In this document: positions 1-33,668 of the stretch, in pieces
How positions within the stretch are numbered: the first letter of the stretch is position 1
How the letters are laid out: the number at the start of each line of letters is the position of its first letter
DNA from: a virus
Lineage: Duplodnaviria; Heunggongvirae; Uroviricota; Caudoviricetes
Reading direction: 5' to 3' (one strand)
Virus record (IMG/VR): IMGVR_UViG_2703718791_000013
Length of the DNA stretch: 33,668 nucleotides
Translations under genes and position numbers: made by a program
Notes under the pieces: model-generated
What the model was told of the DNA's origin: nothing
The model's database searches: none
The model's input: the letters and a program-made list of their open reading frames with translations, nothing else

Positions 1-908
1 TGTGTATGACTGGATGGTGCCTTTCCGGCTGCTAGATCGTATGCAGCTTTAACCGCTTTTGGAGTTGCAGCTAATGTTTCAGATGTGCTGTTGGTGTCGC
101 TACTGAGCTGAACTATCCCTTTTTGTGTCGTGGTTGCATCCTGGGCTGTATACTTCCCGTTAGCCGAATCATATGCAGCCTTGAGAGCTTTCGGTGTGGC
201 GGCCAGCACTTCAGACGTGCTGTTAGTGGCACTACTGAGCTGAACTAATCCCTTTTGCGTTGTGCTTGCATCCTGCGCCGTATACTTGCTTTTCGCCAGA
301 TCGTAGGCTTTTTTAACTGCCAGCGAACTCGCAGCAACATCACTTCTGGTACTGGTTACAGAGTCTGAAATATCAATGCCGATCGTGCGGTTGATACGCT
401 CGGATGTATCAATCATCTCTTGAGTAATGGTAGATACGCCAGCAGGGATATTCACCGTACAAACCAGCAGTTCCCCATCACCTAACTGATATGAATCGGT
501 ATAGGTTCTGGCAACAAATTCAGCTGCATGAATATGTGACGCGGTATTCACCTGATAGGTATCTTCTCCAAGAAGGTATCTTCCCTTCAGCACAATTGCA
601 TATTTCTTGCCTGCGTTAAGTGCAAGAGAGATATCCTTACGATGCTGAATAGTTACCTGGTAGAATTCACCAATATCCACTGACGCCGCGCCAGCGGTTT
701 TATCTCCATCCACTGAGGTGATTAACAGGTTCATCCCACCGCCAGGCTTAGGCAAGAAACCAGCATAAAATCCCGGGTCAACAATTCCCCTGAATTTTCG
801 GTTTAGAGCGGCTGACAGATATGGTTCGTGGTATTGCACATCAGCCACCAGAGCCAACGACTCGGGTGATGGGTAAGTAACCGATGTAACAACTGTAACG
901 TCATTCAT
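1..908 (-). CDS. S: Tail fibre protein, N-terminal part (start codon at 908; gene runs past the window start)
   Basis: Minus-strand frame open from 908 to position 1. My translation begins MNDVTVVTSVTYPSPESLALVADVQYHEPYL and contains repeated AQDA-TTQKG-VQLSS-TNSTSE-LAATPKA-KAAYD fibre motifs, recalled as the P1 S N-terminus. Not in the ORF track because it is truncated by the window edge. Confidence 0.65.
   Translation of the reverse strand, partial: MNDVTVVTSVTYPSPESLALVADVQYHEPYLSAALNRKFRGIVDPGFYAGFLPKPGGGMNLLITSVDGDKTAGAASVDIGEFYQVTIQHRKDISLALNAGKKYAIVLKGRYLLGEDTYQVNTASHIHAAEFVARTYTDSYQLGDGELLVCTVNIPAGVSTITQEMIDTSERINRTIGIDISDSVTSTRSDVAASSLAVKKAYDLAKSKYTAQDASTTQKGLVQLSSATNSTSEVLAATPKALKAAYDSANGKYTAQDATTTQKGIVQLSSDTNSTSETLAATPKAVKAAYDLAAGKAPSSHT
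36..360 (-). repeat. 132-bp imperfect tandem repeats inside the tail-fibre gene (about 2.5 copies)
   Basis: Repeat starts seen at 36, 168 and 300 (atcgtatgcagc / atcatatgcagc / atcgtaggc). Period 132 bp equals 44 codons, matching the repeated fibre peptide motif. Confidence 0.6.
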
Positions 909-919
909 CAAGCATATCC

Positions 920-1354
920 TTATGCTGTAGTCGAGTTTATGGCCATAACTGCGGTATATGTTTTGCCCACATACAGCGAGTCTTCCTGGACACAAATAAT
1001 GGCGATTGGCTTATTCTCGTTATCCAGAACAACCAGAGTGTTGAATGGGTAGTTTTTCCCTTCCTGCAACTGACTTTGATCAAGGTCCATTCGGACAGTA
1101 ATTATCCCGCCTGAGTAGGTTGGGACGAGGTTGATGGTGCAAAATTGACTGGTCAGTTCTGCCAGATCGAAAGCCTTAGGCAGTTCTCCAATCTCATAAG
1201 TGCCATCTCCTTTCTTAGTAACCAGTGAACTGGTACCAAAAACGGCCTTGCTGATTAAAAATCGAGAGCCTTTGTTAATGGACGATTCAGCGCGCCGCTG
1301 ATAGTAATAGTCCAACAACTGACTCTTATAGAGGTTTGTTGAGACGTCAGACAT
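920..1354 (-). CDS. Tail-fibre-associated structural protein, 144 aa (possibly P1 R)
   Basis: ORF track. Sits immediately upstream of the S start on the same strand. Name assigned by position only. Confidence 0.45.
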   Translation of the reverse strand: MSDVSTNLYKSQLLDYYYQRRAESSINKGSRFLISKAVFGTSSLVTKKGDGTYEIGELPKAFDLAELTSQFCTINLVPTYSGGIITVRMDLDQSQLQEGKNYPFNTLVVLDNENKPIAIICVQEDSLYVGKTYTAVMAINSTTA

Positions 1355-1384
1355 GATTTTCCCTAATCAATGTTGTGAAGCCTC

Positions 1385-1406
1385 ATTGTAAGATAAGTAA
1401 CTTGTC
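1385..1406 (-). promoter_or_regulatory. Candidate late promoter: GACAAGTTACTT-N4-TACAAT on the minus strand
   Basis: Same motif (RACAAGTnACTT, 4 nt, TAnAAT) recurs upstream of two other minus-strand structural operons (9645-9666 and 20729-20750). A GC-rich hairpin (caccccg...cggggtg) lies just upstream. Confidence 0.3.
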
Positions 1407-1432
1407 ACCCCGCCCTGCGGACGGGGTGATTG

Positions 1433-2272
1433 TCACGCATCGCTATCCAACAGCAAATCATCTGCGCGGGTGCGATCAAACGTAGGCGTTGCTTTCACAA
1501 TAGTGCCGCCCGGCGTTGCAGTGATCGGGGCGTTAATCGACGTAACTTCAGTAAGCGAAGTTGTATCCGAAGTTTCAAACCAGCAGAATGCTTTTTCGGT
1601 ATCAGAAATCTCATTCAAAGTAATCATGTCGGCCTGTTCATTTACAACAACCGACAAATAGAGCGTAAGCCCATCAAACACTATATGCAGTGGCAGTAGA
1701 GGCTTTACGAACTGATTAAACTTTCTGAGAATTTCTTCTGTAATTGCGGACTGATCTATCGTTCCAGTAATACCCATTGTCCGGGACAGGTCGTTTATGG
1801 GAATACTGATCATTCCTCTGGAAGTCAGAAACATCTCGCCGAATGTGCCGCCGGTGGTTTCCAGTGTGCTTTCTGGAATCAGGACCGTGCCATAGGGATG
1901 ACGTTCAAAGTCCACCGGAGCATATATGGGATCCCATAAAACCGATATACCGTTAAATTCGCGATAAATTGTCTGGTTTATAGGGCGTTCAGTACCCTTA
2001 AAATGGATCTCATCAAACCGCTGTTGTAACAACATCGGAACGGAAGATGAATTCGACGTCCTGATAGTAAAAAACTGGCCAAGTTCATTTGTCCTAGTCT
2101 CCAGATCCTCCTTGCTCATGGAGAAAATAGACTTCCGGTTGGTAATTCGCTCCAACCATGGGTCAACAAAGGTGTCCATCATTGACTGAACCAAATCAGC
2201 CAATGATTTATAAAGTAATGACTTTTGCTTAGCTGATGTAAGCCGGTTATTAAACCAGGAACGCTGCATCAC
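1433..2272 (-). CDS. Baseplate/tail structural protein, 279 aa
   Basis: ORF track. Its start overlaps the stop of the upstream gene (ATGA coupling). Position in tail module downstream of sit. Confidence 0.45.
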   Translation of the reverse strand: MMQRSWFNNRLTSAKQKSLLYKSLADLVQSMMDTFVDPWLERITNRKSIFSMSKEDLETRTNELGQFFTIRTSNSSSVPMLLQQRFDEIHFKGTERPINQTIYREFNGISVLWDPIYAPVDFERHPYGTVLIPESTLETTGGTFGEMFLTSRGMISIPINDLSRTMGITGTIDQSAITEEILRKFNQFVKPLLPLHIVFDGLTLYLSVVVNEQADMITLNEISDTEKAFCWFETSDTTSLTEVTSINAPITATPGGTIVKATPTFDRTRADDLLLDSDA

Positions 2273-3702
2273 TCCTCCTCATACGAAATATTAAAGGTGG
2301 AGTTTTCTGTATCCAGATAAACGAAATCGTAAAAGCCGTTGGACTCATTCCACTCGACAAATTCCAGATAAAAGTCGCGGAAATAACCCAGCGTTTCGAT
2401 AAATGCCCAAACGTCTTTTTTCTTGATTAGGATGTACTTGCCGACACGGTTCGGATCAAAGAAAGTTGAGTCACGCCCAAATTTTGTTTCCAGTGCCGAC
2501 TTCAGCTCATCAGTCACGTTCTCAATGGTCAGGCTTGCCGATATCCGCCCAGTGATGGTGATCTTAAAGGGGAGTTTTCTGACCTCTTTATACGAGAATT
2601 TCTTGTTCAACTCATTCGGCACCTTCTTAAAGGCAGCCAGGATCATTTCTTCAAGCTCTGACTGGCTTTTGTTTGGATGCCATCCTGAAATAAATATCTT
2701 ATTGATATTCCGAACATTATAAGCACCATCTAATTTCTCTTGCTGGCCTTCGCCCCATGCCTTTACCCAGGACAGTCCCGGGATGTTACGCACCAGAAAA
2801 TACGTATAGTCCCCGCCCCATACGACCTGATCATCATAGGCAAGGTAATATTGTGCACGATTACGTGTGATCTCCGTTGTTTCGGCATCGGTACCTGCGG
2901 TTATGGGTGTCGTTGTCTTAACTGAAATCAAATTAGCTAAATTAGCCGCAGAATCGACAGGAGTCAGGTTTTGGCCAGCAACCAGGGTTATATCTCCGTT
3001 GGTGCACCATACCTTAAGTGTAATGGTCGAGCCTTCTGGCGGTATTTGCCCAATTAGCCCATCACCGAATCGAACCCCCAACTGCTCGGATGGCTTATAA
3101 AACTCAACGTAGACCTGGCTTTTACTACCGGCTAACCGGAACATAGTGCTGGAAGACCACTGCGTGGTCTTACCATCGGTCGTCACGAATACTTCCAGCT
3201 TACAGCAGACAGCAGTGAGAGCCTTTGATAACACGACTTCCAGAAATTCTTTGGCTGCCGTAACGGTATATGTCACCTCCTGGATTTCCAACTGTGCCAC
3301 TTCTACCGTACCGGTGCCGTCAACCAACCTGCATACATCCATAGTCATGTAAGGGTACTGGTCGTCAGATATTAAAGGCATGTTTTTGGGGATTACCGCT
3401 GGGGCATCTTCACTTGTGGCGGTGATCTCAATCATCCCCGATGACGGTGTTGGCTTGGTACCAACGTAACTATTCGTTTCTGCCGCTGCCAGGATAGAGG
3501 AACGCCGCGTCGCGGTCGATATAAAGCCTTCAGCCAGCGCCGCATCGGCATACTGAAAGCACCTGTAGACAATCTGGGTAATAAACAATGTCAGCATCGA
3601 GACAAATTGAGAGCCGACAAACTTCGACCAGAATGAATCTTTCTCGACAAGCTCTTCAAACTCTGCACGAATACTGTCTTTAGTCGGTGTTGTTTTACTC
3701 AT
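2269..3702 (-). CDS. Baseplate protein, 477 aa (P1 BplA-like by position)
   Basis: ORF track. Translationally coupled to both neighbours by overlapping stop/start codons. Confidence 0.45.
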   Translation of the reverse strand: MSKTTPTKDSIRAEFEELVEKDSFWSKFVGSQFVSMLTLFITQIVYRCFQYADAALAEGFISTATRRSSILAAAETNSYVGTKPTPSSGMIEITATSEDAPAVIPKNMPLISDDQYPYMTMDVCRLVDGTGTVEVAQLEIQEVTYTVTAAKEFLEVVLSKALTAVCCKLEVFVTTDGKTTQWSSSTMFRLAGSKSQVYVEFYKPSEQLGVRFGDGLIGQIPPEGSTITLKVWCTNGDITLVAGQNLTPVDSAANLANLISVKTTTPITAGTDAETTEITRNRAQYYLAYDDQVVWGGDYTYFLVRNIPGLSWVKAWGEGQQEKLDGAYNVRNINKIFISGWHPNKSQSELEEMILAAFKKVPNELNKKFSYKEVRKLPFKITITGRISASLTIENVTDELKSALETKFGRDSTFFDPNRVGKYILIKKKDVWAFIETLGYFRDFYLEFVEWNESNGFYDFVYLDTENSTFNISYEEE

Positions 3703-4058
3703 AGCACCACGTCCTGTGTGATAGTTATATCCCTGATACGAATGGATATTTTCAACTTATCAAAAGCATCTCCCTCGGCTACTGACAAGCCAGAAATCGG
3801 TATGTCAGGTAAATCTACCGTCAGTTTTTGCAACAGCATTGCCTCAACCGCAATTTGAACATGCGACAAGTTGGTCGGTTCGTGTTTAAACTGCGGTAAA
3901 ACATTGCCCCATGACGGATCTCCGTATACCTCACCCTGATAAGTGTTTAGCCACTCATATAAACGAGCGCCCCAGGCCTCCTCCTGGGACTCATACGTTT
4001 TTACGCCGGATAACTCCAGCGTCAGTAAAGGATCAATTTCATTATTGTTGGCCATCAA
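3699..4058 (-). CDS. Small tail morphogenesis protein, 119 aa
   Basis: ORF track. Starts inside the sit stop region (overlap at 4055-4058). Confidence 0.45.
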   Translation of the reverse strand: MMANNNEIDPLLTLELSGVKTYESQEEAWGARLYEWLNTYQGEVYGDPSWGNVLPQFKHEPTNLSHVQIAVEAMLLQKLTVDLPDIPISGLSVAEGDAFDKLKISIRIRDITITQDVVL

Positions 4059-7000
4059 TCAACTCTCGCGTAGTCATTCATCAACGGATCATCAATTGAC
4101 AGTGGCACCGTGCGCATAACGCCCGGTTGAGGCGTGCTGACCTTTACGACAGTTCCCTGGCCTTTCGCCGAGTCTTTAGTGTGCTCTTCAATCCTGGCAA
4201 GCAATGAGGTCATCTGCGCAAACAGCCGCTTCGTTTCACCATCAAGTGAAACGGTATTATCAGCCAACTGCATTGTCGGCTTGGCACCGGAGCCGCCAAG
4301 GTCACTAATAACCTGTCCGTCTATCTGCATACGACCGGTTGGTTGCTGCAAATCGTTGGCGGCAGTCGTCACCTGGGACGTGGAGGCTGGTTCAGGCGCA
4401 TTATTTTTCCGCATCCCCGGCGAGTTGCGGAGTTTATCAAATAGCCCATCAATCCCCATTTGTGCGCCGAGTTGGTCAAAGTAACTTGAGTTGCTGGCCA
4501 CCGGACGCGCCTCTTCAACTGGCATCGGAGTATCAACATACACATTGCCAGCTGCTGTTGCGGTCCCCTTCCCTCGTGCACGTTCTTCGAGCGTTCCCTG
4601 AACGACTTCCCGACGCATACCCCGGCCATTCATGAATTTGTTGACCAGATCGTTAACGCCAACAGCATTGCCAATTTTGTCTACCAGACCGCCTTTCTCA
4701 AACGGGCTATCACCAGGGGTAAACGCCAGGCCAGTAGACTGATCGATAACAGCGTTATCAGGCAGTGGTCCCCTCACTCCATATTGCGCCCCACCCTGTG
4801 CTCCTGCTCCAGGTGTATAGATTTCACCACCTAAATAGCGAGCACGATGAGTATTGACCTTGATCGCGTACTCACGGTTTTCTTTCGATAAGTCACCTGT
4901 GCCTTTTTTCCACTTATTGATAGTGCCAAACCCAGCATTATATGCAGTGATGGCCTCGTTTAAGTCTCCATTGGCTTGCTTCAGATATTTGCTCATGAGA
5001 AGAGCCGCAGCTTCTGCCGATTTCACAGGATCAAACGATTCACCTTCAGCTAAGCCAGTCTCTTCACGAGCAATCCCCGTGAACTGAAACATCCCCAGAG
5101 CACCGGTTTGGGATTTTGCATACGGATTACCACCAGATTCAGTTGCAGCAATCGCGTAAAGAGTGCCTTCTGGAAGACCGTATTTATTCTCTAGTTCGGC
5201 AAAATACGGAGCCAACTTATCGAGATTTGCCTTACCTTCAGCGCCAAGACTTCCGACTTTTACATCCAAGTTGCCATTGTTGTAGGTATCCGCAGCTTTC
5301 TGAATGTCATTCCTGGTGCCAGTGGTATTAAGCGACGATGATGACGAGCTATTTTGACCAATAGCTTTATCAATTTTCTGCAACGCGCTATTGCCCGTTT
5401 CTACGGCATTTGCATTGATAATCTGATTAGCAGTTTCTTTAACTGTTTTATTGCTATCTTTCGCCGTGTCCAGTGCCGCATTTATCACGCGGGTAACAAT
5501 ATTAGTCTGTTTGGCATCGGATTCAGTTTTAGAATCAGATGTCTCCTGGTGGCTATTAACCGGAGCTTTTAACTCTGGAGTGATTTCTTTCGCATTAGCC
5601 TCGCCGATCGGATTGGGTATTTTTGATACAATCATTGCCGCAGGGGTATTTTTAACGGCATCAACCGCTGCATCTAATGCTTTACCTGGTAAATTTTTAA
5701 CCCCATCCCAAATATTACCAGCCGCCTCTTTAATGTGTTTCCCTGGGTTCTTAATGAAATCAATTGCACTATCAATTGCATCACTGAAAACCTGTTTCAG
5801 GTTATCGACAGTAAAGAAGTCTTTGATGGCATCCAGCTTTTCAAGCAGCTTATTAGATGTATCGCTAAACCATGCTGAAACAGCATCACCAATCTTTGCT
5901 GTGTAATCATCGAACTTGGTAGAAATGGTGTCGCCAAGGTTAGAAATATATGTTTCTAAGTTGGTAATCCCACTATCAATGGCATGGGCAATACTTTCCG
6001 TCGAAAATGATTGCAACATATTGCCGATATCCTCAAATCCAAGTGATTTGAGAACCTCACCAATGGCGCTGCTAATACCAGATACCAGTCCCCCCATATC
6101 AAGAATATTAGCTAACGTATAAGCGGCTTTTTGCTGGAATGATGGATCTTGTCCTGATTTAAGCCCAAACGCTCGACGTTGCGCTTCTGTATCATTCCAA
6201 CCGGTTACCGCATCATAAATACCTCCAACCACTGTGCCGACTAGGGGAATTGCGCGTAACGCCCCTTTACCAACTGCCTTTAATCCAAGTTTACCTGCTG
6301 CCCGGGCAGCCAAATCTCCGCCTTCATGGGCGAGAGTCTTCTTACCACCACCGCGTAGCATTCCTACAAGTTTCTTTGCCCCCAGAGCGCCAAAAGCGAG
6401 TGCTCCAGCTTTTTTCAGCATGCCACGCCCCATTAACAACGACGCGACGCCACCGGCCCCCTTCCCTAACAGGCTAAATAGTTTGGACAGCAAGCCGCCC
6501 TTCTTTTTCCCGGTGTTTTTGGCTATCTGATCAAGGGCGCTGAGAATCTTGTCATTGCCCTCTTTAATTTCGCTGGTCTGCTCCTGAAGTTCCTGAACCG
6601 TCCGTTTTTGGGTGTTAACCTGAACGACATCGGCACTATTTTGCGATTTACGCCTAAAAAAACCTTTTCTACGGCTGTTATCGTCATTGCCACGAATCAC
6701 ATCGGCAATAGACTTTCTGGCACCATTAAGCGATCCGCCAACTTCTTTTGATATCCCGCCAAGCTCCTTCCCTGCTGCCCACAATGGACCTGCAACGGCA
6801 TAACCTAACGCATCGACAGCACGAGTCTCTGAAGGGTTACCTATGCCTTCAGCTACTTTTGACAGTTTTTTTAATAAACCTGATTCAGCATTTAGACGCT
6901 CATCATCCTCTTTTCGCCTGGCCTTTTCTGCTCGTTCAGCACGGGCATCTTCCGCTGCGGCCTTACTCCCTGACTTTCCAATAAAACGACCACGCGCATC

Positions 7001-7447
7001 GCGTTGGTTTTGGCTTTTTTGCGCACCGCCTTTTTGACCGAACATTTCGCGAGCGTGTTCGGCTGCTTCGGTCCGTTGTGCCTTTACATCCTCTGGTATA
7101 GCCTTCCTGCGTCGTTTTTTACCCTTTGGTGTGGTTGATTTGGCCCGCTGTTCCTGTTGAGCAACATCTTCCTGAACTACACGAGAAACGTCCCCTAAAT
7201 TAAGCCGTTTCATTGCCTCAACAATAGGGTCCACTGATGGCGCATTGGCCACAAAGTCTGGCCGGGAATTTTCGATTGTGCGATTTAATGCCGACACACT
7301 GCGAGAGACAGGATCAACAGTTGCAACGCGTCCCCCTTTCAAATCTTCAACAGCTTCCCGGATACCTGCAAGCTCTTCCAGCTCTTTTGCACTGGCGGTT
7401 TCAACTGTCCTTATAACATCGTCAATGTTGGCGTTTTTTCTTTCCAT
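4055..7447 (-). CDS. sit: Sit-like tape-measure/injection protein with an internal lytic transglycosylase domain, 1130 aa
   Basis: ORF track. Contains the SLT active-site signature ESGGNPYAKSQTGALGMFQF followed by AYNAG. Long low-complexity Gly/Ala/Lys-rich N-terminal half typical of tape-measure proteins. Confidence 0.85.
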   Translation of the reverse strand: MERKNANIDDVIRTVETASAKELEELAGIREAVEDLKGGRVATVDPVSRSVSALNRTIENSRPDFVANAPSVDPIVEAMKRLNLGDVSRVVQEDVAQQEQRAKSTTPKGKKRRRKAIPEDVKAQRTEAAEHAREMFGQKGGAQKSQNQRDARGRFIGKSGSKAAAEDARAERAEKARRKEDDERLNAESGLLKKLSKVAEGIGNPSETRAVDALGYAVAGPLWAAGKELGGISKEVGGSLNGARKSIADVIRGNDDNSRRKGFFRRKSQNSADVVQVNTQKRTVQELQEQTSEIKEGNDKILSALDQIAKNTGKKKGGLLSKLFSLLGKGAGGVASLLMGRGMLKKAGALAFGALGAKKLVGMLRGGGKKTLAHEGGDLAARAAGKLGLKAVGKGALRAIPLVGTVVGGIYDAVTGWNDTEAQRRAFGLKSGQDPSFQQKAAYTLANILDMGGLVSGISSAIGEVLKSLGFEDIGNMLQSFSTESIAHAIDSGITNLETYISNLGDTISTKFDDYTAKIGDAVSAWFSDTSNKLLEKLDAIKDFFTVDNLKQVFSDAIDSAIDFIKNPGKHIKEAAGNIWDGVKNLPGKALDAAVDAVKNTPAAMIVSKIPNPIGEANAKEITPELKAPVNSHQETSDSKTESDAKQTNIVTRVINAALDTAKDSNKTVKETANQIINANAVETGNSALQKIDKAIGQNSSSSSSLNTTGTRNDIQKAADTYNNGNLDVKVGSLGAEGKANLDKLAPYFAELENKYGLPEGTLYAIAATESGGNPYAKSQTGALGMFQFTGIAREETGLAEGESFDPVKSAEAAALLMSKYLKQANGDLNEAITAYNAGFGTINKWKKGTGDLSKENREYAIKVNTHRARYLGGEIYTPGAGAQGGAQYGVRGPLPDNAVIDQSTGLAFTPGDSPFEKGGLVDKIGNAVGVNDLVNKFMNGRGMRREVVQGTLEERARGKGTATAAGNVYVDTPMPVEEARPVASNSSYFDQLGAQMGIDGLFDKLRNSPGMRKNNAPEPASTSQVTTAANDLQQPTGRMQIDGQVISDLGGSGAKPTMQLADNTVSLDGETKRLFAQMTSLLARIEEHTKDSAKGQGTVVKVSTPQPGVMRTVPLSIDDPLMNDYARVD

Positions 7448-7528
7448 GATCTTATCGCCTACCGTTTCGGTTTAAGTTTTTCTTCCAGTTTCTCCAACAG
7501 GAAAAACGCATAGGATTCAGTAAGCCTT

Positions 7529-8410
7529 TCAGCGTCCTGAATCGGTATACCCCCATACAAAACCAGGTTGGACACTAAGGTCTGATAGCTTTTCAATCCC
7601 CACCTGTGGAATGAAGTCGGTAGCCCGAAAGGGCACCCACAGACGGGTATACGCACCCTCTGTGGACTCCTTTTTATCCTGATTTGGGCATTTATGCGGC
7701 GGGAGACGAAGACGCATTTCACCTTTATCGATGTAGCACGGTAAACCATGTTCGAGCTTTTCATGAGCCAGTCGGATGTGTGCCGCCAGCTTCATAAATT
7801 CAGTATCAATGGCCATCCGTTTAATCGTTTCATAACGACGCTCAGCCTGATCTTCACGAGTACCGCTAACATCGTTATAAAGCTCACACTGATAAGCGAA
7901 TTCCCAAAAACGCAAATCAACGATCGCTTCTTTGAATTCCGCGTCGTCTTCAGGTGGCAATGCTGCACGGCGCATCTCCAGCATTTCCATTGCCCAACCA
8001 TCAAGCGGCACGATACGCCATTGATAAGGTACTCCCTCTACAGACACCTCAATATCGTCAATGAAAGGTTCCACTTCCAGGACCTGGATATCTTCAGCCA
8101 GAGCATTCATATCGCAATCGTAATAATGCTCTTTACCGCAATGTTTACAGGTGTAAGTGAATGTCTCGACCGGTGTTTCACGGGAGCCGGTAAATATCCA
8201 CCATAACGCGGTAATCCGGTCCTGCGCCGTCCATGTCAGGGGATCATGTTTCGCGGGTTCAGCCAGCAAGGCTTTTAAATACGCCGTTGTCTGTTGTTCT
8301 TGTTCCTCCGGTGTTATCGAGTTGAAACGCATCGCATCAGCAATATTTGGCTGACGGAACTGGATCAATTCAGTTGGCCGCGATGGTAGCGGGAAAAGGG
8401 GTAAAAGCAT
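7529..8410 (-). CDS. Tail morphogenesis protein, 293 aa, with a Cys cluster (CKHCGKEHYYDCD)
   Basis: ORF track. Upstream of sit on the same strand. Confidence 0.45.
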   Translation of the reverse strand: MLLPLFPLPSRPTELIQFRQPNIADAMRFNSITPEEQEQQTTAYLKALLAEPAKHDPLTWTAQDRITALWWIFTGSRETPVETFTYTCKHCGKEHYYDCDMNALAEDIQVLEVEPFIDDIEVSVEGVPYQWRIVPLDGWAMEMLEMRRAALPPEDDAEFKEAIVDLRFWEFAYQCELYNDVSGTREDQAERRYETIKRMAIDTEFMKLAAHIRLAHEKLEHGLPCYIDKGEMRLRLPPHKCPNQDKKESTEGAYTRLWVPFRATDFIPQVGIEKLSDLSVQPGFVWGYTDSGR

Positions 8411-8424
8411 CCTTGCTCCTTAAT

Positions 8425-9036
8425 TCAAAGAGAAAAACTAAAGCCCAGAAGGGAAGCCAAAGAACTTGAGGATTGGTTAAACGTGCTGTGCAATGCGAAG
8501 GTCATTGGGAATGACTTAAATTCCGTAACCTGATCCCGCGCATAGGTGACATCGCCGGTAGTGACCGGGAATACAGTCATCTCATTTTCCAGTTTGGTTA
8601 AGCCGGAAGACAGCAACCGATAAATACGCACATTGAGCAAATATTTAGACGGTATATTCCCGGTACCGTCTGGATTAATCACCCGACTTTTTGCCGTCTT
8701 AAACCAGTCCAAAACGAGGCCATCAACGGTATCCCTGACCATCATTGTTATCTGCCCTGGCGAACGCTCCGTTGGTTGAAGGATATTCCCTCCGCCGATT
8801 TTAATCGTTTCATATTCGATGCTGTAATCGTGGTAGGTAATATCTTTGGCAAAGAAGTCTGCTCCCTCCAGTCCATCAACTTCGACAGAGAACTGCCATC
8901 CTTGCGCGAACAGCATTTTGTTCATGATGATTGACGTCAGCTTACCAACTTCCCGCTCACCAACGCCGGAGCCAAATAATGTCGTCGTTAATGCCGAAGA
9001 TACATAAGACTTTACTGAAGCAACATTAAGCCCCAT
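8425..9036 (-). CDS. Tail structural protein, 203 aa (possibly tube, P1 TubB-like by position)
   Basis: ORF track, position only. Confidence 0.4.
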   Translation of the reverse strand: MGLNVASVKSYVSSALTTTLFGSGVGEREVGKLTSIIMNKMLFAQGWQFSVEVDGLEGADFFAKDITYHDYSIEYETIKIGGGNILQPTERSPGQITMMVRDTVDGLVLDWFKTAKSRVINPDGTGNIPSKYLLNVRIYRLLSSGLTKLENEMTVFPVTTGDVTYARDQVTEFKSFPMTFALHSTFNQSSSSLASLLGFSFSL

Positions 9037-9046
9037 ATCAGCCCCC

Positions 9047-9637
<591 letters not shown>

Positions 9638-9644
9638 TTAACCG

Positions 9645-9666
9645 ATTCTACGAGTAGTCATTTGTT
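9645..9666 (-). promoter_or_regulatory. Candidate late promoter AACAAATGACTA-N4-TAGAAT, embedded in a 10-bp perfect inverted repeat (9620-9629 / 9644-9653)
   Basis: Motif shared with 1385-1406 and 20729-20750. The inverted repeat tcgtagaatc...gattctacga overlaps the -10 and the ribosome-binding region of the first tail gene. Confidence 0.3.
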
Positions 9667-9764
9667 CATTGAGTAGGAATATTGTTGTCTGGGGGGTAAT
9701 CAGTGTAGGTGGAATGAGGGATATGATATGGTTATCACATAATCAGGTTGTTTTGAGTAAAACA

Positions 9765-9797
9765 ATAAAACGCCCTTTAATGGGCGTTTTTTTAAAA
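9765..9797. terminator. Bidirectional intrinsic terminator (aaacgccc-tttaat-gggcgttt flanked by A and T runs)
   Basis: Hairpin with T-run on the + strand and, read on the minus strand, followed by ttattgtttt. Sits directly after the stop of the 9823..10602 gene. Confidence 0.5.
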
Positions 9798-9822
9798 CTT
9801 AAATTGACTATCCTTTCAAATA

Positions 9823-10602
9823 CTATTTTAATTCTATGTAATTTTTAAATTCTCCCTCATATTTATACATGATGCTATCAAATCCTTCCATTACATCAAC
9901 GAATTGTTGTGAACATTCCGGCTTCCAAGGCGTACACTTACGAACCATATCCATTTTTTTCTTATCCTTCGTTGTATCGACTAAGGATAGGTACCCTATA
10001 AAATTCATCATCTGAACAGGATCTTGATTTGTGAATATATATTTGACGTTTTGCTTAGTAGGCGAAAAAGAATCAAAAGCAGGGAACATATATTCACCAG
10101 AAAAAGAGAGTGCAGCATCAATGACGTCTGTTGCAGGAGTGCAGTTGCTCAGAATTGGCACTAAGCTAAAATTAGCACCTGAGCACACTGCATATATATC
10201 ATCCCCTTTTTTTAGTTTTAACAGAGAGTCTTGCTTTGAATCCAATATTTTCAATTTGATATAATTTAGTGGCGTTGCATTTTCCCCTGGAGTAAATAAC
10301 TCTACAATTGGTTTATTATTCACCATTCTTATGGATTTTATTTCACCATACACAATTGGAATTGTGTTCCATTTTTCCTGAGCAGCAAATTCATTATCTT
10401 TAAAATCATTAACCAACTCAGATGGCAAATGATAACCAAATTGATTGTTCATTGCTTTCGAAGCAAATCCAGACAAATAGAATGCCCTTACTAAATCATA
10501 ATCTTTCTTTGAGGTAGAAAGCCAATCTGGCAATTTATTATCAGCTATCGCGCTTCCAGCAAAAATAGCACAACAAAATGTTATTACATTAAATAATTTC
10601 AT
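9823..10602 (-). CDS. Exported protein of unknown function, about 259 aa, Sec signal peptide MKLFNVITFCCAIFAGSAIA
   Basis: ORF track (9823..10635); I place the start at the Met preceding the hydrophobic signal segment. Visibly AT-rich coding sequence unlike the flanking phage backbone. Confidence 0.5.
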   Translation of the reverse strand: MKLFNVITFCCAIFAGSAIADNKLPDWLSTSKKDYDLVRAFYLSGFASKAMNNQFGYHLPSELVNDFKDNEFAAQEKWNTIPIVYGEIKSIRMVNNKPIVELFTPGENATPLNYIKLKILDSKQDSLLKLKKGDDIYAVCSGANFSLVPILSNCTPATDVIDAALSFSGEYMFPAFDSFSPTKQNVKYIFTNQDPVQMMNFIGYLSLVDTTKDKKKMDMVRKCTPWKPECSQQFVDVMEGFDSIMYKYEGEFKNYIELK

Positions 10603-10609
10603 TTTCCAT

Positions 10610-10927
10610 TCACTCATTAATCGGTTTAAACTCACTAATTAATTCACCAAGACTATTTGGGTATGCTTTATAAATAACATACTCCGAAGAGCCATCTGAA
10701 TATTGGTAAGCCCCATAACAGATCAGTTTATTTATTCCTTTCTGAATAGTTTTTTGATTATAAGAATCAACCACTGTTATTCCATATGACGATAATATTT
10801 CGTTATATTCTTCAATAAGAGCTTTTCTTGTTTCCACTGAATTACAATCTACCTTCGAAAAGTCAACTTCATCAGCAAAAACATTAAATGTTAAAAAGGA
10901 AAGCACTAAAAACAAACGAATCAGCAT
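10610..10927 (-). CDS. Small exported protein, about 105 aa, signal peptide MLIRLFLVLSFLTFNVFA
   Basis: ORF track (10610..10945); likely start at the internal Met that begins the signal peptide. AT-rich. Confidence 0.45.
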   Translation of the reverse strand: MLIRLFLVLSFLTFNVFADEVDFSKVDCNSVETRKALIEEYNEILSSYGITVVDSYNQKTIQKGINKLICYGAYQYSDGSSEYVIYKAYPNSLGELISEFKPINE

Positions 10928-10948
10928 AAATCCACTCCTACGCATGGA

Positions 10949-11080
10949 TTAATAGTCATTGATCGCAAAGGCGTAAACTTGCCAAAGGTATTTCGTATAA
11001 TCGGTACAAATCTCCTTTACGCTTGATGCTGCATTAACAGTCCCAGCCATAAATAATAACGATAGTAATAGTTTTCTCAT
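10949..11080 (-). CDS. Candidate 43-aa signal-peptide mini-protein (MRKLLLSLLFMAGTVNAASS...)
   Basis: Hand-translated; below the ORF-track size cut-off. Preceded by GGTGAGG and directly upstream of the two exported-protein genes on the same strand. Speculative. Confidence 0.25.
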   Translation of the reverse strand: MRKLLLSLLFMAGTVNAASSVKEICTDYTKYLWQVYAFAINDY

Positions 11081-11176
11081 TATAACCTCACCTGCCTTAT
11101 AACCCATTTAGGGTACATATTTTCGCCTTTAAAAAAAAGAGGTTATTAGATCCAATTGTGTATTTATTAAGCAGAT

Positions 11177-11193
11177 AATGCTCTAATAAATTT
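11177..11193 (+). promoter_or_regulatory. C1 repressor operator (AATGCTCTAATAAATTT) upstream of the immI operon
   Basis: One mismatch to the P1 C1 operator 17-mer ATTGCTCTAATAAATTT as I recall it. Same 17-mer family recurs at 12847, 27496 and 31018. Confidence 0.6.
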
Positions 11194-11389
11194 GTATTTT
11201 TAAGTCACGAATGCTATCTTTTCGCATCATATTGACCTTTTAATCGTTCAGGCTTATAGTTCCGCCGTCGTAGCAAATTCTGCGACCGGGTTTAGCAGCC
11301 TGAATGATTGTGCGGACAGCCGCAGATATCCGATATTGCGGTATTTTTGTGTCCGTAAAACCGCGTTACGCCCAAATTATGGTGGGGCG

Positions 11390-11480
11390 TGATGGGGAGG
11401 CTTCGGCCTGCTGGTTTCACAATCGCCAGTCTGCTAACCCCGTCACGTCCTGCCACCTGTTTAGCAGCGGGTAGCAGGTT
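11390..11480 (+). ncRNA. c4: Probable c4-like antisense RNA region (exact ends not determined)
   Basis: Inferred from P1 immI organisation (operator, c4, icd, ant). Region between the operator and icd contains complementary segments (ctgctaacc / ttagcag / gggtagcag). Boundaries are a guess. Confidence 0.3.
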
Positions 11481-11507
11481 GTTAAACCTGATTGTGAGGC
11501 CGTAACT

Positions 11508-11729
11508 ATGGTTAATGCCAATCCTTGCGCACGCCCAGAATTCATCTGGCGTTTCTATTCCTGTAAAAAACACCACTATCACTTCGTTATCGCAGCAACT
11601 GAAGACGAAGCACGCTCTCAATTGCCTGATGGCCCCTGCATTTTTACTGCCCGTTTTTCAACTAACTCGCGCAATTCACTTAGTTACTGGAGCCTCCCCT
11701 TCTCTGCCGACGTTCAGGGGGGTTTATGA
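11508..11729 (+). CDS. icd: Icd-like small protein, 73 aa, overlapping the ant1 start (ATGA)
   Basis: ORF track. Size and position directly upstream of and overlapping ant1. Confidence 0.55.
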   Translation: MVNANPCARPEFIWRFYSCKKHHYHFVIAATEDEARSQLPDGPCIFTARFSTNSRNSLSYWSLPFSADVQGGL

Positions 11730-12769
11730 AAAAACCTCTCGTCACCCGTAATGACATAGCCGAAGCGATCGCCCTGCATACTGCCTGTATACCGACACGG
11801 GAGATCCCCGGCGCAATTGCCAACTATTTCATGATAACCAGGCGTTTTTATACCCGAACAGATAAGGCTGTGATCAACAGGCTACTGATAGCCGAGATCA
11901 GGGATTATTTGATTGAACAAGGACGTCTACGTTACGCAACGGTGGCAGCAGAAATGAGAAAGGAGGCACATAGAATGACCAGTAATAATTTGAATGTTAA
12001 AAAACCAGCACCTGTTGCTTCAGCAACGCCAGCACCAGCCGTGAATGTCATCCCCACCACCGGAGACACAATCGACAGCCTGACACTGTTAAAGATGGTC
12101 AATGAAGCGCGTAAGTTATGTGGGGAACCAGAGGTTCGGAACAACAAATTCATCGAAAAAATACTCGACGAATTAGAAGGTGAGGACGGTTACACAAAAA
12201 GTGCAACCGTGCCGCCAGGTGGCGGTACGCCTATGGTTGTCATAACCATGACCTACAAACAAGCCCTGCGAGTCGCCGCGCGCGAATCGAAAGCGGTCCG
12301 CCGTTCGCTGATCGACAAACTGGAAGAATTGCAGCAGGCAAACTCCCCTACCCCATCGATCCCCCAAACATTACCAGAAGCCCTACGCCTGGCTGCCGAG
12401 TTGGCAGAACAGAAATTGCAGCTGGAACAACAGCTGGTGGCCGCAGCCCCTAAAGTCGATTTTGCCGACCGGGTATCAGTGGCTAATGGAATCCTGATCG
12501 GGAACTTTGCAAAGGTCGTTGGACTTAAGCAAAACGCCCTTTTCTCATGGTTGCGCCAGAACGGCATTCTCATGGCTTTTGGTGCGCGCAAAAACGTACC
12601 GAGCCAGCAGTACATTAACGCCGGGTATTTCACGGTGAAAGAAGTGGTGCTGGATGATGAAAATGGCTACCAGATACGGCTGACGCCCCAATTAACGGGT
12701 AAAGGCCAGCAGTGGTTAACTCGCAAGCTACTTGATGCTGGTTTGTTAAAACCAGTAGCAATAGGTTAA
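11726..12769 (+). CDS. ant1: Antirepressor Ant1, 347 aa, C-terminal KilAC/Ant domain
   Basis: ORF track. C-terminal region LPEALRLAAELAEQK...GKGQQWL is paralogous to the C-terminus of the next gene (kilA). Confidence 0.7.
   Translation: MKKPLVTRNDIAEAIALHTACIPTREIPGAIANYFMITRRFYTRTDKAVINRLLIAEIRDYLIEQGRLRYATVAAEMRKEAHRMTSNNLNVKKPAPVASATPAPAVNVIPTTGDTIDSLTLLKMVNEARKLCGEPEVRNNKFIEKILDELEGEDGYTKSATVPPGGGTPMVVITMTYKQALRVAARESKAVRRSLIDKLEELQQANSPTPSIPQTLPEALRLAAELAEQKLQLEQQLVAAAPKVDFADRVSVANGILIGNFAKVVGLKQNALFSWLRQNGILMAFGARKNVPSQQYINAGYFTVKEVVLDDENGYQIRLTPQLTGKGQQWLTRKLLDAGLLKPVAIG
11975..12769 (+). CDS. ant2: Ant2, in-frame internal start of ant1 (264 aa)
   Basis: ATG at 11975 is in frame with ant1 (residue 84) and preceded by a strong AGGAGG at 11961-11966. 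P1 is known to make Ant1 and Ant2 from nested starts. Confidence 0.45.
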   Translation: MTSNNLNVKKPAPVASATPAPAVNVIPTTGDTIDSLTLLKMVNEARKLCGEPEVRNNKFIEKILDELEGEDGYTKSATVPPGGGTPMVVITMTYKQALRVAARESKAVRRSLIDKLEELQQANSPTPSIPQTLPEALRLAAELAEQKLQLEQQLVAAAPKVDFADRVSVANGILIGNFAKVVGLKQNALFSWLRQNGILMAFGARKNVPSQQYINAGYFTVKEVVLDDENGYQIRLTPQLTGKGQQWLTRKLLDAGLLKPVAIG

Positions 12770-12846
12770 CAAAAGAAAAAACCTGCCAGCAAACTGGCAG
12801 GTTTCTGAGCAGATCGACCAACCCGATCTGGATCGAGTCAGAAAAA

Positions 12847-12863
12847 TTTGCTCTAATAAATTT
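12847..12863 (+). promoter_or_regulatory. C1 operator (TTTGCTCTAATAAATTT) overlapping the kilA-repL promoter
   Basis: Match to the C1 operator 17-mer, with TTGCTC usable as a -35. Confidence 0.6.
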
Positions 12864-12932
12864 CGTTTTCTAAGTGCAAAGAATCACCATTTCGAGCTGG
12901 TGATTGAAGGTTGATGCAAATTTGGAGAAAAA

Positions 12933-13733
12933 ATGCAACAAACATTCAATGCGGATATGAATATATCAAACCTTCATCAAAATGTCGATCCTTCAACCAC
13001 TCTGCCTGTTATTTGTGGTGTTGAAATTACGACCGACCGCGCTGGCCGTTACAACCTTAATGCTCTACACAGAGCGAGCGGACTCGGTGCCCATAAAGCG
13101 CCAGCTCAATGGCTAAGAACGCTGTCAGCCAAACAGCTCATCGAAGAGCTTGAAAAAGAAACTATGCAGAATTGCATAGTTTCGTTCGAAGGCCGTGGCG
13201 GCGGCACTTTTGCCCATGAATTGCTCGCTGTGGAGTACGCAGGCTGGATTTCTCCCGCGTTTCGGCTGAAGGTAAACCAGACATTTATCGACTATCGAGC
13301 CGGAAGATTACAACCTGCTATTCCGCAGAGTCTCCCTGAAGCTCTCCGTTTGGCTGCCGACCTGGCAGAGCAAAAGCAACGGCTGGAGCAAAAAATGCTT
13401 ATGGATGCACCTAAAGTCGAATTCGCCGAACGCGTTGCTACCGCCAGCGGGGTTCTAATCGGCAACTATGCCAAAGTGCTCGGTCTGGGCCAAAACTATC
13501 TCTTCACCTGGTTGCGTGATAACGGAATTCTGATCGCAACCGGTGAACGCAGGAACGTCCCCAAACAAGAATACATATCCCGTGGGTATTTCACCCTTAA
13601 AGAAACCGTGATCGATACAAGCAATGGAAGCAGGATTTCTTTCACGACTCGTATAACCGGCAAAGGTCAGCAGTGGCTGATGAAGCGATTGCTTGATGCT
13701 GGTGTGCTGGTACCTGTCGCGGCAACGCGCTAA
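12933..13733 (+). CDS. kilA: KilA, 266 aa (KilA-N domain plus KilAC/Ant C-terminal domain)
   Basis: ORF track. Shares the C-terminal domain with Ant1. Sits between the operator and repL as in P1. Confidence 0.7.
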   Translation: MQQTFNADMNISNLHQNVDPSTTLPVICGVEITTDRAGRYNLNALHRASGLGAHKAPAQWLRTLSAKQLIEELEKETMQNCIVSFEGRGGGTFAHELLAVEYAGWISPAFRLKVNQTFIDYRAGRLQPAIPQSLPEALRLAADLAEQKQRLEQKMLMDAPKVEFAERVATASGVLIGNYAKVLGLGQNYLFTWLRDNGILIATGERRNVPKQEYISRGYFTLKETVIDTSNGSRISFTTRITGKGQQWLMKRLLDAGVLVPVAATR

Positions 13734-13762
13734 CAGACGTAGTAAGAACCACCAGCATTGTA

Positions 13763-14608
13763 ATGCTGGCTAAAGTCACTTTCCTGAGCTGTATAACGAT
13801 GAGCGATTTTACTTTTTCTGGCTATGAATTGGCCTGCTTTGTAACACACTCCGGTCTATCCCGTAGCGCCGGGCATATCCTGTCGCAATGTGCAAATCTC
13901 GCGGCAACAACCAGTGAATACTTCATTCACAAGCCTCACCGCCTGATCGCGGCAGAAACTGGTTATAGCCAATCAACCGTCGTTCGTGCATTCCGTGAAG
14001 CTGTAAACAAAGGAATTCTATCTGTAGAGATTGTTATCGGCGATCACCGTGAACGTCGCGCTAACCTGTACCGGTTTACACCATCCTTTTTGGCCTTCGC
14101 ACAACAAGCCAAAAATGCGCTGATTGAAAGCAAATTAAAGATCTCTTCAGCGGCAACCAAGGTTAAAGCTGTTCTCGCTAAGACATTGGCTTTATTTAAT
14201 TTTTTATCCACACCCCCATGTCAAAATGATACCCCCTCCCCCTGTCAGGATGACGTGGCAATAAAGAATAAGAAGTCACAAATTAAAAAAACAAAAAGAT
14301 CAGTTTCCGGCGGTGCCGAAACGACCAGCCTCAAAAAACTGACTTCATGGATCGCCGAGGCAAAAGCAAAGGCTGACAATCTGCGGTTATCCAAAAAACG
14401 CGCTCAAAAACATGAGTTCAAGCAGAAAGTAGAGGCGGCAGCGCGGAAATATGCTTACCTGAAGAACAAGCGTTCTCCTGATATTGGCGGGGTATCAAAC
14501 TTCGATAATTTGCCGCATTGCATGACGGTAAACGAAGCTCTTAATGCGGTTTTAGCCAAAAATAAAGATAACGAACAATGGGGTATACCGGCAGGATTTA
14601 GAGGGTGA
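13763..14608 (+). CDS. repL: RepL, lytic replication initiator, 281 aa
   Basis: ORF track. Size and position after kilA under the C1-controlled promoter. Confidence 0.7.
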   Translation: MLAKVTFLSCITMSDFTFSGYELACFVTHSGLSRSAGHILSQCANLAATTSEYFIHKPHRLIAAETGYSQSTVVRAFREAVNKGILSVEIVIGDHRERRANLYRFTPSFLAFAQQAKNALIESKLKISSAATKVKAVLAKTLALFNFLSTPPCQNDTPSPCQDDVAIKNKKSQIKKTKRSVSGGAETTSLKKLTSWIAEAKAKADNLRLSKKRAQKHEFKQKVEAAARKYAYLKNKRSPDIGGVSNFDNLPHCMTVNEALNAVLAKNKDNEQWGIPAGFRG

Positions 14609-14904
14609 TAGATTGCTCTAATCTGGAGTCACCTGGCGTTTTCAGTTTGAGGTCGGAGATGCAATCTGATTTTTTACAGTTAGCGATCGCTTTTGCAGGA
14701 TATGTTTGTATTGGCTTCTGTGTATACATGATCAGCCGAAAAATGCTTGTCGATATCGACCGCAAAGAACAAGCAGAGGAGATCTTAGTATGGATTTTCT
14801 TTGGCGCGGTCTGGCCATTAGGGATCATGTTTGCTGCAACATTTCTTCTGATGTGGATATTCACCCTTCCAGGTGATTTCTATAGAAAAAAAGCCAGACA
14901 TTGA
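14605..14904 (+). CDS. Small membrane protein, two predicted TM helices, up to 99 aa
   Basis: ORF track. Hydrophobic stretches LAIAFAGYVCIGFCVYMI and ILVWIFFGAVWPLGIMFAATFLLMWIF. Overlaps the repL stop. Confidence 0.4.
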   Translation: MIDCSNLESPGVFSLRSEMQSDFLQLAIAFAGYVCIGFCVYMISRKMLVDIDRKEQAEEILVWIFFGAVWPLGIMFAATFLLMWIFTLPGDFYRKKARH

Positions 14905-14989
14905 TACAATCGTTGCGGGTGCTTGAGGCTATCTGCTTCAGGCATTACCCGAAAAGCAGATAGAAGAAAGCCCCAGATAACATTACGCG

Positions 14990-15060
14990 TCCTGCAAGAC
15001 GCTTAACATTAATCTGAGGCAATATCTATGCTTAGCATACGTAGATTAGCCTCTTACCGA
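14990..15060 (-). ncRNA. sok: Putative Sok-like antisense RNA (position inferred, not read directly)
   Basis: Inferred only from hok/sok architecture, in which the antisense RNA overlaps the mok translation start (mok ATG at 15028). Confidence 0.25.
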
Positions 15061-15234
15061 CCAAAAGGTCAAGGAGAAGCAGGCTATGAAGCAGCAAAAA
15101 GCGATATTAATCGCTCTGATCGTCATCTGTTTAACCGTCATTGTGACGGCACTGGTAACGAGGAAAGACCTCTGCGAGGTACGAATCCGAACCGGCCAGA
15201 CGGAGGTCACTGTCTTCACAGCCTACGAATCTGA
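15028..15234 (+). CDS. mok: Mok-like reading frame overlapping hok, 68 aa
   Basis: ORF track. Overlaps the hok frame out of phase, as in hok/mok/sok loci. Confidence 0.5.
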   Translation: MLSIRRLASYRPKGQGEAGYEAAKSDINRSDRHLFNRHCDGTGNEERPLRGTNPNRPDGGHCLHSLRI

Positions 15235-15241
15235 AAGGTAA
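15086..15241 (+). CDS. hok: Hok/Gef-family type I toxin, 51 aa
   Basis: Hand-translated MKQQKAILIALIVICLTVIVTALVTRKDLCEVRIRTGQTEVTVFTAYESER, which has the Hok signature (TM helix, TRK-LCE-R core, AYES C-terminus). Below the ORF-track size cut-off. Confidence 0.8.
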   Translation: MKQQKAILIALIVICLTVIVTALVTRKDLCEVRIRTGQTEVTVFTAYESER

Positions 15242-15311
15242 GAGACCTGGCGGGGAGAGATCCTCGCCACTCTTCGTGTGTCAGGTATCCTCAATGCACC
15301 CTTTCCTCTCC

Positions 15312-15340
15312 AAATAAAAAAGCTCCCGAAGGAGCTTTAA
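15312..15340. terminator. Bidirectional intrinsic terminator (aaagctcc-cgaa-ggagcttt)
   Basis: Hairpin flanked by an A-run and a T-run. Ends the hok transcript on + and the minus-strand late operon (stop at 15358) on -. Confidence 0.5.
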
Positions 15341-15357
15341 AATACAAGGGATGACTC

Positions 15358-15867
15358 TTAATCCCACTCAATCCAGTTGTAGACGATACGAAGTGACGGG
15401 CGCACAGCGGCAGTCACATCTTCGGTACTAAAGTCGATTGCATCACTGTAGATTTTGCAGTCCAACATTTCAATTGTTGTAGCAGCTTTTGTCACAGCGT
15501 TAACCCCGGAAGATTTGGATTCAGGGGTAGCAGCCATCGTGATATCAACATAGTCCTTCGCCGCAATGCGATCTTTAATGAACTGAAGAATATCGCCTTC
15601 GATAGTCTCCACGCACTGGACCTGGATTTCCCCTGAGTTTCGAATTGGACCGTGCTGGTTGAACTTCACACCATTCGGACCATAGTCCTCCACATCCTCG
15701 CGGGTCATTTCAGGAATTTGCGACGTGCGAACCAGTACGCTGATATCTTCATGGCCTGCAAAAGTGAGCTGGAATTCAGAAGATACCAGTCGTTCGCCTT
15801 TGGCCGCGTTGGCAGTATAGCGGCCCTTAATAAATTTACGGTTTCCCTTAGTGTTATTGTGCCCCAT
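15358..15867 (-). CDS. Virion morphogenesis protein, 169 aa
   Basis: ORF track. Last gene of the minus-strand late operon. Confidence 0.45.
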   Translation of the reverse strand: MGHNNTKGNRKFIKGRYTANAAKGERLVSSEFQLTFAGHEDISVLVRTSQIPEMTREDVEDYGPNGVKFNQHGPIRNSGEIQVQCVETIEGDILQFIKDRIAAKDYVDITMAATPESKSSGVNAVTKAATTIEMLDCKIYSDAIDFSTEDVTAAVRPSLRIVYNWIEWD

Positions 15868-15878
15868 ATAAAATCCTT

Positions 15879-16460
15879 TTACTGGAACGCCCGAACAATA
15901 TCGGAGCTGTTATATATCGAAGAACCGGTCAACTGGAGGTTGACGGTGTTTTTCAGGAAATGTCCATTGCTGTCCCTGGGCGCATCGAGATCGAAACTTA
16001 TGTCCTGGATAGCGACATCAATGATGTTGATCCGGCGACCAATGTTTAGCGTCACACGCTCCGGGATTCGACCACCAATACTGGCATCTTTAAGTTCCGG
16101 GCTAATCATCGCTGACAATGCGGCGATAGCTCCTGAAACCTCCGTGAATGGGTCAAACAAAGCGATGAAAGTTACTGGCAGCGTGAAAGTCGGCGGTGTT
16201 CCCCCTTCCCAAACCATTAAGCTGTTCCAACGGGCAACCGACGTTGTTTCAGTACCAACCTGCGCAAAACCACTGAAGGCACCAGCAACAGATCCCATGG
16301 ACATACCGGTAAACGGCGCTTCCCAATTCTGGGCCATGTTCATTGCCGCTCCCTGGCTGATATATCCGGTAACCTGGTACTGAGAGTTCGTTAAAGTAAC
16401 TTTCAGATATGGCGATACACCGTCAGCCTGGCTGTAAACCCCATAAGGAATAGGTGCCAT
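15879..16460 (-). CDS. Virion morphogenesis protein, 193 aa
   Basis: ORF track. Between the sheath-like gene cluster and the 169-aa gene. Confidence 0.45.
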   Translation of the reverse strand: MAPIPYGVYSQADGVSPYLKVTLTNSQYQVTGYISQGAAMNMAQNWEAPFTGMSMGSVAGAFSGFAQVGTETTSVARWNSLMVWEGGTPPTFTLPVTFIALFDPFTEVSGAIAALSAMISPELKDASIGGRIPERVTLNIGRRINIIDVAIQDISFDLDAPRDSNGHFLKNTVNLQLTGSSIYNSSDIVRAFQ

Positions 16461-16495
16461 TCAAGTTAAAGGCCGGAGTTCTCCGGCCTCCTCCT

Positions 16496-17311
16496 TTAGC
16501 CAAGGCGCTTACGGCGCAGTTTCATTGACTTTTTGCGGGCAAGTTTTGCCGCGCCGGTCTGGGCTTTTCGACGCGCTTTTTTCAGCGCCGATTTTTGAGC
16601 CGCAGTCAGACGTTTTTTACGCAGGCGTTTACGGATGAGTTTGATCTCACCGTTACGAACAACCTTCTTAAATGCTTCAGTCAGCATTTCATCAGAAGTG
16701 CCAGCAACAACAAACGCCGCTTCCAGTTCGTCGCGGTCGTCGCTATCTAAACCAGCGATAGAGGCACCAACATCAGCAGCTGCGTCGTCGTCTTCATCGT
16801 CAGCCAGTGCTTCGATCAGGTCATCATCTACACCGCATGCTGCGAGGAAGTCAGCAACATTTGCCCATGCTTCGTTATAGGCATCGTCCTGTTCTTCTGT
16901 AACTTCGGAGTCGTCGTCATCAGAGATACCAGCGATAGCCTGAACGAAACCATCAAGGGAGTCGAAAGTCAGATCACCGCTATCAGCCCAGGCGAAAACG
17001 GCGTCGGCCGCATCACTCAACGCATTTTGCATAGCACTTCGATTTGCAGCTTCCAGAATCATCTGGTGCGCCTGTTCGACGGTCCATTCTTTACCGTCTT
17101 TCCCTTCCAGGATTTGCTCAGGAGCCTGGGCAGATGGAACGTTATCGTTAGTCTGTGCCGCCGGTTCCGGATTATTATTAATAACCGGATCTGTTGGCGG
17201 TTCAGCGCTTGCTCGGGCAGACTCCATCAGCTGCACAGGATCAGAGTTCAAAGCGAAACGAGACAGTCCATTCCCCAAAAATGCCCCGGATTGAAAAAAG
17301 TTTTTGCTCAT
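16496..17311 (-). CDS. Acidic virion protein with a Lys/Arg-rich C-terminal tail, 271 aa
   Basis: ORF track. Asp/Glu-rich middle and a KRLRKKRL...RRKRLG tail. Confidence 0.45.
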   Translation of the reverse strand: MSKNFFQSGAFLGNGLSRFALNSDPVQLMESARASAEPPTDPVINNNPEPAAQTNDNVPSAQAPEQILEGKDGKEWTVEQAHQMILEAANRSAMQNALSDAADAVFAWADSGDLTFDSLDGFVQAIAGISDDDDSEVTEEQDDAYNEAWANVADFLAACGVDDDLIEALADDEDDDAAADVGASIAGLDSDDRDELEAAFVVAGTSDEMLTEAFKKVVRNGEIKLIRKRLRKKRLTAAQKSALKKARRKAQTGAAKLARKKSMKLRRKRLG

Positions 17312-17320
17312 TGTATTCCC

Positions 17321-18910
17321 TTACTTAATAAGCAGCGGTACGCCCTGGATACGACGGGCTACGCCAGTCGGGCAGCAGGCCCAGACTACTTCCCATTTAT
17401 CGAATTCCGCCTGCGTAACTTTCAGCACATACGGTTCTGTACCGTCAGCATCAGGATCACGAGGAGCCACCAGAGCGCCGGAGGCGACAAAGCGATCTAA
17501 AAGTTTGGTCATCCCTTTAGTCAGGCCAGCCGCAGTAATACCGTCCGGGCTATGCTTCATCTGTCGGGCTAACTGGACAAAGAAACGGCTGATTGCATTC
17601 ATCAGGGATGGGACGTGCTGGAAGTGCAGATAGTTATCCTGCGTGCAGCAAGTTAAAGCATCGTCGATGATCATCTGGCCAGAGGTGCCAACAGATACTT
17701 TATTGAGACGGCCCTTGACCATTGCTTCTTCGTCCGGGGTATCTTCCGGATACAGCGGTTGAATTGACGCACGAGCAATGACGGCACGTTCTTCACCAGC
17801 CGGTGAGTAATGCCAACCGCCGACATCAGAGTTTTTCTTGACGCCACGAGCTTTCGCCGCATACGCCACGCCAGACAGACCAAAGACCACACGGGATTGG
17901 GTCCATTTGTCTTTGCAGGAGAACGGGTAGTGATAGACAGCACAGCTTACATAATCGGTACCAAGTAAACCGGTATCTTCAACAGCAGAGATCGCTTCCG
18001 TGTACGTCAATGTCGGTTTGACATCAAAGAAGCCATCAATCAGGCGATCTGCACAGATTTTACCTAATGCGGTGATAGCCGCATTGTCATAGCAGCCCAG
18101 GCCAAGAACAGCGGTGTACATGTACGGCGCATTATTCAGCACTTTAACCGCACGCAGGTACGCAGCGGTTGAGATTTTCGACTGATCGCCGTTGGTACCG
18201 CCAGTGAACGCCAACGATTTTTTGTTTGTTACTTTCGCTGTCGAAATCAGCTCTTCATTAACAACCGCGCGCAGATATTTAGAACGGGCTTCCAGAGCCG
18301 TAGGCAGATAACACAAGCGGCCCATGTCATCTTTCGCTTCTTCCGCCAAAGACACAGTGTGTGTCTCCAGGGTCGTTACCACGCCGAGCGAAGTCGTCTG
18401 GGTCAGTTTTAAGAGGAAGCGTTCATTACCCGCGCTGTCCGCTGTTGCCGTTTCGATGGTTAACTCACGGGTAGGTGAAATACACGGATCACCATCATCA
18501 ACGTAGATAGCAAAGGCTTCGCCACTATCAAGTTCAATTTCAGAACCGTATGGCAACGCACTGTAAGCCGGTTCGCCTGATTCATCGAACATAATAATCG
18601 GGAACTTCGCATCATCCGGAACAGCGCGAACAACATAACCAGACGTTTGCTGAATAGCTTCGTATACATGGCGAATTGGTTCGAACTGTGAGCCGGAAGA
18701 CGGCTTCAGCGGTTCGCCGAGAACATCTTCGTAATTGGACTCAGTAACCGCAAGAACAGTAAACGGCTTGCCACGCGCAAATACGCCAATACCAGCCCAT
18801 AAGCTGCTATTTAATGCAACACCGGTAGATAACGTCGCATCGGCATTGATCGGGCTAACCGCGACGCCGGATGCATTACCTAATGACTGTTGAATTGAAT
18901 ATTGAGACAT
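17321..18910 (-). CDS. Probable contractile tail sheath protein, 529 aa (P1 gp22-like)
   Basis: ORF track. Size and position downstream of the major head gene. Assignment by P1 gene order, not motif-proven. Confidence 0.5.
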   Translation of the reverse strand: MSQYSIQQSLGNASGVAVSPINADATLSTGVALNSSLWAGIGVFARGKPFTVLAVTESNYEDVLGEPLKPSSGSQFEPIRHVYEAIQQTSGYVVRAVPDDAKFPIIMFDESGEPAYSALPYGSEIELDSGEAFAIYVDDGDPCISPTRELTIETATADSAGNERFLLKLTQTTSLGVVTTLETHTVSLAEEAKDDMGRLCYLPTALEARSKYLRAVVNEELISTAKVTNKKSLAFTGGTNGDQSKISTAAYLRAVKVLNNAPYMYTAVLGLGCYDNAAITALGKICADRLIDGFFDVKPTLTYTEAISAVEDTGLLGTDYVSCAVYHYPFSCKDKWTQSRVVFGLSGVAYAAKARGVKKNSDVGGWHYSPAGEERAVIARASIQPLYPEDTPDEEAMVKGRLNKVSVGTSGQMIIDDALTCCTQDNYLHFQHVPSLMNAISRFFVQLARQMKHSPDGITAAGLTKGMTKLLDRFVASGALVAPRDPDADGTEPYVLKVTQAEFDKWEVVWACCPTGVARRIQGVPLLIK

Positions 18911-18970
18911 AACTTTCCCTGTTATGCGCCCCGCACGGGGGCGCTATGTTAAACGGAGAACTTCCCCTGA

Positions 18971-20677
18971 TTACTCAGAGTCACCGGCATCAATCGTGTC
19001 GCCGCTAATGAAGTTAAGCCCGCCTTTTTTGGCCATTGTCAGCGTTACACGAGTGAAGTAATCAGCGCCGTTGCGTGGGTGCATATCGTTGATAGCCGAA
19101 CCCCACAGCGTGGTACGGTTGACCAGCGCCGGAGTGGTCGGATGCTGGAACGGGATGGCCGGGACAGCATCACCAGTCACGAAGCCTGCTTTACCCGGAT
19201 TTTCATCACGGACGTAGCACAGCACATCCATCGAGCTGAACTGAATGTTCTCTGTCGTTAAGTTCTTACAAATACCAGCAGGTACTTCGTACACTTTCAC
19301 GTTACCGAACAGGGTACCGATGTAGTGAACATACGGAGTCTGGATATAGTCTTCGGCTGGCTGGAAGAAATCCTTCGGCAACTGTTTGAAGAAAGATGCT
19401 GCATCAGCACCAGCAAACATCCCCATCGCACCAGAAGATTTAACGCGCTCAATAATGTCGCGATATACAGTCTGGAATTTGCCACGAATGATGGTTGCCC
19501 ATACATCAAAGGACTGGTTAACCGGCAGAGCGATGTCAAAGGTGTCGGTCGCAAGAGTACGCCAGATCATGATGCGAAGACGCAGCATATCCTGTTCATG
19601 AGACAGGTATTCCTTCAGGGTGCGGAACTGTAGGGAACCCAGGTCCAGACCAAATTCACGCTGTGCTTCATACGCCGCCTGTACCGTGTGCTCAGCCGCG
19701 ATAACGAACTGGCTTGGGAACAGGGTGTATTTCTTCATTTCGTGGTTGATCAGCGGGATCAGCTCAGGAGCGGCTTCAATATTGATTTCCGTCTCAATTG
19801 CGATCTCAGTGCCTTTATCCGGCGCTTTGGAGAACGACAGGGCAATCTGACCAATGTTGTAGTTCAGAGAGCAGGTAACAGTGATTTGCTCACCAGCAGC
19901 ATTAGTAAACGAGTGAAGTAGGCTGCCGGAACCGTTATCAACAACAGACTTAATACGGTTAACGTAGATATTAGTGCGACCTTTTCGGATTGGTACATTC
20001 TGGCCTTCGAAGTCTTCCATCTTGAAGGTTGCGGTTTTGCTGGTGCCATCGGAGCTTGCCACCAGCACATAGCGGCGGCGTAACTGGCTGTACACACCGA
20101 CGGATTGCATGTCCAGAACATCACCAGCAGCATAAGAACCAAAAGAGGAACCTGCCACGTTAAAGACTTCATAGATGTCGGACTGGTCACGCGTAACCGG
20201 AATGAAGGTACACGCATCAGCGGTAGCTGCCCCCAACTGAACAGGCAGGATCATCGCGAGGAATAAAGGCAGACGCATAACACCGTCAGAAACGCTCATC
20301 ATCTCTGCTGCGACGGATTCCAGCATCGCTTTATTAGTGGCATCCATGCTATTGCGGGTGGACTCAATCAGGCAGTTTTCCAGCGTCTGGTGGCAGGAGG
20401 CCAGAATTTCCGGACGCGGCATAGATTTATGTGCTGCGGCGTAGTCAGCCAGTGCACTTGCCCACGCTGTAGCGATTTGAGCGGTGGCATTATCAGAGAT
20501 ACCCGCAAAAACCGGGTCTTTACGTGCAGCTTCAAGGATAGATGCGGCACGCGCGGCATCATCTTTAATGAATTGGTTATCAGTACCGAACTGCGCAGTG
20601 CTTGCCCAGCCAAGCACAGCTTTAGAGCGTTTTGCGATATCTGCAATACGATTCTGGTATTCGCGTAAGTTACTCAA
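18971..20677 (-). CDS. Probable major head protein, about 568 aa (P1 gp23-like)
   Basis: ORF track gives 18971..20698 beginning at a TTG. I prefer the in-frame TTG at 20677, which is preceded by AAGGAAG. The start is uncertain. Confidence 0.5.
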   Translation of the reverse strand: MSNLREYQNRIADIAKRSKAVLGWASTAQFGTDNQFIKDDAARAASILEAARKDPVFAGISDNATAQIATAWASALADYAAAHKSMPRPEILASCHQTLENCLIESTRNSMDATNKAMLESVAAEMMSVSDGVMRLPLFLAMILPVQLGAATADACTFIPVTRDQSDIYEVFNVAGSSFGSYAAGDVLDMQSVGVYSQLRRRYVLVASSDGTSKTATFKMEDFEGQNVPIRKGRTNIYVNRIKSVVDNGSGSLLHSFTNAAGEQITVTCSLNYNIGQIALSFSKAPDKGTEIAIETEINIEAAPELIPLINHEMKKYTLFPSQFVIAAEHTVQAAYEAQREFGLDLGSLQFRTLKEYLSHEQDMLRLRIMIWRTLATDTFDIALPVNQSFDVWATIIRGKFQTVYRDIIERVKSSGAMGMFAGADAASFFKQLPKDFFQPAEDYIQTPYVHYIGTLFGNVKVYEVPAGICKNLTTENIQFSSMDVLCYVRDENPGKAGFVTGDAVPAIPFQHPTTPALVNRTTLWGSAINDMHPRNGADYFTRVTLTMAKKGGLNFISGDTIDAGDSE

Positions 20678-20728
20678 TTTACTCTTCCTTAAACACAAGG
20701 CACTTGTGTGAATCCCTTTTCGGAAGAG

Positions 20729-20750
20729 ATTTTATTGAAAGTCACTTGTT
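20729..20750 (-). promoter_or_regulatory. Candidate late promoter AACAAGTGACTT-N4-TAAAAT
   Basis: Third copy of the shared late-promoter-like motif, upstream of the head/sheath operon. Confidence 0.3.
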
Positions 20751-20809
20751 GACTTTCTCGTGACAAGCAATTTTTTTATTTTTTTCGGGAGTAGGGGCGG
20801 AAGGTAAAA

Positions 20810-20905
20810 TCCAAGGTGAAATCGTGGCGATTTCACCTTGAAATTTTAGATGGATTTACTTTAAAAACAGTAGGTTAATAGTGAAATTTGAATGGCGAAA
20901 GTTTA
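20810..20905. promoter_or_regulatory. parS: parS partition site: heptamer/hexamer boxes flanking an AT-rich bend region
   Basis: GTGAAATCGTGGCGATTTCAC at 20816-20836 (ATTTCAC and TCGCCA boxes) and GTGAAAT...TGGCGA at about 20881-20897, separated by an AT-rich stretch (putative IHF site). Lies just downstream of parB. Confidence 0.7.
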
Positions 20906-21904
20906 AGGCTTCGGCTTTTTATCGAGGCTCTTTCTAAGGATATGCCCAATCATCCTGTCGAGTTCTTCCTGTAGCTCTTTTGAAAGTCGATTAAACTCAT
21001 AAGAAAATGCACGGCCTTTCACGCGTTTCCTTGCAAAGCGATCCTTGTCCTCAAATTTCCATAATTCAGTAACTACGGACTTATCTTTAGAACCTTTATC
21101 CGTGAGTAGTGAGGCTTCCTTTGTTATCAAGCGCAGGATTTTATTTTTAACTTCATCTTCGGCCATTTCTTCAATGGATAAGATGTCGTTTATTTCCGGG
21201 GATATGTTTTGAATAAGCTGATCAAACTCTAAATTCTTGTTCCCCATTTCGTCGCCAACAGCACAAAGCGTTTTGTAGTCCGAAAAGGTTAATTCCGACT
21301 GCACAGGGAAAAGGGCGACTAATTCTTCCGGAGCACTCGCTGCCTGGAGAGCACGCGTGACCTTCGCCTGAGACAGCCCTTCTTTGGCTGCAATATCCTT
21401 CTGACTCATCCCATCATTTTTCATTCGCATCAAACGCAGACCTATTTCTCGAATGCTGTGCTGCAATGCTGTCTGAACGTCTTTCGCTAAATTTTGCGCT
21501 TCCTGAACGCTGATCTCCTGGTCCGTGACTAAAACCCGCAACCCTACGTTCTCTAAGATGGCAGAAGCTCGACGCCGGGAACCATCCAAAATTTCAATTT
21601 TCCCTGTAGCCCGTCTAACACCTATTGCAGGGTAAAATTGCTGATGCTTAATAGTGCTTCGGATACTTTTTAATGATTTTGGCGTAAGAGATGCCTGGTC
21701 ACGCCCGTTGTTATGCTGATCAACAAAGGTATCGCTTTCTACCTGGTTCGGAGGTATTACCTCTTCAATAAATGTGGCCTGGCGACCAGTTGATAACTTG
21801 AATACCTGCTCGACTCGATCGCCAGAGGCTGAAGAACTATCAAATCCGCTTAATATTGAAGGATTAAGGGTTCGCCCAATTGTTGGTCTGTTTTTCTTTG
21901 ACAT
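20903..21904 (-). CDS. parB: ParB partition protein, 333 aa
   Basis: ORF track. Downstream of parA and adjacent to parS. Size matches P1 ParB as I recall it. Confidence 0.85.
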   Translation of the reverse strand: MSKKNRPTIGRTLNPSILSGFDSSSASGDRVEQVFKLSTGRQATFIEEVIPPNQVESDTFVDQHNNGRDQASLTPKSLKSIRSTIKHQQFYPAIGVRRATGKIEILDGSRRRASAILENVGLRVLVTDQEISVQEAQNLAKDVQTALQHSIREIGLRLMRMKNDGMSQKDIAAKEGLSQAKVTRALQAASAPEELVALFPVQSELTFSDYKTLCAVGDEMGNKNLEFDQLIQNISPEINDILSIEEMAEDEVKNKILRLITKEASLLTDKGSKDKSVVTELWKFEDKDRFARKRVKGRAFSYEFNRLSKELQEELDRMIGHILRKSLDKKPKP

Positions 21905-21920
21905 GGGGGGTTCTTACTCC

Positions 21921-23117
21921 TCAGTTAGATCTGATAAATTCAATACGGTCAAAAACTGCTTTAGCAAAATCTTCCGCGGCAATTCGCGCGTTCTTCAATG
22001 CATCAGCACTACCAACATACGTTGCCGGGTTAGCTGAAATAACAGTGTCAAAAGACTCGCCGCAACGTTCAAAACCGTCAAGGCGAGGGAGGACGACATC
22101 GAGCATATCCCCACCGAACACTTCTTTAGCCAGGCTATGGCAATACTTATGATCTGCCTTGTTACTCAACTTGGACATAAAACCAATGTTAGTCGCAAGC
22201 TGGCACTCGCAGCCTTCATCCGAAATGAGTTTTACCAACTCAGGAAGGCGGGCAACGTATTTAAGCGATGAGTGGAAATCGACAGTTGCTGGCGGCAGAG
22301 GTGTAAACAGTATATTGGCCGAGGCCAAAGCATTTTTCAGGAAGGCGTCAAGGTGAGGACCACTATCAACGAGGATAAAGTCATAATCGCTCTTCAGCTT
22401 ATCAATCACATTTTCTTTCAGGACAGCATGGATGTTCTGACCCGGTAGATGCTCATTGCACAGCTCTCTCCAATCGGATGCAATAAAGGCATCGTCAATC
22501 GACGCAGGCATAACGTCAACCCCAGGTACAACAGAAGGAACAATAAACTCCTCTAACAGCTCTTCACGGCTTACATTCTGCAACATAGCCTGTGCAGATG
22601 TTGCGTTTACGATACCAATAGAGTGTTTATGGCTTAAAAACATCGTTGCGGAAGATTGCGGATCAAGGTCAATAACCAGAATCCTTAAATCCTCCATAAG
22701 AAGATGAGGGTGAGCACGCATTGCATGCGCCAGAGAAACCGTCGATACAGTTTTTGACACACCGCCTTTAAGATTGGAGATGAAAATCACATACGCTTCG
22801 CTGTAGCGATCCCGGTATTTTGGCACTCCGCGATGTTCATATATGTCAATGATGTTCTGAATTGACATCGCATATTTCATTGAAGAGCCAGCAGGGCGTT
22901 TATCGAAAACATAACCCTTTTCTTCCATTTCACTTACGGCATAGTCAACGTTCGCTCGAGTCAGTAGAGGCAATTTTGCCAGTGCCGCTTTCGCATAGAC
23001 CTGGTAAAACTCGTTCGCGTGTAGCTCATCCTTTTGCAACTGTACTTGTTCAGTCAGAACATTGAGCATTCTGTTTGCTCTTTGAGCAACCTTGTGAAGC
23101 TGGCTGGAATCACTCAT
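21921..23117 (-). CDS. parA: ParA partition ATPase, 398 aa, deviant Walker A
   Basis: ORF track. Walker-type motif in NLKGGVSKTVSTVSLA. N-terminal extension typical of type Ia ParA. Confidence 0.9.
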   Translation of the reverse strand: MSDSSQLHKVAQRANRMLNVLTEQVQLQKDELHANEFYQVYAKAALAKLPLLTRANVDYAVSEMEEKGYVFDKRPAGSSMKYAMSIQNIIDIYEHRGVPKYRDRYSEAYVIFISNLKGGVSKTVSTVSLAHAMRAHPHLLMEDLRILVIDLDPQSSATMFLSHKHSIGIVNATSAQAMLQNVSREELLEEFIVPSVVPGVDVMPASIDDAFIASDWRELCNEHLPGQNIHAVLKENVIDKLKSDYDFILVDSGPHLDAFLKNALASANILFTPLPPATVDFHSSLKYVARLPELVKLISDEGCECQLATNIGFMSKLSNKADHKYCHSLAKEVFGGDMLDVVLPRLDGFERCGESFDTVISANPATYVGSADALKNARIAAEDFAKAVFDRIEFIRSN

Positions 23118-23390
23118 CGAAAGACATCCTTTATGCTGTATTTTTGAATTTAATTAAAAATGCTGCATAAAATAATAATGTATGCGTAGATGCTTGTACA
23201 TAGCATTCTCTGCATGCTTACTCCTTTGCCAAGTGTGTCACAACATGCTTTGGCATCCTCCACGCATAAAGGACGCGGATTTCTTCTACGTTCAGGTTGT
23301 AGCCTGAATCATTTTGGTGATTTCCTGCTTCAATGGGCAGCCAAGCTTCACTCTCTATCAACTGGTGAGAACGGCTTGCCCGGCAGCTTC

Positions 23391-23675
23391 GATGTGTGCT
23401 GGAGGGAGAATAAAAGTCTAAGATGTGCGATAGAGGGAAGTCGCATTGAATTATGTGCTGTGGAGGGATCGCTGGTATCAAATATGTGTGCTGGAGGGAA
23501 AGGCAGAGAATTACATGTGCACTGGAGGGAAAAGCGGATGGACAGATGTGTGCTGGAGGGAAAGTCTGGGCAAACTGAGGGGCGTTCCCCTCCAGCGCAC
23601 ATCAAAAACAGGAAATTGGACAAGCCTTCCCGGCAGCACACATCTTTTTAATGCGGTTTCCCTCCAGCACACACT
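23391..23675. repeat. incA: incA: nine 19-bp RepA-binding iterons (GATGTGTGCTGGAGGGAAA family), six in one orientation and three inverted
   Basis: Iterons read at about 23391, 23422, 23451, 23483, 23512, 23543 (forward) and 23580, 23625, 23655 (reverse). Confidence 0.8.
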
Positions 23676-24535
23676 TATTCGGGGAGTTTCAGCTTTGGAT
23701 TGCGAGAATGGACGATTACAAAACTTTCCCGGCCTTTCTTCTCAATAGAACAGTCGAGATAGCCGATTGTTTTAAGCTGTTCTATCGCTTTCTTAATGAT
23801 ACGGTTTTGCTCGCCAACAGCTGACTGCAAAGCCAGGCGCTCACGGATTCGCGCGAACGATAGCGGCAACGGGTTCTGCGGAAGGCTTTCGATGAAAGTG
23901 TAAATGGCTTGTGCAGCTTCTTTCTTCGGAAGGGCACGCAAGGCGTGGTGTTGCAACAGAACGCGATAATCAAGCTGGAACAGCTCCCACAACTTCGAAT
24001 CAGCCTCCAGCTCTATCAGATCAAGGTCAGCATCAAAACGCCCGACCTTCAGCAGACCAGTCTGATAGCCGCCTTTAGCATCTTTTCCGCGCTTAAAAGC
24101 GATACCCTTGTTACGCAAGCGTCCAAGTGATTCATGAATGGTTAAACGCAGTTTCGCATCCAGACGTTTTGAGGGGAAACCACAGGCTTTAGCGAATTCC
24201 TGAAACGATAACTGGATGGTGTTTGAGGACAAGCCGTATTTGCTGAACGCGTAGATGACACCGATCCACGTTTTGAAATCAGTATCCATATCGAGTCGAG
24301 GACCGGTGATTTTAATATCATCGTAACCCTCGGCTTTAGCTATCTCCAGCTGGGAAAACGCTTTGGTGGCATCAATCTCTTTACTTTCTCCTTTGCTCTT
24401 TGATGGCTTCGGCACGAATACCCCCAAGCGCATCAACGCTACAGGCTGCACAGTGTTGTTTGAATTAACTGTTAGTTCTTTTGCCTTACTTTCAATGTCT
24501 GCGTAAAGAATATCGGAGATAAAAGATTGATTCAT
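23675..24535 (-). CDS. repA: RepA plasmid replication initiator, 286 aa
   Basis: ORF track. Flanked by iteron arrays on both sides. Confidence 0.85.
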   Translation of the reverse strand: MNQSFISDILYADIESKAKELTVNSNNTVQPVALMRLGVFVPKPSKSKGESKEIDATKAFSQLEIAKAEGYDDIKITGPRLDMDTDFKTWIGVIYAFSKYGLSSNTIQLSFQEFAKACGFPSKRLDAKLRLTIHESLGRLRNKGIAFKRGKDAKGGYQTGLLKVGRFDADLDLIELEADSKLWELFQLDYRVLLQHHALRALPKKEAAQAIYTFIESLPQNPLPLSFARIRERLALQSAVGEQNRIIKKAIEQLKTIGYLDCSIEKKGRESFVIVHSRNPKLKLPE

Positions 24536-24590
24536 ATTACTTTTTCCGAATTATGTGGATAGCTTTTATAAGTGGTGATAACTACCCAGG

Positions 24591-24815
24591 CTTTCCCGTC
24601 AGCACACATCCTATATCCCGCCAGCACACATTAGCAACCCGTCAGCACACATTTTTATCCCTCCAGCACACATCGTTTTCCCTCCAGCACACATCGCGAT
24701 ACACCTCTAAGCCAGACGTGGCGCGGCCTGCAACGATCAGGGATCTATATGGATCTAATTGGGATCTGTATGGACCTAATTATTGGATCTACCCAGTGGA
24801 TAATGTGGATAAGTG
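24591..24815. promoter_or_regulatory. oriR: five incC iterons, a cluster of five GATC sites and tandem DnaA boxes
   Basis: Iterons ...CCAGCACACATC at 24591-24696. GATC at 24736, 24743, 24755, 24767 and 24787. TGTGGATAA twice at about 24797-24812, and a further DnaA-like box near 24552. Confidence 0.8.
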
Positions 24816-24861
24816 AAAAACCGGCCACTGAGGACCGATTTCTGTGAAGAGTTGAAGCGAA

Positions 24862-25263
24862 TTAGTTGTCGTTTTCCGTACCTACTTCTTCGATCAACAA
24901 ACTACTTGTATAGATGCGTAACGTATCACCTTTGTAGAGGAATTGATAACCAACACCTCCTATGGCAGGGAGGTCGGGGAACATTTCAGAAGCAACCCCA
25001 GAGCAAATCACGGCGATACAGTCATCCCGCTGTACATCCTTACGCTCTGTACTCAAAGTTTGCTCTTCCCCGATTGCCTTTGTCATCTCCTCATCTTCGT
25101 ACGCAACAGGGATATATTCAATCGCATCAGGCGTTTTGATACCCAGTTCTTCAGCAATCTCGAACGCCTGTTTAAATTGATCTGACCCAGGATATCCAAC
25201 GGTAATACTCTCAATTTCGAACAAAGAAGTAGCGTTGTTTATTTCTTGTTTAACCGCAAACAT
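24862..25263 (-). CDS. Hypothetical protein, 133 aa (P1 UpfA position)
   Basis: ORF track. Confidence 0.45.
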   Translation of the reverse strand: MFAVKQEINNATSLFEIESITVGYPGSDQFKQAFEIAEELGIKTPDAIEYIPVAYEDEEMTKAIGEEQTLSTERKDVQRDDCIAVICSGVASEMFPDLPAIGGVGYQFLYKGDTLRIYTSSLLIEEVGTENDN

Positions 25264-25333
25264 GTTGTTTGTCCTTAGTGGCTTCCTGCCAAAGTAAAGT
25301 CATGAGTGTTGATATTACGATTTCTACAGTTGA

Positions 25334-25693
25334 TTAAATCTGCTCGCTGAGCTTTTGCTTCAGCAGATAACCTTCCAGCGGCCAGATTTTCTCAATGGCG
25401 TTCTTACGGGCCACCTTACGGCCAATCTCCGCGTCGAAATTTTTAGGGCTGGCACAGGCGCTTTCCCCGGTAACAATGAATCCATTGCACAGCACCAAGA
25501 CACAGATGGTCAGGCTACGCGTAGAGGGATGAACAGACAGCACCTCACGAACGCCTTCATGCGCAGCGCGAATGCCGTCAAAAGCTGTGAAATAATGCTC
25601 TTCGGCAATCACACTCTCGATGTGATCAGGAGTCAGGCGTGGTGCTGTTTTGCCTTTGGCCAGAATCTCTTTTTCAATTTCCATATCGGACAT
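25334..25693 (-). CDS. Conserved phage protein, 119 aa
   Basis: ORF track. Confidence 0.45.
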   Translation of the reverse strand: MSDMEIEKEILAKGKTAPRLTPDHIESVIAEEHYFTAFDGIRAAHEGVREVLSVHPSTRSLTICVLVLCNGFIVTGESACASPKNFDAEIGRKVARKNAIEKIWPLEGYLLKQKLSEQI

Positions 25694-25704
25694 AGTTTTT
25701 CCTT

Positions 25705-26037
25705 TTAGTTACCGCTGATAGCACGGTTGTAATCATTGACGTTGCGATTCTTCCTGTTAATCCCCATCAGCATCGTTTCTGTATCGAGGATATACGCTGG
25801 CAGATCATCAAAATATTCACTGCTAAACTCTGGCATCCTGCACATAAACGCACTTTTGGGGGCAGGGTGGTTAACCTTTGTCGGCGTCGGCGTTAAATTC
25901 GCTGATCGACTCCCGGAGCAACCGCTGAGTGTCAGCAGGAATGCGCTGGCGAACATTACCCGCCGCAACCAGTTGTTTCTGAACTTCTGCTTTTCGTTCC
26001 ATTTGCCTGTCAGCATACTTGGCTTGTTCTGATTCAT
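25705..26037 (-). CDS. Lipoprotein (lipobox LTLSGC); alternative start at 25956 gives 83 aa
   Basis: ORF track. Signal peptide MFASAFLLTLSG followed by Cys. The 5' part overlaps the 3' end of the next gene out of frame. Confidence 0.5.
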   Translation of the reverse strand: MNQNKPSMLTGKWNEKQKFRNNWLRRVMFASAFLLTLSGCSGSRSANLTPTPTKVNHPAPKSAFMCRMPEFSSEYFDDLPAYILDTETMLMGINRKNRNVNDYNRAISGN

Positions 26038-26293
26038 TTTTCACTTCCTGGCTGTGAAAATGTTGATCTGCTTTGTTCATCGTCTCAATGGTCTGGTTAA
26101 GATCCATTATTGACTTATCACGTTCCTTAACAGCCTGATCAAGACTGCCAATTTTATCCAAGGCTTGCTTTAGCTGATGACGTTCCCATGCAAACCCGGC
26201 ACCAACAAGTGCGCAAATCAGAACAAGAACACCAGTAGCAGCAAGTTTCTCCTTCAAAGACAAAGCTGTTTTTAACGTAGAAAAGAATGACAT
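25871..26293 (-). CDS. Rz-like membrane-anchored coiled-coil protein, about 140 aa
   Basis: ORF track (25871..26320); start placed at MSFFSTL. N-terminal TM segment LAATGVLVLICALVGAGFAW, then a charged helical region. Confidence 0.45.
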   Translation of the reverse strand: MSFFSTLKTALSLKEKLAATGVLVLICALVGAGFAWERHQLKQALDKIGSLDQAVKERDKSIMDLNQTIETMNKADQHFHSQEVKNESEQAKYADRQMERKAEVQKQLVAAGNVRQRIPADTQRLLRESISEFNADADKG

Positions 26294-26332
26294 GTCTTCC
26301 TCCTGAAGAAAAATTATCAATGAAGTCCTTTG

Positions 26333-27121
26333 TTACTGTGCCGCTTTGTTTAATTCATCAAGAACAGAATCAGGAACCAAAGCGGCGACTGCGCTGGCTG
26401 TGCTGGCCTTATTTGCTGATGCTTCCGCAAGCGCGGTACCGATAGCATGGTTATAAGCAGTTATGGCTACGCTGGCGCTTTCCTTCGCTCGTTCATACTG
26501 CTGTTGCAATGCTGCTACCGGTACTGTTGTCTGGTCGAAAAAAGCACCAAATTGTTCAGTTGCTTCCTTCAGTGCTTCAACTTGTTGTTCTGTCAGTGCT
26601 GGTGGGGGAGTGACTGCGCCGCCACCTGAATCAGAGCCTGACGAGCTTCCTGAGCCTGTGTTAAGGGTCTGGTTAATGTCCCCCATAGCAGCGACTAAAC
26701 TCGACGTATTAAGCGCATTTACAGAGTCCTCAAGCGATTTCGTTGTAGTCGCGTCACCAATGGCAATAGAGATCGGCAGTTCTGAAACTTCTCGCTCATT
26801 AGCACGACAGTAAACATCCCAACCAATATCGAGTTGAAGGAGCATTGACAGATCAGCATAACCAGCCAACAGGTCCGCGTGCTGAGTTGCCAGCCCTCCA
26901 ATATTCGTTAAACCAGTTGCGGTTGTTCTGATCGTTGAAACATAGCTGGTAATAGTGTCGGGATAGACAATTGTATCCAGAATTAATCCGGTCAATTCTT
27001 CTGCAAGCAGTTTTGCTGTGTTAGCACTGTTTCGTGCCGATGTTATGGCACCAGGTGTTTTCATCCCACCGGCGGCGGACAATTTTTTATATGCGGATAA
27101 CTGGTAGTCTTTTTCCAGCAT
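26333..27121 (-). CDS. Hypothetical protein, 262 aa, Ser/Gly-rich linker
   Basis: ORF track (26333..27178); start placed at ATG 27121, which is preceded by AGGAGAT. Confidence 0.45.
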   Translation of the reverse strand: MLEKDYQLSAYKKLSAAGGMKTPGAITSARNSANTAKLLAEELTGLILDTIVYPDTITSYVSTIRTTATGLTNIGGLATQHADLLAGYADLSMLLQLDIGWDVYCRANEREVSELPISIAIGDATTTKSLEDSVNALNTSSLVAAMGDINQTLNTGSGSSSGSDSGGGAVTPPPALTEQQVEALKEATEQFGAFFDQTTVPVAALQQQYERAKESASVAITAYNHAIGTALAEASANKASTASAVAALVPDSVLDELNKAAQ

Positions 27122-27129
27122 GATATCTC

Positions 27130-27414
27130 CTAACTTACCTGAACCAGGCCGTCTCCGGCTGCAACGGTAGAGCCGCATGAAACAGGATCACCAACGCATA
27201 AGATCCCTTTCCCGTTGACGGTAAACCATGCCCTGGTTGATATAGCTTGCCCGCCGTGCGTGCTGTTCCCATCGGTATGCTGTGCATATTGCTTACCATC
27301 AACTAACACTTCGACTCCGTTGACTTTAAGTAGTGGTTCGCTCTCTACGGGAGGCCTGGATGGGAATCCTCCGTGCCCCGAACAAATGCTGTCTTTTGTT
27401 GCAATACTCGCCAC
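27130..27414 (-). CDS. PAAR-domain protein, 94 aa
   Basis: ORF track. Repeated PAAR-like segments DSICSGHGGFP and VGDPVSCGSTVAAGDGLVQV. Confidence 0.55.
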   Translation of the reverse strand: MASIATKDSICSGHGGFPSRPPVESEPLLKVNGVEVLVDGKQYAQHTDGNSTHGGQAISTRAWFTVNGKGILCVGDPVSCGSTVAAGDGLVQVS

Positions 27415-27495
27415 ATCACCACCAATGATTTGCTCTGATTTTCGTTATTTTAACTTAGGTTATTTGTGGTCTGTATGGCGTTTACTTATTACAAA

Positions 27496-27512
27496 ATTGC
27501 TCTAATAAATAT
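27496..27512 (+). promoter_or_regulatory. C1 operator (ATTGCTCTAATAAATAT) in the divergent region between the PAAR operon and uhr-hrdC-dmt
   Basis: One mismatch to the operator 17-mer; overlaps a TTGCTC -35-like hexamer. Confidence 0.55.
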
Positions 27513-27583
27513 TGTTTTTTATGTCGTGTTTTCGGTACCATTCAGCCATCGCCCTTCAATGGGCATTTGTTTGGAGTCGTCAG

Positions 27584-27868
27584 ATGCAGATGGAGCTAAT
27601 AAGCCGCAAGGAGTTCGATAGCCGTGTAACCAGCGGTGAACTCGACAACTTGCAGGCTATCAAGGTGAAAGAAGGCTTTTGCCTCATTGGGAATCAGAGC
27701 GGAACAAATCGCGTTTTTATGCTTCGCCGTACGGATTTGAAGCCATTTGTCTGGAAGAACGAAATTGGTCCCAGCTCATACGCTCAAACGAGGGGGTGCC
27801 ACAACCTGGCCTTTTTCTACAAAGACGAGCTTTCTGTGGTTGATATTCAAGGGTTACAACATGTTTAA
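27584..27868 (+). CDS. uhr: Small protein upstream of hrdC, 94 aa
   Basis: ORF track (27512..27868); start placed at ATG 27584 after GGAG. Named by P1 position. Confidence 0.45.
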
Positions 27869-28766
27869 GCACTGGAAAAACATTACTATTTATAAACTTT
27901 CTCGTGAGGCGGATCTGACCGACTTAGAAGATAAAAAGAAAATGATCCTTTTCACGCCATGCGGTAGTCAGGATATGGCCAAGTTCGGTTTTGTATCTCC
28001 ATTTGGTGATAATTCCGAAGTTATCGCTATGCATGGAAATGGTTTTATCCTTGTTGAAGCAAAGCGCGAAACAAAAATTCTTCCCCCGCCGGTTATCCAG
28101 CGAGCTATTCAAGAAAAAATTGAAAAACTTGAGCAAGAACAAGCGCGTAAACTGAAGAAAACAGAGAAGGACTCCCTGAAAGACGAAGTTCTGCATTCTC
28201 TTCTGCCACGGGCTTTTTCAAAGTTTTCTGTTATCCAGGCGATCTACGACGGTTCAACTAAACGTATCTATATCAATGCCAGCGCGCGGCAGGCAGAGGA
28301 TATGCTCGCGCTTATGCGTAAGTCTCTGGGTTCTCTTCCTGTTGTTCCCCTGAGTGTTGAAAATCCCATTGAATTAACGCTGACCGACTGGGTACGTGAT
28401 GGTAGTGCTCCACAGGGATTTCAAATGGGGGATGCGGCAGAACTTAAGGCAGTGCTTGAGGATGGCGGTATTGCCCGAGTGAAAAAGCAGGATTTGGGAA
28501 GCGATGAAATTTCCACACACCTGGAAGCTGGCAAGCTCGTCACTAAGTTGGCACTCGACTGGCAGAACCGCATTAAATTTACACTGGACCATAACTTCAG
28601 CCTTACCAGCGTCAAATTTGCGGATGAATTGCTTGAGCAGAACTCTGATATTGATAGTGAAGATGTAGCGCAGCGACTGGACGCAGATTTCTTCCTGTTG
28701 ACCAGTGAAATTTCGTGCCTGGTTGATGCTCTGGTAAATGCCCTTGGTGGAGAGGCTAAGCAGTGA
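27861..28766 (+). CDS. hrdC: RdgC-family recombination-associated protein, 301 aa
   Basis: ORF track (27747..28766); start [16 protein letters not shown] at 27861. Strong similarity over its length to E. coli RdgC as I recall it. Confidence 0.75.
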
Positions 28767-31027
28767 AAGAGCTGTGCTATGGATCTGTTTGCAGTGGAAT
28801 TGAAGCCGCGAGTATTGCCTGGGAACCGTTGGGTATGCGTCCGGCGTGGTTTGCTGAAATCGAGCCTTTTCCATCTGCCGTTCTTGCGCACCGCTGGCCC
28901 CATGTCGCCAACCTTGGCGACATGACAAAACTTGCCAAAAAAGTCCTGGCTGGGGAAATCGAATCCCCTGATGTGCTCGTCGGGGGAACACCTTGTCAGG
29001 CATTCAGTATCGCTGGATTACGTGGTGGGCTTGATGATGAGCGTGGCGCGCTAACTTTAAAGTATGTGGAGCTTGCAAATGCAATTGACGACAAACGGGC
29101 TGAGTCATTTCTCAAACCAGCCGTTATCGTCTGGGAAAATGTCCCAGGAGTCTTGTCATCGGCAGATAACGCCTTCGGATGTTTCCTTGCCGGATTGGCT
29201 GGAGAAGATGCGCCATTTGAACCAGGTGATCGACCTGAATCAGGAAAAAGTAACGCGTTCTGGCGGTGGGATGGCAAAACCGGTTGCCATGCTCCAAAGT
29301 GGCCACAGTGTGGTTGTATTTATGGACCGCAGCGAAAGGTGGCCTGGAGAATCCTTGATGCCCAATACTTCGGAGTGGCACAACGACGCCGACGCGTGTT
29401 TGTTGTCGCAAGTGCTCGAACAGACCTCGATCCCGCAACGGTACTTTTTGAGTTCGAAGGCGTGCGCCGGAATATTGCGCCGAGCCGAAAAAAGAAGGAA
29501 ATCGCTTCCGCCATTACTGCAAATGGCGCTGCAATCAGTGGCGAAAGCCTAAATCCATGCCTACACGCTGGCATGTCCCCCGGTATGAAATCGACGAAAG
29601 CCGTAAACGGTTTCAGGATGGCGGCATTTGGGGAATATATTGACGATGAAACCGCATCGACAGTAAAGGCAAGAGACTTTAAAGATGCCACTGACCTTGC
29701 CGTTTTTAGCAGCACAGGAGCAGGTTTTTGGTCAGAAGGGCATGGTACATTGCGGGCACGTGAGCAAGAAAGCCATGAGCATCTTGTTACATTGGCTTTT
29801 CCTGAGCGTATGAGCGGTACACAACATGCTGCAACTAAGAATACTTCACCATCTCTAATGGCTAAAAATCCAACAGCTGTTTGCTATGAAGTAAGAAACG
29901 CAGAAGTAGCTGTCCGCCGTCTTACCCCTGTCGAATGTGAAAGGCTGCAAGGTTTTCCTGATGGGCATACGTTGATCCCGACGGAAAAGCGTAAAAAAGT
30001 TAATTCAGATGAACTGGCATATCTTCGCAATCACTATCCAGATTTAAGCGAAGAAGAGGCCGCGATGCTTGCAGCTGACGGACCGCGTTACAAAGCGATC
30101 GGCAATAGTATGGCAATACCAGTAATGCGCTGGATTGGCGATCGGATTACTAAGGCCGTATGTCGGCAGAAAGAAGGAAGTGAAACAAAAGAGCGAAAAG
30201 TTAAACCAGCGGCAGAATTCGAACGGTCCATATTCAAATGGGCTGGTGGAAAATTTGGTGTTCTGGAACAAATCTTTCGCTATTTGCCAGAAGGGAAGCG
30301 CCTGATTGAACCTTTCGTTGGTGGCGGAGCTGTCTTCATGAATGCCGGATACCAGGAAAATCTGCTAAATGATGTGAATGCTGACCTGATTAACTTTTAC
30401 AAGACTCTGCAACGCGAGGCGCATTCACTTATCACTCTGGCACATCGTTTCTTCCAGGACTACAACACACAGGAAGGATACCTGGCAGTACGGAATGCGT
30501 TTAACAAACAAGTCTATGATGATTTACATCGCGCAGCGGCGTTTTTGTTCCTGAACCGACATTGTTTTAACGGATTGACGCGTTACAACCAGGCCGGTGA
30601 GTTCAATGTCGGTTATGGGAAGTATAAAACTCCGTATTTCCCATTACAGGAGATGGAAACCTTCCTCGGTGCGGAAGGGCGGTCTGAGTTTGTATGCGGT
30701 GATTTTGCAGCGGTGATTGAAGCTGCCGGAGAAGGAGATGTCATCTTTTGCGATCCGCCGTATGAACCGCTTCCAAATACAGAGGGATTCACGAACTATT
30801 CCGGTCATGACTTTAAGTTTGAAGAGCAAAAACGCCTGGTGTCTCTGTTGACGGATGCTCATCGTCGAGGTGCAAAGGTTCTCATTACTAACAGTGGCGC
30901 GCCAAACATCAGAGAGCTTTATCATGACAGTGGCTTCAGAGTGGAACCTCTTTTTGCCAGACGTTCTGTGTCTTGTAAGGGGGACACTCGAGGTGTAGCT
31001 CATGACGTTTTGGGTATATTGCTCTAA
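28763..31027 (+). CDS. dmt: Bifunctional DNA methyltransferase: N-terminal C5-cytosine MTase domain fused to a C-terminal Dam-like N6-adenine MTase domain, 754 aa
   Basis: ORF track, GTG start overlapping the hrdC stop. C5-MTase motifs [22 protein letters not shown] and ENVPGV in the N-terminal half. Dam motifs FKWAGGK and DPPY in the C-terminal half. Confidence 0.85.
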
Positions 31028-31047
31028 TAAATTTATTAGTGTAATAT
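31018..31047 (+). promoter_or_regulatory. Perfect C1 operator (ATTGCTCTAATAAATTT) within a 16-bp palindrome, coincident with a promoter (TTGCTC, 17-nt spacer, TAATAT)
   Basis: Operator is an exact consensus match and overlaps the dmt stop codon. CTAATAAATTTATTAG is its own reverse complement. The -35 and -10 hexamers are spaced by 17 nt. Confidence 0.65.
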
Positions 31048-31208
31048 CGCCTCAATGAATCGTGATTTATAGAGCGATTTAGCTGTTAGCCGCGACAGGC
31101 GCGGCGGTAAGCATGGCTGGGCCTAGTCCTCCCAGACAAACCACCGAGTTGCCAGGTTGACCATGCGCCTAAGTGGCAACCCCGAAGTGCGTTACGAGCT
31201 TCCAGTTT

Positions 31209-31234
31209 GCCCATCTTCGGGTGGGCGTTTTTTT
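31209..31234 (+). terminator. Intrinsic terminator (gcccatc-ttcg-ggtgggc then an 8-T run)
   Basis: Hairpin plus T-run about 180 nt downstream of the promoter at 31018-31047, with no ORF in between. Confidence 0.45.
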
Positions 31235-31415
31235 CAGGGTTTTCGTCATGGTTAGCGACTTTGCGGCGGTTTAGAAACTGACCATTAAAGTAAATGCAAA
31301 CGATGATCTGATGATGGTAGCGGCCTAAGAAGCCAGATGCCACGGGGTATGAGTCGTCCCCCGTCAAAAAATCGACCGCAGAGTGTCCCCGTCTGTGTAT
31401 TAGGGAACGGGGAGG

Positions 31416-31496
31416 CACAACAGGTAAGGGCGCTGGTGTGATTAACCAGATGAACGAGAAGGGGCCATCTGTTGGTCAGCGTCCTTTCCTGTTGCG
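31416..31496 (+). repeat. Long-stem hairpin element E (CACAACAGGTAAGGG ... CCTTTCCTGTTG family)
   Basis: Closing stem of about 18 bp with one mismatch. Followed by a T-rich run. Member of the five-copy family described in the findings. Confidence 0.5.
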
Positions 31497-31699
31497 TTTT
31501 CTTTTCAGCGTAACAGCGGTGCTTAACAGCACTTTGGGTACAGTTCCACGAATTTACGGGTATATCCCGTCATGCTGAAGGCGCTAATCACGCTGGAAGC
31601 CAGGGTTGTGCATCCCCTGTTACCGAATTGCAGCCAGGGCGCGGTGCGCCGAAAAGCATACGGAGGTGGAAGCCCTCGCCGGAGACGTACCCGGCAAGT

Positions 31700-31775
31700 G
31701 ATGGTGTAGCTCAGCGGTTAGAGCGGTTGACTGTTAATCAACGGGTCGATGGTTCAAATCCATCCACCATCGCCA
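31700..31775 (+). tRNA. tRNA-Asn (anticodon GTT), with encoded CCA
   Basis: Hand-folded cloverleaf: acceptor GATGGTG/CACCATC, D-stem GCTC/GAGC, anticodon stem GTTGA/TCAAC with loop CTGTTAA, T-arm GATGG-TTCAAAT-CCATC, discriminator G, CCA. Confidence 0.85.
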
Positions 31776-31777
31776 AT

Positions 31778-31853
31778 GCCGGTTTAGCTCAGTTGGTAGA
31801 GCGCCTGCCTTGTAAGCAGGATGTCAGCGGTTCGAGTCCGTTAATCGGCACCA
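31778..31853 (+). tRNA. tRNA-Thr (anticodon TGT), with encoded CCA
   Basis: Hand-folded cloverleaf: acceptor GCCGGTT/AATCGGC (one G-U), D-stem GCTC/GAGC, anticodon stem CCTGC/GCAGG with loop CTTGTAA, T-arm AGCGG-TTCGAGT-CCGTT, discriminator A, CCA. Only 2 nt after tRNA-Asn. Confidence 0.85.
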
Positions 31854-31854
31854 G

Positions 31855-31964
31855 CACAACAGGTAAGGGTATTTTGCGACGTCGGAGATCGCCGAGCTTG
31901 GCAGAGGGTTCGAATCCCTACGAAGTACCCTTACCGTTGTGATGAATGCGCAGGCTGATGCGCG
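31855..31964 (+). repeat. Long-stem hairpin element A, with an internal tRNA T-arm-like hairpin (GAGGGTTCGAATCCCT) and a 3' hairpin GCGCAGGCTGATGCGC
   Basis: Stem CACAAC-a-GGTAAGGGTA pairs perfectly with TACCCTTACC-GTTGTG. Starts 2 nt after the tRNA-Thr CCA. Confidence 0.5.
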
Positions 31965-32060
31965 AAAGACATTGCAGCTATTGCGGAAAAGAGCTGTTCG
32001 GCGGGGCAATTAAACGCCCGTGAGAGTCTGAAATAACCGCAAGCCGGAGATCAGCACCGG

Positions 32061-32142
32061 TCATCACAACACAACAGGTAAGGGCATTCTCCCTTATGGA
32101 GCTTGACTTAAATGCATCGAGTGCTCTTACCGTTGTGATGAA
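32061..32142 (+). repeat. Long-stem hairpin element B
   Basis: Outer stem TCATCACAAC/GTTGTGATGA (10 bp perfect) and inner stem GGTAAGGGCATTC/GAGTGCTCTTACC, in which the only two non-Watson-Crick positions are G-U pairs. Confidence 0.5.
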
Positions 32143-32273
32143 GTGCAGCTCTTTGAAGCAACCAGAAGATAAGCATCTGGCTTCACAACATAAACCGCAG
32201 GAACGACCAATAAACGGTAGTCCGTATGGAGAACACCCCGTTGAGGAAGAGGCCTGGCCGGAACCGTAACCGG

Positions 32274-32395
32274 CACTATAACGTTGAGAACACTGGCGTA
32301 ACGGGGTCATATCCCAATCTACGAATAAATGTTGCGTTGCAGCGTGACAACCAGTGTTCTCAACATTGTGGTGAATGCACAGGCTGATGTGCCGC
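32274..32395 (+). repeat. Long-stem hairpin element C (different stem sequence, same architecture) plus 3' hairpin GCACAGGCTGATGTGC
   Basis: 23-bp stem CACTATAACGTTGAGAACACTGG / CCAGTGTTCTCAACATTGTGGTG. Interior TAACGGGGTCATATCCCAATCTAC is shared with element D. The 3' hairpin shows compensatory changes relative to element A. Confidence 0.5.
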
Positions 32396-32552
32396 AACTA
32401 CAGTAGTGCGCGCTTTGCGGGGCTTGCTACAACCCTGTGTCGGAGTTCAGCACCGACCATCACAGTTTGATTCTCTGGCATGAGCATAACGCTGAAATAA
32501 GTCCAGTCTGGTGCGGCCCGATCACCCGCCGTTAGCTCCACGAAACGGAGCA

Positions 32553-32645
32553 CGTAACAGGTAAGAGCATTCTCCTGTAACGGGTTCATATCCCAATCTA
32601 CAGGTCCACCAGGAATGCTCTTTCCGTTGCGGTGAATGCGGCTAA
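32553..32645 (+). repeat. Long-stem hairpin element D
   Basis: Stem GGTAAGAGCATTC(tc)CTG / CAGGAATGCTCTTTCC with outer CGTAAC/GTTGCG. Interior TAACGGGTTCATATCCCAATCTAC. Confidence 0.5.
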
Positions 32646-32737
32646 GCGCACGCGGAACAGTTAAAACAATCCTCCTTAATGGTTAAACATTCCGACGTTA
32701 ATTGTTAACTGGTTAACGTCACCGGGAGGCACTCGGC

Positions 32738-32757
32738 ACCGCAATCTAATAAATATG
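32738..32757 (+). promoter_or_regulatory. Degenerate C1-operator-like site (GCAATCTAATAAATATG) upstream of tciA
   Basis: Retains the CTAATAAAT core but the 5' half diverges from the operator consensus. Confidence 0.3.
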
Positions 32758-32780
32758 TCACTTTTATTGAGGGATAACCA

Positions 32781-33215
32781 ATGTTCGGTAAATTGTTCGG
32801 CAAGAAAGTCGCTTCTGCAAAAGTAGAGCTGAAAAAAGTTGAGAATCGCGATCTGATGGAGGCCATCATCGGTGGCTGTTTGTTGGTGTCTGCCGCTGAT
32901 GGTGAAATCGAAAAAGAAGAAACAGCGAAACTTGATCAGCTTGTCCGCTCTAATCCGCGTCTTAGTCATTTTGGTAACGAAATTACTGCAACAATTACCC
33001 GCTTTACCGAGCAACTGGAAGCTGGCTTCCGTGTTGGTCGCATGAATATCCTTCGCGAAATTGAAGATATCAAAAACGATCCAAAAGAAGCGGAAGAAGT
33101 ATTCGTTAACATGCTGACAATTGCAGAAGCGGACGGTGAAATCGAGCCAGCAGAACACAAAGTACTGGAAGAAGTAGGCCGTCGTTTAGGTCTTCGTGTG
33201 GAAGATTATCTGTAA
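32781..33215 (+). CDS. tciA: TerB-family protein (tellurite-resistance-like), 144 aa
   Basis: ORF track. Two AADGEIE / AEADGEIE segments characteristic of TerB. Position matches P1 tciA. Confidence 0.7.
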   Translation: MFGKLFGKKVASAKVELKKVENRDLMEAIIGGCLLVSAADGEIEKEETAKLDQLVRSNPRLSHFGNEITATITRFTEQLEAGFRVGRMNILREIEDIKNDPKEAEEVFVNMLTIAEADGEIEPAEHKVLEEVGRRLGLRVEDYL

Positions 33216-33322
33216 TGGCAAGCAAGGCACGTATCGCAATCGCCATTGGTTTTCTCTTGCTGTCCGTGCTGGTGGATTTCACCAGCACAATCCTGTCAGT
33301 TTTATCGGACGGGGCGTTGTGA
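33215..33322 (+). pseudogene. Truncated membrane-protein gene (35 codons), reading frame ended by the TGA of the IS inverted repeat; probably a disrupted tciB
   Basis: ATG overlaps the tciA stop (TAATG). Encodes MASKARIAIAIGFLLLSVLVDFTSTILSVLSDGAL, then a stop supplied by the first three bases of the IS terminal repeat at 33320. Confidence 0.45.
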
Positions 33323-33668
33323 ACCGCCCCGGGTTTCCTGGAGAGTATTTTATCTGTGAACTCAGGCTGCCAGATCATTATTTCCGATGGAAGCATAATA
33401 AGCTTTTTCTGCTTCTGCCGGAGGAATATGGCCCAGCCTTTCCAGCAATCGTCGATTGTTATACCAGTCCACCCACGTTCGTGTGGCCAGTTCCACTTCT
33501 GTCCGGTTTTTCCAGCTATTACGGTGTATTACCTCCGCTTTGTAAAGACCATTGATGCTCTCAGCCATCGCGTTGTCATACGAGTCGCCAGTACTCCCTG
33601 TTGATGCCAGTAATCCGGCTTCCTTAAGCCGCTGCGCGTAGGCCAGCGATACATACTGAGAACCTTTA
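33320..33668 (-). mobile_element. IS3-family insertion sequence (IS629/IS3411-like end), right end only; remainder lies beyond the window
   Basis: Terminal inverted repeat TGAACCGCCCCGGGTTTCCTGGAGAGT at 33320, close to the IS629-type end as I recall it. Transposase C-terminus on the minus strand ends about 40 bp inside the repeat. Confidence 0.7.
33362..33668 (-). CDS. IS3-family transposase (OrfB), C-terminal part only
   Basis: ORF track shows 33362..33568, but the frame stays open to the window end. My translation reads ...GSQYVSLAYAQRLKEAGLLASTGSTGDSYDNAMAESINGLYKAEVIHR..., the DDE-region signature of IS3-family transposases. Confidence 0.7.
   Translation of the reverse strand, partial: KGSQYVSLAYAQRLKEAGLLASTGSTGDSYDNAMAESINGLYKAEVIHRNSWKNRTEVELATRTWVDWYNNRRLLERLGHIPPAEAEKAYYASIGNNDLAA

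Follow-up and report, generated by a model that had tools for sequence, protein, structure and literature searches.

Which element occupies the interval between repL and the oppositely oriented gene bplB in this genome, and what would it do there? The window, i.e., the whole stretch of 33,668 nucleotides that was analyzed, was assigned to a P1-like (Punavirus) phage-plasmid since the flanking ORFs (kilA, repL and bplB as well as pmgG, gene 21 and gene 22, which share the opposite strand with bplB) were 97–99% identical to those of P1-like phages. An Rfam scan of the window also detected the C4 antisense RNA of P1 with its a1/b1 targets at 11254–11460 and two tRNAs at 31700–31850. The interval is framed by the following features:

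12933–13733, kilA, with KilA-N and ANT domains
13763–14608, repL
14612–14622, core of the C1 operator Op55, ATTGCTCTAAT
14659–14904, plus strand, neighbouring membrane-protein ORF of 81 aa (PGAP WP_001369095.1)
15358–15867, bplB, on the strand opposite to kilA and repL

Homology to P1 and P7 ended at 14622, right after the Op55 core, and restarted at 15316, which delimits a variable segment of 14623–15316. The same interval of P1 carries the remainder of Op55, rlfA, rlfB and pmgF, and it is known as 'highly variable region 5' of P1-like phage-plasmids (PMC9603915). A preliminary description of this DNA had proposed a hok/mok/sok-like module inserted after repL. The module indeed lies between repL and bplB, but, instead of an insertion, it should be seen as one of the alternative contents of a region that is known to be hypervariable. 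When the 3′ flank of repL was compared as that description had suggested, reference P1 and P7 were found to lack the module and to have Op55-rlfA-rlfB-pmgF in its place. Since the module is located in variable region 5, where P1 carries rlfA-rlfB-pmgF, it is regarded here as alternative cargo.

The variable segment consists of two parts. Its left part (14623–14904) is occupied by the 81-aa ORF, which was found only in P1-like phages. This neighbour had been described as a membrane protein of 99 aa; a membrane-protein ORF is present, but the 99-aa frame with its GTG start was rejected in favor of the 81-aa ORF with an ATG start, based on the PGAP coding sequence and on the coverage by phrog_3772, which matched residues 19–99 of the longer frame (E 6e-54). 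The ORF shares the variable segment with the toxin-antitoxin module but lies outside it. The right part (14905–15301) showed 85–90.5% identity to prophage hok cassettes, with that of Rac442 being the nearest outside the P1-like elements (90.5%), followed by hokW of 933W (87%). With a probability of about 0.8, the region of about 14883–15340 is a complete hok/mok/sok type I toxin-antitoxin cassette of the Rac/933W hokW lineage that occupies region 5, acts by an R1-type mechanism and most likely serves as a second addiction module. The identity of the cassette rests on membership by sequence and structure and on genomic context, and from these we infer promoter activity, the 3′ end, toxicity and role.

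First, the toxin gene was considered. It comprises:

15072–15076, plus strand, Shine-Dalgarno sequence AGGAG of hok
15086–15241, plus strand, hok, 51 aa, Pfam HOK_GEF, protein MKQQKAILIALIVICLTVIVTALVTRKDLCEVRIRTGQTEVTVFTAYESER
15173–15175, plus strand, Cys30 codon of hok
15224–15226, plus strand, Tyr47 codon TAC of hok, inside CUACGAA

The 51-aa ORF that had been proposed as a Hok-family toxin is present, and it matched the Pfam profile PF01848 HOK_GEF over profile positions 2–42 of 42 (E 1.3e-21; 76.3 bits with a cutoff of 22) as well as the 'MokW-like host killing' family phrog_251 (E 1.9e-31). PF01848 comprises peptides of about 50 aa with an N-terminal transmembrane helix and a conserved TRK-LCE core, and the score of the hok product exceeded its gathering threshold. 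The peptide is a member of the family, and neither a frameshift nor a stop interrupts its frame. Its scores were below the cutoffs of the NCBIfam models NF007279 (Hok subfamily; 50.2 bits, cutoff 73) and NF007290 (HokA; 37.5 bits, cutoff 89), which are tuned to other Hok subgroups. No second Hok-like ORF was found within the window.

Since the annotated locus is 100% identical over 14400–15500, the hok product corresponds to RefSeq WP_001352007.1, which PGAP labels 'type I toxin-antitoxin system toxin HokD'. The protein is identical to HokD of K-12 at 47 of 51 positions, to HokW at 46 of 51 and to Hok of R100 at about 18 of 51; the name 'HokD' goes back to the first of these similarities. The PGAP name was not derived from NF007279 or NF007290 passing the cutoff. 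The Tyr47 codon lies in a UACG context, which we take to be the context used by TadA. For hokC, hokD and hokE, A-to-I recoding to cysteine at the equivalent position, Cys46, was described in a Hok survey preprint (10.1101/2025.08.07.668861).

Second, the RNA elements that accompany a self-regulated hok gene were located on the sense strand:

14883–14910, plus strand, predicted hok promoter from a consensus scan, with −35 TAGAAA (14883–14888), a 16-nt spacer and a TG-extended −10 TACAAT (14905–14910)
14917–15340, plus strand, predicted full-length hok mRNA of about 424 nt, with the 5′ end placed according to the promoter and to the first position of the Rfam model and the 3′ end assumed at the shared hairpin
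14917–14928, plus strand, tac element, 12 nt, GGGTGCTTGAGG, 5′-terminal, pairs with fbi
14929–14963, plus strand, 5′ leader hairpin with a 10-bp stem (arms 14929–14938 and 14954–14963), first helix of RF01794
15289–15301, plus strand, fbi element (fold-back inhibition), CCTCAATGCACCC, complementary to tac

Searching the leader against the Rfam models gave a full-length match to RF01794 at 14917–15091 on the plus strand (model positions 1–157 of 157) with 114.3 bits (cutoff 59; E 1.6e-25). RF01794 is named 'sok', but it models the leader of the sense-strand hok mRNA and ends at the hok ATG. As controls, 933W, Rac442 and R100 were matched, and neither K-12 hokD nor reference P1 gave a match. The predicted −35 of hok falls within the 3′-terminal part of the neighbouring ORF (TGA stop at 14902–14904), and the distance from the −10 to the +1 is the same as for TAGAAT in 933W, Rac442 and Apl_pPE4 and for TATGAT in R100. 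The promoter is presumably active, with a +1 at about 14917. A second promoter-like site on the plus strand (15003–15032) was discarded as a chance occurrence since two such sites were counted in the region as compared to 1.2 in shuffled sequence and since the R1 model has no counterpart.

The MFE fold of the 427-nt RNA (14917–15343) reached −165.1 kcal/mol as compared to −113.2 ± 5.8 kcal/mol for shuffled sequences (z −8.94), and it joins the 5′ end to the 3′ end by pairing of tac with fbi (duplex ΔG −20.6 kcal/mol). The tac element was identical in 933W, Rac442, p1919D3-2 and Apl_pPE4 and reads GGCGCTTGAGG in R100. In a consensus fold of six loci (the window, 933W, Rac442, p1919D3-2, Apl_pPE4 and R100), columns 397–416 paired with columns 1–12 in all six, and compensatory changes occurred at 16 pairs. 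Three of these lie in the 5′ hairpin (columns 15/63, 21/57 and 27/51), and the C-G to U-A change at columns 21/57, which is specific to the window, is compensated. The 10-bp stem ctatctgctt/aagcagatag noted upstream of the toxin gene in the preliminary description is a real helix, which appears in the MFE fold as well as in the consensus fold.

The leader also bears on the name given to the gene. In K-12, hokD (relF) of the Qin prophage is the third gene of relBE-hokD and has neither tac nor a match to RF01794, whereas the window has the full leader. Despite the similarity of the proteins, an assignment of the locus as an orthologue of HokD (relF) was rejected because of this difference in architecture. 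Thus, the label 'HokD' masks a full self-regulated hok/mok/sok unit.

Third, the leader was inspected for the overlapping frame and the antisense RNA:

15016–15019, plus strand, Shine-Dalgarno sequence GAGG of mok
15028–15234, plus strand, mok, 68 aa, in the +1 frame relative to hok, which it overlaps (offset 58 nt; phrog_37205, E 1.9e-20)
15043–15072, minus strand, predicted Sok promoter, with −35 TTGACC (15072–15067), an 18-nt spacer and −10 TAATCT (15048–15043)
14962–15036, minus strand, predicted Sok RNA of about 70–75 nt with a +1 at about 15036, consisting of a long hairpin and the tail CUUUCUUCU

The 68-aa Mok-like frame overlapping hok was present as proposed. Its ATG precedes that of hok by 58 nt and lies in the +1 frame, and both offset and frame are the same in Rac442 and in R100, where the ATGs of mok and hok are at locus positions 293 and 351. 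An upstream start and an overlap with hok were, thus, found at the level of the sequence, and translational coupling of the two frames would be expected from this arrangement. In 933W, p1919D3-2 and Apl_pPE4, a one-base deletion shortens the offset to 57 nt and brings mok in frame with hok. The cassette family, therefore, has two mok configurations as read from the sequences, with offsets of 57 and 58 nt; this is a mildly new, descriptive observation.

The predicted Sok segment folded with −31.9 kcal/mol (z −5.35) into a hairpin with a U-rich tail and overlaps both the Shine-Dalgarno sequence (GAGG) and the ATG of mok. The annotated sokW misc_RNA of 933W maps to the window from about 15036 to 14966 on the minus strand. 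The candidate promoter TTGACC-18-TAATCT failed a simple consensus scan and was recognizable by alignment to R100 and 933W only; since the scan was not passed, it was assigned by homology. Its position matches that of the minus-strand promoters of R100 (TTGCGC..TATCCT) and 933W (TTGCCT..TAACCT).

Fourth, the 3′ end of the cassette was analyzed:

15249–15268, plus strand, 3′-UTR hairpin GGCGGGGAG-AGAT-CCTCGCC of the MFE fold, with a loop at 15253–15263 that is uninterrupted here
15319–15338, hairpin AAAGCTCC-CGAA-GGAGCTTT with an 8-bp stem, bplB terminator of the P1 backbone

A terminal hairpin had been attributed to the module and, at the same time, to the convergent late operon. The hairpin is real, but it is the bplB terminator of the P1 backbone and not that of the cassette, and it qualified under the terminator rule on the minus strand only, where it is followed by a T-run. 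It was rejected as the cassette's own terminator because 15316–15420 is shared, with 99–100% identity, with P1, RCS47 and SJ46, which lack hok, and because native cassettes have a different terminator. Rac442 and Apl_pPE4 carry the native terminator CCCGCTTCGGCGGGTTTTTT about 8 nt past fbi, and R100 also has its own terminator. In the window copy, homology to the cassettes stops at about 15301, a Rho-independent terminator of its own is absent directly after fbi, and the bplB hairpin follows 18 nt past fbi. The bplB hairpin probably doubles as the 3′ hairpin of the hok mRNA. Without an own terminator, and with a bplB hairpin that qualifies for the minus strand alone, the hok mRNA has only a tentative 3′ end, and the timing of fbi removal is equally tentative. 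The own terminator is the sole defining feature of the hok/sok family that the window lacks. Its loss and the borrowing of that of bplB are mildly new and descriptive.

The loop of the 3′-UTR hairpin (15253–15263) coincides with the insertion site of IS421/IS186B in many sister plasmids. In p88COLEC-1, an IS421-family insert of 1338 bp lies between 11-bp duplications, GGGAGAGATCC, which correspond to 15253–15263 of the window. IS186B was reported at the hok site with the direct repeat GGATCTCTCC (Venturini et al. 2019, PMC6906374), which is the reverse complement of 15254–15263. The location of an IS186/IS421 target in this loop, between the toxin gene and fbi, is likewise mildly new and descriptive.

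How would the cassette act? The R1 hok/sok paradigm established by Gerdes and co-workers comprises the tac-fbi lock, slow 3′ processing, the block by Sok, the decay of Sok and killing by Hok. Since the RNA and protein elements of R1, the own terminator excepted, are all present or, as for Sok and its promoter, predicted in the window, the canonical mechanism may be expected here as well. Accordingly worded for this locus, a weak promoter would give rise to a stable hok mRNA of about 420 nt, in which pairing of tac (14917–14928) with fbi (15289–15301) would keep the molecule from being translated and from binding Sok. Slow trimming from the 3′ end would strip fbi, and the leader would refold and expose the ribosome-binding site of mok. 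In plasmid-bearing cells, the abundant, short-lived Sok (from about 15036 to 14966, minus strand) would bind the leader and stop translation of mok and, since hok is coupled to mok translation, also that of hok; RNase III would cut the duplex of Sok and hok mRNA. Upon loss of the plasmid prophage or arrest of transcription, Sok would decay first, the stored hok mRNA would be translated, and the 51-aa Hok would enter the inner membrane and cause cell death.

For a plasmid prophage of low copy number (one copy), it is most parsimonious to assume that the cassette would be a second addiction (post-segregational killing) module beside phd/doc. The latter, through which the P1 plasmid prophage is known to exert addiction, is a functional analogue, but it is a type II protein-protein system, unrelated in sequence and located elsewhere in the genome. 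It is kept across P1-like phage-plasmids (PMC9603915). No match to phd/doc was obtained in the window, in what was a weak test. The proposal of a hok/mok/sok-like module is, overall, supported, as all computational checks suggested along with it turned out in its favor, and the earlier functional reading of the locus as extra plasmid-stabilisation or abortive-infection cargo is fair.

R1/R100 hok/sok (parB) shares with the window tac, the leader hairpins, a +1-frame mok that starts 58 nt ahead of hok, fbi and the UACG context at the penultimate Tyr codon, and its antisense Sok promoter between the starts of mok and hok has a predicted counterpart here. R100 differs in its diverged Hok, in the greater length of its first hairpin and in a terminator of its own that immediately follows fbi, and R1/R100 hok/sok is carried on conjugative IncF plasmids. 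'Escherichia phage Rac' 442/2 (MN652886), the most similar cassette outside the P1-like elements, shows an almost identical region of the predicted Sok promoter and target and the same 68-aa mok frame, but it keeps its intrinsic terminator past fbi and its Hok shows 5 differences in 51 residues. The hokW-mokW-sokW locus of the Stx phages 933W and Sp5 (VT2-Sakai) has, in 933W, an identical tac, an fbi with one base different, a coinciding Sok position and a similar RF01794 score (113.5 bits as compared to 114.3 in the window). Unlike in the window, mok of 933W, in frame with hok, encodes a 70-aa 'Gef plus leader', and the phages 933W and Sp5 are integrated lambdoid phages, not plasmid prophages, with a different downstream context. 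For the hokW-sokW pair, the closest characterised relative, a type I toxin-antitoxin function was verified by experiment, with toxicity and rescue being shown (PMC8621323).

The Sp5 precedent also offers a different role for a functional hok/sok module, namely a drop in Sok upon induction, followed by synthesis of Hok and by membrane damage that would speed or improve the release of progeny. In Sp5, hokW-sokW doubled phage release after mitomycin C, with sokW RNA being lost and HokW being produced in a RecA-dependent manner (PMC8621323). In the window, a coupling of the cassette to induction could result from its placement directly behind the kilA-repL operon, which C1 controls; the Op55 core is kept at 14612–14622, and a weak terminator-like site at 14861–14876 is the only one between repL and hok. 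P1, however, already has a full holin/antiholin/endolysin system, and reference P1 and P7 lyse normally although they lack the module. Moreover, the effect in Sp5 was merely two-fold, and read-through from repL has to be presumed. A mainly lytic role is unlikely, though the position behind kilA-repL makes it an attractive and live alternative.

An even less likely extension is that the cassette is wired into the lysis-lysogeny switch of P1. Read-through upon induction, convergent with the Sok promoter, could then silence Sok by transcriptional interference, and Hok could become an induction-timed auxiliary factor for lysis or host shutoff. This proposal builds on the C1-repressed kilA-repL upstream, on the Op55 core at the left edge with no strong terminator in between, and on the replacement of the own terminator by one facing the late operon. 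If it was true, the module would have a dual use, i.e., addiction in lysogeny and an aid to lysis in lytic growth.

Anti-phage defence is the weakest alternative role. It would require that an invading phage shuts off host transcription, that Sok decays and that Hok kills the cell in time to prevent maturation of the invader. Defence genes are often found in the variable regions of phage-plasmids (general literature), and R1 hok/sok was reported to lower the plating of T4 (Pecota and Wood 1996, as summarised in PMC8621323). A re-test in 2026, however, found no protection from T4 by hok/Sok with two strains and two vectors (PMC13047441), and hok was not enriched beside defence systems in the Hok survey (10.1101/2025.08.07.668861). 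In addition, a PADLOC search with Hok, Mok and the neighbouring ORF assigned none of them to a known defence system. Taken together, abortive infection or exclusion as the function of this cassette is very improbable, and addiction remains the preferred reading.

How widely the cassette occurs was assessed next in public genomes. P1-type repL was found in 509 of 5426 complete E. coli genomes, and 198–203 of these 509 (about 40%) carried the uninterrupted arrangement of ORF81, hok, fbi and terminator. The intact copies in P1-like elements are kept at at least 98% identity. The interval from repL to bplB was covered to at least 80% in 328 PLSDB plasmids, a count that, owing to the joining rule, may include copies interrupted by IS421. 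For a rough estimate of the shares of the allele classes, 40 of the 630 PLSDB matches to the cassette were sampled at even spacing; of these, about 37% were intact, 27% were split by the IS and 20% were leader-only remnants. RCS47 and SJ46 are examples of the latter: they lack a Hok ORF and retain the leader and the Sok-coding part as far as about 15048. Such toxin-less, Sok-encoding remnants are a mildly new, descriptive finding.

These variants raise the question of whether the cassette hitch-hikes as a passenger that is selfish or in decay, and erodes without benefit to the phage-plasmid. The loss of the own terminator fits such a view, as do the split by IS421 between hok and fbi in about one quarter of the PLSDB matches and the reduction to leader remnants in about one fifth (estimates from the spread sample), and reference P1 and P7 manage without the cassette. 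On the other hand, all elements are intact in the window, where the mutation in the stem is compensated, and about 40% of the P1-like elements hold an uninterrupted copy with at least 98% identity. In p1919D3-2, furthermore, the interior was swapped for another intact hok allele and not lost. A mere passenger is the most improbable of the readings considered here. Since sister plasmids tolerate IS421 between hok and fbi or toxin-less remnants, selection for killing-competent copies may nevertheless be weak; judging from the frequency of IS-split alleles and of remnants, it is not strong in every lineage.

The cassette is already known: both this type of module and the variability of the site have been described, hundreds of public records contain it, and it has been annotated, though incompletely. 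Venturini et al. 2019 mentioned an 'antibacterial toxin' at the locus in one line (PMC6906374), and the only other mention found was in PMC9603915, where the variable region is defined. Among the literature found on hok in P1-like elements, phage-plasmids or Punavirus, no paper dissected mok, Sok, tac and fbi in a P1-like element, and none reported an addiction role for the hok locus in any of them. RefSeq labels the toxin alone, as 'HokD', and leaves mok, Sok and the regulatory RNA elements unlabelled; GenBank MH422554 names the toxin 'MokW'. The finding is useful for annotation and of little weight for discovery. Reference P1 is unrepresentative at this site, given that, among complete E. 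coli genomes, about 40% of the natural P1-like phage-plasmids have here a second module that is intact and RNA-regulated and would serve addiction. The engineering of P1-like vectors, plasmid curing and models of the persistence of resistance phage-plasmids should count hok/sok beside phd/doc.

The natural variants, i.e., IS421 between hok and fbi, terminator loss and toxin-less Sok remnants, constitute an allelic series for the contribution of the hok RNA elements to killing. The locus of p1919D3-2 has flanks identical to those of the window and an interior of the 933W type, which points to allele replacement by recombination.

Comparison with the P1-like plasmid p1919D3-2 indicates, at the sequence level, that the hok/mok/sok cassette can be replaced through recombination between hok cassettes. 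The flanks of p1919D3-2 match those of the window, with the neighbouring 81-aa ORF (ORF81), the 3' element fbi and the bplB terminator being identical, but its cassette interior is a 933W/HokD-type allele with 89.7% identity (locus L012 163-551 versus window 14917-15303). Within the hok cassette family, two mok configurations were observed. In the window, Rac442 and R100, mok lies 58 nt upstream of hok in the +1 frame, whereas in 933W, p1919D3-2 and vB_Apl-pPE4 it shares the reading frame of hok, at an upstream offset of 57 nt. The last of these is an Actinobacillus phage (PP818812); its hok cassette (locus L013 163-552) shares 88.6% identity with that of E. coli and encodes a Hok protein identical to HokD of K-12. 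Its recorded host is Actinobacillus pleuropneumoniae, which points either to an odd host assignment or to recent transfer or contamination.

The Hok ORF was absent from RCS47 and SJ46, although both kept the hok leader together with the segment that encodes Sok:

L004 ~2714-3016 (RCS47), equivalent to window 14789-15048: remnant with hok leader and Sok-encoding segment
L005 ~2154-2406 (SJ46), equivalent to window 14789-15048: remnant with hok leader and Sok-encoding segment

The right breakpoint of the remnant is identical in both, and the RCS47 remnant still scored 68.5 bits with the Rfam hok-leader model RF01794. These remnants could represent orphan Sok genes able to neutralise related hok modules, or they could simply be decay products.

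In many sister P1-like plasmids, a 1338-bp IS421/IS186-type element was found at the equivalent of window 15253-15263 (L008 9349-10708), inside the loop of a hairpin (15249-15268) in the hok 3' UTR, with the 11-bp duplication GGGAGAGATCC on both sides. This insertion parts hok from fbi and the terminator, and roughly a quarter of the PLSDB matches to the cassette, in a spread sample, were in the split state. Since the element cuts fbi off from hok, the split alleles should lose the inert mRNA pool required for post-segregational killing. Downstream, in the shared hairpin region (15319-15345), a T-run is present only on the bplB (minus) strand, while the hok strand has AAAAUAC after the hairpin. 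Therefore, hok transcripts may read through antisense into bplB, or the hairpin may serve them only to block exonucleases.

The Tyr47 codon of hok (15224-15226) lies within CUACGAA (15223-15229), and the UACG context is common to every hok allele compared. A-to-I recoding to cysteine has been described for the corresponding Cys46 of hokC, hokD and hokE (Hok survey preprint, 10.1101/2025.08.07.668861). Recoding of Tyr47 to cysteine, if it occurs here, would permit a Cys30-Cys47 disulfide.

In P1-like elements, the hok cassette was always preceded by the same ORF:

14659-14904, + strand: 81-aa hydrophobic protein (phrog_3772)

SJ46 encodes a homologue with 44% identity. A promoter scan found no promoter of its own for this ORF, which is therefore probably co-transcribed with repL. 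Of the C1 operator Op55, the 11-bp core (ATTGCTCTAAT, 14612-14622) is kept directly after the repL stop, exactly on the left recombination boundary. This retained operator may still put transcription into ORF81 and hok under C1 control. Further C1-operator cores in the window were exact at 27496 and 31018 and had one mismatch at 11177 and 12847.

RepL (window 13763-14608) had no match in Pfam or NCBIfam. In hundreds of plasmids, RefSeq/PGAP names P1 RepL either 'MarR family transcriptional regulator' or 'helix-turn-helix domain-containing protein'. Rfam placed the P1 immI elements (a1/b1 targets and C4 antisense RNA) at 11254-11460 and two adjacent tRNA genes at 31700-31850, consistent with a P1-like backbone.

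Follow-up and report, generated by a model that had tools for sequence, protein, structure and literature searches.

A P1-like phage-plasmid locus with tail-tip genes, a predicted spanin pair, an Acb4-family gene and a divergent upfA allele

The window analysed here, a stretch of 33,668 nucleotides, was found by sequence comparison to be ~98% identical to P1 and derives from a P1-like phage-plasmid. The locus under study very probably represents the upfC-upfB-ppfA-mlp-upfA cluster of such a phage-plasmid with the addition of an Acb4-family gene, and it lies with oriR on one side and the divergent, C1-controlled uhr-hrdC-dmt operon on the other. The P1 literature and databases already describe this cluster: which genes it has and in what order, the PAAR-like tip with its tripod, and the assignment of the spanins. 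An ORF check confirmed that six minus-strand ORFs are real: upfC (27130-27414, 94 aa, GTG start), upfB (26333-27121, 262 aa), ppfA (25871-26293, 140 aa, a predicted i-spanin), mlp (25705-26037, 110 aa, a predicted o-spanin and outer-membrane lipoprotein precursor), an Acb4-family gene (PF13876, “Gp49 family”; 25334-25693, 119 aa, a predicted cyclic-dinucleotide sponge) and a divergent upfA allele (24862-25263, 133 aa, pI 4.05). All six starts were preceded by a Shine-Dalgarno-like sequence, including AGGAGG for ppfA and AGGAAG for mlp. From upfC onward the genes were spaced by 8 nt, 39 nt, a 167-nt overlap of ppfA and mlp, 11 nt and 70 nt, and Rfam and tRNA scans found no RNA genes inside the cluster. 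The reference P1 cluster (NC_005856 62950-65063, P1_gp062-066) shares the order, the strand and the position from oriR to Op68/Pdmt, with nucleotide sequences 98.5% identical over a stretch that takes in mlp to upfC and continues beyond it, but contains five genes where the window variant contains six.

The first gene had been read as encoding a PAAR-like protein, and this identification held as a PAAR-like/gp5.4-like tip protein. Over 94 aligned residues, UpfC showed a single difference from the P1 chain named “UpfC” in PDB 9vyi_A (E 1.4e-60), and phmmer also matched it to T4 gp5.4 (5iv5/4ku0, E about 3e-7; 2.9e-7 for 5iv5) and to the PAAR protein 4jiv_D (E 5e-4). Profile searches for PAAR gave a mixed result: PHROG 281 “PAAR motif” matched at E 6.6e-30, whereas the Pfam PAAR_motif (PF05488; 26.7 bits, E 6.6e-6) fell 0.3 bits short of its gathering score of 27.0 and the NCBIfam T6SS_PAAR_dom scored 35.5 bits against a cutoff of 124, with an alignment covering residues 4-93 of 94. 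Like T4 gp5.4 and the PAAR proteins of type VI secretion systems (T6SS), UpfC consists of a single domain of ~95 aa, and one copy of such a protein caps a trimeric beta-helix spike. The residues His14, His46, His53 and Cys80 of UpfC align to the His/His/His/Cys of gp5.4, and we take these aligned positions to be the metal ligands of PAAR proteins. In place of literal P-A-A-R motifs UpfC has GVEVLV and GKGILC; gp5.4 likewise lacks the literal motifs. In P1, cryo-EM places UpfC as a monomer cone on the gp5 trimer (PMC12810830; PDB 9vyi). LC-MS/MS left UpfC undetected (PMC9024508).

The second gene encodes an acidic protein of 262 aa with a Ser/Gly-rich linker in its centre, 98.9% identical to P1 UpfB. 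An upstream ATG at 27178 would extend it to the 281 aa annotated in P1. The 262-aa start is better supported, since PHROG 1559 (E 2e-134) begins to align only at residue 20 of the long ORF and a strong Shine-Dalgarno sequence, AGGAG, lies 6 nt upstream of the shorter start, overlapping the upfC stop codon; the gene calls of the sequence-only reading, including this shorter start, were sound. The occurrence of UpfB was limited to P1-like phages, JK004 and D6, and a search of PDB sequences gave no relatives. The 2026 P1 cryo-EM study describes it as the “tripod”, three trimers anchored at the spike tip (PMC12810830). The T4 spike is without this tripod, which the P1 tip has as an extra partner (PMC12810830), and P1 gp5 is without a lysozyme domain (PMC12810830, PMC9024508). 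Because the window sequences of UpfC and UpfB are near-identical to those of P1, the tip roles seen by cryo-EM would apply to the window variant also.

We then considered how these genes are expressed. The P1 Lpa-dependent late promoter comprises a 9-bp -22 box (AAGTGACTT-like), a 4-bp spacer and a -10 hexamer, and we built a PWM from 7 annotated P1 late promoters, which themselves score 17.7-22.7. A strict search for the late-promoter pattern found no match near the cluster, and a minus-strand scan of 24500-27800 found no usable sigma-70 consensus upstream of upfC. The PWM identified a degenerate candidate late-promoter-like element on the minus strand at 27447-27465 (AAATAACCT-AAGT-TAAAAT), whose end lies 32 nt before the upfC start codon. 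Its score of 12.6 was the best on that strand in 24800-27800 and the fifth best in the window, but ~1.7 matches scoring as highly are expected per shuffled window, making this weak evidence; a similar site, scoring 10.4, lies at the corresponding position in P1. A second such element lies on the minus strand at 26313-26331 (AAAGGACTT-CATT-GATAAT), in the 39-nt gap before ppfA, and is identical in P1; its score of 10.0 is suggestive, with ~8.8 such matches expected per shuffled window. The promoter region had also been linked to a C1 operator at 27496-27512. This 17-bp plus-strand site is genuine and is the exact counterpart of P1 Op68/Odmt (coordinate offset 21946), but it does not belong to the cluster, since the P1 annotation assigns it to the divergent plus-strand Pdmt and since in P1vir RNA-seq the cluster is late and uhr-hrdC-dmt is early.

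These RNA-seq values come from a published table for reference P1vir, a phage without the acb4-like gene, rather than from the window variant. Between 10 and 30 min the log fold change rose from 4.9 to 10.6 for upfC, 4.1 to 11.1 for upfB, 5.6 to 11.2 for ppfA, 4.1 to 10.5 for mlp and 5.2 to 11.2 for upfA, compared with 4.7 to 11.4 for the late gene 22 and 6.1 to 11.3 for lyz, and with 8.6 to 11.1 for the early gene uhr and 9.4 to 12.0 for hrdC. The difference between the two time points was 5.7-6.9 for the five cluster genes, 5.3-7.4 for known late genes and 2.0-2.6 for uhr, hrdC, dmt, parA and parB. The five P1 cluster genes therefore show late kinetics in P1vir.

The locus had been described as a six-gene operon. 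The six genes are indeed adjacent, although a single operon is suggested by their spacing only and reference P1 has five genes. They could instead form two or three late units, one of upfC-upfB, one of ppfA-mlp and the genes downstream, and maybe a separate start for the upfA allele. The P1 record predicts two sigma-70 promoters, P1ppfA and P2ppfA, inside upfB (NC_005856), which may mean more than one transcript, and the element before ppfA conserved in P1 and the 70-nt gap preceding the last gene point in the same direction. However, these promoters are only predicted and match their consensus poorly, on the minus strand the scan of 24500-27800 found no terminator-like site between cluster genes, just 8 nt separate upfC from upfB, and at 10 as well as 30 min the RNA-seq levels of the five P1 genes are almost the same. 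We regard a division into several units as possible but somewhat doubtful. The cluster is probably transcribed from a late promoter ahead of upfC that is weak or atypical, a placement which we infer from sequence, possibly with a second start before ppfA.

The two genes nearest oriR had been described as small conserved proteins. Both are present, and they proved to be the Acb4-family gene and the upfA allele, in a region which had already been reported as highly variable. The 856 bp at 24828-25683 stand in place of 409 bp of reference P1, comprising upfA and its 3' flank: blastn against P1 gave 98.5% identity over 25684-27800 and 98.1% over 24400-24827, with no match between. The right junction falls 10 nt inside the start of the Acb4-family gene, and in the alignment both the Acb4-family protein and P1 UpfA start with MSD. 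This segment was present in 59 plasmid records, at ≥ 99% identity in 56 of them, and had earlier been noted in pJIE250-3 (PMC6906374); the replacement variant is common. The last gene (24862-25263) is a UpfA allele only 54% identical to P1 UpfA in a backbone which is otherwise 98% identical. UpfA corresponds to PHROG 1453 and is rare, very acidic, with a pI of about 4, and mostly beta-strand; no fold relative of the allele was detectable. UpfA also occurs on its own, on the opposite strand, within an unrelated lambdoid early region. The literature that we searched calls this variant an upfA deletion, but what was described as two ORFs replacing upfA is in fact a divergent upfA that has been retained, together with an added Acb4-family gene.

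The Acb4-family gene (25334-25693) is absent from reference P1. Its product matched Pfam PF13876 over profile positions 1-82 of 82 (E 1.1e-33, 116 bits against a cutoff of 27), and phmmer matched it to Acb4 (9e4w_A) at E 8.7e-4. Using its AF2 model (pLDDT 79.9), the top 13 Foldseek matches in the PDB were all chains of 9e4w, with a probability of 1.00 and target-normalised TM scores of 0.61-0.73, and the first match outside 9e4w had an E of 0.23; the predicted fold is thus that of the Acb4 protomer. PF13876 is the Acb4 family, of which all eight of eight diverse homologues bound 3'3'-cGAMP, those from phages of Gram-negative hosts also binding 3'3'-cAA (bioRxiv 10.1101/2024.12.30.630793). Our literature search found no paper joining Acb4 with P1-like phages. 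We also considered whether PF13876 genes regularly follow spanin genes, and this was ruled out by two other contexts: in Akira the PF13876 gene comes after the coat gene, and its KP8 counterpart is one of a group of small genes that precedes the virion RNA polymerase gene, with a DUF2829 gene close by.

Bacillus phage SPO1 Acb4 (9e4w), the founding PF13876 member, shares its family, its fold and several hydrophobic or aromatic pocket residues with the window protein, but identity is ≤ 24% and the window protein is 119 aa long compared with 96 aa. Based on the alignment and the list of ligand contacts, four of nine SPO1 contacts are kept or conservative (K36 to R59, F48 to F72, F62 to F86 and I66 to I90), whereas the others have changed (E49 to I73, V56 to C80, Y57 to A81, T70 to V94 and N63 to D87, the last a backbone contact). 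The protein might therefore be a family member with another ligand or role rather than an anti-CBASS sponge: the guanine-specifying Glu and the phosphate-contacting Tyr and Thr (E49, Y57 and T70 of SPO1) are among the residues lost, it carries an N-terminal extension relative to the SPO1 protein, and it would be synthesised late if it is co-transcribed with the cluster. Such a departure nevertheless seems unlikely given the high-scoring full-length family match and the modelled Acb4 fold, the binding of 3'3'-cGAMP by every homologue in the Acb4 study and of 3'3'-cAA by those of Gram-negative-host phages, and the retention of F72, F86 and I90 with an arginine, R59, in place of the lysine. A sponge which would sequester the cyclic-dinucleotide signals of CBASS is the role that we favour.

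The third and fourth genes had been proposed to form a spanin-type pair from their membrane-anchored coiled-coil and overlapping lipoprotein architecture, and profile searches for spanin families bore this out. PpfA has a hydrophobic stretch, LAATGVLVLICALVGAGFAW, downstream of a Lys-rich N-terminus, and matched PHROG 89 “Rz-like spanin” over residues 21-139 (E 2.6e-24); there was a weak match to P2 LysB (TIGR03495, E 0.002), and its weak Pfam matches were to mostly helical or coiled-coil families. Mlp matched PHROG 30284 (E 2.9e-77) and PHROG 456 (E 3.7e-5), both labelled Rz-like spanin. It has the lipobox L-S-G|C within TLSG, with Cys40 followed by Ser at +2, and so is without an inner-membrane retention residue; the mature protein has 71 aa, begins with CSGS and contains 6 Pro and one further Cys. 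The mlp start lies inside ppfA with a frame offset of 1, and after the 167-nt overlap mlp runs past the ppfA end; JK004 retains this M1 start but lacks the internal Met codons. In the P1 row of Table S1 of Kongari 2018, gp064 (PpfA) is listed as an overlapped i-spanin with a 104-aa periplasmic domain and gp063 (Mlp) as an overlapped o-spanin, annotated “too long signal sequence”, with LipoP cleavage at residue 39 giving an unusually long signal of 39 residues; this is the only spanin pair in that row. In architecture the pair is like lambda Rz/Rz1 and P2 LysB/LysC, being a type II inner-membrane protein and an out-of-frame lipoprotein of the overlapped class. Unlike in these systems, there is no holin or endolysin neighbour, the signal has 39 residues, and the i-spanin is without a periplasmic Cys, the o-spanin having one.

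It should be noted that in P1 this pair (63.4-63.9 kb) is unlinked to the lysis genes lyz/lydD (20.0-20.9 kb) and lydA/lydB (30.4-31.2 kb) and has been called “yet another unlinked operon” (PMC9025707). In CRISPRi experiments in P1 the EOP was 1.3 for ppfA and 0.24 for mlp, both being scored as non-essential with plaques not abolished. PpfA and Mlp might thus be envelope proteins for superinfection exclusion, help with DNA entry or prophage-plasmid physiology, a role which would explain why the pair travels with the tail-tip genes upfC-upfB, to which it is still linked in D6, and not with holin or endolysin genes, and for which the unlinked position, the CRISPRi result and the atypically long Mlp signal could be cited. 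This is highly improbable, however, because the pair shows the sequence and architecture hallmarks of two-component spanins and matches Rz-like profiles, is the sole pair in the P1 row of that table, and has late kinetics resembling those of lysis genes, and because a phage is expected to do without spanins in standard shaken culture or on plates (PMC9025707).

The combination of a PAAR tip with a spanin pair had been regarded as unusual, but it is the annotated P1 arrangement, and UpfB too is a tail-tip protein. The four-gene order upfC-upfB-ppfA-mlp is kept in both JK004 and D6, in which UpfB shows 59% and 27% identity, respectively. JK004 has the same overlapping ppfA/mlp arrangement, and in D6 the ORF at 4170-4502 carries the lipobox LMTLSG|C and also overlaps by 167 nt. 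Since it is also present in JK004 and D6, the grouping of spike tip and spanin is an inherited feature of the P1/JK004/D6 lineage.

The cluster would thus place three kinds of late or accessory function head to tail: a tail tip, a spanin and a variable slot. UpfC would form a single PAAR-like/gp5.4-like cone with a His3-Cys site, capping the gp5 beta-helix trimer, and UpfB a trimeric tripod on the tip, so that the two would sharpen and decorate the membrane-piercing end of the tail. PpfA would be anchored in the inner membrane, its helical domain lying in the periplasm, and Mlp would be a lipoprotein delivered to the outer membrane; once Lyz, the endolysin, has removed the peptidoglycan, the pair would fuse or disrupt both membranes to finish lysis, a final step deduced from the sequence features above. 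The slot next to oriR is variable, and here holds the Acb4-family protein and the divergent UpfA. The fast-diverging upfA alleles and the lone-gene occurrence in a lambdoid early region could suggest that the mlp-oriR slot is a small counter-defence islet in which UpfA, as an anti-defence or host-takeover protein, travels with the Acb4-family sponge, but we attach little credence to this. Still more speculative is the idea that the linkage of tip and spanin in P1, JK004 and D6 stems from a common function in membrane fusion during both entry and exit.

The PAAR-like tip and the predicted spanin pair of the sequence-only reading stand, whereas the view of their grouping as unusual and the link to the operator do not. 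The discovery value of the locus is small, as the P1 literature and databases already contained these assignments together with the gene order. The predicted spanin pair is the sole P1 candidate in the Table S1 entry of Kongari 2018. For the variant in which the upfA region is replaced, the predicted Acb4-family protein suggests that it may counter CBASS in Enterobacteriaceae.

By megablast of 24500-27800 and 1-24000, the window belongs to a P1-like phage-plasmid (Punavirus): it shares ~98% identity with P1 and is equivalent to ~37-71 kb of that phage. Six minus-strand ORFs (24862-27414) were confirmed at exactly the positions of the sequence-only reading, and the P1 record labels this region upfC (P1_gp066), upfB, ppfA, mlp and upfA, all on the minus strand. 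The cluster is a known P1 arrangement, the parts of which the sequence-only reading had identified correctly and which are already assigned: UpfC and UpfB by structure and the spanins by curated prediction. In P1 it is flanked by the plasmid origin oriR on one side and by the C1 operator Op68/Odmt with the plus-strand promoter Pdmt on the other. Its distance from the tail and baseplate genes is real. In P1, no other virion operon is nearer than that of genes 23-22-21-pmgG-bplB, which starts ~4 kb to the left, past par and rep; on the right, ~8.6 kb separate upfC from genes 5 and 6. Such a distance is typical of the scattered morphogenetic genes of P1.

The grouping itself, which had been called unusual, is a lineage trait and not an oddity of this sequence, being also found in the related phages JK004 (upfC-upfB-ppfA-mlp-upfA; UpfB 59% identical) and D6 (upfC-upfB, followed by a TM/coiled-coil ORF; UpfB 27% identical). 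In D6 (NC_050154.1), an ORF at 4170-4502 (+) overlaps the TM/coiled-coil ORF by 167 nt, and its product, starting MKSLALKMRYAVLGLTMCVCLMTLSG|C, is a lipoprotein that shares 30% identity with P1 Mlp. In the record this ORF is present only in truncated form, as orf54 from 4281, in which the signal peptide is lost. The o-spanin start was thus mis-called, and the full ORF, with its 167-nt overlap, completes an unannotated overlapped pair of predicted spanins in D6.

The first gene of the cluster, upfC (27130-27414), had been read as PAAR-like and this was borne out. Its product has 1 difference in 94 residues to PDB 9vyi chain A (named “UpfC”) and matches T4 gp5.4 (5iv5, 4ku0; E about 3e−7) and the PAAR protein 4jiv_D (E 5e−4), with His14, His46, His53 and Cys80 aligning with His/His/His/Cys in these proteins. 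In profile searches it matched PHROG 281 (E 6.6e−30) and scored 26.7 bits for Pfam PAAR_motif, slightly under the 27.0 cutoff. In the 2026 cryo-EM study of P1, UpfC was built as a monomer partnering trimeric gp5 in the spike and UpfB was described as a novel “tripod”, made up of three trimers that are anchored at the spike tip (PMC12810830). An earlier study had predicted the kinship of UpfC and gp5.4 by HHpred and found that deletion of upfC leaves plaquing unimpaired (PMC9024508). UpfB (26333-27121) has no sequence relative in the PDB, and among deposited phages it was found only in P1-like phages, JK004 and D6. As UpfB too belongs to the tip, upfC and upfB form a small structural module.

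The next two genes, ppfA (25871-26293) and mlp (25705-26037), encode the predicted spanin pair. In PpfA, a Lys-rich N-terminus and a single hydrophobic segment are followed by a long polar region, which matches PHROG 89 “Rz-like spanin” (E 2.6e−24) and, weakly, P2 LysB. Mlp carries the lipobox TLSG|C (Cys40, followed by Ser at +2), and its mature part of 71 aa contains six Pro and one further Cys. The PHROG 89 match, the lipobox and the 167-nt overlap of the genes all point to a spanin-like pair, as had been proposed, and a curated prediction exists for P1: the P1 entries in Table S1 of Kongari et al. 2018 give gp064 as overlapped i-spanin and gp063 as overlapped o-spanin, the latter with the remarks “too long signal sequence” and LipoP cleavage at residue 39. 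It should be noted that PMC9025707 gives the o-spanin label to ppfA and the i-spanin label to mlp, which is reversed with respect to the sequences, where the membrane anchor is in PpfA and the lipobox in Mlp; the labels in those Kongari entries (PpfA i-spanin, Mlp o-spanin) agree with the sequences. The long Mlp, starting at M1, is supported by JK004, where Mlp keeps 110 aa and the Met codons internal to the P1 gene are absent. By genome-wide CRISPRi all five P1 cluster genes were non-essential (mlp EOP 0.24), a result which is uninformative on spanins under plate conditions.

Read on the minus strand, every start in the cluster is preceded by a Shine-Dalgarno sequence: GGTGGTGA before the GTG codon of upfC, AGGAG 6 nt upstream of upfB (262 aa) and overlapping the upfC stop, AGGAGG for ppfA, AGGAAG for mlp, and AAGGAA and TAAGGA for the last two genes. 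The spacing between genes is, in order, 8 nt, 39 nt, the 167-nt out-of-frame overlap, 11 nt and 70 nt. The 262-aa UpfB is better supported than the 281 aa annotated in P1, as the PHROG 1559 alignment begins only at residue 20 of the longer product.

We also examined how the cluster may be expressed. The operator at 27496-27512, which had been linked to the cluster, is Op68/Odmt and belongs, according to the P1 record, to Pdmt on the opposite strand. The link is not supported as stated, given that assignment and the late kinetics of the cluster in P1vir RNA-seq (PMC8201110 Table S1). Log fold changes at 10 and 30 min were 4.9 and 10.6 for upfC, 4.1 and 11.1 for upfB, 5.6 and 11.2 for ppfA, 4.1 and 10.5 for mlp and 5.2 and 11.2 for upfA; for the late genes 22, sit and lyz they were 4.7 and 11.4, 3.7 and 11.0, and 6.1 and 11.3, and for the early genes uhr, hrdC and dmt 8.6 and 11.1, 9.4 and 12.0, and 8.8 and 11.2. 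The genes of the cluster are therefore regulated together, as late genes, unlike the divergent operon controlled by Op68.

In a sequence scan, neither a sigma-70 consensus upstream of upfC nor a terminator between the cluster genes was detected. A weight matrix built from the seven annotated late promoters of P1 recovered the three positioned inside the window (scores 19.6-22.7) and gave lower scores to two sites at the cluster: AAATAACCTAAGTTAAAAT at 27447-27465, ending 32 nt upstream of upfC (score 12.6), and AAAGGACTTCATTGATAAT at 26313-26331, just before ppfA (score 10.0). P1 has a similar site near upfC (score 10.4) and an identical one before ppfA (score 10.0). Shuffled sequence gave about 1.7 matches of ≥ 12.6 and about 8.8 of ≥ 10 per window, and both sites are only suggestive, the RNA-seq data being more telling. 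One transcript for the whole cluster is plausible, but a six-gene operon is not supported as stated. The P1 record also predicts internal promoters within upfB. Elsewhere, AAGTGACTTTAGCCAGCAT at 13763-13781 (−), between kilA and repL and antisense into kilA, is near the P1 late-promoter consensus (score 16.4); the P1 record annotates no late promoter in this region.

The two last genes lie in a replaced segment. Homology to P1 (blastn) ends at 24827 and restarts at 25684, with 856 bp of the window in place of 409 bp of P1. The right junction (25684-25693, −) lies within the first small gene (25334-25693, 119 aa), 10 nt from its 5′ end; the gene begins MSD like P1 UpfA, so the cassette was spliced in at the upfA start, reusing its ribosome-binding site and start. 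This gene matches the whole of Pfam PF13876 (N4 gp49 / Sf6 gp66; 116 bits) and, weakly, PDB 9e4w, “anti-CBASS 4 (Acb4)”, the chains of which were the only significant PDB structure matches to its AF2 model (pLDDT 79.9). In the Acb4 study, SPO1 Acb4 belongs to PF13876 and 3′3′-cGAMP was bound by 8/8 homologues tested. Membership of the PF13876/Acb4 family is solid, ligand specificity less so: at the nine positions of ligand contact, residues are retained or conservatively exchanged in four cases and changed in five. In the N4-like Klebsiella phage KP8 (NC_048700.1), the region 2501-3572 also has a PF13876 gene, with a DUF2829 gene two places downstream of it. DUF2829 is the Tad2 anti-Thoeris sponge family, and the two may form a small anti-signalling gene cluster.

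The 856-bp variant was present in 59 plasmid records. The pJIE250-3 paper describes it as “2 orfs ... deleting P1 upfA”; in this variant a divergent allele (24862-25263, 133 aa) stands in for P1 upfA, which is thus replaced and not deleted. Across P1-like phage-plasmids, eight regions are highly variable and repA-upfA is one of them, whereas conservation is among the highest for mlp, ppfA and upfC. At another known variable region, rlfA-rlfB in P1, the window has a full-length sok antitoxin RNA of the hok/sok type (RF01794, 114 bits, Rfam) at 14917-15091 (+), just after repL, which suggests that this variant has a hok/sok addiction module at that place. Downstream of dmt, adjacent tRNA-Asn(GTT) and tRNA-Thr(TGT) genes were found at 31700-31853 (+), where P1 has a trnT gene according to the CRISPRi table.

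What is added here to the known P1 arrangement is at the level of annotation only: the Acb4-family gene, the divergent upfA allele, the predicted D6 spanin pair with its mis-called o-spanin start, and the late kinetics of the cluster drawn from published data.

Follow-up and report, generated by a model that had tools for sequence, protein, structure and literature searches.

The window, a 33,668-nt stretch of DNA, derives from a P1-family phage-plasmid, with ~99-99.8% identity to phage P1 in the region of interest; compared with the sequenced P1 c1.100, it carries ~170 bp extra at 31953-32120 and diverges beyond 32655. In this region, the dmt ORF (28763-31027) ends with a TAA stop at 31025-31027 that lies within an operator for the phage repressor C1, and the promoter P1ban, a structured leader, an intrinsic terminator and a pair of tRNA genes follow (Table 1), with ban itself located ~2.6 kb downstream of the promoter. 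The GenBank record of P1 (AF234172) describes at this place a divalent operator, Obanab (former Op72ab), which "controls expression of ban", together with the promoter P1ban; the same Obanab/P1ban annotation appears in the P7 record, there as controlling tRNAs. The dmt-dbn region as a whole is non-essential for plaque formation (PMC10695390).

Table 1. Features of the P1ban promoter-operator, the leader and the first downstream genes (window coordinates).
Feature	Position	Strand	Details and evidence
C1 operator half-site Obana (former Op72a), ATTGCTCTAATAAATTT	31018-31034	+	0 mismatches (pattern search); protein_bind 'phage repressor C1' at AF234172 68667-68683
C1 operator half-site Obanb (former Op72b), ATTACACTAATAAATTT, inverted	31029-31045	-	2 mismatches to the 17-mer; AF234172 68678-68694, minus strand
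Sigma-70 promoter P1ban	31019-31047	+	-35 TTGCTC 31019-31024, 17-nt spacer, -10 TAATAT 31042-31047; annotated 'sigma 70 promoter P1ban'
5'-proximal leader hairpin	31058-31079	+	AAUCG 31058-62 with CGAUU 31075-79; pairing checked, in minimum-free-energy fold
dicF-upstream element, conserved 120-nt structured RNA	31081-31200	+	four-way junction and pseudoknot; model R1 defined in this analysis
Element, closing stem	31081-86 with 31194-200	+	base-by-base check
Element, H1	31090-94 with 31100-04	+	base-by-base check
Element, stem S2	31105-08 with 31143-46	+	base-by-base check
Element, variable hairpin	31117-21 with 31131-35	+	base-by-base check
Element, H3	31148-54 with 31174-80	+	base-by-base check
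Element, pseudoknot (S2 internal loop to H3 loop)	GCAUGG 31111-16 with CCAUGC 31161-66	+	base-by-base check
Single-stranded U-rich linker UCCAGUUU between fold and terminator	31201-31208	+	sequence
Intrinsic terminator	31209-31234	+	GCCCATC 31209-31215, loop TTCG, GGTGGGC 31220-31226, G, seven T 31228-31234
tRNA-Asn (31700-31775), tRNA-Thr (31778-31853)	31700-31853	+	ARAGORN; Rfam tRNA 74.5 and 72.9 bits; P1 and P7 annotation

The sequence-only reading had proposed an exact C1 operator with a palindromic core, possibly a double operator, overlapping the dmt stop codon, and all of this is borne out. Obana is a perfect match that coincides with the GenBank site and overlaps both the dmt stop and the -35 hexamer; the second, inverted half-site, Obanb, shares 6 bp with it to make up the annotated divalent operator, inside which CTAATAAATTTATTAG (31023-31038) forms a perfect 16-bp palindrome. 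C1 binding at Obanab is annotated in GenBank as protein_bind. Allowing up to 3 mismatches, the operator 17-mer is matched 5 times in the window compared with 0.16 expected from shuffles, a ~30-fold enrichment (none of the 100 shuffles reaches 5 matches); the other matches include Odmt/Op68, the coordinates of which agree, and one 17-mer identical to OrepL/Op53. The rightward sigma-70 promoter likewise has the proposed position and direction and is the annotated P1ban, but to call it near-ideal goes too far, given that the -35 and -10 hexamers agree with the consensus at 3/6 and 4/6 positions, respectively, and that a generic sigma-70 scan of the window left P1ban uncalled. The half-sites cover the -35 hexamer and, reaching 31045, most of the -10 hexamer. 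Under the established and annotated scheme, C1 sitting in the lysogen on the two inverted, overlapping 17-bp half-sites from -35 to -10 would block RNA polymerase, and once C1 is inactivated, transcription would set out from near 31054, the start being placed near A31054/A31055 from the promoter spacing only. The operator and the promoter are thus ordinary, already described P1 features, with nothing new in them: a textbook P1 immunity element that was recovered correctly from the sequence alone.

P1ban is the promoter of an operon that comprises tRNA-Asn, tRNA-Thr, a structured array, the tci genes, tRNA-Ile and ban, rather than that of a stand-alone small RNA gene, because GenBank annotates it as the ban promoter. 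Expression of ban is C1-controlled and is induced upon C1 inactivation (PMC4713147), and the P1 GenBank annotation lists no other plus-strand promoter between P1ban and ban; therefore, read-through of the leader terminator must occur. The first cargo of this read-through would be the tRNA-Asn and tRNA-Thr pair, followed by the rest of the operon, and the earlier suggestion that read-through places the tRNA pair under C1 control agrees with the annotated view. The proposal of a repressor-controlled small RNA fares less evenly: C1 control stands and a terminated leader of ~180 nt is plausible, but the promoter belongs to the ban operon and not to a dedicated small RNA gene.

The terminator, described beforehand as strong, was recovered by a terminator scan, a base-pairing check and alignment with the DicF terminator. 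It has a stem of 7-8 bp with 5 G-C pairs (the 8 pairs in the scan include an added closing U-G) and falls within the GenBank 'dicF-like region' (68791-68892, ~31142-31243 of the window). Some transcripts presumably stop there, which would give an early-terminated leader RNA of ~180 nt; such an RNA is plausible in view of the homology between the leader and the lambdoid prophage module leading up to and containing dicF, whose 53-nt product is formed by termination at the corresponding terminator. The U-rich run, GC hairpin and U7 at its 3' end resemble an Hfq-binding small RNA module, and the linker UCCAGUUU is a candidate seed or Hfq-contact stretch. A U-rich run, typically UUUGGCGG, directly precedes the terminator stem in most members of the family described below. 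The RNA might undergo trimming by RNase E, as DicF does at the homologous Qin locus. Transcript-level data on the ~180-nt RNA did not turn up in the searchable literature.

The interval between the promoter and the terminator appears to be devoid of protein-coding function. That it contains only tiny ORFs is nearly right for the plus strand, where ORFs of 24-33 aa cross the terminator, but not for the minus strand, which carries a 110-aa ORF (31086-31418). This ORF is present in the window, and SJ46, JL22 and several lambdoid phages have hypothetical proteins annotated on homologous DNA, which could be taken to indicate that the interval encodes a protein. Against this, indels in a T-run and an A-run break the minus-strand ORF of P7 into three pieces in different frames, and the same indels switch the C-terminal frames of the three terminator-crossing plus-strand ORFs; the lengths of the variable hairpin and of the element described below occur in all three residues modulo 3; and the substitutions are compensatory in RNA stems. 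With the ORFs frameshifted in P7 and the indel lengths off-frame, the relatives show no conserved small coding frame, and coding on either strand is contradicted to the point that we consider it barely credible.

What the interval does contain is a conserved structured RNA of 120 nt, the dicF-upstream element, which folds into a four-way junction with a pseudoknot. The several GC hairpins pointed out in the sequence-only reading are real and are parts of this one fold. In an alignment of 23 sequences, 94.9% of the cells pair, compared with 28-57% for slid controls, and compensatory changes affect both partners in 12 pairs, where shuffles average 4.6 and 0 of 500 reach 12; RNAalifold recovers the same helices. 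Between P1 and Qin alone, C-G replaces U-A in a compensatory manner both in H3 and in the pseudoknot. The fold is therefore clearly supported by covariation, and its loops and pseudoknot are also conserved in sequence. The covariance model R1 scores 99.8 bits on the window, at 31075-31205, with P1 itself being part of the seed alignment. The thermodynamic results are less favorable: energy minimization of the single leader sequence gives another structure (-63.5 kcal/mol) than the phylogenetic fold (~-44 kcal/mol without the pseudoknot), and the folding z-score is only -1.5. The 5'-proximal hairpin is without covariation evidence because it is identical in P7. Taken together, these features suggest that the first ~150 nt of the leader would fold into the 5' hairpin and the junction RNA with its pseudoknot. 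The searches of Rfam gave no family match for the element in P1 or Qin, with weak matches to RyhB, AgvB and nuoG covering the terminator hairpin only, and we found no description of the fold in the searchable literature.

The element is common in E. coli. The leader query is matched in ~4,400 of 5,426 genomes (~80%), over the element in every chromosomal match listed, and the segment 31090-31184 of the window matches the element upstream of dicF, with 78-81% identity to the chromosomal copies. In both prophage loci inspected, including Qin, the element lies directly upstream of dicF; it is found, in addition, in lambdoid phages and in other Enterobacterales. When the conserved 5' string was used for scanning, 36 new loci yielded 1 full copy, and the family therefore looks narrow, limited to Enterobacterales and one Actinobacillus phage. 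Phage D6 has neither a C1 operator match nor an intact element, and retains the terminator and the downstream region. The partner of the element is nearly constant in kind and variable in sequence: a hairpin with a U-run follows within ~135 nt in 70 of the 74 unique downstream sequences, the remaining four being 2 chance motif matches and 2 cases in which, by eye, the terminator apparently lies just past the scanned span, and the terminator hairpins are unrelated in sequence between family groups. The terminator begins 9 nt after the closing stem in P1, and this spacing ranges from ~9 to >60 nt over the family. In phage cdtI, the order is a near-consensus PL, leader, element, terminator and then the first ORF.

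Decades of work have dealt with DicF, next to which the element resides in E. coli prophages, as an RNA of 53 nt. This form results from termination at the terminator corresponding to that of P1, combined with 5' trimming by RNase E (PMC5069750), and RNase III, cutting read-through transcripts, yields a 72-nt form (PMC5069750, PMC9438474). In an alignment of P1, P7, Qin, O157, mEp460, cdtI, a Salmonella phage and an Actinobacillus phage, the 3' module of the P1 leader fills the slot of DicF, after the conserved fold and ending at the intrinsic terminator. It is not a copy of DicF: the Rfam DicF model (RF00039), which scores 76.7 bits on Qin and 77 bits on O157 with a gathering threshold of 48 bits, finds no match at E up to 10 within 31040-31260, and this rules out DicF identity. 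The 'dicF-like region' of P1 is, accordingly, a copy of the conserved structured RNA found together with DicF-type terminators.

This arrangement raises the possibility that the main product of the locus is a dedicated, C1-repressed, Hfq-binding small RNA, a functional analogue of DicF that would act in trans on host or phage mRNAs after induction, with read-through into ban being secondary. The Hfq-type 3' end of the leader, the occupied DicF slot, the differing 3' modules of the family members, which are reminiscent of exchangeable seeds, and the origin of 53-nt DicF by termination at the homologous site are all compatible with such a role. It is hard to reconcile, however, with a promoter annotated as that of the ban operon, with the lack of a DicF model match, and with the free stretch of only ~8 nt between the fold and the terminator. 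Furthermore, the predicted duplex of the P1 3' module with ftsZ (-80 to +60) is not significant, with 0.81-0.96 of shuffles at least as good, although the method is weak, giving 0.18 for DicF itself; and the searchable literature contained neither expression nor Hfq-binding data. We consider a dedicated trans-acting RNA rather unlikely.

Together, these observations lead to what we regard as the best overall account, with a probability of about 0.8: the locus is the C1-controlled promoter-operator of the P1 ban operon along with the 5' leader of that operon, in which a conserved fold is followed by partial termination and read-through. As for the element itself, we prefer the reading in which it acts in cis at the adjacent terminator, by promoting read-through or by setting the ratio between termination, read-through and processing; the sole basis for this is its constant coupling with a terminator.

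In its strongest form, this cis action would be processive antitermination of the type known from the HK022 put RNA, which promotes read-through in cis in dependence on the beta-prime zinc-binding domain. The nascent fold would modify polymerase, allowing it to pass the terminator, and Rho sites within the long untranslated leader, to reach ban in P1 or the PL operon in lambdoid phages. In P1 and in cdtI, the element comes just after the promoter and before the first terminator, and in cdtI, there is no gene ahead of that terminator; a terminator always lies behind the element; the genes that precede the element in the inspected loci include none annotated as an N-type antiterminator; in the lambdoid copies, a boxA-like motif (GUGCUCUUU or GUGCUCUCUU) precedes the element by 2-4 nt; conserved loops and a pseudoknot would be expected of a binding surface for polymerase or a host factor; and put displays the same order of promoter, fold and pause or terminator (PMC9378689). 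The case is weakened by the absence of sequence or structural homology to put (we located putL and putR in HK022, where R1 finds nothing, and only the string GCGCGGCGG is shared), by the presence of one copy of the element in each lambdoid phage, none on the PR side, and by a boxA-like motif that is not evident in P1. Termination at the site, moreover, is not abolished, because 53-nt DicF is produced by termination there. On balance, antitermination akin to put seems to us possible, if still somewhat on the improbable side, and it is with slightly greater reserve that we suggest that the element could represent an undescribed class of cis-acting transcription-control RNA that causes RNA polymerase to pass the terminator behind it.

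Alternatively, the element might be a platform for processing or stability, a compact, tRNA-like junction that fixes the cuts of RNase E, RNase III or RNase P and thereby frees a downstream small RNA from the upstream mRNA. P1 matures another regulatory RNA, c4, with RNase P, and this precedent counts in favor of such a platform. The 5' end of DicF is made by RNase E ~15 nt past the closing stem; each neighboring leader module is framed by a long closing stem; and true tRNAs or T-arm-like hairpins are present in these leaders as well. However, the invariant loops and the pseudoknot exceed what an RNase E ruler would need, the distance between the closing stem and the terminator varies widely, and neither ARAGORN nor the Rfam tRNA model calls the element, so that a tRNA-like identity was rejected; in 12 lambdoid loci, moreover, no true tRNAs occur near it. 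Such a platform thus appears doubtful.

A complex conserved fold followed by a variable terminator is also the classic arrangement of riboswitches, in which the fold would be the aptamer and the terminator the expression platform of an attenuator sensing a ligand or a condition. A possible anti-terminator can even be drawn in P1, a 7-bp helix between CCCGAAG (31181-87) and CUUCGGG (31215-21). Nevertheless, the terminator is more stable than this helix by ~3 kcal/mol, and among the P1-like copies one pair of the helix changes without a compensating substitution; an equivalent pairing is not evident in the Qin-type copies, a long spacer of variable length separates the fold from the terminator, and there is no metabolic gene context. 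Ligand sensing therefore strikes us as quite improbable.

Returning to the preferred action in cis at the terminator, the broader significance lies with the fold rather than with the operator. The constant and much larger fold beside DicF, which P1 shares with the prophages of most E. coli genomes, suggests that a step in the transcription or processing of these leaders has gone unrecognized. If antitermination is indeed involved, the element would be a second, unrelated example of an RNA-only (or Nus-assisted) mechanism after HK022 put, and would account for expression beyond a terminator close to the promoter, both in the ban operon of P1 and in the early-left operons of N-less lambdoid phages. 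P1 offers a clean test system, with the fold 27 nt from a promoter that a thermosensitive C1 allows to be turned on.

Several known systems help to place the locus. Op72ab/P1ban of P1 is the very same locus, with half-sites and hexamers at the annotated positions. The Qin dicF locus (the ydfABC-dicF-dicB operon) shares with P1 the conserved 120-nt fold, the short linker and the terminator hairpin with its U-run, as well as an STnc100-like element further downstream; the terminator module of P1, GCCCAUCUUCGGGUGGGC, is, however, unrelated to DicF, and whereas 27 nt separate the promoter from the fold in P1, three small genes precede the fold in Qin. In StxS, a promoter-proximal terminator gives rise to a short Hfq-type RNA and read-through leads to expression of the operon (PMC7547250), so that, as proposed for the P1 leader, early termination of a phage transcript yields a short RNA and read-through serves the operon; the StxS promoter, however, is a constitutive late promoter subject to Q antitermination, whereas P1ban is itself repressed by C1, with no antiterminator protein known. 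The lambda-type nut sites resemble the lambdoid copies of the element in the boxA-like motif, which is not evident in P1, but differ in that boxB is a 15-nt hairpin and the element is a 120-nt junction without an annotated N gene upstream. HK022 put, finally, is an RNA of ~74 nt with two stems, present in both early operons (PMC9378689), as opposed to an element of ~120 nt that occurs once per phage and for which antitermination is putative. Even so, putL and putR, like the element, are structured nascent RNAs located after an early promoter and before pause or termination signals, and both are compact folds held by tertiary pairing.

The sequence-only reading had placed a C1 operator, a palindrome, promoter hexamers and a terminator around and beyond the end of dmt, and all of these features were found where it put them (see the table). 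The promoter that it called near-ideal is more modest, with the consensus matched at 3/6 and 4/6 positions and no call from a generic scan. At up to three mismatches, the C1 17-mer occurs at 5 sites in the window, compared with 0.16 from shuffles; besides the two in the table, one-mismatch copies lie at 11177-11193, at 12847-12863, where the 17-mer is identical to OrepL (Op53), and at 27496-27512, which is the annotated operator Odmt (Op68). The P1 GenBank record describes the same bases as Obanab (former Op72ab), a divalent operator under C1 control that comprises the half-sites Obana and Obanb, notes that it 'controls expression of ban', and includes a sigma-70 promoter with identical hexamers, P1ban, as well as a predicted P2ban; the P7 record carries a like annotation, with the operator controlling the tRNAs. 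Published work puts ban under C1 control, with induction once C1 is inactivated that is weaker than that of ref, ssb, dmt and kilA, the remaining C1-controlled genes in the test (PMC4713147). Because the site is already annotated and ban is C1-controlled, the operator/promoter finding is a correct rediscovery of a known feature, and the promoter serves an operon rather than a stand-alone small RNA gene; the proposed C1-controlled small RNA is partly supported, as a putative leader RNA sharing the biogenesis logic of DicF, the 53-nt small RNA of the Qin prophage. The region from dmt to dbn is not needed for plaque formation (PMC10695390). An hfq mutant over-induces trnA, ban and dbn and under-induces the upstream hrdC and dmt (bioRxiv 2025.12.28.696737), a pattern that is compatible with, but does not prove, a separate transcription unit beginning at the P1ban site.

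Coordinates of features at the start and end of the ban leader
Feature	Position in window	Strand	Remarks
C1 operator 17-mer, ATTGCTCTAATAAATTT	31018-31034	+	0 mismatches
Second, inverted C1 operator copy, ATTACACTAATAAATTT	31029-31045	-	
Promoter, TTGCTC-17-TAATAT	31019-24, 31042-47		direct sequence reading
16-bp palindrome	31023-31038		direct sequence reading
dmt stop codon	31025-27		within operator; direct sequence reading
Intrinsic terminator	stem 31209-15 / 31220-26		UUCG loop, then G and seven U

The remaining interest lies in a conserved RNA fold that P1 has in common with dicF loci in the majority of E. coli genomes, an element of ~120 nt located between the promoter and the terminator. 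In a 23-sequence non-redundant alignment, we tested a four-way junction that consists of a closing stem, H1, S2 bearing a variable hairpin, and H3, the loop of which forms a pseudoknot with the internal loop of S2. Pairing is seen in 94.9% of the cells, as opposed to 28-57% when the partners are slid by 1-3 columns, and both sides have changed in 12 of the 34 pairs, against a shuffle mean of 4.6, a level reached in 0 of 500 shuffles. For example, H3 is GUUGUCA/UGACAAC in the majority of copies, GUUGCCA/UGGCAAC in P1 and GUAACCA/UGGUUAC in Izhakiella, and the pseudoknot is GUAUGG:CCAUAC in the majority and GCAUGG:CCAUGC in P1. The nested helices were recovered independently by RNAalifold, and the P1 fold coordinates were all confirmed base by base. 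The lengths of the variable hairpin span all residues modulo 3, which rules out a reading frame shared across the copies. The description of the leader as having only tiny ORFs is valid for the + strand (24-33 aa) but not for the - strand, where a 110 aa ORF is present; no ORF of the region is kept in P7, where one-base indels in a T-run and an A-run change the frames.

A covariance model derived from the same alignment detects a single copy at each locus, that in the window at 31075-31205 (99.8 bits), and no copy in HK022 or D6. The element in P1 and Qin matches no Rfam family, and a full-text literature search with its sequence strings found no paper. Among complete E. coli genomes, 4,428 of 5,426 are matched in a BLAST search with 31046-31245, at no more than 8 places per genome, the chromosomal matches listed covering query positions 45-139 (window 31090-31184) at 76-81% identity. 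In the K-12-type LTE800 and the O157-type 2000-3039, the match lies between ydfC and dicB, directly 5' of true DicF (Rfam 76.7 and 77 bits). The element is also found in lambdoid phages (mEp460, cdtI, Stx2c phages, a Salmonella phage and an Actinobacillus phage), on the early-left side, 3' of the repressor gene, once per phage, and further in Trabulsiella, Citrobacter, Erwinia and Izhakiella genomes and many IMG/VR contigs. In every case, the alignment shows the ~120-nt core followed by a differing hairpin and a U-run; this hairpin module is DicF in Qin-type copies, GCCCAUCUUCGGGUGGGC in P1 and P7, and others elsewhere. The 'dicF-like region' of the P1 record (68791-68892, about window 31142-31243) ends at the terminator; the label needs qualifying because, with E up to 10 allowed, the Rfam DicF model (RF00039) still gives no match in the P1 leader. 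Pairing of the P1 3' module with the ftsZ start region is not better than that of shuffled sequences.

Some copies are altered. Phage D6 (L152 2230-2530) keeps the P1-type terminator and all downstream sequence, lacks a C1 operator match, and has a long, different structured leader in place of the conserved fold, which is reduced to a truncated remnant (…GGTAAGGCCGGGG…CACCCCCGCTGCAAC). In three prophage copies (L019, L043 and L105), the closing stem is without its 5' strand and an upstream CGCGAAAGCGC hairpin seems joined to H1 via a common CGCGAAA string; they resemble products of deletion within defective prophages.

From 30900 to 31900, the window is 99.7-99.8% identical to phage P1 (AF234172, AF234173, NC_005856) and about 96% to P7. 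Relative to P1 c1.100 (AF234172), it has ~170 additional bases at 31953-32120, and similarity to that strain ends beyond 32655, in the tciA region. The window is thus from a close relative of P1 other than the sequenced c1.100 strain, and the phage-plasmid is a mosaic. An array of long hairpin modules with repeated boundaries occupies 31413-32660 (CACAACAGGTAAGGG 4 times, CTTACCGTTGTGATGAATGC... 4 times), one module containing the T-arm-like GGGTTCGAATCCC; the additional bases resemble one more unit. The ORFs plp and upl, annotated on the other strand across this array in the P1 record, may be spurious.

Binding of C1 over the promoter and C1 control of ban are established. Transcription would then start near 31054, and the nascent RNA would fold at 31058-79 into a 5' hairpin and at 31081-31200 into the junction; part of the transcripts would stop at the terminator, yielding a ~180-nt RNA whose 3' module is of the Hfq type, and others would read on into the tRNAs and then ban. 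DicF arises in its 53-nt form by termination and RNase E trimming, and in a 72-nt form by RNase III action on read-through transcripts (PMC5069750, PMC9438474), a precedent at a homologous site that, by analogy, supports both outcomes at the P1 terminator.

The junction is always paired with a terminator, the sequence of which changes freely between copies; in P1, the junction lies directly 3' of the promoter, and in cdtI, the order is near-consensus PL, leader, element, terminator, first gene. On account of this constant coupling, the promoter-proximal place in P1 and the cdtI order, we favor a role in cis at the terminator, as an antiterminator resembling put, the antiterminator RNA of HK022, in its mode of action. 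A boxA-like motif (GUGCUCUUU, GUGCUCUCUU or, in the Qin type, GUGCGCUUCC) 2-4 nt before the closing stem of lambdoid copies (L006 2477-2490, L007, L015, L028, L030 and L031) argues for antitermination, whereas the single copy per phage and the termination that clearly takes place in Qin argue against it. Farther 5', lambdoid copies have T-arm-like hairpins (e.g., GGCGGGTTCAATTCCTGCC), in which ARAGORN called no tRNA. About as likely as antitermination, and compatible with it, is that the junction provides a platform on which the downstream small RNA is processed. A riboswitch-like attenuator is unlikely, given that P1 has just one alternative helix, which is less stable than the terminator and lacks conservation.

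Among known systems, HK022 put differs from the element of the P1 and dicF loci in sharing no homology with it, which also counts against antitermination. The Rfam STnc100 model gives matches below its gathering score of 47 at window 32628-32743 (42 bits) and, between dicF and dicB, in Qin (L003 3185-3325; 34 bits). With this STnc100-like element present in both, the Qin dicB leader and the P1 ban leader are alike in their order, with the conserved fold first, then the terminator module and then this element.

Follow-up and report, generated by a model that had tools for sequence, protein, structure and literature searches.

The window (the whole stretch of 33,668 nt that was analyzed) comes from a P1-like phage. 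Downstream of the Pban promoters and the C1 operator Op72 lies a stretch of about 1.75 kb that, judged by its sequence, forms the untranslated leader of the ban operon, which is under C1 control (Table 1). Pban/Op72 would be the start of a predicted transcript bearing all of the elements described here, and a promoter scan of positions 30950–32850 found no sigma-70-like promoter other than Pban. By sequence comparison, the leader is homologous to the ydfC–dicF–dicB non-coding region of prophage Qin. The dicF-like region matches the Qin sequence immediately upstream of dicF (positions 1965–2060 of the Qin locus, L132), and the tciA leader matches the Qin dicB leader, in which the literature places a second published RNase III site, on the 5' strand. 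An unannotated tmRNA-like tag element, common to very different phages and with a predicted tag ending in ANDDLMMVAA, also adjoins the hairpins.

Table 1. Features of the ban leader (positions in the window; folding energies in kcal/mol; R1, family model; A1 and A3, alignments).
Feature	Position	Strand	Basis
Pban promoters and C1 operator Op72	31002–31047	+	Transferred from P1 reference annotation (L001 1503–1548)
dicF-like region, ending in intrinsic terminator (31205–31236)	31142–31243	+	P1 annotation, terminator scan
Hairpin E1	31416–31496	+	Fold −42.0, z −4.5; inverted repeat
Possible sixth, degenerate member	31510–31623	+	Hairpin finder, fold
tRNA-Asn (GUU)	31700–31775	+	ARAGORN; Rfam tRNA 74.5 bits
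tRNA-Thr (UGU)	31778–31853	+	ARAGORN; Rfam tRNA 72.9 bits
Hairpin E2	31855–31945 (31855–31964 including mini-hairpin)	+	Fold −50.9, z −5.7; R1 19.3 bits; A3
Spacer module	31946–32060	+	Phage sequence matches, repeats
Hairpin E3	32061–32142	+	Fold −34.6, z −3.8; R1 26.6 bits on + vs. 17.7 on −
Hairpin E4, three-way junction	32274–32373 (32274–32395 including mini-hairpin)	+	Fold −55.9, z −4.4; R1 62 bits; A1 covariation
Hairpin E5	32553–32631 (32553–32645 with tail)	+	Fold −42.6, z −3.5; R1 64.8 bits on + vs. 21.7 on −
STnc100-like leader of tciA	32628–32743	+	Rfam STnc100 42 bits, under gathering score 47

The hairpins

The initial annotation described five related long-stem hairpins around the two tRNA genes, and all five were recovered at the same positions on the + strand. 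Each folds much better than shuffled sequence (0 of 200 shuffles folded as well for any element), with z between −3.5 and −5.7. The closing stems are 18–25 bp long and share a core of about 20 bp with a conserved bulge or mismatch some 6–9 bp above the stem base. A repeat search recovered the shared 5' arm CACAACAGGTAAGGG and the shared 3' arm with its tail (CTTACCGTTGTGATGAATGC...), in four copies each, as well as the inverted-repeat arms.

In E1, the family closing stem (CACAACAGGTAAGGGCGCTG / CAGCGTCCTTTCCTGTTG) encloses an extended hairpin. This element fits the family stem in alignment A3 (see below) and was missed by model R1, which is specific to the subclass with an anticodon-arm-like interior. 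The structure that follows E1, with arms GTAACAGCGGTGC... / ...GCATCCCCTGTTAC and an inner hairpin ACGGGTATATCCCGT, is kept in phages D6 and P7 and is possibly a sixth, degenerate member of the family.

E2 had been placed 2 nt past the CCA end of tRNA-Thr; the actual gap is 1 nt, a single G at 31854, with CACAAC starting at 31855. Its interior carries a T-arm-like hairpin, GAGGGTTCGAATCCCT, at 31904–31919. A T-arm-like interior had also been proposed for E4 and E5; the description holds for E2 only, and the corresponding sequence in E4 and E5, GGGKTCATATCCC, is instead an anticodon-arm look-alike. The spacer module after E2 opens with GATGAATGC and a mini-hairpin (31948–31963), closes with the hairpin CCGGAGATCAGCACCGG followed by TCATCACAAC, and is ≈98% identical to lambdoid-phage sequence found downstream of the repressor gene, including the mEp460 context. 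Some P1-like phages have the E3 module, but the reference P1 genome lacks it.

E4 folds as a three-way junction with two inner hairpins, P2, which carries a look-alike of the initiator anticodon arm (GGG-GUCAUAU-CCC, 32303–32315), and P3. A mini-hairpin lies downstream of it, at 32377–32392. E5 carries the equivalent GGG-UUCAUAU-CCC at 32582–32594; in a longer fold, the base of the E5 stem and the closing stem of the downstream leader are competing, alternative pairings.

None of the five hairpins is an intrinsic terminator; the terminator scan found only the one at the end of the dicF-like region. E2–E5 are followed by GAUGAAUGC or GGUGAAUGC where a terminator would have its U run. E1 has a U-rich tail, but D6 lacks it.

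Comparison with known RNA families

No Rfam family matched the hairpins at the gathering score or at E-values up to 10, apart from weak matches to microRNA families that only reflect the long stems. ARAGORN returned only tRNA-Asn and tRNA-Thr, and the Rfam tRNA model (RF00005) gave no match on E1–E5 at E-values up to 10, so that a tRNA cloverleaf was rejected.

In YrlA, as in the P1 hairpins, a long stem closes the structure and its distal end bears a tRNA-like sub-domain. However, P1 lacks an Rsr/Ro context, and the sub-domain in its hairpins resembles an anticodon arm or an isolated T-arm rather than a D/T elbow. The only match of the Y RNA-like model (RF02553) reached 25.6 bits, where the gathering score is 69, and lay over the two true tRNAs, and this identity was also rejected.

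STnc100 and PasD are prophage small RNAs from the non-coding regions of lambdoid prophages (10.64898/2026.05.13.724894). The STnc100 model (RF02076) covers only the tciA leader, below its gathering score (Table 1), and was rejected as the identity of the hairpins; the GGUGAAUGC-plus-hairpin tail after E5, together with the tciA leader, matches model positions 31–147. Integron attC sites were likewise rejected: the ends CACAAC/GTTGTGA or CGTAAC/GTTGCGG break the RYYYAAC...GTTRRRY pattern, and no integron integrase was present among the window ORFs near the region.

Conservation of the stem

The hairpins are conserved RNA structures that have been selected on the + strand. In the initial annotation, compensatory changes between copies had been taken as a sign that selection acts on the RNA structure and not on a coded protein. 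The changes themselves are present both in the outer stems (CACAAC/GTTGTG in E2 vs. CGTAAC/GTTGCG in E5) and in the 3' mini-hairpins (GCGCA..TGCGC after E2 vs. GCACA..TGTGC after E4). The covariance analysis that the annotation had called for extends this pattern well beyond the window. Stem alignment A3 comprises 34 distinct members from many phages, including E1–E5 and the Qin hairpin, over 20 pair columns. In this alignment, 92.3% of the cells are paired and double-sided changes occur at 15 of the 20 pairs. No shuffled control matched this (0 of 500), and slid controls were 35–54% paired. Alignment A1 showed covariation at 16 of 23 pairs. Alignment A2, obtained from the model search, was left out of the counts because it mixes in reverse-strand palindromic matches.

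On the + strand, G·U combinations outnumber A·C combinations 53 to 9 (≈6:1), an excess which indicates that the + strand RNA is the selected molecule. In line with this, R1 scores higher on the + strand, by up to about three times, as for E5 and, to a smaller extent, E3 (Table 1). Because R1 favors members of the anticodon-arm subclass, the case for the Qin member is better made by A3.

The structural interpretation has to be set against protein coding. The statement that the region lacks convincing ORFs stood insofar as none is conserved, but the reference P1 annotation places two minus-strand genes, plp and upl, over E2–E5, and the statement should therefore read “no conserved ORFs”. That the region codes for Plp and Upl, with the hairpins incidental, would agree with this annotation, with minus-strand ORFs of 139, 63 and 61 aa in the window, and with the up-regulation of upl in RNA-seq (PMC8201110), which reports read counts and not protein. 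However, the Plp ORF has TTG as its start codon and crosses tRNA-Thr in antisense, neither gene has a Pfam match, and tblastn against relatives revealed truncations, in-frame stops, frameshifts and ends that depend on the module present. The stem substitutions, moreover, are compensatory for RNA pairing. We regard coding as extremely improbable. The decay of plp and upl joins the covariation, the G·U bias and the strand-dependent model scores in upholding the claim of selection on RNA structure.

The hairpins are not peculiar to P1: they are members of a family found widely among the lambdoid prophages of the Enterobacterales. One lambdoid stretch bearing a member is present, unannotated, in 2493 of 5426 complete E. 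coli genomes. A generic hairpin finder run over all loci was too noisy to define the family, and a sequence-pattern scan of genome contigs gave mostly chance matches, with only the seven Enterobacterales loci tested being confirmed by R1. Throughout the family, the ends are constant and the interiors variable, and E1, E3 and many relatives have interiors that are unrelated.

Module number and order vary among P1-like phages: P1 lacks E3, while D6 and P7 carry another module. Together with the constant ends and variable interiors, this variation could suggest repeats acting at the DNA level, either miniature inverted-repeat elements or recombination cassettes with 17-bp inverted repeats, that have no function as RNA and owe their spread to mobility or the exchange of modules. 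However, neither the G·U bias nor the strand-asymmetric scores would be expected of duplex-DNA palindromes, and compensatory changes maintain the pairing. All copies are oriented in the sense of transcription downstream of the annotated Pban, the transcript itself being predicted. Unlike MITE families, the hairpins do not conserve their interiors, and no transposase or target duplication was seen. These properties make DNA-level repeats very unlikely, and a MITE, REP or ERIC-type identity was rejected on the unrelated interiors, the G·U excess and the single orientation. In phage SJ46, an E4/E5 hybrid with unpaired arms (34 bits in R1 vs. ≈62–65 for E4 and E5) looks like the product of a deletion between repeats and not of mobility.

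Probable RNase III processing

The densely folded structures might shield the leader by blocking Rho loading or by modifying RNA polymerase in the manner of put antiterminator RNA, which in HK022 consists of two tandem stem-loops shortly after pL or pR, letting transcription from Pban reach tciA and ban. The leader is untranslated over ≈1.75 kb, tciA and ban lie ≈2–4 kb from Pban, an intrinsic terminator occurs early in the transcript, and relatives of the hairpins occupy leaders of long lambdoid operons, both early-left and late, that depend on antitermination. However, the conserved stem sequence and bulge imply specific recognition rather than generic folding, and the hairpins lie downstream, not upstream, of the sole terminator seen here. 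We consider shielding improbable. A nut-like reading, with boxA and boxB in the UGCUCUU 3' arm and the GGUGAAUGC hairpin, was dropped because the boxA-like stretch is base-paired and covarying; to our knowledge, P1 also has no N protein.

We propose that the hairpins are probably RNase III processing sites that split the long untranslated ban leader, with cleavage in P1 inferred by homology. Stems of ≈20–25 bp with a conserved bulge would be substrates for the host RNase III. Processing signals of this enzyme include the early sites R0.3–R1.3 of T7, the N-leader and sib of lambda, and the stems flanking rRNA. By analogy, these resemble the P1 array in that several long imperfect hairpins, with a bulge near the cut, lie between the units of one transcript. 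They have no sequence relation to the P1 hairpins, whose units would be tRNAs and small RNAs rather than mRNAs and whose tips, unlike those of the known signals, carry conserved domains resembling tRNA fragments.

The closest precedent comes from Qin, a cryptic prophage of E. coli K-12, whose dicBF operon has an RNase III site ahead of dicF, reportedly described by Faubladier et al. in 1990. The stem at this site is homologous to the P1 hairpins (Qin, CATAACGCGAAAGCGCA / TGCGCTTCCGGTTGTGG; E5, CGTAACAGGTAAGAGCA / TGCTCTTTCCGTTGCGG), with the bulge in the same column. Both occur in the untranslated stretch of a repressor-controlled early operon, and their flanks are homologous. The Qin member (L132 1871–1959, 3' arm 1939–1958) was identified from an R1 match and as a row of A3; it is weak in R1 (18.3 bits, E = 0.03), and 18 of 19 pairs fit A3. 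It differs from the P1 array in being a single copy without tRNAs, with only a degenerate anticodon-arm-like hairpin (GGUUCAUAGAU) as its interior, and it was published as a single processing site and not as a family.

A DicF species of 190 nt depends on RNase III, with its 5' end between transcript positions 813 and 814 (10.1101/2023.04.14.536235). Counted from a start inferred via the dicBp −10 element (1126–1131), this cut falls at about 1950–1952 in L132, a placement good to ≈3 nt. An independent count, 190 nt upstream from where the U-run of the DicF terminator ends (2140), arrives at 1951. The two positions agree in lying inside the 3' arm of the hairpin, beside the conserved bulge column. 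It is this published cut in a family member that leads us to favor RNase III processing of the P1 hairpins. The initial annotation had listed processing of the tRNA transcript among several candidate roles, and the Qin site and the position of hairpins at tRNA 3' ends now make it the favored one. In P1, P7, D6 and P1-like contigs from IMG/VR, the final tRNA in the array (Thr) and an extra tRNA-Ser each have a family hairpin 1–2 nt downstream, and this hairpin adjoins the tRNA 3' end whatever its interior type.

According to this proposal, one long leader RNA would be transcribed from Pban, left to right, carrying five and perhaps six hairpins. RNase III cuts in the stems would free a tRNA-Asn/tRNA-Thr precursor, the inter-hairpin modules and the tciA–ban mRNA, while the upper parts of the hairpins would come off as small, stable stem-loop RNAs. 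By homology to Qin, cuts in E2 are predicted near 31859–31862 and 31934–31936, leaving tRNA-Thr with a short 3' trailer that exonucleases could trim. A cut in E5 is predicted near 32624–32626. In a CRISPRi screen, lytic growth did not require plp, upl or trnT (PMC10695390), and any role of the region would thus be accessory.

The tRNA-like interiors

RNase III processing leaves two features unexplained: the frequency of interiors resembling tRNA fragments, and the near-invariant UCAU loop with its GGG/CCC stem. E4, E5 and their lambdoid relatives carry GGG-NUCAUNN-CCC. In E4 and E5, three G-C pairs of GGGKTCATATCCC close a loop of 7 nt, NUCAUAU, that includes U33 and CAU, and in sequence this is the pattern of the initiator-tRNA anticodon stem-loop. 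The lambdoid version, GGGCUCAUAACCC, is identical in 13 of 13 nt to the anticodon stem-loop of E. coli tRNA-fMet. Among 61 distinct members found through the 3' tail alone, CAU and U33 are each present in 60, the 7-nt loop in all 61 and GGG/CCC in 56. In some lambdoid copies, but not in others, the CAU loop could pair with AUGAG at downstream start codons. A literature search found no paper on initiator-anticodon mimics in prophages.

These features raise the possibility that the hairpins are genes for small stable RNAs, in which the interior is the active part, acting as a decoy that mimics a tRNA sub-domain, and the stem protects or releases it. The near-invariant initiator anticodon arm in E4 and E5 could serve as a decoy or competitor for host factors directed at tRNAs, such as anticodon nucleases, and T-arm-like hairpins are found in both E2 and one relative (L019b). 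P2-OLD cuts tRNA-Thr (UGU) and tRNA-Asn (GUU), both of which are encoded here (PMC12445682). Such a role would suit a locus whose tRNAs are likely anti-defense replacements, and it is compatible with release by RNase III. However, the cargo is not family-wide, given the unrelated interiors of E1, E3 and many relatives. Loop positions 37 and 38 vary (AA, UA, UC or AU), and a U at position 37 is not known from tRNAs; no nuclease targeting the initiator tRNA is known as a defense against these phages; and tRNA and Y RNA-like models give no match on the hairpins. On balance, we consider active interiors rather unlikely.

A combined cassette is an unlikely, more speculative scheme. RNase III stems would free small stable RNAs with tips that imitate tRNA sub-domains, chiefly the initiator anticodon stem-loop, and that, with the replacement tRNAs and the tmRNA-like tag element, would make up an RNA-only island for counter-defense and translation control. 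As decoys or inhibitors, the RNAs might target tRNA-directed factors of the host or of rival prophages, such as anticodon nucleases, or the ribosomal P site. If this scheme were true, the island would be common to P1-like phage-plasmids and to lambdoid prophages in almost half of complete E. coli genomes.

Implications

Phage tRNAs are now regarded as tools of counter-defense, and RNase III processing of the ban leader would offer a testable route by which they mature from a repressor-controlled transcript. The P1 genes plp and upl would give way to RNA features, and the 1.75-kb “empty” leader would be accounted for. The near-invariant copy of the initiator anticodon arm is a specific RNA motif that raises a new question. 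The Qin RNase III site, known since 1990, would become one member of a recurrent phage processing signal, and a model of the hairpin family would allow its annotation across the Enterobacterales.

The leader of the ban operon

From 31000 to 32800, the DNA is 97-99.6% identical to phage P1 and to P1-like phage-plasmids such as RCS47 and JL22, and the hairpin-bearing stretch is bounded by the end of dmt and the start of tciA. The reference P1 record places the C1-controlled operator Op72 and the P1ban and P2ban promoters first, followed by a 'dicF-like region', trnA (Asn), trnT (Thr), the minus-strand plp and upl, tciA, tciB, tciC, trnI and ban. With the operator and promoters upstream and tciA-ban downstream, the hairpins therefore lie in the ban operon's untranslated leader. 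Apart from tRNA-Asn and tRNA-Thr, ARAGORN and Rfam reported nothing there, and the Rfam search returned no family matching the hairpins.

Features of the ban leader and its surroundings (positions in the window)
Feature	Position	Strand	Source or remark
Op72, P1ban, P2ban	31002-47		equivalent position; reference P1 record
dmt, end	31027
Match just 5' of dicF (Qin)	31086-31240
tmRNA-like segment	~31238-31330		directly 5' of E1
10-codon frame	31296-31328
E1	31416-31496
Possible sixth, weaker member	31510-31623
tRNA-Asn	31700-31775		ARAGORN and Rfam
tRNA-Thr	31778-31853		ARAGORN and Rfam
plp, upl	31824-32589	minus	antisense to hairpins and tRNA-Thr
E2	31855-
Lambdoid-like module	31946-32060		98% identity to lambdoid sequence
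E3	32061-32142
E4	32274-
E5	32553-
Alternative E5 pairing	32624-32746
Match to dicB leader (Qin)	32628-32780
tciA, start	32781
tciB (DUF3927) and insertion sequence	33215-33668		tciB cut short at ~33322 by the insertion-sequence end
Terminal inverted repeat, start	33320		begins TGAACCGCCCCGGG

Each of the five hairpins (E1-E5) folds with an energy 3.5 to 5.7 SD better than dinucleotide shuffles, none of which folded as well (0/200 in each case), and a repeat finder run on the window recovered the 5' arm and, with its tail, the 3' arm that the elements share, as well as the arm pairs. These results bear out the five related long-stem hairpins of the initial annotation, and the compensatory stem differences that it listed are present in the sequence. 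Two details required correction: E2, thought to start 2 nt past the CCA of tRNA-Thr, starts one base past it, and GGGKTCATATCCC, read as a T-arm-like motif, is an anticodon-arm look-alike instead. E3 is missing in the reference P1 genome, yet is found in other isolates.

Beyond tciA, a minus-strand integrase-core (rve_3) ORF extends past the end of the window. Rfam also found known P1 RNAs at 11254-11460 and 14917-15091 (C4 antisense RNA with a1/b1 targets; sok of the hok/sok module).

Covariation of the hairpin stems

Family members were aligned in two ways. The first alignment, of 29 members with a conserved interior motif, supports a structure in three parts, with a closing stem (P1), an inner stem (P2) and a 7-nt loop that caps three G-C pairs. 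Paired bases occupy 93% of cells, with changes on both sides in 16 of 23 pairs; no shuffle reached the observed values (0/500), and sliding the partner by 1-3 columns reduced pairing to 39-52%. The second alignment is confined to the two arms, taken from 34 distinct members that include E1-E5, the element of the Qin prophage and members with unrelated interiors. Here 92.3% of cells are paired and 15 of 20 pairs show double changes, compared with 35-54% pairing for slid columns and 0/500 shuffles as good. The arms are irregular at conserved positions: 21 sequences have a bulged A or G at column 12, and a mismatch is common at columns 15/43. A leader shielded from Rho, or a put-like antitermination element, would leave this specific conserved stem unaccounted for and is improbable.

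Among non-Watson-Crick stem cells, G·U pairs (53) outnumber A·C pairs (9), and a covariance model biased to the anticodon-arm subclass (R1) scores the plus strand two to three times as high as the minus strand. The selected molecule is therefore the plus-strand RNA, in the sense of the ban transcript. These strand-specific pairing rules contradict the notion that the hairpins are repeats acting at the DNA level, to which we give very little credence.

On the minus strand, the annotated plp (putative lipoprotein) has a TTG start codon and extends across the strand opposite tRNA-Thr. The plp and upl frames of related phages are truncated, contain stops or frameshifts, or change with module content, and Pfam matches none of the region's ORFs. 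All of trnT, plp and upl came out as non-essential in a CRISPRi screen (PMC10695390). Given the decay of the frames, it is scarcely credible that the region codes for Plp and Upl, and both are probably mis-annotations in reference P1. Together with the covariation, the G·U bias and the strand scores, this decay supports the original proposal of selection on RNA structure rather than coding.

Distribution of the family

The P1-like phages and contigs (P7, D6, SJ46, Ro157c2YLVW and IMG/VR contigs) carry the same modules in differing number and order. Their tRNA array varies (Asn or Arg, Tyr, Thr, an extra Ser, Met/Ile2), and in every P1-like case a family hairpin, with any interior, lies 1-2 nt downstream of the last tRNA, and also of the extra tRNA-Ser. 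SJ46 has a hybrid hairpin (L007 2278-2361) that joins the 5' half of E4 to the 3' half of E5 within their common anticodon-arm motif; its arms no longer pair, its R1 score is 34 bits versus 62-65, and it looks like a deletion between repeats.

Lambdoid phages have relatives in the early-left operon immediately 3' of the repressor gene (mEp460, ST64B), 5' of kil (Evi, 75/02 Stx) or, in a Klebsiella phage, between a Q-like gene and the lysis genes, nearly always in unannotated DNA. A 201-nt lambdoid stretch with one member is present in 2493 of 5426 complete E. coli genomes, with no annotation beneath it. Model matches were confirmed in Escherichia, Citrobacter, Enterobacter, Kosakonia and Mixta.

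In mEp460, by our own reading of the sequence, the lambdoid counterpart of the module preceding E3 is followed by a DicF-like small RNA, where Rfam gave no match. This RNA (L003 2640-2700; UUUGGCGGUACCAGUUUGUAC..., with a terminator) lies between two family hairpins, as it does in many IMG/VR loci, and its terminator U-run pairs with GGAGAAA 3' of the next hairpin, lengthening the stem of the latter. Searched at E up to 1, the Rfam DicF model gave no match to it.

A tmRNA-like segment upstream of E1

The segment directly 5' of E1 scores 24 bits with the Rfam permuted-tmRNA model. Its 10-codon frame, preceded by UAAAU, runs from GCA AAC GAU to GCG GCC UAA (ANDDLMMVAA), with the stop codon in a small hairpin loop. 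ARAGORN called no tmRNA in the window, and no tRNA-like domain was detected in the segment. Unannotated counterparts were found by blastn (70-85% identity) in 265 records from widely differing phages. All six phages aligned, namely P1, phiEa2809 and Vi01 (Ackermannviridae), PD205 (N4-like), KFS-SE2 (siphovirus) and HK620 (P22-like), have a 10-codon frame AN(D/E)x...(A/V)A-stop in the same place, in segments that adjoin tRNAs or sit in a late leader; in PD205, the 5' arm of a family hairpin follows.

Homology to Qin and probable RNase III processing

In E. coli K-12, the cryptic prophage Qin has a non-coding ydfC-dicF-dicB stretch to which the P1 leader is homologous. The homology to the dicB leader accounts for a sub-threshold Rfam STnc100 match there. 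Qin has one family hairpin (L132 1871-1959; 3' arm 1939-1958), in which an RNase III site was mapped in 1990 (Faubladier et al., via 10.1101/2023.04.14.536235). A 2023 preprint confirmed that the 190-nt DicF species is absent without RNase III, and its 5' end is an RNase III cut between transcript positions 813 and 814 (10.1101/2023.04.14.536235). The dicB promoter hexamers (L132 1103-1108 and 1126-1131) imply a transcript start at ~1138-1139, which puts the cut at ~1950-1952. The DicF terminator U-run ends at 2140, and a 190-nt species with that 3' end would begin at 1951. By both counts, the predicted cut lies in the hairpin's 3' arm, beside the conserved bulge column.

Since the Qin hairpin holds a mapped cut, E1-E5 are most likely RNase III processing hairpins as well, and we infer cuts in the P1 copies, and their positions, from this homology. 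A primary function centred on small RNA cargo could be reconciled with release by RNase III; we consider it unlikely.

A second published RNase III event in Qin yields the 3' end of 72-nt DicF, and genome position 1649470 is listed in an RNA-seq study as a site that depends on RNase III. The two fall within the GUGAUGUGGUGAAUGC... segment, the homologue of which follows E5; in a longer fold this segment pairs with a strand ~115 nt downstream, in competition with E5's basal pairs. At the base of E5, the 3' strand (GUUGCGGUG) can alternatively pair with CACCGCAAU, ~115 nt downstream; this closes the STnc100-like tciA leader and makes two mutually exclusive structures possible. The Qin homologue of this tciA-leader stem holds the second published site.

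The anticodon-arm tip and tRNA-like interiors

RNase III processing leaves the tip of P2 unexplained. In E4, E5 and the lambdoid members it reads GGG-NUCAUNN-CCC, and in lambdoid copies GGGCUCAUAACCC, which we take to match exactly the anticodon stem-loop of the initiator tRNA in E. coli (three G-C pairs, loop CUCAUAA). Among 61 distinct lambdoid members gathered by the 3' tail alone, with the loop left out of the search, CAU and U33 are each kept in 60, the 7-nt loop in 61 and GGG/CCC in 56; positions 32, 37 and 38 vary. Other interiors include a canonical-looking T-arm (E2), a T-arm-like hairpin of another sort (the L019b member) and unrelated sequences, some with antisense tRNA-like fragments. 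Recombination within tRNA arrays could have left such tRNA-like interiors behind as a relic. The near-invariant loop favours function over such a relic, and argues for a role, for example as a decoy of some tRNA-directed factor, in binding the P site or in a contact between loops.

The nuclease P2-OLD is reported to cut anticodon stems of E. coli tRNA species, tRNA-Thr(UGU) fastest and tRNA-Asn(GUU) too, and phage genes for tRNA-Thr(UGU) protect cells against it (PMC12445682). The two tRNAs of the leader are of exactly these species, tRNA-Asn(GUU) and tRNA-Thr(UGU). CNG motifs are still visible by eye in the tRNA-Thr anticodon stem (CCUGC/GCAGG).

Implications for the ban operon

Hairpins cut by RNase III are a known feature of polycistronic phage RNAs. 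Among the sources searched, with limited literature access, four aspects appear to be undescribed: the conserved, covarying family as such, its multiple copies around P1 phage tRNAs, its wide prophage distribution, and the subclass with an initiator-anticodon-arm tip. RNase III cuts at E1-E5 would divide the leader into a tRNA precursor, inter-hairpin RNAs and the tciA-ban mRNA.

Follow-up and report, generated by a model that had tools for sequence, protein, structure and literature searches.

An IS629-type insertion sequence interrupts tciB in the ban operon of a P1/P7-like phage-plasmid

Results

The window ends in the front part of a C1-controlled ban operon

The DNA analysed here, hereafter the window, is the whole 33,668-nucleotide stretch of the viral record IMGVR_UViG_2703718791_000013. 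In BLAST comparisons, it is collinear with a 40-kb stretch of phage P7 (AF503408) at 96-99% identity with a few mosaic replacements, and the collinear span includes tail-fibre gene S, the immunity region (c4/icd/ant), kilA/repL, par, repA/oriR, hrdC/dmt and tciB. This collinearity and identity therefore mark the window as a segment of a P1/P7-like phage-plasmid of the Punavirus type. The mosaic blocks relative to P7 lie at 20847-23388, 9665-11179 and 24827-25701 and bring in a different parA/parB-parS type as well as other blocks; relatives that share an identical Dmt protein have at least two par types and at least two rep types. A sok antitoxin RNA of a hok/sok type I toxin-antitoxin system (Rfam, 114 bits) is present at 14917-15091 on the plus strand, and the segment that bears it (~14622-15316) has no P7 counterpart and stands in for the P7 segment (L008 18304-20130) in which rapA, rapB and upf52.1 lie. 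The left end of the window (1-330) lies within gene S; its first 218 bp, for which megablast gave no match in P7, contain an internal direct repeat of ~120 bp (e.g. 61-115 versus 181-245).

The last 2.7 kb of the window constitute the front part of the C1-controlled ban operon (Table 1). Here, the 17-mer ATTGCTCTAATAAATTT is found without mismatch at 31018-31034 on the plus strand and its inverted partner, with two mismatches, at 31029-31045 on the minus strand; in the entire window, there are five sites of the C1-operator type compared to 0.16 expected. Two tRNA genes and an intact tciA follow. The tciA gene is 100% identical at the nucleotide level to genes of many P1-like plasmids, whose annotation names the product a tellurite resistance protein of the TerB family, and the same gene is annotated as tciA/terB in P1 and P7. 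For the structure of the operon transcribed from Pban, we followed the annotation of the P7 record; the gene order Op(ban), tRNAs, tciABC, tRNA and ban is found in P7, in P1 and in the near-isogenic relative L012 described below. Between the operator and the tRNA genes, at 31205-31234 on the plus strand, there is a strong intrinsic terminator-like hairpin with a GC-rich 8-bp stem followed by TTTTTTT. This hairpin is ~180 nt 3' of Op(ban) and the dmt stop codon and ~470 nt 5' of tRNA-Asn, is kept in L012 (12443-12472), and might act as the terminator of dmt or, within the ban operon leader, as an attenuator.

Table 1. Features at the right-hand end of the window
Feature	Position	Strand	Evidence
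Op(ban), bivalent C1 repressor operator	31018-31045		17-mer and inverted partner; position of the annotated Op(ban[a]/[b]) of P7
tRNA-Asn	31700-31775	+	ARAGORN, Rfam; annotated also in P7 and P1
tRNA-Thr	31778-31853	+	ARAGORN, Rfam; annotated also in P7 and P1
tciA, TerB family, 144 aa, intact	32781-33215	+	ORF list; Pfam TerB, E 2e-14
Truncated tciB, 35 native codons (33215-33319) and IS-supplied TGA (33320-33322)	33215-33322	+	ORF list, alignment, Pfam DUF3927
TTG, predicted left copy of a 3-bp target-site duplication	33317-33319		Last native bases before the IS; inferred
Right-hand 349 bp of a 1310-bp IS3-family element (IS629/IS1203 type), ending at the window edge	33320-33668	-	Nucleotide identity
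Terminal inverted repeat IRR (orfB-proximal end)	33320-33344	+	Unique in the window, 0 mismatches
C-terminal 101 codons and stop codon of the OrfB transposase	33362-33668	-	Translation, NCBIfam, Pfam

The reading frame of tciB is cut after codon 35

The ATG of tciB at 33215 shares its A with the TAA stop codon of tciA (ctgTAATGgca). Thirty-five sense codons later, the IS closes the frame with its own first triplet, TGA. The retained codons are identical in nucleotide sequence to those of P1 tciB and P7 upf69.4. In both phages, the intact gene is 165 bp long and encodes 54 aa, MASKARIAIAIGFLLLSVLVDFTSTILSVLSDGAL followed by VAVAVTLVWPIFKTASKDQ, and it is this second part, the C-terminal 19 of the 54 residues, that is lost from the stub. 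Consistently, the 35-aa stub matches Pfam DUF3927 with 48.1 bits (gathering cutoff 25) at profile positions 3-34 of 53 only, compared to 89.8 bits for the full P7 protein. With ~53 positions in the full-length domain (54-aa protein), the stub is a truncated member of the family, not an intact one. The remainder of tciB was not found elsewhere in the window.

With the identical codons 1-35, the TAATG overlap with tciA, and a position directly after tciA (TerB family) within the Op(ban) operon of a P1-like phage-plasmid, the stub agrees with P1 tciB and P7 upf69.4, and these features identify the interrupted gene as tciB. By contrast, the copy in the window lacks codons 36-54 and has a foreign stop codon, while P1, P7 and L012 are IS-free at this site. 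With 19 of 54 residues missing, TciB function has probably been lost.

The DNA downstream of codon 35 matches one end of IS629

We used the window from 32700 to 33668 as a megablast query against phage and plasmid collections. Query bases 1-620, i.e. up to 33319, match P7 with 99.8% and many P1-like plasmids with 100% identity in the features TerB/tciA and DUF3927/tciB; the match to P1 comprises query bases 21-620 with 99.5% identity. Query bases 621-969, i.e. from 33320 onwards, match elements annotated as IS629 OrfB or IS3-family transposase. In a three-way alignment, the window tracks P7 through ...GGGGCGTTG and then continues with the IS end TGAACCGCCCCGGGTTTCCTGGAGAG..., where P7 goes on with GTGGCAGTAGC.... 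To the base, this break in homology is also where a complete element of 1310 bp ends.

This complete element is present in E. coli strain 472 (contig L009). It has imperfect 25-bp inverted repeats and TTG/TTG flanks, and codes for OrfA (108 aa) and OrfB (296 aa), joined by a -1 frameshift that PGAP annotates as a "programmed frameshift"; the portion visible in the window represents the last 27% of such an element. The 25-nt sequence TGAACCGCCCCGGGTTTCCTGGAGA at 33320-33344 is found once in the window, with 0 occurrences expected by chance, and is the IRR of the strain 472 copy as well as of the copy in phage BP-4795. Within the strain 472 copy, the IRL end TGAACCGCCCCGGAAATCCTGGAGA matches this sequence at 22 of 25 positions. 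Across the 349 bp visible here, identity is 99.1% to the "IS629" copy of BP-4795 (host O84:H4) and 346/349 to the strain 472 copy, with three substitutions that are private and all non-synonymous. Identity to records of Stx-converting phages, which have no IS annotation on the matching stretch, is 95.5-96%.

On the minus strand, positions 33667-33365 are free of stop codons and code for 101 aa that include GDSYDNAMAESINGLYKAE and end in LAA, with the stop codon at 33364-33362. This OrfB fragment is colinear with the 296-aa OrfB of strain 472, from which it differs in three residues. It includes the catalytic E of the DDE triad (in AMAES) and a K seven residues later, and both D residues lie beyond the window. 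It matches NCBIfam transpos_IS3 at positions 283-369 of 369 (E 1.8e-27); the score of 96.6 bits is below the 160-bit whole-protein cutoff because OrfB is a fragment. The match to Pfam rve_3 (E 1.8e-12) is above the cutoff.

Based on these matches, we assign the element to the IS629/IS1203 type of the IS3 family. With the IS629/IS1203/IS3411 isoform group of E. coli and Shigella, it shares the terminal repeat TGAACCGCCCCGGG... and an OrfB C-terminus with the DDE glutamate. Because the end seen in the window is the orfB-proximal IRR, the IS is antisense to the ban operon. The copy in the window is closest to the BP-4795 and strain 472 copies and, because it diverges by ~4% from the matching stretch of the Stx-converting phage records, appears to be of another IS629 subtype. 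These figures fit the published IS629 subtypes, which diverge by roughly 4-5% (Rump et al., PMC3271280).

If the 35-codon frame were a natural short allele of tciB, the resemblance of the following DNA to an IS would be fortuitous. While such a small gene might seem to leave room for this, all uninterrupted relatives, which represent two allele types, encode 54 aa, the downstream 349 bp are 99.1% identical to IS629-annotated elements, and the inverted repeat motif has a chance expectation of 0. The IS identity, the alignment break, the repeat motif and the complete strain 472 copy refute the short allele, to which we assign a practically negligible probability.

The locus had previously been interpreted in a sequence-only reading as an IS3-family insertion at 33320 that truncates the gene downstream of tciA, probably tciB, and this observation is, as judged from the comparisons above, real and correctly read. 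The family assignment agrees with the 99.1% identity to IS629 elements and with the transpos_IS3 and rve_3 matches. The ORF list and the three-way alignment confirm that the terminal repeat starts with TGA at 33320 and thereby closes a 35-codon frame, and that this frame overlaps the tciA stop codon is evident from the ATG at 33215 in TAATG. The proposed transposase C-terminus on the minus strand, running to the window edge, corresponds to the 101 aa with GDSYDNAMAESINGLYKAE, and the name tciB holds up in the identity of codons 1-35 to P1 tciB and P7 upf69.4 and in the DUF3927 match. A suggested check, alignment to uninterrupted tciB of relatives, agrees with this reading: the identity ends at 33319, and P1, P7 and L012 carry a 54-aa gene. 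The IS end matches the IRR of a complete IS629-type copy. Only the start originally given for the feature (33196-33668) is arbitrary: an unrelated GTG frame begins there, and the features concerned begin at 33215.

A near-isogenic relative has the uninterrupted site

The exact 754-aa Dmt protein of the window was also found in ten long contigs of P1-like elements. One of them, L012 (GCA_048036735.1, contig DBFSOQ010000024.1), aligns to 14,557 bp of the window (18763-33319) with only 2 mismatches, and this match stops precisely at 33319. L012 then continues with an intact 54-aa tciB, tciC, a tRNA with the anticodon CAU (annotated as tRNA-Ile in P7) and ban, which encodes a DnaB-type helicase and lies ~470 bp 3' of tciB. 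Judged by this alignment, L012 is near-isogenic with the site uninterrupted and shows, better than any other sequence available here, what was separated by the IS. Because the flank differs from L012 by only 2 of 14,557 bases, the insertion can be dated as evolutionarily very recent.

Among the relatives with an identical Dmt, uninterrupted tciB genes of both allele types all encode 54 aa, and the slot may alternatively be occupied by the second tci allele type or by a Band_7 cassette. In L010, L011, L015 and L019 (~14020-15064), the latter consists of a 78-aa ORF and a 275-aa Band_7 (SPFH) protein between tRNA-Thr and ban, in the slot that corresponds to 32781-33320 of the window. Thus, the ban operon carries interchangeable small membrane-protein cassettes.

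The junction is exact and appears to be private to this sample

The left junction was not found in phages, plasmids or complete E. coli genomes by BLAST, nor by exact pattern in viral, genome and metagenome contigs; the right junction predicted below, allowing a spacer of 0-8 bp, was likewise not found in viral, genome and metagenome contigs. Because the searched collections contain no junction matches, there is no independent copy of the allele, and the insertion allele appears to be private to this sample.

The IS in strain 472 lies between the two copies of a TTG duplication (L009 2503-2505 and 3816-3818) preceded by CG (aCGTTG/TGAACC), and the junction in the window (gCGTTG/TGAACC) has the same five bases, CGTTG. 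This may be a coincidence or a weak local target preference; in the published analysis, IS629 generates duplications of 3-4 bp and has no sequence-specific target and no target consensus (PMC3271280).

We also considered that the breakpoint might be recurrent. An exact look-up of the 35-aa stub retrieved four short metagenome contigs with ends 1-2 bases beyond the insertion point: L004 1294-1399, L005 605-710, L006 541-646 and L007 451-557 (equivalent to window 33215-33321); four contigs are independent, with seven contigs in all. All four continue with the native G or GT and not with the IS, and the recurrent breakpoint was rejected. L007 ends exactly at a G/A polymorphism between the two tciB allele types (GTTGGT(G/A)GCAG), and L004-L006 end one base earlier. 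Because they continue with native sequence and stop at or next to this polymorphism, the four ends most likely reflect assembly-graph breaks, which the exact 35-aa query selected, rather than IS insertions. L004 and L005 look like recombinants of the two tciB allele types.

With its left end in the gene S repeat and its right end in an IS, the window has both ends in repetitive DNA, as often seen for short-read contigs, and a second example of the junction was found in none of the collections searched. Conceivably, a contig end could have been wrongly extended into a multicopy IS with none physically present in tciB. However, a mis-join is not expected to fall exactly on the terminal base 1 of an IS and to be followed by 349 bp of IS. 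Moreover, the native flank and the IS share only a few bases at the break (...TTG/TGAAC... versus GT in the native continuation) and, thus, there is no repeat at this position to mislead an assembler. The three private substitutions are also consistent with a specific, resolved copy. Altogether, we regard an assembly artefact as very improbable.

Discussion

Based on the data reported here, a 1310-bp IS629/IS1203-type IS has very probably inserted by simple transposition into the tciB gene of a P1/P7-like element. In this model, the IS, which as an IS3-family member would move by copy-out-paste-in, transposed between codons 35 and 36 of tciB and came to lie antisense to the C1-controlled operon of Op(ban), tRNA-Asn, tRNA-Thr, tciA, tciB, tciC, tRNA(CAU) and ban. 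The exact junction, both partners and the orientation are evident from the sequence itself: the orfB-proximal terminus, 5'-TGA..., is in phase with codon 35, and the IS end terminates the frame to give a 35-aa TciB stub. Beyond the window, we infer the other IS end to be followed by the TTG duplication and then by the remaining tciB codons, tciC, tRNA(CAU) and ban, as in L012. The predicted IRL flank reads (TTG)GTGGCAGTAGCTGTAAC... and the predicted right junction ...CTCCAGGATTTCCGGGGCGGTTCA/TTG/GTGGCAGTAGCTGTAACATTGG.... That the IS supplies the stop codon is not remarkable: since all IS629 ends begin with TGA, about one third of the insertions in this orientation within a coding frame will generate an in-phase stop.

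The window ends 349 bp into the IS, and the rest of tciB is found nowhere else in it. The IS could therefore also be the border of a larger change such as an adjacent deletion or inversion, recombination between IS copies, or the end of a composite or cargo segment, in which case the IS would not be followed by the missing part of tciB and by tciC, the tRNA and ban. Many E. coli genomes contain several copies of IS629-type elements, at up to 49 places per genome, and these are substrates for recombination; P1-like phage-plasmids acquire IS-flanked cargo (PMC9603915). On the other hand, the junction is the exact IS terminus, as primary transposition predicts, the flanking 14.5 kb are virtually identical to the uninterrupted L012, which suggests a very recent single event, and simple insertion is the commonest outcome for IS629 (PMC3271280). 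We therefore consider a larger change unlikely, although it is the most probable of the alternatives.

If the insertion is simple, transcription from Pban must cross 1.3 kb of antisense IS, and this would weaken or uncouple expression of tciC, tRNA(CAU) and ban. Such a polar effect, which had been raised in the sequence-only reading, is plausible because of the synteny in P7, P1 and L012. When we scanned the antisense IS, the junction and the spacer between tciC and ban for promoters and terminators, matches were at chance level only: shuffled sequence contains terminator-like sites at least as often as the antisense IS does, one terminator-like hairpin, itself at chance level, lies inside the IRR (33329-33341), and no promoter-like site was found between tciC and ban. 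Being at chance level, these matches lend support neither to polarity nor to an outward promoter.

In P1 genetics, ban is dispensable in dnaB+ hosts, and the classical P1 "bac" mutants express ban independently of the repressor. In principle, the antisense IS might rewire the ban operon, either by cutting it off from the C1-controlled promoter or by a fortuitous outward promoter that would render ban expression repressor-independent and "bac"-like; we hold this to be improbable. Were ban and tRNA(CAU) cut off from the C1-controlled promoter, the phage-plasmid would be fully dependent on host DnaB. Either type of rewiring would change lytic replication or complementation of host dnaB, and might be reversible in a host that has an IS-excision enhancer.

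Because tciABC is frequently absent from P1-like elements, and with ban dispensable in dnaB+ hosts, the element should tolerate the insertion. P1-like phage-plasmids have eight hypervariable regions, tciABC among them, and nearly half of subgroup 1 lacks tciABC (PMC9603915). The arrangement resembles that of IS1 in P1 and of the IS1380/IS5-flanked blaCTX-M-55 segment in JL22 in the sense that a mobile element interrupts a non-essential gene of a variable region (PMC9603915). However, the IS family and the site are different in the window, and no cargo is visible.

Both components, i.e. IS629/IS1203 and P1 tciB, as well as the phenomenon of IS629 in prophage DNA are already known, and the insertion is biologically routine. 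IS629 copies in O157:H7 are found within prophages in 62% of cases (PMC3271280), and the copy described here likewise resides in a prophage-type element. In annotations, the appropriate label for the 35-codon ORF is that of a tciB pseudogene disrupted by an IS, and for the window edge that of an IS629-type element; the junction represents a clean strain-specific marker. While of little importance beyond annotation, the insertion adds one more example of IS629 targeting prophage DNA, and of the expendable tciABC slot in P1-like phage-plasmids.
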